33,900 bases of DNA, taken from positions 1-33,900 of IMG/VR virus record IMGVR_UViG_3300035533_000020, one strand, 5' to 3'. This document shows positions 1 to 33,900 of this stretch, piece after piece; the first letter of the stretch is position 1, and the number at the start of each line of letters is the position of its first letter. The notes below the pieces were generated by a model. It saw only the letters and a list, made by a program, of their open reading frames with translations, was not told the DNA's origin and made no database searches. This DNA comes from a virus. Lineage: Duplodnaviria; Caudoviricetes. The translations under genes were made by a program, and so were the position numbers.

Positions 1-179
1 TATTGTGGTGTGCCAAGAGCTTAAAACTGCGACCTGCACCACCTCTTTTTTACAAAGAGATGTCAAAAGATTAGAGTCTGGGGACAGAGATGTCTAATCA
101 CCGATGCTCACATTTGAGTCAAGTGTATTGCTTGGTTTAAATGTGGGCATAGCCCATAACTATATATAAAGGATAGGAA

Positions 180-377
180 ATGGACAGATTGAATGAGCTT
201 GCTGAGAAAGCAGATGTATGTGACTTGATCGTGAGAGTTGATATACATGGAAAAAGTATATCTGTAGAGCTTGAGAGTTTTGAGGAAGCGGTCATCGTCT
301 TTAAAAATAGTGGCAAGATTGAAATAGCTGACTTTTTAATAGCCCAAGCTATAGATTTTACGCACAAGTATAACTAG
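180..377 (+). CDS. Hypothetical phage protein (65 aa)
   Basis: ORF with AGGA-type RBS just upstream; next small ORF follows closely. Confidence 0.55.
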   Translation: MDRLNELAEKADVCDLIVRVDIHGKSISVELESFEEAVIVFKNSGKIEIADFLIAQAIDFTHKYN

Positions 378-387
378 GGAGTGTGGC

Positions 388-516
388 ATGAGTGATAGAG
401 AGTTTCTTGTTTTTTTAGGGACACTGATTAACTTCTTTGCGATTGGTTTTCATGTGGGGATGTTTTTTGGATTTAGAAAAAAACCAAGAAAGGCTAAGAA
501 GCCTCCTAAGGCTTAA
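388..516 (+). CDS. Small single-TM peptide (42 aa, MSDREFLVFLGTLINFFAIGFHVGMFFGFRKKPRKAKKPPKA)
   Basis: Translated by hand; GGGAG RBS; hydrophobic segment followed by basic tail. Confidence 0.5.
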   Translation: MSDREFLVFLGTLINFFAIGFHVGMFFGFRKKPRKAKKPPKA

Positions 517-763
517 AGTCACACTTGGTGTTATCTAAAAGACAGATGTTGCCTTTTTTGTGACGACAGTTGAAAGATTTACTAAAGAATCTTTTAAAAA
601 CCCTAACAGTTACTGAGGTGGCTCTGCTCCCCTCTTTTTTGTGGCATTTTGTTTTTTCAAACGGGTTTGCACTTACATGCCCTACACGATAACCAAGTCC
701 AAACCCTCCACCAAAAGCGGTCGCAATAGCAGAGAAAATAGCAATATATATTGATAAATCCAT
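506..763 (-). CDS. Small membrane-anchored Cys-containing protein (moron-like)
   Basis: AAGGA RBS on minus strand; N-terminal hydrophobic helix; four Cys in the soluble part. Confidence 0.6.
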   Translation of the reverse strand: MDLSIYIAIFSAIATAFGGGFGLGYRVGHVSANPFEKTKCHKKEGSRATSVTVRVFKRFFSKSFNCRHKKGNICLLDNTKCDFKP

Positions 764-845
764 AGAAAAATCCTTTTTAGAAAATTATATCTAAAGAGGT
801 TTTTTGTGTGGATAAAACACAGAAACAATGAAAGGATAAAAAGCG

Positions 846-1097
846 ATGAACAAAACAAGTGAAATGAAGCAATATTTTATAGACAACTGTATGAGCTTCT
901 CTGCATTCGCAAAAAGATATAAGCTAGATAAGTCAACGCTAATGCAAGTGCTTGACGGTAGGCTTAAATGTGAAGTTGACAGGAACGGAGAGGATGGTAA
1001 AACGGCAAAAGTTGCACGGGTGCTTTGGGATCAGGGTATCTGGGTAGGCGAAAAGCCCAAGGTACTTCAAAAGATAGACAATGAGATAGAAAACTAA
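846..1097 (+). CDS. Ner/Cro-like HTH DNA-binding protein
   Basis: HTH-like SFSAFAKRYKLDKSTLMQVLDG; immediately upstream of transposase A as Mu ner. Confidence 0.7.
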   Translation: MNKTSEMKQYFIDNCMSFSAFAKRYKLDKSTLMQVLDGRLKCEVDRNGEDGKTAKVARVLWDQGIWVGEKPKVLQKIDNEIEN

Positions 1098-1107
1098 AGG
1101 AGCTGTC

Positions 1108-3171
1108 ATGTATGCAGAGACCAAAATAGCATCGGTTGTATTAGGTGTTTCAACTAACACATTTACTCAATGTGTGAAAAGAAACTCTAAAAAATACAAC
1201 TACAGATATATTGATGGTGTGGGCAGAGGTGGTAAAAAGCTTTTAATTGAGGTTGATGAAGTAGAGGTTGCGGTTGCTATAGATAGAGGTGACTTGCAGG
1301 AAGATATAACGGTTTATGAAGAGCTCTCAAGCGGTGAGCTTGGCGAGGTGACTTGGAATGATTTTAACGGTACTCCAAAAGAGGTTAGCGTTGGGGACCA
1401 GGAGCCAAAGCCAAAAGCAAAACCAAAAGAGACTAAGTACTTTGAACTTGACGAGCAACAAAAAGAGCAGGCTCAAGAGAGACTGCAAATTCTCAAAGAC
1501 TGGGATGAGTACAAAAAAGAGAGAGTACCTCTTAAAAAATTTATAGATCATAAAAATAGAAGCAACCCTGATTTAAAGCTCACTGAAGCAACACTCTATC
1601 GATGGCAAAGAAACTACAAAGCCAAAGGCATCACCGGCTTAGCTGATATGCGAGGCAAGGCTCGAAAAGGAAAAACAACGCTTAAGCCGTGGATGCAAGA
1701 GTTTATACTTGAGCAATTCAGAGCCTTTGGAGCCGGAGGTTTGAATATGCATCAACTGTGGGACGCACTTCATGAGGAGGCGGCTCGTAAAGGTGAGTGC
1801 GATTATATCGCATTTTTGAAAAAAGAGCAAAAACCAATATGTGACTACGGCACGGTAAAGCGGTTTATTGAAAACTACTACAAAGACAACCATCTTGAGT
1901 ATGTAATGGTAACGCAGGGTGAGGATAAAGCTAAGAGTTATCTTCAACCATCTATGGGTAACCAAAAAGAAAACATACTCAGACGAAACCAATGTTGGCA
2001 AATCGACTCATCGCCTCTTGATGTGATGGTAAGAGACGGCGAGGATGGTGCAGCATTTAGACCAGATATCCTCTCAATAGTAGATGTGTTTAGCGGTAGA
2101 AGCATTATGAGCCTTGAGCGTACATCAAACTCACTTGGGCTTGTAAGGCTTATATGGAAAGCGTTTGAGAAGTTTGGAAAGCCTGAGTATATAAAAGGTG
2201 ACAACGGTAAGGATTACTTATCTAAGCAGTTTCAAAACTTACTTAACGGACTTGGGATTGACTATGACAGATCAATCGCTTATGCAGGGGATGAGAAAGG
2301 TTTTGTCGAGAGACACTTTAGAACCGTGCAACATGCAGGTATGAGTTTCACACCAGGCTATATAGGCAACAACCTTGCAAAGCGTGAGATGATAGAGCAG
2401 AGAACTCCAAAGAGAGACCGAAAAGCAAAAGATGAGTTTGGTCATGTATCTAAAACAAATCAAAAGCACCTACTTACTTTTGAGCAGATGAAGATGAGAC
2501 TTGATACTGAGGTTGCTAAGTGGGACATCATGCGAGTTCGTAGAAAAGCAGAGAGTCCTATGGATAGATGGAACGCTGATGATACACCTATTAGAGAGGT
2601 TTCTTATGAAGAGTTTATCTTGTATGCAGGCGGAGCTGAGATCAGAACCGTAAGCAAACGAGGTATCGAGTATGAAGCTCTTAGGTTTGTGGGTGATGGA
2701 CTTCCACCGGTTGGAACTAAGGTTGTGGTTAGAGCCAACATCGACAACGCTCAAGAGATATTTGTATTTAGCTTGAGTGGAGAGTTTATCTGTAGAGCAT
2801 ACGACAAAGAGATAGCTCACATGAACGCTGAGCAGTACAAAGCTGTTAAGAAAGTGTTTAGAGATGAGATGCGTGAAGTTAGAAGAGTTATCAAGTCTGC
2901 TGAGTTCAGTGCATTTACAAGACTTTCAATCGAAGAGGATTTTGAGCGAATGCTTGCTGAGCACAAAGAGTCACTCAAACCTCAAAAAGTGGAAAAAGCA
3001 AACAATGATCTTGTTATGCAGGTCACTGAGAGACTTAGAGAGCAAAGAGAAGTTGACAGCGTAAAAGAGAGAGTTTTCGATATCGACAGTTTAAGCCTTG
3101 AGAGGGGCGTGCAAAGAAAAAGCAAACTGAGTTGGGATGATGCGATAGAGAAAGCGGTTAACTGGAGTTAG
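1108..3171 (+). CDS. Mu-like DDE transposase (MuA)
   Basis: HTH (EATLYRWQRNYK), catalytic WQIDSS / GDNGKDY / KGFVERHF, Mu-type C-terminal barrel; followed by MuB. Confidence 0.95.
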   Translation: MYAETKIASVVLGVSTNTFTQCVKRNSKKYNYRYIDGVGRGGKKLLIEVDEVEVAVAIDRGDLQEDITVYEELSSGELGEVTWNDFNGTPKEVSVGDQEPKPKAKPKETKYFELDEQQKEQAQERLQILKDWDEYKKERVPLKKFIDHKNRSNPDLKLTEATLYRWQRNYKAKGITGLADMRGKARKGKTTLKPWMQEFILEQFRAFGAGGLNMHQLWDALHEEAARKGECDYIAFLKKEQKPICDYGTVKRFIENYYKDNHLEYVMVTQGEDKAKSYLQPSMGNQKENILRRNQCWQIDSSPLDVMVRDGEDGAAFRPDILSIVDVFSGRSIMSLERTSNSLGLVRLIWKAFEKFGKPEYIKGDNGKDYLSKQFQNLLNGLGIDYDRSIAYAGDEKGFVERHFRTVQHAGMSFTPGYIGNNLAKREMIEQRTPKRDRKAKDEFGHVSKTNQKHLLTFEQMKMRLDTEVAKWDIMRVRRKAESPMDRWNADDTPIREVSYEEFILYAGGAEIRTVSKRGIEYEALRFVGDGLPPVGTKVVVRANIDNAQEIFVFSLSGEFICRAYDKEIAHMNAEQYKAVKKVFRDEMREVRRVIKSAEFSAFTRLSIEEDFERMLAEHKESLKPQKVEKANNDLVMQVTERLREQREVDSVKERVFDIDSLSLERGVQRKSKLSWDDAIEKAVNWS

Positions 3172-3227
3172 ATTAACAGTCCCCTCTTTGGAGGGGATGA
3201 TTAATCCAACTAAATAAAGGAGTAACA

Positions 3228-4166
3228 ATGGATTTAAGAGAAGAAATTAGGAGCTTTATAGAAAGCAACGGAATCAGTCAAAATGGGTTTGCTAAGACAA
3301 TCGGAGTTAATGCGGCTTATTTAACGGGATATATGAAAGAGGGCGAGAGCTATAAATATGCAGAAAAGGTTAAAGCCCCCGCTCAAAATTACATCGCAAA
3401 TTATATCGAAAAAAACTCTAAAAAGAAAGATAGAGACCTTGAGTTTGTGATGACACGGGATGTGAAGAGTATCTTTGCAGTGATTGAGTGGGCTGTAATG
3501 GATGAAGATATGGCAGTTATCAGCGGTCATGCAGGTATGGGAAAAAGTAGAGCTGTAGGAGAGTTTGCAAAGAACCATCCAGAGTGTTTGCTTATAGAAG
3601 CAACGATAAGCACAACGGCAAGAGACTTGTTTAAAAGAATAGCTGAGCTGCTTGGAACTAACTATAAAGGCTCGCTTGATCTTACAGTTAGAGAGTGTGC
3701 TTCGATACTGCAAAAAAGTGAGAAGTTTATCATCATTGATGAAGCGGAGCACTTACCATATAGAGCACTGGAGCTATTGAGACGGATGTATGACTTCTCA
3801 AGAAGCCCACTTATTCTGGTAGGAACTCAAAAGCTTATCAAAAACCTCACGGGTGGTGCATCGTCTCACAATGAGTATGAGCAGCTTAGCTCAAGAGTGG
3901 GCGGTAAATGGATACTGCAAGGTCTTAGCTACCCAAAAGAGCAAGACGGAAAGATGGTTGAGATTGATGATGACTTAAAAGCCGTATGTAAGCTTTTTGG
4001 GACTGATGATGCAAGCGTTGCAAAGACAATCAAACAGTACACAAAAGGCAACTTTAGAAAAACAGAGAAGCTTTTAAAGAGATCACAAAGACTGGCAAGA
4101 AGTTACGGAACCAAGATAGATAAAGAAGTGATAGAGACAGCAGTTGAGATGCTGCTTTTAAGATAG
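3228..4166 (+). CDS. Transposition AAA+ ATPase (MuB-like)
   Basis: N-terminal HTH, Walker A GHAGMGKS, Walker B IIIDEAEHL, QLSSRVG arginine-finger region. Confidence 0.93.
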   Translation: MDLREEIRSFIESNGISQNGFAKTIGVNAAYLTGYMKEGESYKYAEKVKAPAQNYIANYIEKNSKKKDRDLEFVMTRDVKSIFAVIEWAVMDEDMAVISGHAGMGKSRAVGEFAKNHPECLLIEATISTTARDLFKRIAELLGTNYKGSLDLTVRECASILQKSEKFIIIDEAEHLPYRALELLRRMYDFSRSPLILVGTQKLIKNLTGGASSHNEYEQLSSRVGGKWILQGLSYPKEQDGKMVEIDDDLKAVCKLFGTDDASVAKTIKQYTKGNFRKTEKLLKRSQRLARSYGTKIDKEVIETAVEMLLLR

Positions 4167-4175
4167 GGAGAGAGA

Positions 4176-4301
4176 ATGCTTATCAAGGGTTATAAAGACG
4201 GGGTTACATTTATGATTATTACGGATGACCCAAAGGTGCTGAGTGTTTTTGCAGCGATGGTTGAGAGATATGAGTATTGTCACGGAGGTTTAAATGTTTG
4301 A
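4176..4301 (+). CDS. Small hypothetical protein (41 aa)
   Basis: Translated by hand; GGGAG RBS; overlaps next ATG. Confidence 0.4.
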   Translation: MLIKGYKDGVTFMIITDDPKVLSVFAAMVERYEYCHGGLNV

Positions 4302-4395
4302 GATGTTAGGAGTAGCAGCTATAGGTTTTGTGGTTGGCTGGATTGCTTGTGAGATAAAGGTCGAGGTAGATAGGAGCAAAAGATGGAGGGATTGA
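4294..4395 (+). CDS. Small single-TM peptide (33 aa, MFEMLGVAAIGFVVGWIACEIKVEVDRSKRWRD)
   Basis: Translated by hand; GGAGG RBS; hydrophobic N-half. Confidence 0.45.
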   Translation: MFEMLGVAAIGFVVGWIACEIKVEVDRSKRWRD

Positions 4396-4607
4396 GAGTT
4401 CATCATCAAGCCAAAGGGCTTGAGGAGCTTATGAGAAGACAAGGAGGTATTGAGGTCATGTTTGATGGAAATGTCAATGAGAAGCTTAGAACTGCGTTAG
4501 AGATACTTGATGAGATAGATGAGGACGAGGATGTTTCAACTGCCCTGGTGCTTACAAGTTTAAAAACTGCAAAAAAGGCTCTTAATCAAGCCATAAAAAG
4601 AACATAA
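4383..4607 (+). CDS. Hypothetical phage protein (start uncertain, possibly ATG 4458)
   Basis: ORF in tightly packed early operon. Confidence 0.5.
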   Translation: MEGLRVHHQAKGLEELMRRQGGIEVMFDGNVNEKLRTALEILDEIDEDEDVSTALVLTSLKTAKKALNQAIKRT

Positions 4608-4680
4608 ACATTGCTAAAGCTCACTTAGGTGGGCTTTATGGAGTGTTTGCACTCACACATTAAAAATATAAAGGAGTCTT

Positions 4681-4803
4681 ATGGGATTGAGAATAGTTAA
4701 GAAAAATCCAGACAGTTTGCCGGTGGCTTTGCTTTACGGCTATGTATGTAAAAAGTCGCTTTGCGACAGACTAAAACTAAGGAGTGATGAATGCGAAGCG
4801 TAG
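4681..4803 (+). CDS. Small hypothetical protein (40 aa)
   Basis: Translated by hand; AAGGAG RBS; overlaps next ORF. Confidence 0.45.
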   Translation: MGLRIVKKNPDSLPVALLYGYVCKKSLCDRLKLRSDECEA

Positions 4804-4985
4804 TTGCAGCATTAGCCGCTTCGCTTTTTGGAAGCAGTGCTCTTGTGGATAACAAGCAATACAGAGCACCAAGTCAAAATGCGGGCATCGGTAGTAAAGG
4901 GAAAGTAAAACAAGTTAAAGGCAAGCGTTCAAAGAGCTTGAAGCAAAGAGCTAATCGCAGAAAAGCCAAAAGGAGAGCTGCATGA
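4791..4985 (+). CDS. Small basic hypothetical protein
   Basis: AAGGAG RBS; Lys/Arg-rich C-terminus; ATGA coupling to next gene. Confidence 0.6.
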   Translation: MRSVVAALAASLFGSSALVDNKQYRAPSQNAGIGSKGKVKQVKGKRSKSLKQRANRRKAKRRAA

Positions 4986-5218
4986 TGTTTGATTTTGATA
5001 TAGCAGAACTTGAAAAGAGACTCATGGAGATGTATCCAGGTAGAGAGTTTATTTTGTCAACTCAAGCAAGATACAAATGGAAGTTAATAGCTTTGAGAGT
5101 TGAGCCTCCAGATGATGGAAGTGCAGAGGCTAGAGATGTTCAGGCTTGGGGTGAAGACTGGGAAGCAGCTGAGAAGATGCTTTTTACTATTTTAAACAAT
5201 AAATCAAAGGAGCAATAA
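4982..5218 (+). CDS. Hypothetical phage protein
   Basis: Coupled to both neighbours (ATGA, TAATG). Confidence 0.65.
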   Translation: MMFDFDIAELEKRLMEMYPGREFILSTQARYKWKLIALRVEPPDDGSAEARDVQAWGEDWEAAEKMLFTILNNKSKEQ

Positions 5219-5844
5219 TGGCAGAGATTAGTGAAAGAGGTCTTTGGATCAACAACAAAGGTGAGGAGGTTCACAAGGATTTGGTTCGACCAAATGAGCA
5301 GATAAGAGATGAACTTGTAGAGAAACTGTGTGAGCAGGCAAAAGAGTTATCAAAAACTCTTGCTGAGTTTAAGGGTCAAGCAGGCGATGACATAAAGAGT
5401 TATTTTAACTTACTGCTTCAAAACTATGGGCTTAATGAAAAGAAAAGAAGCAAAAAGGGAAATATGACTCTTGAGAACTTCTCAGGAACTGCAAAGGTGC
5501 AGGTGGCGATTGGCGAGACACTGAGCTTTGATGAGAAGCTTAATATTGCAAAGATGAAGATTGACGAGTACTTGACCGACATCACCAAAGACTCTGATCC
5601 AGTCATCAAGACTCTTGTAACCAAAGCTTTTGAGGTTGACAAGCAAGGGAAGATTGATGCTAAGAAAATCTTTGCTTTGAAAAGCTATGAGATAGCAGAC
5701 CCAAGATGGCGTGAAGCTATGGAGATCATCGATGAGAGTAAGAAAGTATCTCATGTGAAGCCTTATATTAGATTTTACACAAGAGAGAGCATAGAGAAAG
5801 AATGGAAGATCATCCCACTTGATATAGCAGGAGTTGAAGCATGA
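5218..5844 (+). CDS. DUF3164-family protein of Mu-like phages
   Basis: KGNMTLENF, FDEKL..AK..IDEYL, AFEVDKQG, W.EAM.II..S, YIRFY.R, IPLDIA motifs; position in the semi-essential early region. Confidence 0.8.
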   Translation: MAEISERGLWINNKGEEVHKDLVRPNEQIRDELVEKLCEQAKELSKTLAEFKGQAGDDIKSYFNLLLQNYGLNEKKRSKKGNMTLENFSGTAKVQVAIGETLSFDEKLNIAKMKIDEYLTDITKDSDPVIKTLVTKAFEVDKQGKIDAKKIFALKSYEIADPRWREAMEIIDESKKVSHVKPYIRFYTRESIEKEWKIIPLDIAGVEA

Positions 5845-6398
5845 GAGTAGTGGTTGTTATAGGTCATAGTCAAGAGAGTCAAGGAGCGGTAAACAGCTCC
5901 TATGATGTGAGTGAGTTTGTGTTTAATCAAAAAATTGCTCACGATATAGAGCATAACTTTTGGAAGCTCAATCCTGAAGATGAGATTGTTGTTGCTTATA
6001 GAGAGAACGGATACTCAAAGCTTCCAGGAGAGATAAACGAGCTTAATCCTGATCTTATCGTGAGTCTTCACTGCAACGCTTTTGATGCAAAAGCGAGCGG
6101 TTGCGAGATGCTCTACTATCACAAGAGCGAAAAAGGCAAAGAGATAGCAAGGATATTTCAAAACCACCTGGTGCAAAAGCTTGACAACAAAGACAGAGGC
6201 ATCAAACCAAGAAGCACAGAGGATAGAGGCGGTTATCTGCTCAGATACACGAAAGCACCTTGCATCATCTGTGAGCCGTTTTTCATCGACAACGATGATG
6301 ACTTCTTGAGAGCGGATGAGTGCTTTGTGGATGGAGACCTAACTCAATGGTACTGCGAAGCTATCAATAAATCACTTGAATATCTAAAAAATCAATGA
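5841..6398 (+). CDS. N-acetylmuramoyl-L-alanine amidase (Amidase_3), probable endolysin
   Basis: Zn ligands VIGHS, SE, SLHCNA and catalytic ICEPFFIDN; no signal peptide. Confidence 0.9.
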   Translation: MRVVVVIGHSQESQGAVNSSYDVSEFVFNQKIAHDIEHNFWKLNPEDEIVVAYRENGYSKLPGEINELNPDLIVSLHCNAFDAKASGCEMLYYHKSEKGKEIARIFQNHLVQKLDNKDRGIKPRSTEDRGGYLLRYTKAPCIICEPFFIDNDDDFLRADECFVDGDLTQWYCEAINKSLEYLKNQ

Positions 6399-6497
6399 AC
6401 ATAAAGCCCGTTTAAACACTGTTTAAATGGGCGTTTAAATAACACTTTTTAAAGCTTCTAAGACGGGAGCTTTAAAGATTGTTTTTTAGGAGTATAA

Positions 6498-6650
6498 ATG
6501 CAAAAAAAGAACGGATTAGGTAAGCCAAACGCTAGGTTTTTAACAGATAGAGAAAAAAGGGAGCTTTCAAAGTTTTTTCGCTCAGCTCTTGAGGGCGGAA
6601 GATTGAGAGTTATACCTATAAAAAGAGTCAAAAATGCAAAGCAAGACTGA
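6498..6650 (+). CDS. Small basic hypothetical protein (50 aa)
   Basis: Translated by hand; AGGAG RBS; overlaps next ORF. Confidence 0.5.
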   Translation: MQKKNGLGKPNARFLTDREKRELSKFFRSALEGGRLRVIPIKRVKNAKQD

Positions 6651-6855
6651 GAGCTTTATTGAGAGCATACTTAATACTGCCAGCGGTTTTGTGCTTTCTT
6701 TGTTTCTTGTGAACACGGTGCTACCGTTTTATGGTTTTGATGTGAAGCCAGGGCAGTCTTTAGAGATAGTGATGATTTTTACAGTTGCATCTGTATGTCG
6801 CAGCTATATCTGGAGGAGAGTGTTTAATAAAAAAGCATTGAAAGGAAAGAGATGA
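6634..6855 (+). CDS. Small two-TM phage membrane protein
   Basis: MQSK.ES.IES..N...G start and R.Y..RR.FN end, a pattern common in phage small membrane proteins. Confidence 0.7.
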   Translation: MQSKTESFIESILNTASGFVLSLFLVNTVLPFYGFDVKPGQSLEIVMIFTVASVCRSYIWRRVFNKKALKGKR

Positions 6856-7175
6856 GTTTGTTTACAGTTCAGACCGGGGATGAGAAACTAGATCAAGCTT
6901 ATAGCAGGATGTGTTCACATATCAGCTCACATGAGAGCTTTGACAGTTTTTATAGGTACTTCACTCAAATAGTTAAAACAGACGACCATGAGAAGCTCAA
7001 TAAGTGGCTCTTAAAGGTTTTGTTTTGCGAGCTGAAGTACGGAAAGAGTGAAAAGAAACACGACTTTGATCTTATGATTGAAGCCTTAGAGTTGAGCGAG
7101 CCTGCAAAAGCAGAGCAGCTTAGACAGTGGCTTGAGCAGAACTTAGAAAAATTGAACATTAAAAGAGAGAGCTAA
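6852..7175 (+). CDS. Hypothetical helical protein
   Basis: ATGA-coupled ORF directly upstream of the AAA ATPase. Confidence 0.65.
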   Translation: MSLFTVQTGDEKLDQAYSRMCSHISSHESFDSFYRYFTQIVKTDDHEKLNKWLLKVLFCELKYGKSEKKHDFDLMIEALELSEPAKAEQLRQWLEQNLEKLNIKRES

Positions 7176-7178
7176 AGA

Positions 7179-8090
7179 ATGAATGATGTATTTTTGTATC
7201 TGAACGAACTCAAGCTTCAAGATGAGCATTTTGATGAAGAGGTTGAGTTTTTGATTGATGACTTTTTACCAAAGAAGTTAATCACTATGTATTATGCTGA
7301 TGGGGGCAACGGTAAGAGTTGGCTTGCTCAAGGCATAACAAAACACTTGCTTGATAAGGACAAGATTAAAAACCTTACTTACATAGACTTTGATAACCCA
7401 GTGAGCGTACTTAAAGAGAGGAATATCAATGATCTACTTATCAAAAAGTACAAGAAGCTTAACTATATACAGAGGTCAACTTTAAATATATCGCCCTTTG
7501 AGCTTCTTATGAAGCTTGAGGAGCACGCTTATAGCGGAGCGTATGATGACTGCGTGTTTATCATAGACAGCTTGAGAAATATAGTTGACATCATGCATGA
7601 TGGAAAAGTTATGCGTGTGATGAATGCTTTAATGAATATGCGTGAAGCTGGAGCTACTATCATAATGCTGCATCACTCAAACAAGGACGGCAAGAATTAT
7701 CAAGGCTCAAACAACATAAGAAACTCTATCGACTGTATGTATAGACTCAATAAAAGACCAAGCGGTGATGATGAGATCAACTTCTTGCTTGATGTGCAAA
7801 AAGAGCGTGCAGGGATAAACGATTGTGCCTTTTGTGTGAAGACTGAGAGTCTTGAGCTTAGAGAGATGGACTTTGATATCGCTTGCATGAATGAGTATGA
7901 GCTTGAGTTTGTAGAGAAAGTCAAGAAGTCACTGGCAATGAGAAAAGACGGCTTAAACAAAACAGAGCTGCTTGAAGCAACGGGGCATAAAAAAGATGAC
8001 AAGACCGCAAGAGATACTCTTGATAAGTTCACTGACAAATTTTGGAAAGCTAAAAAACAAGGCAAGAGATATATCTATAGCTTAAACTAG
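7179..8090 (+). CDS. AAA_25 / RecA-fold (RepA/SF4 helicase-like) ATPase
   Basis: Walker A ADGGNGKS, Walker B FIIDSL, LHHSNK and KER motifs; probable C-terminal winged helix. Confidence 0.8.
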   Translation: MNDVFLYLNELKLQDEHFDEEVEFLIDDFLPKKLITMYYADGGNGKSWLAQGITKHLLDKDKIKNLTYIDFDNPVSVLKERNINDLLIKKYKKLNYIQRSTLNISPFELLMKLEEHAYSGAYDDCVFIIDSLRNIVDIMHDGKVMRVMNALMNMREAGATIIMLHHSNKDGKNYQGSNNIRNSIDCMYRLNKRPSGDDEINFLLDVQKERAGINDCAFCVKTESLELREMDFDIACMNEYELEFVEKVKKSLAMRKDGLNKTELLEATGHKKDDKTARDTLDKFTDKFWKAKKQGKRYIYSLN

Positions 8091-8098
8091 GAGAGAAG

Positions 8099-8713
8099 AT
8101 GAAATTGATTTACATAGACACTGAGACAACTGGGTTAACTCCAAGTATGCATGGCTTGACTGAGCTTGCTTTTATCTTGGTAGAAGATGGAGAGGTTAGA
8201 CATAAAGAACTTATGCGTATTAATCCGTTGACATACAACAAAGAAGTTGATATCGAAGAGGAAGCTTTGAAAGTAACCGGAAAGGATATCGTAGAGATAA
8301 GCAACTATCCTGAGAGTTATACTCAGTTCAATAGGTTTATATCTTTGCTTGATGGTTTTGTGGATAAGTTTGACAAGAACGACAAACTTACGGTTACAGG
8401 ATATAACATAGGGTTTGATATAGGTTTTATAAGAGATTGGTTTGAAGATAACGGATGCAGATATTATGGCTCATATTTTTCATACAAAGATATTGATGTG
8501 TTTGCTCTAGTGAAGCATTTAAAGCTTTTGGGTTTTATAGACACTCCAAGCGATAAGCTTGAGGTTGTATGTGAAGCCTTTGATGTTGAGCTTGATGCAC
8601 ACCAGGCAATGAGTGACATTGAGGCTACAAGAGAGCTTTATAAAAAGCTAGTTGGTAAGTTTTTACCAAGTGTTGATACAACTTGTACAACTTCTACAAC
8701 TTGCAAGTTGTAA
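8099..8713 (+). CDS. DEDDh 3'-5' exonuclease (DnaQ-like)
   Basis: ExoI IDTETTG, ExoII YNIGFD, ExoIII HQAMSD. Confidence 0.9.
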   Translation: MKLIYIDTETTGLTPSMHGLTELAFILVEDGEVRHKELMRINPLTYNKEVDIEEEALKVTGKDIVEISNYPESYTQFNRFISLLDGFVDKFDKNDKLTVTGYNIGFDIGFIRDWFEDNGCRYYGSYFSYKDIDVFALVKHLKLLGFIDTPSDKLEVVCEAFDVELDAHQAMSDIEATRELYKKLVGKFLPSVDTTCTTSTTCKL

Positions 8714-8749
8714 AGGTTGTAAAGGTTGTATGTACCTAAGCTACAACTT
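8676..8749. repeat. Iteron-like palindromic array: 3x TACAACTT then 3x inverted A(A/G)GTTGTA at 9-bp period, plus a seventh copy
   Basis: TACAACTT at 8677, 8686, 8695, 8742; inverted copies at 8705, 8714, 8723. Confidence 0.9.
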
Positions 8750-8760
8750 GGAGGTTTGAA

Positions 8761-9204
8761 ATGACAAAGAGACAAAAAGAGCTGCAAAAGCATCTTATAA
8801 AAGTATGCCACACGCTAAAAGCAAATAAGTTCCCTGATGATGATACTAGAAAAGATTATCTGTATATGACCTATGGGGTTGAGAGCTTGAGTGATATGAA
8901 TATCGACCAGCTTAAAGAGTTTGCTGTGTACCTTGGATATGGTAGAAAAAACAAGGCAAAGCCTGCAAATAAAGAGAAAGCTGAGGATGATGTATCAAAA
9001 GCAACACAAAGACAGATTGATACTATAGAGGGTATATGGTTTAGGATTGCAAGAGAGAAAACAGATTTTGCACTAAGAAACTATATCAACCGCATAGTTG
9101 GTTATAGACCTTTGTATTTGAGATTTTTGAGTCGAGACGAAGCTCAAAAAGTAATAAATGGATTGTTGCAGATGCAAAGGAGCTGGAATGAGAAAGGGCA
9201 GTAA
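8761..9204 (+). CDS. gemA: GemA/Mu gp16-like protein (DUF1018)
   Basis: DDTRKDYL...YGVESLSDM..DQL and ATQRQ...I..IW....AL..YI.R motifs; directly upstream of Mor. Confidence 0.8.
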   Translation: MTKRQKELQKHLIKVCHTLKANKFPDDDTRKDYLYMTYGVESLSDMNIDQLKEFAVYLGYGRKNKAKPANKEKAEDDVSKATQRQIDTIEGIWFRIAREKTDFALRNYINRIVGYRPLYLRFLSRDEAQKVINGLLQMQRSWNEKGQ

Positions 9205-9291
9205 CTTCCGCCAAAGTCACTGCCAAGCTTGTCGTTTTAACCGTAGTTACCCAAGCCGTTCGCTAGAAATTATACCAAATTGGGGGTTAAA

Positions 9292-9573
9292 ATGATAACT
9301 ACCGTTGACATTTTTGAAGAGTTTTTTCAAAAAGTGAAGCAGAGTGAGTCTATCTCGGACATCTATAGAGAGTATGGCGGCAGTTCTATTTATGTCCCTT
9401 CTTATAAGTCTGTGTGTAGAAATGAAGATATTTTAAAGGACTACGATAAGGCGATCACTAGTGGTGAGACAAGCTCTCAAGCAATAAGACGAATAGCAAA
9501 TGAATACGACTTGTCAGTGTCTCAAGTCTATGCCATAACAAAAGATGTTCGGGAACCGTCACTTTTTGACTAA
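9292..9573 (+). CDS. mor: Mor/C-family transcription activator
   Basis: YGGSSIYVP, RNEDI..DY and C-terminal HTH IANEYDLSVSQVYAI; ATG 9292 preferred to TTG 9280. Confidence 0.85.
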   Translation: MITTVDIFEEFFQKVKQSESISDIYREYGGSSIYVPSYKSVCRNEDILKDYDKAITSGETSSQAIRRIANEYDLSVSQVYAITKDVREPSLFD

Positions 9574-9652
9574 TTCCCGCCCATCGTTATATTTAAGGCT
9601 TCAATGCTTCAGCTTGAAGTTTTAATTATTGCGATAAAATTTTAAATGAGGA

Positions 9653-9913
9653 GTGCGTATGAATATGTTAACCGGTGGAGAGTGGAGTCAAAGCAGCTCT
9701 TATAGTGATAGAAGTATAGGGATGAGACATTGCAGTCCTAGTATGGACTTGAGCTTCTCTTTTAAAGAAGAGATGAAAACTTTGTTTGTTATATTGCTTA
9801 TCGGTTTATTTTTGCCAATAATAGTAGCGTTTATAGCTATTGTGCTTTTAATAGACTATGCTGCAAGTGTTTACAAGAGAGCTAAGGGGTGCAAATGCAA
9901 AGACCAAAGATGA
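9653..9913 (+). CDS. Hypothetical membrane protein (start uncertain)
   Basis: GAGGAG RBS near 9648; long hydrophobic C-terminal segment. Confidence 0.4.
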   Translation: MRMNMLTGGEWSQSSSYSDRSIGMRHCSPSMDLSFSFKEEMKTLFVILLIGLFLPIIVAFIAIVLLIDYAASVYKRAKGCKCKDQR

Positions 9914-10131
9914 TAATCATTGATGATTTCGGACCAGACATCGGTGAGCTACATTGTAAATGTGTTCCACCTTGCTTTATAGACAAAGAATCTGGGTTAT
10001 TTTCTTGCAAATTTCAACCATCATCGATTGACAGCAAAAGCCATACGAAAGAAACTTTATATTTTATGAACTTATGGCTAGATCATTTCAATGAGATTGT
10101 CAAAAAGCTAAAACAAAAAGAAGATGACTAG
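9889..10131 (+). CDS. Hypothetical protein
   Basis: ORF converging on the head operon with a 4-nt stop overlap. Confidence 0.45.
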   Translation: MQMQRPKMIIIDDFGPDIGELHCKCVPPCFIDKESGLFSCKFQPSSIDSKSHTKETLYFMNLWLDHFNEIVKKLKQKEDD

Positions 10132-10799
10132 ATCATCTTCTTTACTTCTTTTTTTACTTCCTCAGTCTTTTTAGACTGCTCTTTCAATAAACTATTTAAC
10201 TTCCCATCATAAGACTTTCCAGGATTATAATCAAACCCTTTGTCGGTAGAGCCTATCTTTCTTGATTTTGGAGTTATGCCAAGCCTTTTTGCTTTTGCTT
10301 CAGATATTGCATAAGCTAGACACCTGCACCCAAAACCATTACTTGGATAGAATGTATCCCAGAACGGATCATCTACATGTGCAACGATACCGTGCATGTT
10401 TGCATGAGATGGTCTTGTTTGTGAGTCAAGGATTGCAGAGTATCTTAAATATGGAAGATCATCTTTAGTAAGCTCATGCTTTTGCCATGCTCCAGCGTTC
10501 TTTGCTTGGTGCATATTTGTTTGATAGATGGTCTTGAGCCTAAAGTCTTGCCACCCTTTACTCTCCCAAAGCTCTTTAGTGCTTCTTTTCCACTCCTCAT
10601 ATCCCATACCCTCTTGAAGTGCATCTTTGATTGAGCCATAAGCAAACTCAAGCTCTTTTTGTTTTGATAGCTCAGCAACTGTGAAAGCCAAAGCTTTTGC
10701 TTTTTCAGATAGAGCTGCAAACTGCTCAGGAGTTACAAGAGATTTTTCCTTGAAATATTCAATAGCTTCTTGTGGAGTTATCTGACCAAAATCAAGCAT
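10128..10799 (-). CDS. Phage minor head protein (Mu gpF / SPP1 gp7 family)
   Basis: RLKTIYQTN, YSAILDSQTRPSH, DDPFW..FYPSNGFGCRC, GFDYNPG. Confidence 0.92.
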   Translation of the reverse strand: MLDFGQITPQEAIEYFKEKSLVTPEQFAALSEKAKALAFTVAELSKQKELEFAYGSIKDALQEGMGYEEWKRSTKELWESKGWQDFRLKTIYQTNMHQAKNAGAWQKHELTKDDLPYLRYSAILDSQTRPSHANMHGIVAHVDDPFWDTFYPSNGFGCRCLAYAISEAKAKRLGITPKSRKIGSTDKGFDYNPGKSYDGKLNSLLKEQSKKTEEVKKEVKKMI

Positions 10800-12183
10800 C
10801 TTTTATGATCCCGTAAAGTTCAGATATTAAAATGGCTTGATATATTGTCTCCTGATCAAGTGTACTTAAGCCATCAAGCTCTTTTAAAACATCATCAAAA
10901 CTCTTTGAAGAGTCAAGTATATCCATGAAGTTTGACTTTGACATGTTCACATTTTTTGTAAAGGACTCCACAAGCTTTTCAAACTCTAAAGCTTGATCTC
11001 TTGCTTTTTCCTCATCTTTATCCTCTGCTTTAAGACTGATTAAATGCTGTTTAAACGGTGCTTTATTGAGAAAAGAAGCGTTTGTGTTTTCGGTTGCATC
11101 TTCAACCTCTATATTGTAAGTCTTTTCAATATACTCTTTTTTAGGTCTGTAACCCATTTCAGAGATAGTCTTATCTCTAGTTGCAAGCTCTGTTTGAGGA
11201 TCATCTTCGTCTTTGATTTGCACCCATAGATCATCTTTGATGTCATTTATCTCTTTGAAATAGTTTGTGGCTGTATTTAAAACATGCTCAAGTATCTTTT
11301 TGTCTGTGTTGGCAAGGTCTTCTCTGATGTCATTGTGAACGCTCGCTGCAGCATGTGAACCACCCTTGACATCGCCTGTTAGATTACCGCCTAAGATAAC
11401 TCTGTTTATTTGGGTATCGCAGTAGTCTATAAGCTTATCAAAGTCACCCTTGCTGCCACTTGGGTGGATAAGCTCTATCTCTTCATCCGGATCAATCACT
11501 GCGGTGTCTCCACTTAGCATAGCGTTTATCTCTTCAGCTAGTCCATCGGCATCATCATCTGTCTTGCCTATCGTCCAAGGGCTTCCATACTTTTCAAGAA
11601 ACCTTACCCAAAACTTCAAAGAAGCATTTTTGAGTTTTACCGGGAAGTAAAGTTTTGATATGGTTCCGTTGCCGTATGGTTTGTTGAACCTTTTGCGATA
11701 TGTGGCTGTTATGATCTTATACTCTTGTATGTCGATGAGCTGACCATCAAGCATAAACTTAAGCTCATCATTTTTGTACTGAAAGCATCTGTAGTCTCTT
11801 TGCAGCAAGCTAGGAACATAAAGCCCGTCTTTAAGAGTCCAGTTGACCTCAAAAGTATTGAAGCCGTACATGTAAGTGTCTAGTATCTGTGATATCAATT
11901 CAGGTGTGAAAGCCTTTTCAAAGATATCTTTGTACTTTTCGTTTTCAGTTACGATGATGACCTCTTTTTTTTCAGTCACTGATTTTCTACTCTCATCGGC
12001 TTGCGATACAATTAGATCATCAAGTATCTTGTCAATATCCGCATCGCTTAAATTCCCTATGATAGGAGTTGCATCATAATCAAATAAAGTATCAATAAGA
12101 GCGTTGTTGTTTGCAACCACTGCTCTTCTTGTGTTGCTGTCTGCTTTGTTGGCTCTAAAGCCTTGTATTAATTTTTTAATCAT
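10792..12183 (-). CDS. Portal protein (Mu gp29 / DUF935)
   Basis: FW..FLEKYGSP, I...ILGGNLT, GSHAAASVHNDIR; lies between TerL and gpF. Confidence 0.9.
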   Translation of the reverse strand: MIKKLIQGFRANKADSNTRRAVVANNNALIDTLFDYDATPIIGNLSDADIDKILDDLIVSQADESRKSVTEKKEVIIVTENEKYKDIFEKAFTPELISQILDTYMYGFNTFEVNWTLKDGLYVPSLLQRDYRCFQYKNDELKFMLDGQLIDIQEYKIITATYRKRFNKPYGNGTISKLYFPVKLKNASLKFWVRFLEKYGSPWTIGKTDDDADGLAEEINAMLSGDTAVIDPDEEIELIHPSGSKGDFDKLIDYCDTQINRVILGGNLTGDVKGGSHAAASVHNDIREDLANTDKKILEHVLNTATNYFKEINDIKDDLWVQIKDEDDPQTELATRDKTISEMGYRPKKEYIEKTYNIEVEDATENTNASFLNKAPFKQHLISLKAEDKDEEKARDQALEFEKLVESFTKNVNMSKSNFMDILDSSKSFDDVLKELDGLSTLDQETIYQAILISELYGIIKDA

Positions 12184-13864
12184 CTATCCCTCCAGGTCTT
12201 TGTCTTTTGACTCTGTTTGATCTTCTTTTTTTATTGACTCTTTTTTTAGAGAGCTTTGAGATCATGTAAGCACCTTGAAGACTGTCCGGTGCATCATCGT
12301 TGTCCCCCTCTGGAAACTCCTCAAGCTGACTTATCAAAAGAGTGTGACTCTTGTGCATAAGTATCTCACCGTTTTCGATTGGCAGCTCTAGCTCCTCTAT
12401 CCTTGTCTCTTTGTTTTGATAGTTATTTATGCCTTTTAGAGGCAAGTGTACTTTTGCATCAAAAGCAGCTTCAAGCAACCAACCTTTCAAGAAGAACTGA
12501 CCACCGTTCGTCTCTACTCCTACAATTTTGCACTTGTAAAGCTTTTGAAAGTCAATCACTTTGTTTATGATCTTTCTTGCAGGCATAACTTCCACATGTG
12601 ACTCAAGGACATAGCCTTTTCTTTGCTGCTTGTGTATTCCAAGAACCGTTATGGCTGTGTAGTCACTTTTCTTTTTATCTCCAGCTGGGTCAACCCACAT
12701 GAAATATTGATCGCACTTTGGAGGAGTGCTATAGAAGTGCATCTTCTCTTTTTTGAACTTTTGAGCATCACTTAAAGGATTGTTCATCTGCTCTTTGTTG
12801 AATGCTTTTGGGTTCTCAGCTCTTATTTGCATAAGCTTATCTATAGGCAGAGCCTCTTTCCAAAGAACCTCTGCACCCTCGTCCATCTCTTTTTTGTTTT
12901 TATTGTAGTACCTATTAGCCTCACCGACTCCCATGTTTTTATATATAAAGCCGTACTCTTCCCACATATCCATACGCTTTGGAAAAGTGATGATTGATTG
13001 AAACTTTTTAGGGTTCCAAAACTGCAGCTTGAGCTTTCTTGAGAGTACCGAGTCTCTATGCAGTATGGTTCCTATGTAGATCACATCCATAGTTCTATCT
13101 GCAGAACCAAGGTTAAGCACCGCTTCATCAACCCAGTCTTCAAGCTTGTCTCTTTGGGCTTTGCTTCTTACATTGGTGTCGTTCTCAAGATCATCAAGAA
13201 TTGCAAGGTCTGGTCTATACACACCAAACTTAACACCTCTTAGCCTCTTACCGCTACCAAAGGCTTTCATTTTTACTTTGTTTTTAGTGACAAACTCTCC
13301 CACTTTCCAAACTGGTCCGACTCCGCAAACATCAGGAAAATCTGCTCTTAGGTTTTCGTTGTCTTCAAGCTCAACCTTGATAGCTTCAAGGTTACCCTCT
13401 ACAAGCTCAACCGCATCACTGATCTCTACGATAAAACGCTTTTTATTAAATACGATACACCACAAAGGAAAGAGCTGTGCCGTGTAGGTTGTTTTTGCGT
13501 GACCCCTTGGAGCTGCAATGGCGTGCTTCTCTCCATCATCTGACCAAGTAACCTGAGTAAACGCCTCTTCAAGGTGCTCATGCAGTTTGTTTTTACCCTC
13601 TATTGAGAAGTAGTGAGGGAAGTATGTGTGTGCGAAGTACTCGAAGTCGTGCTCTGCTCTTTGTGCTCTCTCGTCTCTTGTCTTTGGATCAAGAGTTGCA
13701 TTTGAGAGAATTTGACCTCTTAGCTCAGACTTTAGATCGTCAAGCCAGGTGATAAAATCTTTTCTTGTGAGCTTCTTGATGGTCTTTTCGTCTTTACCCT
13801 GGGTCTCATAGCTGCTTCTTGTCTCTTCAAGAAACGCATCAAGCTCCTCTTTGCTAAACAACAT
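12176..13864 (-). CDS. terL: Terminase large subunit
   Basis: Walker A APRGHAKTT, Walker B AILDDLEND, nuclease WVDPA, SDYTA, DDAPDSL. Confidence 0.93.
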   Translation of the reverse strand: MLFSKEELDAFLEETRSSYETQGKDEKTIKKLTRKDFITWLDDLKSELRGQILSNATLDPKTRDERAQRAEHDFEYFAHTYFPHYFSIEGKNKLHEHLEEAFTQVTWSDDGEKHAIAAPRGHAKTTYTAQLFPLWCIVFNKKRFIVEISDAVELVEGNLEAIKVELEDNENLRADFPDVCGVGPVWKVGEFVTKNKVKMKAFGSGKRLRGVKFGVYRPDLAILDDLENDTNVRSKAQRDKLEDWVDEAVLNLGSADRTMDVIYIGTILHRDSVLSRKLKLQFWNPKKFQSIITFPKRMDMWEEYGFIYKNMGVGEANRYYNKNKKEMDEGAEVLWKEALPIDKLMQIRAENPKAFNKEQMNNPLSDAQKFKKEKMHFYSTPPKCDQYFMWVDPAGDKKKSDYTAITVLGIHKQQRKGYVLESHVEVMPARKIINKVIDFQKLYKCKIVGVETNGGQFFLKGWLLEAAFDAKVHLPLKGINNYQNKETRIEELELPIENGEILMHKSHTLLISQLEEFPEGDNDDAPDSLQGAYMISKLSKKRVNKKRRSNRVKRQRPGGIDD

Positions 13865-14339
13865 CGATATTTCCTAAACCGTCAACAAACTCTTTATCTT
13901 CAAGCAGCTCGACAATCTTTTCAATGCATCTTTTATCAGAACTTTGTCTAAACTCTGAAACGATAAGCTGCACAACTCTTTTTGCTATTGCAAGCTTGTA
14001 ACTTTCAGGGTCTTCGTAGGATGCAACTTTTTTCATCTTTGAAAAGCTGTCTCCTAGTTGCACCAGGGCACTTGCTTTTTCATTTGCTTTTAGGCTTGAC
14101 TCCCTGATCTCTTTAACAGCAAGATACATCTCTTCGATAAAGTTTTGGTAGATGACTACTTTATCATCTCCTCTTTTATCAAGATATCCTGCAGCTCTTA
14201 GCTCATCCCAGTCACCGTCACCGCTTTTGTAGTTGTTTATTGTCTTTGGGCTTTTAGATAGTATTTGAGCTATCTTTGCGGTCTCAAAGCCTTTTAAATA
14301 CAATTCTTTTGCTAAATCTTTTGTGTTGCTCTTAGCCAT
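13854..14339 (-). CDS. Putative terminase small subunit (DUF1804-like)
   Basis: N-terminal HTH followed by GDWDELRAA; directly upstream of TerL. Confidence 0.75.
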   Translation of the reverse strand: MAKSNTKDLAKELYLKGFETAKIAQILSKSPKTINNYKSGDGDWDELRAAGYLDKRGDDKVVIYQNFIEEMYLAVKEIRESSLKANEKASALVQLGDSFSKMKKVASYEDPESYKLAIAKRVVQLIVSEFRQSSDKRCIEKIVELLEDKEFVDGLGNIDVV

Positions 14340-14751
14340 AGTGCTTCCTTAGTTGTGATTCTAATACATCAATAATGTCTTCTTTATCATTTTTGTTAAT
14401 ACCAAGAAAAGGTCTTGCATCCATGTGCTTGGTACCAAAATGAATGTGCTTTCCATAGTTTACGGTCGGACCAATCTTTACAAAACCTACTCCAGTCTCC
14501 CAGGTTACTTTTTTGAGTTGACCATAGATTTGAAGTATTTTTTTACCTTTGGTTTTTTTGGTCTCTTTTTTTCTTCTCTTCCAAGGGTTGCCTTGTGGAT
14601 CAACCTCGTCCTCAAATCTCTCTATTGTATTTGAGGTTATAACTTGCCCGATGTTTTGCAGTGCTTTTTTTAAAGGAGCTTCACCAAGTAGCTTAAAGTC
14701 ATTTAGCTTGTCTTGTATCTGCTCTAGTCCATAAACTCTAATTTGAAGCAT
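14332..14751 (-). CDS. Virion morphogenesis protein (Mu gpG / P2 gpS family)
   Basis: RFEDEVDPQGNPW, GPTVNYG..IHFG, ARPFLGI. Confidence 0.88.
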   Translation of the reverse strand: MLQIRVYGLEQIQDKLNDFKLLGEAPLKKALQNIGQVITSNTIERFEDEVDPQGNPWKRRKKETKKTKGKKILQIYGQLKKVTWETGVGFVKIGPTVNYGKHIHFGTKHMDARPFLGINKNDKEDIIDVLESQLRKHYG

Positions 14752-14762
14752 TTAATCGACCT

Positions 14763-15161
14763 TTAAAGACCTGTTAAATCTAGCTTATCGCTATTATGCA
14801 CAAAGCTTCTTTTTCTTTGAGTAGGTGCTTTTTTACTATCACTTGATGTGATATCAGTAGGTATCTTCTTTGCAGACATTTTTAAAAGCATAGACTCGGC
14901 TCGCTCTCTTGTGTCTTTTGTTGACTCTTTTGGAAAGCCTTGTCTTTTTTTTAGCTCAACAATCGTCAAGTCCGCAGCAATATCTCTAAGAAGTGGAGTC
15001 GGACTTGTAGGTATGATGATAAAAGAGCTGATAAAAGAGATTGCATCGCTTATACAATCATCAATAATGTTTTGATCTAGCTCACCTGATCCGTTAACAT
15101 CACTTAGCTCAGTTAACTCTCTTTGAGATATCTCTTTTAGCAAATCTTCATTAGTTATCAT
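14763..15161 (-). CDS. Head-tail adaptor (Mu gp36 / DUF1320)
   Basis: EL.ELSD, I.DA...I.S, P.LLRDIAADL motifs; follows the capsid gene. Confidence 0.8.
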   Translation of the reverse strand: MITNEDLLKEISQRELTELSDVNGSGELDQNIIDDCISDAISFISSFIIIPTSPTPLLRDIAADLTIVELKKRQGFPKESTKDTRERAESMLLKMSAKKIPTDITSSDSKKAPTQRKRSFVHNSDKLDLTGL

Positions 15162-15251
15162 AGTCCACCTTTGTAATAGCGTTTAAACACCGTTTAAAAT
15201 CGCCGTAAATCATTTAAAATCTTTTTTTAGTATCTTTTATAGGGTACATAT

Positions 15252-15277
15252 AGAAAAGGGCTTTTAAGCCCCTTTCT
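15252..15277 (-). terminator. Intrinsic terminator after the major capsid gene
   Basis: Minus strand AGAAAGGGGCTT-AA-AAGCCCTTTTCT hairpin with T-run, just after the capsid stop. Confidence 0.65.
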
Positions 15278-15285
15278 GTTCGTTT

Positions 15286-16269
15286 TTACGAATTGATATA
15301 TTTTAGCTTGATTAAAGCACCTGGTCTTACACACACCGGAAGCGGTCTTGTCTCTGAAATGATAGAGTAGCCTTTTCCTTTTGGTAGTGGCTCTGGTGAT
15401 GCAGAGAAAAACAGCTTTGGAGCTTTGTTTAAAGCTTGTGTATGGTTTGCTCTTCCGTAATAAAGCTTATATACATCCATGCTGTCAGGCGTAACGATTG
15501 CTTCATTGTCTGCAATAAAGCTCTTTACAACACCTTTTGAGTTTTTATGCTTTGCAGTATATGGGATGAACTTTTTACCGTAAACCTCAAGAACTCTTTT
15601 TTCATTCTCGTTGATCCATTTAGCTTGACCTTGCTCAAAAAGCTTTTCAGTCGTAGCTCTATCAGCAAGACCTGAGATGAAAGTTCTTGATGCAAGGATA
15701 GAGTAACCAACTTCAGTTCCAAGCTCTTCCACAAGTGCATCATCAATCTCGTTTAAACTTGTGATAATGCTTTTTGAAGCTTTGAACTCTTTTTGAGCAG
15801 CACCGCTTGAGAACTCAAATAGTGTGTTGCCTTTTCCGTCCATAACTTTACCAAATAGTGCACCGATACTCATGTACTCAATCGTAGTCATAAAAGAGTC
15901 TTTGTGCTCTTTTAACTTTTCACCTATCATTTGTGATAGTGCTTGAACTTTGTCTTCTTTGCCATCAAGTGCTTTAAGCTCATTGAGGTCAGATGCACTG
16001 ATGATATCTTCGAGTGGGAACCTTGGTAAGGAAACTGTTAAGATATACTTATCAGTTGTGTCTTGGATTAGATGCTCTGCATTTTTAGAGACACTCTCTA
16101 AAATAATACCTGCACCTTTTTTGATTGGGATATCAACTGATGTTCCCATAACGCCTTTTCTTGATTTGAAATACTTATCAAAAGCGAACGATGGTGCCGT
16201 TTTTGTTTGGCCGATGATCTCCATCATCGCTGCAACTGTAAACAGTTTTAAGATCTCATTTTCATTCAT
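15286..16269 (-). CDS. Major capsid protein (phage capsid E-like family)
   Basis: 327 aa, T.EYM..GAL.GK and SETRPLPV..RP motifs; follows protease and decoration genes; followed by a terminator. Confidence 0.85.
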   Translation of the reverse strand: MNENEILKLFTVAAMMEIIGQTKTAPSFAFDKYFKSRKGVMGTSVDIPIKKGAGIILESVSKNAEHLIQDTTDKYILTVSLPRFPLEDIISASDLNELKALDGKEDKVQALSQMIGEKLKEHKDSFMTTIEYMSIGALFGKVMDGKGNTLFEFSSGAAQKEFKASKSIITSLNEIDDALVEELGTEVGYSILASRTFISGLADRATTEKLFEQGQAKWINENEKRVLEVYGKKFIPYTAKHKNSKGVVKSFIADNEAIVTPDSMDVYKLYYGRANHTQALNKAPKLFFSASPEPLPKGKGYSIISETRPLPVCVRPGALIKLKYINS

Positions 16270-16280
16270 TTTCTACTCCC

Positions 16281-16721
16281 TTATTTAGTGATGATTTTGT
16301 TGTCGAACAATTTGGCTCTTAGAGCATCCTCGAACCCGATAAGGTTTGCCTCAACTACTGTACCGCATACAAGCACTGCTGATGCACCCGTTGTTTCAAG
16401 TCTGTCAACTAAAACACCGTTTGCATTCCATAGACCTTTGTCCGTCCACTTTGTGTCGTCCGTTCCTGGCTCTACTGTGTTTGCATCAGCCTTGCTTTTC
16501 CAGATATGCCCTAGGTGATAAACAGTTTCACCCGTTGCAAACTCTCCAGCCTCCCATTGATCTTCTTGCAAGATATCCCAAGTTAGACCACCGTCTATGC
16601 TTGTTAGCAAAGTACCAATCTCTAAACTCTCGACACCAACTGGAACGATAACCGTCCCGTTTACTGCGATGACACTGTTTGCTACAACATCATCGTATCT
16701 GTTACCAAGTTTTACTAACAT
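16281..16721 (-). CDS. Head decoration protein with internal carbohydrate-binding-like module
   Basis: Between protease and capsid genes; L.IGTLL...ANGVL...VLVCG.V framework around a W..GE.V...G.IW...PG....W insert. Confidence 0.65.
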   Translation of the reverse strand: MLVKLGNRYDDVVANSVIAVNGTVIVPVGVESLEIGTLLTSIDGGLTWDILQEDQWEAGEFATGETVYHLGHIWKSKADANTVEPGTDDTKWTDKGLWNANGVLVDRLETTGASAVLVCGTVVEANLIGFEDALRAKLFDNKIITK

Positions 16722-16735
16722 CTTCTCTCCTTAAT

Positions 16736-17137
16736 TTAGTTTAAAGCCATTTTTACGACATCAAAACCGTTGTCGCTTCCGCCAGGCTCACCTTTGTTTG
16801 GATACATATTGTTTCCTGGAGCTTGTCTTGGCTCTTTTTGAAACTTCAAGAACTCCTCAAAACCTTCTAAGTCGGCTTTACAGTATTTGATAGCCCACGA
16901 TCTTTGATCCCCAGTGATTTTGTTTGCCGAAATAGCTGCATCAACTTTTGTCTCAGCAAGCTGCTCTTTTAGTTTTTCAACTTCACTGGCTTCATTGTTT
17001 TGTGTAGAAGCGTTGCTTTGCTCCTCCTGGTTAGTTCCAGGGTTTTGTTCTTGCCCAGCATTATTTTCAGTTGTTGCAGGAGTTTGTGTAGTTTGCTCTT
17101 GCTCACCAGGTTGATTGTTTTCAGTCTCTTTTCCCAT
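16736..17137 (-). CDS. Internally initiated scaffold protein (Mu gpZ equivalent, 133 aa)
   Basis: In-frame ATG at 17137 with perfect AGGAGG 5 nt upstream (17148-17143). Confidence 0.65.
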   Translation of the reverse strand: MGKETENNQPGEQEQTTQTPATTENNAGQEQNPGTNQEEQSNASTQNNEASEVEKLKEQLAETKVDAAISANKITGDQRSWAIKYCKADLEGFEEFLKFQKEPRQAPGNNMYPNKGEPGGSDNGFDVVKMALN

Positions 17138-17635
17138 GTTTTCCTCCTTTTGGGTTTTTTTATTGGCATACACTTCGCCAAGCTCATCGAGAAACGGCGT
17201 GTTTGTTAGAGCTACGGAGTGAAGCGTTATGCCTGAATATGCGTTTGTCTCTTTGTCATAAGTCTCAAACACATACACTGGAGATACATATTTGTACTCA
17301 CCTTTTTTGATATACTCGGCGGCTTTTTCCGTCCACTGCAGATATGCCATAAGCTTATCACCCTCAATCTCTAGCTTATGTACCCAACCAGCTGCGGGTG
17401 CCTCAGTTCCGTAAAGCGTTTGATGCTCATAGTCAATCACGATCAGCTCTTGCTTTGAGTTATCAAAGTTATCCTTGATTTGTTTCAAGTCTTCAAGGGT
17501 TATTTTAAAAGAGCCGCTAGGATGACCGTGCCACTCCCCTACAACTCCTACAACAATTACAACTTCATTTTCATTATCCCCCTTTTTGGTGTCCTTTAAA
17601 GGAAAGATACCTTTTCTACAAAGTATATTTTTCAA
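16736..17635 (-). CDS. Prohead protease/scaffold (Mu gpI)
   Basis: IDYEHQT, APAAGW, WT..A...I..GEYKYVSPV, SVALTNTPFL; TTG start with GAGGAGGAG RBS. Confidence 0.92.
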   Translation of the reverse strand: MKNILCRKGIFPLKDTKKGDNENEVVIVVGVVGEWHGHPSGSFKITLEDLKQIKDNFDNSKQELIVIDYEHQTLYGTEAPAAGWVHKLEIEGDKLMAYLQWTEKAAEYIKKGEYKYVSPVYVFETYDKETNAYSGITLHSVALTNTPFLDELGEVYANKKTQKEENMGKETENNQPGEQEQTTQTPATTENNAGQEQNPGTNQEEQSNASTQNNEASEVEKLKEQLAETKVDAAISANKITGDQRSWAIKYCKADLEGFEEFLKFQKEPRQAPGNNMYPNKGEPGGSDNGFDVVKMALN

Positions 17636-18078
17636 AACTCCTCCTCATCTATTAAGTCGATAGTCTCTTCATAAAGAACCGCTTTGAAGTTTCTTACATA
17701 GACACTCAGATAACCATGATCCGTGATGCCGTCAAAAATCTTCTTTGAAGCGATTAGTTTAATAGGAGAGCTATTTGTAAAGCTTCTATCAATCAAGCTT
17801 TTGTCTATCGCTTCCATAAAAGCAATAATTTCATGCCTACTCTTTTCTCTGTAGGTTTCGTGCTTGGAGGATGTTGTACCTACAATATATAGGTTCCACC
17901 TGCACTCTTTGGAGTAAGTATCAATATACTCGTCACCATCAAAGTCAATAAAAACTATAGGCTCACCCTTGACACAAGCTTCAAGCTCAGTGGGATTATC
18001 AAACTCACCAAGGTAAGAGCGAACCTCACCTATAGTTTTTAAATGGTCTTTTAACTCTGTTTCAAACTGATCAACCAT
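17632..18078 (-). CDS. Putative tail terminator / head-tail joining protein (Mu gp37-like)
   Basis: V.SY.GEF, P.VFIDFDG motifs; first gene of the head operon. Confidence 0.6.
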   Translation of the reverse strand: MVDQFETELKDHLKTIGEVRSYLGEFDNPTELEACVKGEPIVFIDFDGDEYIDTYSKECRWNLYIVGTTSSKHETYREKSRHEIIAFMEAIDKSLIDRSFTNSSPIKLIASKKIFDGITDHGYLSVYVRNFKAVLYEETIDLIDEEEF

Positions 18079-18125
18079 GCAACTTCCAAATTTTTTCCGC
18101 CATTTTTACATTTATTAACGCCGAC

Positions 18126-18216
18126 AATCTATAAAGGTTTTTTAGCAAATCTTTTTATAAAGGGCTTTTTGCAAGGGCTTTATAAAAAGAATTTGTATAA
18201 AAAATAAGAATAGATT
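18126..18216. promoter_or_regulatory. Divergent late promoter region with dyad symmetry
   Basis: Perfect 13-bp inverted repeat TCTTTTTATAAAG (18150-18162) / CTTTATAAAAAGA (18178-18190), outer AATCTA/TAGATT, between divergent operons. Confidence 0.65.
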
Positions 18217-18270
18217 TTAGAAAAGCTTATTGCGTAAACTGCTGCAAAAGTTTTTTAAAAGGTGGTGCTT

Positions 18271-18687
18271 ATGAGCTGGTTTAAAAACCTCTTCAGCGAT
18301 TCGGTTGGAAGTGTTATAGATAGCGTTGGGAATACTATAGATAAGGTTGTGACTTCCGATGAAGAGAGAGGAAAACTAAAAAATGAACTTGAGACAATCA
18401 GGTCTCAAAAAGAGCTGGAGCTGCAAAGCTTAGCAAATGATTACGAAAAAGAGGTGACTAAAAGATGGGTAAGTGACAATAAAAATGTTGTTGCATCTTT
18501 AGTAAGACCATTGTCAATCGTATATATGCTTGTGATTTTTTCTATTGCGATGCTGTTTGATGGAAATGTTGGAGAGTTTCAAATCAATGAAGCATATCTT
18601 CCTTTGATAGAGACTTTCCTAACAACCATGATCGTTGCTTACTTCGGTAGTAGAGGTATAGAGAAAATAAAAGGGATGACTAAGTAA
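18271..18687 (+). CDS. Holin (3TM gene-transfer-release type)
   Basis: IDK.VTSDEER, RW.SD, VRPL, two TM helices ending YFGSRGIEK. Confidence 0.8.
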   Translation: MSWFKNLFSDSVGSVIDSVGNTIDKVVTSDEERGKLKNELETIRSQKELELQSLANDYEKEVTKRWVSDNKNVVASLVRPLSIVYMLVIFSIAMLFDGNVGEFQINEAYLPLIETFLTTMIVAYFGSRGIEKIKGMTK

Positions 18688-18926
18688 TGGAAACGCTAAT
18701 GACATATATACCTCTTGCAAACTTCTTGCTTGTGTTTTTGATTATACCTACTGTTAAGCTGCTAAATGCTTCGCAAGCAGCAATCAGAAACCAACAAAAA
18801 GAGATTGAAGAGCTTAAAAAGATTGTCTCGCAGCAAGGCGAAGAGCTGAAGCTGCTTAGACTTTTGGTTATGAAGCACTTGCCTCCTGAGGATATCAAGC
18901 AATACATGATGGAGATAACAAAATGA
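18687..18926 (+). CDS. Small TM plus coiled-coil protein (lysis accessory candidate)
   Basis: N-terminal TM then heptad pattern; coupled to the holin by TAATG. Confidence 0.6.
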   Translation: METLMTYIPLANFLLVFLIIPTVKLLNASQAAIRNQQKEIEELKKIVSQQGEELKLLRLLVMKHLPPEDIKQYMMEITK

Positions 18927-19378
18927 ATGCAGAGCTCATGAGAAGACTTGGAAACATTATACAGATAGGAACTATCTCTGAAGTGCAAGAAGAAAAGGCT
19001 CTTGCAAGAGTGACAATACTTGATAGAGTAACTGATTTTTTACCGGTAGTGATGTTTGGTAATACATTCTCAAAACACTTCAAACCTCAAAGAGTTGGAG
19101 AGCAGGTTTTGGTCATAGCTCCCTATGGAGAGACAAATGACGGGTTTATCTTAAGGGGTATTTTTAACCAGGACTGCAAAGAGCCAGTTCTTGCAAACGG
19201 CACGACAGAGGTTTTGGAATACGAAGACGGCACAGTTATTTTGTACGACACTAAAAACAAGCAGCTCTTTGTCAATGCAGTAGGTGATATCACTATTAAA
19301 GCAGGTGGAAATATCACTCTTGATGCCGGTGCTGAGATAATTGCTACCGGTAAGAACTTCAAGTGGACGGCTAAATGA
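18923..19378 (+). CDS. Baseplate spike (P2 gpV / Mu gp45)
   Basis: RRLGNIIQIGTI, P.VGEQVLV..P.GE, YEDG..I.YD. Confidence 0.9.
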   Translation: MNAELMRRLGNIIQIGTISEVQEEKALARVTILDRVTDFLPVVMFGNTFSKHFKPQRVGEQVLVIAPYGETNDGFILRGIFNQDCKEPVLANGTTEVLEYEDGTVILYDTKNKQLFVNAVGDITIKAGGNITLDAGAEIIATGKNFKWTAK

Positions 19379-19656
19379 AACCAATAACAAGAAAAGGTGA
19401 TGCACTAGCAGGACATGGTTGCTGGGGAGATCACAATATAGCCGAGGGTGATCCTACTTTTTTAATCAATGGGATACCGGCTTCTTTTCTTGGTGCAGCT
19501 TCAACGGTTCACTGCTGCGGACCAGCTTGTCACTCTGGAGGAATGGCTGGGCAGAACCATTTTATCCTAAATGGTTTATCTGCTCAAAAGATAGGTGACC
19601 CGGTTGATTGTGGTTCAACTCAAATAGCAGGTGATCCAACCTTTCAAATTGAGTAG
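19375..19656 (+). CDS. PAAR-repeat spike tip protein
   Basis: PITRKGD...GH, INGIPA, HCC...H, GDPVDCGS; follows gpV. Confidence 0.85.
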   Translation: MKPITRKGDALAGHGCWGDHNIAEGDPTFLINGIPASFLGAASTVHCCGPACHSGGMAGQNHFILNGLSAQKIGDPVDCGSTQIAGDPTFQIE

Positions 19657-19665
19657 GAGTTTGTT

Positions 19666-19947
19666 TTGTATCAAATAGGTGTAGCAGAGTCAATTAAGAG
19701 AATTTTAGAGACACCTCTTGGCTCAAGAGTAATGCGTCCTGAATTTGGAAGCAGACTACCTGAGCTTATTGATAAAAGAATGGACGAGGAGTGGAAGCTT
19801 GACTTTATCAGATTTGCTGCTGAGGCAATAGACAAGTGGGAAAAAAGAGTCAAGCTTTCAAGAGTAGAGATATTGAAAGTGGAAAACCATAAGGTTTACT
19901 ACAGATTGTATTTTAAAGATCATGGAGCTATAGATGGTGAATATTAA
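19666..19947 (+). CDS. Baseplate wedge GpW/gp25 family
   Basis: SI.RIL.TPLGSRVMRPEFGS.L, AI.KWE.R. Confidence 0.92.
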   Translation: MYQIGVAESIKRILETPLGSRVMRPEFGSRLPELIDKRMDEEWKLDFIRFAAEAIDKWEKRVKLSRVEILKVENHKVYYRLYFKDHGAIDGEY

Positions 19948-21019
19948 AGCACTACCGCAACCGCAAATCGTTGAGCAGATAGATTATGAGGTGTTGCTTG
20001 GTCAAAACATAGAGCTTGTTAAGAGAAAGTATCCTGCTTGGCAACCTCTTGAGTCTGATGACTGGATGCCTCTTATTGAGAGCTTTACTTACAAAGAGGT
20101 ACTTTTAAGAGCAAGGATAAATGAGTCTATAAAAGCGATGCTTCTTGCTACCTCAAAGGGAAGTAATCTTGATAATCTAGTGGCTGGCTTAGATATAGAG
20201 AGACTTCCAGGAACTAATCCTTATGCAAGCTATGAGTTTGAGTTAAGCCGTGCAGCTGCATCTGATGTGATTATACCTGCAAATATCATTTTAAGCAGTG
20301 AAGACGGGGTGTTTAAAGGGCGTTTAAAAGAGACAATAACAGTGCCTGCAGGAGAGACAAAGATAATCGGAACGGTTGAACTTGATCTTAATATAGAGTA
20401 CTCAGAGGCTAAGACTGAGATTATCACTTCACCTTTGCCTTATGTTCTTAAAGCAAAGAGTCTTGAGCCTTTTAATCATGGAAGCTTGCCTGAGAGTGAT
20501 GATGAGCTTGTAGAGAGATATCTTTTGTCATTGAGAAGATTCTCTACTGCAGGAAGTGTTGGCAGCTACAAGTTTCATGCAATGAGTGCTGATGAGAGAG
20601 TCGATGATGTGAGCGTTGATAGTCCAAGCCCGGGTGTAGTTAATGTCTATCTTGCATCAAGTGACGGAGTTGACCAGGTGATGATTGATAGAGTCTTATC
20701 TGTTTTGAGTCATGAAAAGGTAAGACCGCTTACAGATACGGTTAATGTATCGGCTGCAAATATTATCACTATAAATATCAGTGCTGCTATAACTGTTTTT
20801 GATCTAGCTCAAGCAGCTGCTATTGAAAACTCTATCCGTTCAAACTTTCAAAGAAGATTTAAGATAGATCAAAACTTCACTATGTCTGACATCGTTAAGT
20901 CTTGTCATGTTGAGGGTGTTTATAAAGCTGTTATCAACACTCCAGAGGCTGATGTTGTGACAACCAAAGCAGATGTTATCACTATAAATGAAGTGACACT
21001 GAGCTTCGAGGAGTATTAA
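19934..21019 (+). CDS. Baseplate J protein
   Basis: LP.P.IVE.IDYE, G.NLDNL, ESDDEL, STAGS..SY.FHA, VRPLTD.V.V. Confidence 0.93.
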   Translation: MVNIKALPQPQIVEQIDYEVLLGQNIELVKRKYPAWQPLESDDWMPLIESFTYKEVLLRARINESIKAMLLATSKGSNLDNLVAGLDIERLPGTNPYASYEFELSRAAASDVIIPANIILSSEDGVFKGRLKETITVPAGETKIIGTVELDLNIEYSEAKTEIITSPLPYVLKAKSLEPFNHGSLPESDDELVERYLLSLRRFSTAGSVGSYKFHAMSADERVDDVSVDSPSPGVVNVYLASSDGVDQVMIDRVLSVLSHEKVRPLTDTVNVSAANIITINISAAITVFDLAQAAAIENSIRSNFQRRFKIDQNFTMSDIVKSCHVEGVYKAVINTPEADVVTTKADVITINEVTLSFEEY

Positions 21020-21020
21020 G

Positions 21021-21758
21021 ATGAGTTTGCTTCCTGGTAACGAGTCAGAGCATTTAAAAGTCTTTGATGACATCTTTGAAAAATCAACCACTGCGGATGT
21101 AAGCGGAATAACAATCCTGCCACAAGATGCAAGAGCAGAGATACTTCCATACCTTGCACACATGTTTGATGTTGATATCTCAGGTCTTAGCCCCAGCGAA
21201 CAAAGATCACTTATTCAAAATGCTATTGAGATACATAGATACGAGGGTACTTTATACGCCGTTAAGAAAGCTTTGTTGTCTGTTTTTTCTCAAGCTGAAA
21301 TAATTGAGTGGTTTGATGTCGGAGGTGATCCTTATACTTTTGATGCAAAGGTAACGATAGGGACATCTCTTGACCAGATTTTTGATGCTAAGAAGTTTGA
21401 GAAGTGCAGAGAGCTTATCAATATGGCTAAAAATGAGCGTTCTCACTTTTTGAGTTTTTATGTTGAGCTTCCTAAAAGTAAAGGTCTTATCGGATGTGAT
21501 ACTGCTATGAACTGGAAGACTGAGACAAAGGGAGGTACGGCTTTAAGTAAAAAAAGCGACTGTCAAATCGGCTTCCAAAGTGGAGCTGCTTTTATAGACG
21601 GCTCACAAAAGAGCTGCTCTTTGTCAAAGAGTAGTTTATGCGACCTACAGTTGAGAAGTGGCAGCACTCACCGCTTCGATGCGAAAGCAAGCTGTAGTAT
21701 CGCTAGAGAGAGTGCTTTACAAATCAACACGATAGGAGGAATTACATGGCGAATTTAA
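21021..21758 (+). CDS. Tail protein I (P2 gpI family)
   Basis: SLLP.N, LPYLA..F.VD, HRYEGT..AVK.AL, EWF..GG.PYTF, KNERSH. Confidence 0.88.
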   Translation: MSLLPGNESEHLKVFDDIFEKSTTADVSGITILPQDARAEILPYLAHMFDVDISGLSPSEQRSLIQNAIEIHRYEGTLYAVKKALLSVFSQAEIIEWFDVGGDPYTFDAKVTIGTSLDQIFDAKKFEKCRELINMAKNERSHFLSFYVELPKSKGLIGCDTAMNWKTETKGGTALSKKSDCQIGFQSGAAFIDGSQKSCSLSKSSLCDLQLRSGSTHRFDAKASCSIARESALQINTIGGITWRI

Positions 21759-22300
21759 CCGCCGTCCCTACACAGCAAGGGATAGGCATATTAAACACGG
21801 AGCTTAGAAACAGTGTTACTAAGTTTGTTCTTATAGGTGCGACAAACTATACAGATGCAAACCTTGACACTCTTCTTGGCGATACGGAGGTAATAACATA
21901 CGCTGATATTCAGGGGCATGTTTTTTATCACGGCACTGTAGAGAGTGCATATTTTGATGATGACGGAGTGCTTACTTTTGAGCTGCTTCTACCTCTTGAG
22001 GATGATCTTCAAAAATACACTTATGCAGTTGGGCTTGTAAGTGAGAGCAATGAGCTTGTGAGTATCACTCCAACTCCAAAGATAGTTTTAATCTCTGGTG
22101 TGGGTGGTACTTTTGTTGTAAAAGTATCTGTCAAAGGTAGCCCTGGAGAGATAGTTTTTAAAAACAGTGAGTATGTGACTCCAGCTGAGTTGCAGAACCA
22201 CAAAGAGAATGTTTTAAGACCGGTCGTTGCAAACGCAACCAACTATTTTGATCTAACAGACAAACTTATAGAAAAAGGAGTAATTGATGTTAACAACTGA
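21746..22300 (+). CDS. Tail fibre N-terminal / collar-like adaptor protein
   Basis: Follows gpI; PTQQG start and VGL.....L.....P.I pattern of fibre baseplate-attachment domains. Confidence 0.55.
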   Translation: MANLTAVPTQQGIGILNTELRNSVTKFVLIGATNYTDANLDTLLGDTEVITYADIQGHVFYHGTVESAYFDDDGVLTFELLLPLEDDLQKYTYAVGLVSESNELVSITPTPKIVLISGVGGTFVVKVSVKGSPGEIVFKNSEYVTPAELQNHKENVLRPVVANATNYFDLTDKLIEKGVIDVNN

Positions 22301-23951
22301 AGAGCTTAATATAGCTATAGAGGAGCTTCTTGTTAAGGCAAGAAGTGTTTTTGATAAGTACGATGGAGCTTTTGCTGCTATTGGTGCTCAAAAAGACGGT
22401 GCGGTGAGTGAGTTAAATACATTGCACACGCAGTTGATGGATGACTTGCAAGCTTTGGCAAACGGTGTCGGTCTTGAACATGAGTGGGACGGTACATCTG
22501 TAAGGTTTAAACAAAATGATGGAGCTTGGGGAAGCTGGGTAAATCTTCAAGCACCTTCAAGTTTTGATTATGAAGCTAAAGGCATACCTACAGAGACGAT
22601 AAACCCTATAAGTGCTGATGCAAAATGGCTTGACTTAAGAACTGCAGAGATATTTGTTTGTACGGACAATACTACGGACAAGAACGCTTGGGTTGGAAGC
22701 AATGGGACTATCATTGGAACAATTAAGCCACCTGAAGCTGGACAAGCAGGCTTCCCTAACGGTGTTGCACCTAGTTTCTTGGTTGAGATGTATGGACTGT
22801 CTCCTCTTGAGGGCTTCACAGACCCAACACATGAAAACTACGGTAATTATAAAGATGCTAGCGGTTCTATAATGGTTTATAGACCTAAAAGATATGTAAA
22901 AAAATCACATGATGTTAATGAGCCATATTTTGGTACAAGAATAGATGTCAGCGATACGCAACAAGTGGGTTATAGCTTGCCTAGATGTTTCATTAATAAT
23001 GGAGTTGAGATACCAGGTGTTTTTGTTGATAAGTTCCATCTTGGTAAAGAGGGGGCAGTTGGAGTCTCAAAAAGAAATCTTGACCCGGTAAGCACAAATA
23101 CTGCACACAATCCTATTAGTGCTCTAACTGCAAACTCTCAAGCACCAGCAAATCGGTATGATGGCATGTATGCTGCTGTTAAGACAAGAGGTGATGATTA
23201 TTCTCTTGAATCAATATTTTTGTTTACATTTATGGCAGATATGGCTGATGCACACTACCAAGCGTGTTTTAGAGCTGGAGATTTTTCAAGTTGTGCATGG
23301 GCTGATGTTGCACCGTACCAACCAAAAGGTTGTAACAACGATGCACTTGCAGACAATGATGATGCATCTGTTACATACACTGGCTCTGGGTATAGCAACT
23401 GTGGATTAACAGGTGGAGTACCTGATGCTGTGTTTGCAAAGATATGCGATAACGGTCAAAAGTGTGGTGTGGCTGACCTTAACGGTAACATGTGGGAGGT
23501 TGTGGCTGGATATATTACTGATGCTTCAGGAAACTACTTTGTACTTAAAGAGAGTGTGGATATCAAGAGCTTAACTGCAAGTGCCGCTTATGATACTGCG
23601 AACTATGATGCGATCACTATTCCGCTTACACTTGATAACACGCAAGTAGCCTTTGGAAATGGAACAAATCAGTTCTTTAGCGGTAGCACGGATAGAAACT
23701 CTGATGCATACAAGCTTGATAATATTGGTCTGCCTATGGCTGATACCGCAGTGAGCTCGGCTGGTACTGCCAGATATGGTCAGGATGGTTTTTGGAGATA
23801 TCAGACTGCATCAATGTGTCCGATTGCCGGCGGTTATTGGGACAACGCTGCTCTTTCCGGTGTTCGCGCTCGGAATTTGAACGGCACTCGCGCGTATTCG
23901 AGCGCGGGTGTGGGTGGGCGTGCCTGCCTGATTCCTTCAGTAGCAGGGTGA
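22287..23951 (+). CDS. DGR target: tail receptor-binding protein with C-terminal C-type-lectin (FGE-like, Mtd-like) fold
   Basis: GVFVDKF, GVADLNGNMWE, GGYW...GVR......GGR motifs; the 3' end is the VR; occupies the tail-fibre position; ATG 22287 best spaced from AAGGAG. Confidence 0.9.
   Translation: MLTTEELNIAIEELLVKARSVFDKYDGAFAAIGAQKDGAVSELNTLHTQLMDDLQALANGVGLEHEWDGTSVRFKQNDGAWGSWVNLQAPSSFDYEAKGIPTETINPISADAKWLDLRTAEIFVCTDNTTDKNAWVGSNGTIIGTIKPPEAGQAGFPNGVAPSFLVEMYGLSPLEGFTDPTHENYGNYKDASGSIMVYRPKRYVKKSHDVNEPYFGTRIDVSDTQQVGYSLPRCFINNGVEIPGVFVDKFHLGKEGAVGVSKRNLDPVSTNTAHNPISALTANSQAPANRYDGMYAAVKTRGDDYSLESIFLFTFMADMADAHYQACFRAGDFSSCAWADVAPYQPKGCNNDALADNDDASVTYTGSGYSNCGLTGGVPDAVFAKICDNGQKCGVADLNGNMWEVVAGYITDASGNYFVLKESVDIKSLTASAAYDTANYDAITIPLTLDNTQVAFGNGTNQFFSGSTDRNSDAYKLDNIGLPMADTAVSSAGTARYGQDGFWRYQTASMCPIAGGYWDNAALSGVRARNLNGTRAYSSAGVGGRACLIPSVAG
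23815..23926 (+). repeat. DGR variable repeat (VR)
   Basis: 112-nt ungapped match to 24416-24527 with 12 mismatches, all opposite TR adenines. Confidence 0.97.
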
Positions 23952-23960
23952 TAACCCTGC
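23943..23960 (+). promoter_or_regulatory. DGR target-recognition hairpin/cruciform downstream of VR/IMH
   Basis: GCAGGGT-GATA-ACCCTGC: 7-bp perfect stem, 4-nt GRNA-type loop. Confidence 0.85.
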
Positions 23961-23986
23961 GATAAATAAGGAATAAAAGGGAAAGT

Positions 23987-24388
23987 ATGACAATTAGTGC
24001 TGAGACAACTTTTGTAAGAAAGTATATAGACTTTTTGAAGCAGCTTAACATGTACCTCAATCACTTCCCAAGACATGAGAAGTATGCTCTTGCTCAAGCA
24101 ATTAGACAAGATGCGTACCGTGTCTTTGACTTGATGGTTGAAGGTCAAAAGAAGTACTACAAAAAGACAAGTTTGACTGAGCTAGATATCACTTTTGAGC
24201 AGCTCAAGTCTAAGCTTTTATTGGCGTACCATCTTGGATATTTTCAGTTCAAGGATGGGAAAACAGATAGCAAAAACCCTACCACGATGAGTGAGAAAAG
24301 GTTTGCCGTTCTCTCAAGAATGGCTGATGAGCTCGGTCGCATGATTGGCGGCTGGATAAAGAAAGTCAAAGAAGATAAGAAATGGTAG
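23987..24388 (+). CDS. avd: DGR accessory variability determinant (Avd, four-helix bundle)
   Basis: FPRHEKYALAQAIR, KKTSL.ELD, ELGRMIGGWIK; between VR and TR. Confidence 0.95.
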   Translation: MTISAETTFVRKYIDFLKQLNMYLNHFPRHEKYALAQAIRQDAYRVFDLMVEGQKKYYKKTSLTELDITFEQLKSKLLLAYHLGYFQFKDGKTDSKNPTTMSEKRFAVLSRMADELGRMIGGWIKKVKEDKKW

Positions 24389-24415
24389 TACTATCAGGCA
24401 TCATACGATCATGTC

Positions 24416-24527
24416 TGTGTCCGATTGCCGGCGGTAATTGGAACAACGCTGCTCTTTCCGGTGTTCGCACTCGGAATTTGAACAACACTCGCACGAATTC
24501 GAACACGAATGTGGGTGGGCGTGACTG
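24416..24527 (+). ncRNA. DGR template repeat (TR), part of the DGR RNA
   Basis: AAY-rich copy of VR between avd and RT; 24 adenines, none at wobble positions. Confidence 0.95.
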
Positions 24528-24654
24528 TGACTTTACTTCCTCGCAGCTTAACAGCTTGTGGAGTGACAGGGATATGGTGTCTGGCTTTTTAGCGAAATAT
24601 TTTAAAACCTCGATTGTGGTAGGCGATAAAGCCGAAGCTCTAAAGGAACTGTGT

Positions 24655-25650
24655 TTGAAGCGGCGTGGAAATTTATATGAAGAGATCATAAGTAGTGAAA
24701 ATATGTTTCAGGCTTTTAAAGATGTAAAAAGCAGCAAGAGAAACAATAAGACCGTTTATGAGTTTGAGTTGAATTTTGGCAGAGAGATGGGTAACTTGCT
24801 CCTGGAGCTACAAAAAGGAACCTATAAGCCAAAGCCGTACAATAAGTTTTATGTGTATGAGCCTAAAAAGCGTGTTATATACGCTCCGGCTTTTAGAGAT
24901 ACAGTTGTGCAGCATGCTCTTTATAGGGTTGTATATCCTATATTTGAAAGAACATTTATCACTCAATCTCATGGTTGCAGGAGAGATCATGGTTGTCATA
25001 GTGCAAGCGATTATCTCTTAAAAAAGATGAGAGCTTGTGACGGTGAGGAGTACTTCCTCCAGCTAGACATAAAGAAGTATTTTTACTCTTTTGATAGATC
25101 AGTCTTAAGAAAGCTTCTTGAGAGAAAGATCAAAGACAAAAGAGTGGTTGATCTTCTTATGATGTTTGCAGATTTTGAGGGAGACAGAGGCGTTCCTATA
25201 GGAAACCTTTTGTCTCAACTCTACGGTCTTATATATCTTAATCCGCTTGACCACTATGTGAAGCGAACCCTCAAGGTTAAGAACTATGTGAGATATGTTG
25301 ATGATTTTGTGCTGATTGGTCTGAGCCAGAGCCAAGCAAATTTGTATCTTGAGCAGATTAAACTCTTTTTGAAAAATGAACTTGGGCTTGAGCTTTCAAA
25401 GGCGACCAGGGCAAAGATCAAAAAGGGAATAAACTTTGTCGGGTATCGAACCTGGCAGAGTCATCGGCTTGTTAGAAAGTATGCGGTTCATAAGTTTAGA
25501 AGAGCTTGTGTGAGAGGAAAGGTTGAGTCTGTGGTGAGCATGATCGGTCATGCAAAAGATACGCAGACTATACCTCACTACAAACAGATTTTAAAGGAGT
25601 TTGGTATGACTGAAAAATTACCTAAAAAACTACAAAGGAGTATGGTATGA
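24655..25650 (+). CDS. DGR reverse transcriptase (331 aa from TTG 24655)
   Basis: KRVIYAPAFRDTVVQHA, LDIKKYF, GVPIGNLLSQ (DGR-type SQ), YVRYVDDF, INFVGY; AAGGA RBS at 24643-24647 and MKRRGNLYE start; frame is open from 24382. Confidence 0.96.
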   Translation: MKRRGNLYEEIISSENMFQAFKDVKSSKRNNKTVYEFELNFGREMGNLLLELQKGTYKPKPYNKFYVYEPKKRVIYAPAFRDTVVQHALYRVVYPIFERTFITQSHGCRRDHGCHSASDYLLKKMRACDGEEYFLQLDIKKYFYSFDRSVLRKLLERKIKDKRVVDLLMMFADFEGDRGVPIGNLLSQLYGLIYLNPLDHYVKRTLKVKNYVRYVDDFVLIGLSQSQANLYLEQIKLFLKNELGLELSKATRAKIKKGINFVGYRTWQSHRLVRKYAVHKFRRACVRGKVESVVSMIGHAKDTQTIPHYKQILKEFGMTEKLPKKLQRSMV

Positions 25651-26204
25651 GCAAGAGATACTATAGGTTCAACGACCTAAAAACAGATGATGCGGTTCTT
25701 AGCCTTGTCTTTCACAATATAGACAATGAAAAGATAAAAGTTTACAAAACTGATGATGAAAAGGTGTGCTCTATCGATGCAGATACTGCAGAACATGACA
25801 CTTGGCTTGCAGCTCAGCTTGTAGATATGAACGAGATTACTTTTGATGAGTTCTTTGTTTTAAGAGCACAGAGTAAAGCTTGGCAGCTTGAGTGGCAGTT
25901 CACAAAAGAGCTGAGACAAAAAGAGCTTGATGATGCGGCGGTCGCAGTCAATACGATTGAGTACGATGCGAACGAGAGTGCGATGAATAGAGTTGATAGG
26001 ATTTTGACTCTTGCAGGCTGGAAATTTAATCAGGCTTTGGCTGCTGGAGCAACTGCTGCGGAAGCTTATGAGTCGGTTTACAAGATAACGGTGCCTTGGA
26101 AAGGCAGAGACAACGAGTTCCATGATGTGCAGATTGAGAGCTTAGCAAAAGCTCAAGAAGCTGCAATAAACAACATGAGAGTTGTTTGGGAGAAGTACGA
26201 ATGA
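25647..26204 (+). CDS. Tail fibre-associated/assembly protein (DUF4376-like C-terminus)
   Basis: R..ELD...V......YDANE.AM.R and W...DN motifs; ATGA-coupled to RT. Confidence 0.6.
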   Translation: MSKRYYRFNDLKTDDAVLSLVFHNIDNEKIKVYKTDDEKVCSIDADTAEHDTWLAAQLVDMNEITFDEFFVLRAQSKAWQLEWQFTKELRQKELDDAAVAVNTIEYDANESAMNRVDRILTLAGWKFNQALAAGATAAEAYESVYKITVPWKGRDNEFHDVQIESLAKAQEAAINNMRVVWEKYE

Positions 26205-26668
26205 TAGTCGCATTTTACAAGGTTGACCATAGCGGTGCGACACTTGTTGATAAAGCTATCGCATGGTGGACTAGCGGTTTTAAAGCTAAGTTTAACGGTG
26301 AGTGGAAAAAGAGCTACTCTCATACTGAGATTGTTTTTTCAGATGGGGTTATGATCTCATGCTCTCCAAGAGAGGGAGAGGTTAGAGCCAAAAAACACAC
26401 TGAGAATAAAGCTCACTGGGATTACTTGGATTTAAGCGGTCTTGATGAAGAGACGGCTCGTGCTTTTGCTGACACTCAAGTCGGTAAAAAGTATGACTGG
26501 CTTGGAGTTGCTGGTTTTGTGATAGGTGTAAGAGAAAACGAAAAAAGATGGTTTTGCTCGGAGCTTAGCACTAGAGTACTTCAAATAGGTGGGTGCATCA
26601 AGCTTGGAGATATCACTCCAGCTAGAGTAAGCCCTAATAGACTCTATAAACTTTTAAAAAGGAGATAA
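26201..26668 (+). CDS. Permuted papain-like (NlpC/P60, YiiX-like) enzyme
   Basis: YSHTEI ... GKKYDW.G ... WFCSEL ... SPN.L, His before Cys; ATG 26201 coupled by ATGA. Confidence 0.7.
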   Translation: MIVAFYKVDHSGATLVDKAIAWWTSGFKAKFNGEWKKSYSHTEIVFSDGVMISCSPREGEVRAKKHTENKAHWDYLDLSGLDEETARAFADTQVGKKYDWLGVAGFVIGVRENEKRWFCSELSTRVLQIGGCIKLGDITPARVSPNRLYKLLKRR

Positions 26669-26669
26669 C

Positions 26670-27872
26670 ATGGCATCAAATTACGGTGTAAATACTATAA
26701 CTACGGTAAACGCAGCTAGACCTATCAGGATAAACTCTTCGACTCCTATCGGTATCGCTGCATCTGTTTTGCTTGACGCAAATGTGGAAGCGGAGGCGGC
26801 AATCTTAGAGAAGCTAAATGCTGATGATGGAATGCTTTATTATGGAAGTCCTGATGAGGCTCTTGAAGATTTTAAAGAAAATCTTGGGACTGTTAGAAAC
26901 GCTCTTGATGGTATTGCTGATCAAAATGTAAACGCACCGGTTGTGCTTTCATTGGTTCAGATTGACCAGACTCAATACGATGCAGGGGCTCCAGAGGATA
27001 CTTACGGCGACCCAGCTGTTAAGAGTGCGGTCATCACTGCCGTTGGGAACTTGAGAAAATCGGGTGCTAAGTTTGGGGTAAAACCTAATCTTATTATTGC
27101 ACCGTTCTTTTCACATGATCTTGACATCAATGCTGAGATGAAGTCGGTTGCTGATGCATTGCTTGCTACGGGTATCGTTGACTTGAACGCTGTGGATGAA
27201 GCTGATGTAAACACTCAGGTTGATAATTACGGTACTAGAAGATTGCTTCTTTGTGATCCTTATGTGAAAGTGTGGGACACGGTTGCAGATGCAGCAGCTT
27301 ATGAGCCGTCTTCAGCAAGAATCGCAGGAATGATCGCAAGAACTGACAGTGAGGTTGAGTACGGTTGGGCGGACTCATTTTCAAACAGAGTTGTAAACGG
27401 TATCAGTGGCTCTAAAAGAGATATTGAGTTTACTCCAGGGCAAGAGTGTGAAGCGGACAGACTTAGAACTAAAGCTGTTACTACTCTTATCAGATACAAC
27501 GGTTTCAGAGCTTGGGGTGGAGAGACAACTGATATTGATCCTATCTGGCAAGACCTTACAAGAGTGAGAGTTTTTGACCGTGTGTGTGAAGCTGCTCTTG
27601 ATGGATTGTTTTGGGCTATCGATAGAAGAGCTGATATCTTGAAGTCTGCTAAAGACTCGGTTGAGCAGATGCTGCTTGCTTTGAAAGGTTCATCTGTGCT
27701 GCTTGGTTTCAATGTGTACTGGGACCCGGAAAAAAACACAAGAGCGAACATCACTGCAGGTAAGTTCTACATGGTCGCAGAGATGCAAAACATGCCAATA
27801 GTCAAAAGGCTAGAGGTGAACTTCAGCTATGTTGACAAATATGCTGATGTTTTAATTAAGCAAATTTCATAA
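26670..27872 (+). CDS. Contractile tail sheath protein (P2 FI-like)
   Basis: P.LIIAP.FS, SARIAG.IARTD, SNR.V.GI, GFRAWG.ET, F..VR-like region. Confidence 0.93.
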   Translation: MASNYGVNTITTVNAARPIRINSSTPIGIAASVLLDANVEAEAAILEKLNADDGMLYYGSPDEALEDFKENLGTVRNALDGIADQNVNAPVVLSLVQIDQTQYDAGAPEDTYGDPAVKSAVITAVGNLRKSGAKFGVKPNLIIAPFFSHDLDINAEMKSVADALLATGIVDLNAVDEADVNTQVDNYGTRRLLLCDPYVKVWDTVADAAAYEPSSARIAGMIARTDSEVEYGWADSFSNRVVNGISGSKRDIEFTPGQECEADRLRTKAVTTLIRYNGFRAWGGETTDIDPIWQDLTRVRVFDRVCEAALDGLFWAIDRRADILKSAKDSVEQMLLALKGSSVLLGFNVYWDPEKNTRANITAGKFYMVAEMQNMPIVKRLEVNFSYVDKYADVLIKQIS

Positions 27873-27884
27873 TAGGAGTTAAGT

Positions 27885-28391
27885 ATGGCTGATGTAAGAA
27901 AATCACAAACAATCAACGGAGCAACTCTTTTCGTTGAGGGTCTTGGGTTTATAGGTACAACCTCTGAGGTTGAGTTGCCGGCGATTGAGTTTGAGACTTT
28001 TGAGGGGAACGGCGGTGTTTATAAAAGAGAGATAAACACTGCAATGCTTAAAGCTCTGACTACAAAGATGAAGCTGAGTGAGTATAACAAGGTTCTTTAT
28101 GAGTCTATGGCTAAGCACTTCACTAAAGAGACTCAAATCTATGTGAAGTGGAATGTTAGTGGCAAAAAAGGGAACTTCTCTCATGTGGCTACATTTAGAG
28201 GAGAGATCAAGAAGTTTACTCCTCCAAAGGTCGAGTACGGAAAAGAGATCGGTGTTGAGCTTGAGCTTGCAAACTCATTTTATAAGCTAGAGGAAGATGG
28301 AAACACTAGAGTTTTAATCGACCTTGATGCTTATGTGTGTGAGATTGACGGTGTGGATGTTTGGCAAGAGCTTAGAGAAAATATTTTATAA
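27885..28391 (+). CDS. Tail tube protein (P2 FII-like)
   Basis: LFVEG.GF.G...EVELP.I, YKLE.DG, IDGVD; follows the sheath gene. Confidence 0.88.
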   Translation: MADVRKSQTINGATLFVEGLGFIGTTSEVELPAIEFETFEGNGGVYKREINTAMLKALTTKMKLSEYNKVLYESMAKHFTKETQIYVKWNVSGKKGNFSHVATFRGEIKKFTPPKVEYGKEIGVELELANSFYKLEEDGNTRVLIDLDAYVCEIDGVDVWQELRENIL

Positions 28392-28401
28392 GGAGTGAAG
28401 C

Positions 28402-28611
28402 GTGGAAAAAGTACAGATCAACGGAAAAGATGTAGAGGTAAGAGAGCCAAAAGTTAGAGACCTAAGAGCGGTCTCTCAGTATCAAAGCGAGGAAGATAAA
28501 GAGGTTCATTTAATCTCTAATATCACTGGACTTACTACTGATGAGATTGATGATCTATCAATCAAAGAGTATAGAAAGCTCCAGGAGAAGCTGCAAGGTT
28601 TTTTATCATAA
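28402..28611 (+). CDS. Tail assembly chaperone (P2 gpE / Mu gp41-like)
   Basis: REPKVRDL, E..LI..ITGL..DEIDDL...Y..L; ends in slippery T TTT TTA. Confidence 0.88.
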   Translation: MEKVQINGKDVEVREPKVRDLRAVSQYQSEEDKEVHLISNITGLTTDEIDDLSIKEYRKLQEKLQGFLS

Positions 28612-28748
28612 TCCCTTGGAGGGATGTAGTCTCTGGCATATCTAAGCTGGGGGCTGCTTTCAACCAGGGATATGGTGAGTGTCTTGAGATGCCTATAAGC
28701 GATTTTATAACTTTAAACGCTGAGGCTAATGAGTTAAACAGTAAATAA
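28402..28748 (+). CDS. Frameshifted tail assembly chaperone (gpE+E' equivalent)
   Basis: -1 frame after 28599-28605 is open to TAA 28746-28748 and fills the gap before the tape measure gene. Confidence 0.75.
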
Positions 28749-28793
28749 AGGGTCTTTAAAGACCCTTTGTTGGCTGTTTAAAGAGGAGTTAAA

Positions 28794-31379
28794 ATGGATA
28801 AAATTAAATTTGGTATAGAGATTGGGGCAACGGTTTCATCTTCTTTAAAATCTTCTATTGGTGCTGCTTACAAAAGCATAGATGGTTTAAAAGATAAAGT
28901 TAATCTTTTAAATACTCAAAGAGTAAGCCTTAGAAAGATTAATACTGAGTCTTCAAAAGCTGAATTAAAAAAAGTAAACAAGCAGCTGCTCCAGCTAAAA
29001 AAAGATGCAATTATCAAAATAAAGCTTGAAGCTAAAAAGCAGGAGCTGCTAGATCAAAAAAATGCAATACTTGGACTTCTTGGTTCAGCGATGGTTATAT
29101 CTGCTCCGATATCAGCTCGGTTAAATGTTGAAAAAGCTCAAGGAGATATAGCATCACTTGGTATAGATGAAAAAGGCATAGGACTCATAACTGAAGCTGG
29201 TAGAAAATTTAGCAATGAGTTTGCAGGTACCACAACTCCAGATTTTATCAGAGCAAGTTATGACATTAAAAGTGGTATAGCTTCTCTTACTGATGAGGGA
29301 GTGGCACAGTTCACAAGGCTTTCAGCTATGACTGCAACTGCCACAAAAGCAACTACTGCAGAGATGACAAAGCTTTTCGCTCTTGGTCATGGAATATATA
29401 GAGATCAGTTTGATAGCGACTTTGAGTTTGGAGAGAAGTTTAGTAGTGCGATATCTGCATCGGTGCAGGCTTTTAGAACTGACGGTGCTGATTTAAGTGC
29501 CGGATTAAGTACACTTGGTGCAACTGCAACCAAGATGGGCGTAAGTCTTGCAGAGCAGTTGTCAATCTTGGGTAACTCAAAAGGTGCATTTAATAGCTCA
29601 TCTGAAGCAGCTACATCTTACAGGGCTTTTTTAAATGGAGTCGGAAAGGCTCAAGAGAAACTTGGATTGCAGTTCACTGACTCAGAGGGAAAAATGCTTC
29701 CTATGACTCAGATACTTCAAAAGCTACAAGATGAGTTTGGGGACTTATCTAAAGTAGAAACTATGGATGAGATTACAAAAGCGTTTGGAAGTACTGAAGC
29801 AACAAAGATGATAACTGCTCTTATTGATAAAAACAAAGAGCTTGAGCAGAGTCAAAAAGATATCTCAAAAGCTATGGAAGAGGGAACAACACTTACTCAA
29901 AAGATGGCTGAAGCAAGACAGAGCGGAAGAGGCTTTGAGCTACTTGGTCAGCAGATCGGAAACCTTGGTGCGAGCATAGGTAAGATATTTATGCCTGCAG
30001 CCGCTCTTTTGGCTTCAACTATCGGAGTTGTTGTCACTGGTCTTGATGCTTTTATAAATGAGTTCCCGGTTATAAGTTCAGTTGTTGGTGGTGTAGCTCT
30101 TGGAATATTTGGTCTTGTAGCTGCTATTAAAATTGCAACTATATCGAAGACTTTGTTTCAGATGGCAACTATTACTTTAAGAGGAAGCTTGCTTGCTCAA
30201 GTACCTCTGTTAAATACATTAAGATTGTCTTTTAATAGATTGAGTCTTGCAAAGATTAGAACGACAATTCAGACTACAGCAATGACTGCTAAGAACTGGA
30301 TTGCACTTGCATCTCAAAAAGCTCTAAGTGCTGGCTCTTTGGTTCTTGGAACATCTCTTAAAGTTCTTGGTGCTGCGGTCGGTTTTGTGGGTAAAACCTT
30401 TGTGTGGCTTGGTAGAGCTTTGATGGCAAATCCTATAGGGTTGATTATAGGGGTTATTGCCGGGGGAGCTTATTTGATCTATTCATATTGGGAGCCAATA
30501 AAAGGCTTCTTTGGCGGCTTATGGGATAGTGTTAAGTCTATCTTTAACGGTGCTTGGGATGGTATTAAAAAGGCTTTTTCATTTACTCCTATAGGTATGC
30601 TTGTGGGAGCATGGGAGCCAATAAAAGGCTTCTTTGGTGGACTATGGAATGGAGTGAGTTCTATCTTTAGTGGTGCTTGGGATGGTATTAAAAAAGGTTT
30701 ATCTTTCACTCCTCTTGGTCTTATACTTAGCAACTGGGAGCCAATAAAGCAATACTTCCTTGATTTATGGGATGGATTAGTTGGAGGCTTTTTAAAGACC
30801 TTTGAAAAGATAGGAAATGTCTGGAGTGATGTAAAGAGCTTCTTTGGTTTTGGAGGAGATGAAGAGAAAAAAGATATCTCTCTTGGGTCAACCAAAAAAG
30901 AGGAGTACTTCAAAGATACTCAGCTCAAAGAGGTCTATAAGCCAGCAGATATAAAACCGGTAAACAATAGGAGCTTCACAACCGTTGAAAACAAAAAGAC
31001 AGTTGAAAGCAGCACTCCAGGAACTGCATACAAAGAGTCTGTGGCTAAAAAACCAAAAGAGCCATCAAAGGTAAAACAAACAGCTGCTGCGGTGATGATA
31101 GGAAGTTCACTTGTGTCGGTTCCTGCAACACCAGGTGAAGCAGCTACAGTTCAACCAAAAGCAAAAACAGAGATGGTGAGCCAAAACAAGACCGTGAGCT
31201 CTCCAGCAAGCTATACGGTTCAAGTTACCTTTACGGGCGATATCGTTGTGCAGAGCAAAGATGGAAAAGTTGTGGAGTCTGGTCAGCTTAAGGATAACAT
31301 CGAAGAGCAAGTGAGAGTTGCTCTTGCAAGACTTAATGATGAAAAGAAAAACAGATCATTTGAAGACGAGGTGATTTAA
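28794..31379 (+). CDS. Tail tape measure protein (TP901-family core)
   Basis: 861 aa, Ala/Gly-rich helical, Trp/Phe-periodic repeats; follows the chaperone. Confidence 0.93.
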   Translation: MDKIKFGIEIGATVSSSLKSSIGAAYKSIDGLKDKVNLLNTQRVSLRKINTESSKAELKKVNKQLLQLKKDAIIKIKLEAKKQELLDQKNAILGLLGSAMVISAPISARLNVEKAQGDIASLGIDEKGIGLITEAGRKFSNEFAGTTTPDFIRASYDIKSGIASLTDEGVAQFTRLSAMTATATKATTAEMTKLFALGHGIYRDQFDSDFEFGEKFSSAISASVQAFRTDGADLSAGLSTLGATATKMGVSLAEQLSILGNSKGAFNSSSEAATSYRAFLNGVGKAQEKLGLQFTDSEGKMLPMTQILQKLQDEFGDLSKVETMDEITKAFGSTEATKMITALIDKNKELEQSQKDISKAMEEGTTLTQKMAEARQSGRGFELLGQQIGNLGASIGKIFMPAAALLASTIGVVVTGLDAFINEFPVISSVVGGVALGIFGLVAAIKIATISKTLFQMATITLRGSLLAQVPLLNTLRLSFNRLSLAKIRTTIQTTAMTAKNWIALASQKALSAGSLVLGTSLKVLGAAVGFVGKTFVWLGRALMANPIGLIIGVIAGGAYLIYSYWEPIKGFFGGLWDSVKSIFNGAWDGIKKAFSFTPIGMLVGAWEPIKGFFGGLWNGVSSIFSGAWDGIKKGLSFTPLGLILSNWEPIKQYFLDLWDGLVGGFLKTFEKIGNVWSDVKSFFGFGGDEEKKDISLGSTKKEEYFKDTQLKEVYKPADIKPVNNRSFTTVENKKTVESSTPGTAYKESVAKKPKEPSKVKQTAAAVMIGSSLVSVPATPGEAATVQPKAKTEMVSQNKTVSSPASYTVQVTFTGDIVVQSKDGKVVESGQLKDNIEEQVRVALARLNDEKKNRSFEDEVI
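30489..30790 (+). repeat. 123-bp (41-aa) tandem repeat within the tape measure gene, about 2.4 copies
   Basis: TGGGAGCCAATAAA at 30489, 30612, 30735. Confidence 0.85.
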
Positions 31380-31753
31380 TGTATTACTTGATGATAGGAG
31401 AGTTCAAGTTTGAACTTAAAAAAGAGCAGCTTGATGAGCTTGGGTATAACCTTGAGCTTGGTTGGAAAAAGGTTGATAGGATAGGAAATAATCCTGCTTA
31501 TCAATCTGTTAATGCATATACTGAGACACTTGATCTAAGAGCCACGCTTGTACTTAAAAAGCAAGACACGCTTGATGATCTCATAGAAGCATCAAAGCAA
31601 AAGCAACCGCTTTTTATGGTTATGGGATACGGTGAGATCATAGGCAAGGTGCTTGTGTCAAATATAAAGACAACAAAAAGAGACTTTGTGAAAAACGGAA
31701 AGGCTGTTAAAAAAGAGGTTTCAATTACATTATTGAGGTATTACGATGAATAG
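31379..31753 (+). CDS. P2 gpU-like tail protein
   Basis: IG.F.F, W....RIG..PA.Q, P...V.G.G.I.G. Confidence 0.85.
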   Translation: MYYLMIGEFKFELKKEQLDELGYNLELGWKKVDRIGNNPAYQSVNAYTETLDLRATLVLKKQDTLDDLIEASKQKQPLFMVMGYGEIIGKVLVSNIKTTKRDFVKNGKAVKKEVSITLLRYYDE

Positions 31754-31949
31754 ATATGTTGCAAAAGATGGAGAGAGGCTGGATCAGGTTGTCTATGCTA
31801 ACTATAAGAGCTTAGATGTTTTTAACTCGATAATGGAGTTTAATAAGCATCTTCAGGATAAACCTATACTCAGTGCCGGTGATGTTGTCTATCTTCCAGA
31901 GATAGAAGTTAAAACAAAAATCAAGGAGCTTAAGTCGTTATGGAACTAG
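31746..31949 (+). CDS. Tail protein X (LysM-like)
   Basis: Y.AKDGERLD.V.Y..Y, N..L...P.L.AG..V.LP, terminal LW. Confidence 0.88.
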   Translation: MNRYVAKDGERLDQVVYANYKSLDVFNSIMEFNKHLQDKPILSAGDVVYLPEIEVKTKIKELKSLWN

Positions 31950-32887
31950 AGCCTATATTTGAGATGCATGCAAACGGAGCTGATGTTACCCAGCAGCTTA
32001 TGAAAAACAATGCAACTATACAGTTCAAGGACGAAGACGGAAGCGTAAGCGATGAACTGACCATAAAGATATATGGTGATTTTGCTAGACCTAAGTACCA
32101 GGATGAACTGAAGCTTTGGCTTGGATACAAAGAGAGCGGTCTTTTTTACTGCGGTACTTTTAAGGTTCAGACTACAGAGAGGCTTGATGGATATCTGCTT
32201 AATATCACCGCAACTGGAGCTGACTTTAGTGAGTCTTTGAAGCAAAAGAAAAACAAGAGCTTTGAGAACATGAGCATAAAAGAGATATGCAAGATGATCT
32301 CAGCTGAGCATGGCTTGAGCTTGAAGAGTGACTTTGAAGATATCTTTATCATACATCAAGCACAAAACAACGAAAGTGATCTTCACTTCTTGAAAAGACT
32401 TGCAGGTGAGTTCAACGCTATTTTTAGCATAAAAAACAACACTCTTGTGTTTTTAAAAAAGAAAAAAGACGGACAAAAAAGTGATGAGCTCCCAGAGATA
32501 ACAGTTGATGCAAAAAAGGTGTCTAACCTTTCGATTAAGCACTCAAATAAGCTTTTGTATAACAGCTGTAAAGCAGTGTGGCACGACACTAAGCAAAACA
32601 AAGTAAAAGAGATCATTGCCGGGAGCGGTTCACCACAACTGCTTCTTGAGGGAAGATTTAAAAATGAAGCAGAGGCAAAGATAAAAGCAACTGCAAAGCT
32701 TGAGAAAGCAAATCAGGGGATCAAAAGCGGTTCATTTAAGTCCGCTGGTCTTCAAGTATATGCAGGCAGCAAGCTTAACTTAATCAATACTATAGGAGGT
32801 GAAGATGATGAGAGCTTCATCATTAAAAGCGTTAATCATTCGTTTAATGAAAGCGGATGGACTACATCTGTAGAGTTTGAAAATTAG
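31940..32887 (+). CDS. Baseplate hub / late control protein D (P2 gpD)
   Basis: D.DG..SDEL, L.LWLGY, G.F.V, Q.NESDLHFLKRLA, V.HSF...GWTT. Confidence 0.9.
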   Translation: MELEPIFEMHANGADVTQQLMKNNATIQFKDEDGSVSDELTIKIYGDFARPKYQDELKLWLGYKESGLFYCGTFKVQTTERLDGYLLNITATGADFSESLKQKKNKSFENMSIKEICKMISAEHGLSLKSDFEDIFIIHQAQNNESDLHFLKRLAGEFNAIFSIKNNTLVFLKKKKDGQKSDELPEITVDAKKVSNLSIKHSNKLLYNSCKAVWHDTKQNKVKEIIAGSGSPQLLLEGRFKNEAEAKIKATAKLEKANQGIKSGSFKSAGLQVYAGSKLNLINTIGGEDDESFIIKSVNHSFNESGWTTSVEFEN

Positions 32888-32891
32888 AGTT

Positions 32892-32936
32892 AAGTAAGCA
32901 ACCACCTCCTCACTCCTCATGGTTGCTTACTTTTAT
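32892..32936 (+). terminator. Hairpin after the tail operon (13-bp perfect stem, 15-nt pyrimidine loop, T-run)
   Basis: AAGTAAGCAACCA / TGGTTGCTTACTT, starting 5 nt after the gpD stop. Confidence 0.6.
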
Positions 32937-32979
32937 ATCGGCTATTGCCTTAATAATTTTACATCGAGGAGTACTTAAA

Positions 32980-33783
32980 ATGCAAAAAAATCAATTTACA
33001 TGTAAACCACTTAAAGCACCGCTTGGGTGGATAGGTGGAAAATCCAAGCTATCAAAAGACATAGTTGCTGTAATGCCTGAGCATAGATTATATATAGAGG
33101 TATTTGGAGGGGCTTTAAATGTTCTATACGCAAAACCAAAGCCACTATCAAGTAAGCAAGCAGAGGTTGTGAACGACATCAACGGCGACCTTATTAATCT
33201 TCATAGGATCATACAAACTAGACCGCAGACACTATCGTTTTATCTTAATAATATGCTTATAAGCAGGACTGTATTTGAACGGATAAAAAGAGGTCACTGG
33301 AAGCCAAGAAACAAGATAGAAAGAGCAGCTTATTACTACTACCAGCTAACTCAAAGCTTTGGCTCAAAAGGTGATAACTTTGCCATGTCAGCTAAAAGCC
33401 GTAAACCTAAGAATATATACAAGAACTTCAAGACCTGGTCTGACAGATTAAAGATGGTAACTATAGAGAATATGAGTTTTGAGAAGCTTATACAGACTTA
33501 TGACAAAGAAGATGCTTTCTTTTATTGTGACCCACCGTATGTGAGCACTGAGTCTTATTATAAAAACACTGGAGGCTTTGGTCGCAAAGAGCATGAACTC
33601 TTAGCAGAGCTTCTATCTAAGGTAAAAGGTAAGTTCTTGGTTTCATACAATGACTGTGAGCTTGTAAGAGAGCTATATAAAGACTTCGATATAGTAAATA
33701 CAAAAGAGATCGATTACACACTTAGAGCTAATGCGACCGGAGTCAAAAAGAGTGTTTCGGAAGTGTTTATAAAGAACTATTAA
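32980..33783 (+). CDS. DNA N6-adenine methyltransferase (Dam/D12 family), orphan
   Basis: GWIGGKS, EVFGGA..V, NDIN, CDPPY; ATG 32980 with GAGGAG RBS preferred to TTG 32923. Confidence 0.93.
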   Translation: MQKNQFTCKPLKAPLGWIGGKSKLSKDIVAVMPEHRLYIEVFGGALNVLYAKPKPLSSKQAEVVNDINGDLINLHRIIQTRPQTLSFYLNNMLISRTVFERIKRGHWKPRNKIERAAYYYYQLTQSFGSKGDNFAMSAKSRKPKNIYKNFKTWSDRLKMVTIENMSFEKLIQTYDKEDAFFYCDPPYVSTESYYKNTGGFGRKEHELLAELLSKVKGKFLVSYNDCELVRELYKDFDIVNTKEIDYTLRANATGVKKSVSEVFIKNY

Positions 33784-33814
33784 ACAGCATTTAAACACCG
33801 TTTAATTTTGCACA

Positions 33815-33897
33815 TAAAATGAAAGTATCTAACCCGTTTTAAAGGTTGGACTTTCATTTTAAATACAAAAGACTTTCATTTTAAAAACCGTTTTACA
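33815..33897. repeat. Mu-type right end (attR): two direct and one inverted transposase-binding sites, terminal CA
   Basis: GACTTTCATTTTAAA at 33849 and 33871 (22-bp period), inverted TAAAATGAAAGT at 33815-33826, ACA at 33895-33897. Confidence 0.85.
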
Positions 33898-33900
33898 TAT

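What the first reader, a model, noticed from the sequence alone, without database searches (positions are those of the whole stretch)
22287..25650. Complete DGR hypermutating the receptor-binding protein of a Mu-like transposable phage
Seen: target-VR-hairpin-avd-TR-RT in one cassette inside the tail operon. VR (23815-23926) and TR (24416-24527) align over 112 nt without gaps, and all 12 mismatches lie at TR adenines (9 A>G, 2 A>T, 1 A>C). RT keeps YVDD and GNLLSQ, and avd is intact. Known: this is the Bordetella phage BPP-1 architecture (mtd-avd-TR-brt) for tropism switching. Inference: the DGR occupies the slot where Mu has its Gin-invertible G segment, and no invertase is visible, so mutagenic retrohoming replaces inversion. 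DGRs are already known in some transposable gut phages. Any novelty lies in this lineage (probably Campylobacterota) and its P2-like tail context.
Basis: partly seen in the sequence, partly recalled or inferred. Interest (0 to 1): 0.9.

Follow-up and report, generated by a model that had tools for sequence, protein, structure and literature searches.

The report
Active DGR in Mu-like Arcobacter-family phage
A transposing phage, likely of Arcobacter-family bacteria, carries a complete cassette that has rewritten the adenine-coded positions at the tip of a lectin-fold protein predicted to be its tail-fibre adhesin; this pairing is already known, but across its relatives the reverse transcriptase is likely translated straight through its own template RNA.

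Summary
Confirmed. VR 23815-23926 and TR 24416-24527 differ at 12 of 112 bases, all at TR adenines. In four oil-field runs the only listed differences over 20 kb are 15 changes, all at TR adenines in VR, so the element has been active. The RT groups with DGR RTs. The target folds like TaqVP (Z 32) and Mtd. The phage is Mu-type: two relatives sit in chromosomes with TG...CA ends and 5-bp duplications, and a 90%-level relative is in Halarcobacter anaerophilus. The pairing is known: hankyphage, Mushu, BalMu-1, Bise; this scan also found it on other DNA. 'Replaces Gin inversion' is only an analogy, since DGR-less relatives lack an invertase too. One thing I did not find described: in 37 of 51 RTs of this clade one stop-free frame runs through TR into RT, in 35 from a start at the avd stop. 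A 43-member subclade lost the usual start; 11 members that gained a nearby start lost the open frame. This window keeps both starts, so its own case is open.

The parts
21746..22300 (+). 184-aa ORF, likely the N-terminal (tail-collar) module of a split tail fibre; overlaps the target's start
   Evidence: Atlas hits PF12571 clusters at 0.92, 184-187 shared features; no Pfam or PHROG hit of its own. In homolog P0048 PF12571 (187 bits) is fused to the same C-terminal domain
22287..23951 (+). DGR target, 554 aa: N-terminal helix (4-60), small beta domain, C-terminal CLec/FGE-type domain
   Evidence: AlphaFold2 mean pLDDT 92; TaqVP 5vf4 Z 32.1, rmsd 2.9 over 293 residues; Mtd 1yu3 Z 12.7, rmsd 3.8 over 197
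23815..23926 (+). Variable repeat VR, codons 511-547; 15 codons hold a TR adenine
23910..23942 (+). G+C-rich end of VR and likely IMH (differs from the TR flank at non-A positions)
   Evidence: sequence; IMH role inferred from BPP-1
23943..23960 (+). DNA hairpin, 7-bp stem, 4-nt loop, over the target stop codon; outer stem 23931-37/23968-74
   Evidence: inner stem kept in L001, L088, L012, L014, L089 with loop changes only
23987..24388 (+). avd, 133 aa
   Evidence: Pfam bAvd 60 bits, phrog_3206
24395..24405 (+). 5' arm of the duplex that clamps TR (counterpart of BPP-1 avd:Sp 'cPRT Stop', inferred)
   Evidence: pairs with 24573-24583; 37 of 51 clade members pair 11-12 of 12, against 8 of 510 control windows, with compensatory changes
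24416..24527 (+). Template repeat TR, 24 adenines
   Evidence: no listed difference in X1-X4
24573..24583 (+). 3' arm of the TR-clamping duplex, in the spacer
24382..25650 (+). Long RT frame, 422 aa: ATG overlapping the avd stop, then TR in its VR-coding frame, spacer and RT core, no stop
   Evidence: use of this start is inferred, not shown
24655..25650 (+). RT core, 331 aa, from TTG with AAGGA 7 nt upstream; GNLLSQ 25201, YVDD 25294
25647..26204 (+). 185-aa ORF, DUF4376-like, likely tail-fibre associated
   Evidence: Atlas 0.92, 177 shared features; lead only
1108..3171 (+). MuA-type DDE transposase (context)
   Evidence: rve + Mu-transpos_C, phrog_310
3228..4166 (+). MuB-type ATPase (context)
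   Evidence: AAA_22, phrog_296
33816..33897 (+). Right end of the phage: repeated 12-mer sites and terminal CA (context)
   Evidence: homology to relatives stops at CA; unitigs of X1-X4 end at 33897

Best explanation
This is a complete diversity-generating retroelement of a Mu-type phage that has rewritten adenine-coded positions at the end of a lectin-fold protein, likely the tail-fibre tip, and so likely changes which host surface the phage binds. Steps. (1) Inferred: avd-TR-spacer-RT is transcribed with the tail operon. (2) Inferred from BPP-1 and from conserved pairing: the RNA clamps TR in an 11-bp duplex and binds RT and Avd. (3) Known for the family, signature shown here: RT miscopies adenines and the cDNA replaces VR, guided by the IMH and hairpin. 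(4) Shown: alleles that differ only at TR-adenine positions coexist in one sample and between relatives. (5) Predicted: the changed residues lie in a CLec domain like TaqVP/Mtd. (6) Inferred: this alters receptor binding. (7) Inferred for the clade, open for this phage: RT is made by ribosomes that restart at the avd stop and read through TR.
For: TR/VR pattern. X1-X4: over window 13901-33900 at depth 300-670 the only listed differences are 15, all in VR and all at TR A, P = 8e-13; minor allele 27-40% of depth. That allele is the consensus of another assembly, P0001. X5 has a third allele, 11 changes, the 6 shown all at TR A. Relatives with identical TR differ in VR at 8 of 8 (L001/L088) and 15 of 15 (L012/L014) TR-A positions. 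RT: 179.7 bits to BPP-1 bRT 8ub7 against 88.3 to the best named group II RT; tree separates 72 rows holding BPP-1, BalMu-1 and Bise from 5 group II RTs, SH-aLRT 99. Fold. Position between baseplate gpI/tail-collar ORF and sheath, where CAM-P21 has annotated tail fibres; fusion of the same domain to PF12571 in P0048. Mu ends with 5-bp duplications in G001 and G002. Host: MuA cluster members named Halarcobacter anaerophilus and Arcobacteraceae.
Against: Only assembled contigs were available, not reads; X1-X4 show the same two alleles, may be one campaign and may be the window's source, so they show past diversification and not a present rate. In pairs whose TRs differ slightly, 1 difference per pair lies outside a TR adenine (14 of 15, 11 of 12, 18 of 19, 11 of 12). 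Receptor binding is untested; the target has no Pfam or NCBIfam hit, and Mushu's DGR target was called a capsid decoration protein (PMC5883640, passages). No retron RT was in the tree. No RNA run holds the stretch.
Confidence: 0.9

Rival explanations
1. The DGR was active in the past but is now quiet; the two alleles are standing variants of two co-occurring phage clones.
For: The same two alleles recur in X1-X4 at steady shares and no swarm of rare alleles is visible; one relative (L017/L091) keeps the target homolog without avd, TR or RT.
Against: The two clones show no other listed difference over 20 kb, so they split very recently; all parts are intact; X5, X6 and X10 carry further alleles. 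Contigs drop rare variants, so a swarm could not be seen.
Confidence: 0.15
2. The target is an accessory adhesin or decoration protein, not the primary receptor-binding protein, so diversification tunes attachment rather than host range.
For: No direct test; CLec folds are general binders; Mushu precedent (PMC5883640, passages).
Against: No other fibre-like gene lies between gpI and sheath apart from the 184-, 185- and 155-aa ORFs; the same domain is fused to a tail-collar fibre module in P0048.
Confidence: 0.15
3. In this phage RT starts at TTG 24655 as in ordinary DGRs, and the open frame through TR is an inherited or chance leftover with no role.
For: TTG with AAGGA (duplex -5.7 kcal/mol) is kept in 5 of 5 subclade rows. 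The upstream ATG arises from avd's last Trp codon and is also present, out of frame, in L097/L015/L016. With the 26 substitutions seen between the window and L014, 26% of random placements leave the frame open. The spacer peptide differs between this subclade and the large one. A public 331-aa call exists (P0124).
Against: A shuffled spacer of this composition is stop-free about 5% of the time and must also be in frame; spacers of 120 and 132 nt are both multiples of 3 with 0 stops against 18 and 17 in the other frames (5 rows); only 2 of 47 RTs outside the clade have the trait.
Confidence: 0.55
4. The DGR replaced a Gin-type invertible segment in this lineage.
For: It sits in the tail-fibre slot, and no Resolvase or Phage_integrase match lies in the window or inside the two whole prophages.
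Against: DGR-less relatives with the same gene order also lack both families; no inverted repeats flank the slot among the 25 longest pairs.
Confidence: 0.07

Closest known systems
Bordetella phage BPP-1 DGR (mtd-avd-TR-brt; NC_005357; PDB 8UB7, 1YU0); Wu et al. architecture B1, CLec1
   Same: Gene order, adenine-only TR/VR differences, hairpin after VR, Avd, RT (33% identity), CLec target, TR-clamping duplex (bioRxiv 2023.10.23.563531, passages)
   Different: BPP-1 integrates at a tRNA gene and starts brt at an ATG at the RT core; its upstream open frame is not the VR-coding frame. The target here is closer to TaqVP and has a long N-terminal helix.
Pseudomonas phage Bise (OR683401)
   Same: Transposase, Mor, Gam, contractile tail; target-avd-TR-RT after baseplate J and before dam; VR/TR 116 nt with 9 adenine mismatches; RT 49.5% identical
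   Different: Gammaproteobacterial host; RT has its own ATG and the frame is closed upstream. The GenBank record does not annotate the DGR.
Bacillus phage BalMu-1 (NC_030945)
   Same: Tail-slot target, Avd, VR/TR pair, RT 37% identical; its MuA-type nature rests on its name and on its listing among MuA hits
   Different: Gram-positive host, PBSX-type tail genes, FGE-annotated target
Hankyphage (Bacteroides) and Mushu (Faecalibacterium)
   Same: Transposable phages with shown DGR activity (PMC12135933 and PMC5883640, passages)
   Different: Gut hosts; Mushu target called Hoc-like; not compared by sequence here
Campylobacter phage CAM-P21 (MW462221) and Helicobacter Mu-like prophages
   Same: Same overall gene order; MuA 43%, terminase 60%, capsid 41%
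   Different: Plain tail-fibre genes in the slot; no RT, no recombinase
DiGReF structural group 3 (PMC3521204, section 13)
   Same: [quoted passage not shown]
   Different: There it is an annotation class with no mechanism; the authors suppose TR and RT RNAs are transcribed separately. Here the overlap tracks loss and regain of the RT start codon on a tree.

Membership tests
DGR (BPP-1 type) | TR/VR pair differing at TR adenines | tested here: met
   12 of 12
DGR (BPP-1 type) | RT of the DGR class, intact motifs | tested here: met
   best PDB hit bRT 179.7 bits; tree; under cut-off for group II (132 of 300) and retron St85 (35 of 235) models; no retron row in the tree
DGR (BPP-1 type) | Avd accessory gene | tested here: met
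   Pfam bAvd 60 bits, cut-off 40; NCBIfam 71, cut-off 80
DGR (BPP-1 type) | VR at the 3' end of a CLec- or Ig-fold gene | tested here: met
   codons 511-547 of 554; TaqVP Z 32.1; predicted model
DGR (BPP-1 type) | IMH/IMH* and DNA hairpin after VR | tested here: met
   hairpin z -4.99; flanks differ at non-A bases; function not tested
DGR (BPP-1 type) | RNA duplex between segments up- and downstream of TR | tested here: met
   37 of 51 rows against 8 of 510 control windows; arms were chosen by best pairing, so the count leans high; duplex energies did not beat shuffles
DGR (BPP-1 type) | Natural VR variation confined to TR adenines with invariant TR | tested here: met
   15 of 15 in X1-X4; contigs only
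DGR (BPP-1 type) | RT-dependent mutagenic homing and change of tropism | not testable with these tools
   needs a lysogen and mutants
Mu-like transposable phage | MuA DDE transposase and MuB ATPase | tested here: met
Mu-like transposable phage | TG...CA ends with 5-bp target duplication | tested here: met
   in relatives G001 (GTATA) and G002 (GTAAA); the window holds only the right end
Mu-like transposable phage | GemA, Mor, Mu portal, protease I, gpF | tested here: met
Mu-like transposable phage | Variable host DNA packaged at virion ends | not testable with these tools
   no raw reads; unitigs end at the terminal CA, which fits but does not show it
Mu G-segment system | Gin-type serine invertase and inverted gix sites | tested here: not met
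Group II intron | RT/maturase over the family cut-off, grouping with intron RTs | tested here: not met

The most novel reading that the evidence does not exclude
A Campylobacterota clade of DGRs, this phage included, makes its reverse transcriptase by translational coupling to avd: ribosomes restart at the avd stop and read through the template repeat and the priming spacer. The template RNA is then also the RT's coding sequence, RT carries an 80-100-residue leader made of the TR peptide, and translation and folding into the reverse-transcription complex compete on one molecule, which would set the Avd:RT ratio and the mutation rate. I put this at about 0.75 for the 32-member core of the clade and lower for this phage, which keeps a second start.
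Probability: 0.45. Interest if true: 0.62.

Novelty: new member of a known kind. Interest (0 to 1): 0.4.

Why it matters
The element itself is a clean, naturally active example of a well-known system, in a host family for which my searches found no DGR paper, with a named species carrying a close relative, so it can be studied at the bench. The part that could matter more is how RT is made. In the reconstituted BPP-1 system, adding a ribosome-binding site to brt raised activity 100-fold and moving TR out of the operon a further 35-fold (PMC12875486, passages), so RT translation and TR availability limit DGR activity. A natural clade that appears to translate through TR, with a nested group that reverted, gives matched pairs for asking how DGR rate is controlled.

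Tried and rejected
(1) Reading the window as a whole genome with TG at base 4 and a TAT duplication: rejected, relatives extend 1.3-1.8 kb further left with a repressor and the true end. (2) A second target: the VR/TR detector found one pair in the window. (3) Invertase: none in the window, the two whole prophages or five comparison records. (4) Promoter and terminator scan 23700-24800: at chance level. (5) Duplex energy against shuffled spacers did not discriminate; the fixed-length pairing count did. (6) Codon-position diversity in the spacer of 32 rows was 0.20/0.26/0.31: weak, so I do not claim a conserved peptide function. (7) A structure prediction of the 422-aa RT was not finished at the last collection; nothing rests on it. 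(8) No retron RT was obtained; three candidate RTs scored as group II-like, group II and Drt3a. (9) The careful tree did not finish; both trees are quick IQ-TREE runs with SH-aLRT only, with long-branch warnings. (10) Literature: searches found no paper on DGRs in Arcobacteraceae prophages or on RT translation through TR; the library lacks most subscription papers. (11) Runs X10-X20 hold 0.42-0.54 of the words; only X10 of these was laid, so the rest are not used as evidence.
Full report
Observation. VR 23815-23926 and TR 24416-24527 align over 112 nt without gaps with 12 mismatches, all at TR adenines (9 G, 2 T, 1 C); with 24 adenines in TR the chance is 6e-10. Fifteen codons hold a TR adenine. 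One mismatch, 23923, is C in all 23 VR-bearing target proteins printed and likely belongs to the IMH, not to mutagenesis. A 7-bp DNA hairpin follows VR (z -4.99, 0 of 200 shuffles). Avd passes the Pfam cut-off and misses the NCBIfam one. The RT keeps GNLLSQ and YVDD.

The RT is a DGR RT. Its best solved relative is BPP-1 bRT at 179.7 bits; the next hits score under 89. In a 96-row quick tree it lies among 72 rows that include BPP-1, BalMu-1 and Bise, apart from 5 group II intron RTs and 19 long Campylobacterota RTs without a VR/TR pair (SH-aLRT 99). No retron was in the tree; the retron St85 model gives 35 bits against a cut-off of 235.

Activity. Five oil-field metagenome runs hold all sampled words of the cassette; they may be the window's source. 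In X1-X4, laid on window 13901-33900 at depth 300-670, the only listed differences are 15 substitutions, all in VR and all at TR adenines (P 8e-13), carried by a second unitig at 27-40% of depth. One 60-nt unitig at depth 8.6 with one other letter, near 16270, appears in the piece table of X1 only. The minor allele is the consensus of another assembly (P0001). X5 has a third allele with 11 changes, of which 6 were shown, all at TR adenines; X6 and X10, from other studies, have further alleles on a more diverged background (100 rows not shown). Among fetched relatives, pairs with identical TR differ in VR at 8 of 8 and 15 of 15 TR-adenine sites; pairs whose TRs differ have one difference each elsewhere. 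These are contigs: they show recent diversification, not a rate, and the four runs repeat the same two alleles.

Target. The model (pLDDT 92, 111 sequences) has a 57-residue N-terminal helix and a C-terminal domain matching TaqVP (Z 32.1, rmsd 2.9, 293 residues), Mtd (12.7) and TvpA (12.0). The upstream 184-aa ORF resembles the tail-collar fibre module PF12571, and in homolog P0048 that module is fused to the same C-terminal domain. CAM-P21 has annotated tail fibres in this slot. A role as fibre tip is therefore likely; receptor binding is untested.

Phage and host. MuA, MuB, GemA, Mor, Mu-type head genes and a P2-type contractile tail are present. Two relatives are whole prophages with TG...CA ends and 5-bp duplications: G001, 90-93% identical over long stretches, and G002, Aliarcobacter, about 70%. 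They show that the window lacks the repressor and left end. Members of the window's MuA cluster are named Halarcobacter anaerophilus and Arcobacteraceae, and the sister target cluster carries names from both Aliarcobacter and Sulfurimonas (mostly MAGs, and two rows are labelled Cloacimonetes, so binning errors are possible). In a sample of 401 genomes of the phylum, 4 had an RT match better than E 1e-100, G002 among them by choice.

Inversion. No Resolvase or Phage_integrase match lies in the window or inside the two whole prophages. But CAM-P21, BK070133 and L017, which share the gene order and have no RT, lack them too. The DGR fills the role that inversion has in Mu (recalled), but nothing shows that it displaced an invertase.

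Precedent. Transposable phages with active DGRs are published: hankyphage (PMC12135933, passages) and Mushu (PMC5883640, passages). I found the same cassette in the tail slot of BalMu-1 and of Bise by my own VR/TR scan. Earlier notes of this scan list 12 such findings on other DNA and Campylobacterota phage DGRs; these are unchecked and are not counted as support. The architecture is B1 of Wu et al. (PMC5758913, passages and section 22).

What came up on the way. The window's RT frame is open for 92 codons upstream of the core, from an ATG that overlaps the avd stop, through TR in its VR-coding frame and through the spacer. I scored this in 102 distinct loci with RT at least 44% identical to L020 (2 more skipped for short flanks); 98 with a core over 240 aa went into a tree with two outgroups. 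One clade of 51 rows (SH-aLRT 99; every named member Campylobacterota) has the open frame in 37; outside it 2 of 47 have it, both from a scan whose query contained TR, and both keep an ATG at the core. All 47 outside rows have ATG, GTG or TTG just before the RT core motif. A 43-row subclade (98) has none there. Of these 43, 32 are open, with spacers of six lengths from 123 to 138 nt, all multiples of 3, and 73 and 221 stops in the other two frames (the zero in frame is by definition). The other 11 form one nested group (94) that has a new ATG or TTG 13-17 codons before the core with a Shine-Dalgarno duplex of -5.3 to -11.8 kcal/mol and a closed frame. In 35 of the 37 open rows an in-frame ATG or GTG lies within -7 to +2 of the avd stop (ATGA, TAATG, TAGTG and the like); the exceptions are L214 and L094. 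Three rows (L181, L187, L206) have no in-frame start within 45 codons of the core. The same RNA holds the TR-clamping duplex, with compensatory changes (37 of 51 rows against 8 of 510 control windows), the counterpart of the BPP-1 'cPRT Stop' (bioRxiv 2023.10.23.563531, passages).

Against that reading: 23 of the 32 open rows also have an in-frame TTG 11-15 codons before the core, some with a good Shine-Dalgarno match, which could be the real start. Rows are related, so the pattern rests on few events (5 changes on the tree). The spacer peptide is weakly constrained and differs between subclades. In the window's own 5-row subclade TTG 24655 with AAGGA is kept, the upstream ATG comes from avd's last Trp codon, and 26% of random substitution sets would leave the frame open. 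Overlap of TR with an annotated RT ORF was listed as structural group 3 by DiGReF without a mechanism (PMC3521204, section 13). My searches found no paper on translation through TR; PMC8144416 was seen in passages only, and no supplements were read.

Verdict. A real, complete, recently active DGR in a Mu-type phage of Arcobacteraceae-type hosts: a new member of a known kind. The likely translation of RT through TR across its clade is the one feature that may be a new variant, and it is testable. Interest 0.4.

Noticed in passing
L113:1556-5893 and L114:1775 onward (G002:C6): The Aliarcobacter relative is inserted, with a 5-bp duplication, just after the tube gene of another prophage that has its own DGR (VR 2419-2531, TR 2932-3044, avd, RT 33% identical); tape-measure and gpD genes resume beyond it. 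Two unrelated DGR phages are nested.
   Followed up: partly
window 22716-22760 versus L088, L089, L012 at 10430-10780: Close relatives carry about 99 extra residues near target aa 144-157 that the window lacks; X10 has a different middle section. The fibre is modular outside VR. No Pfam hit.
   Followed up: partly
L091/L017 9674-12300: Arcobacter Mu-like prophage with a 45%-identical target fused to a tail-collar module but no avd, TR or RT: gain or loss of the cassette behind a fixed target.
   Followed up: partly
L046, L051, L056, L098: Target homologs followed by only a stub of avd and/or the end of RT: DGRs that lost their middle by deletion.
   Followed up: no
window 137-763: About 700 bp with small minus-strand ORFs between the operator-like region and the ner-like gene, absent from G001 and G002.
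   Followed up: no
window 10128-18078: The head operon is on the minus strand, opposite to early and tail genes, as in CAM-P21 and BK070133.
   Followed up: partly
window 19375-19656: Stand-alone PAAR gene after the spike gene; not matched in L012 or L089 at the same place.
   Followed up: no
window 32923-33783: Dam-type adenine methylase next to the right end, as in Bise and CAM-P21.
   Followed up: no
window 6402, 11030, 15173, 20307, 28757, 33781: Recurring TTTAAAC/TTTAAA-rich 30-39-nt motif at gene boundaries, possibly a regulatory or transposase-related site.
   Followed up: no
L117:7013-7842 (OR683401): Phage Bise carries an unannotated DGR: VR/TR 116 nt, 9 mismatches at adenines.
   Followed up: yes
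L134-L157: Many sampled Campylobacterota genomes hold 730-770-aa RT frames without a VR/TR pair; possibly CRISPR-associated RT fusions (guess, not tested).
   Followed up: no
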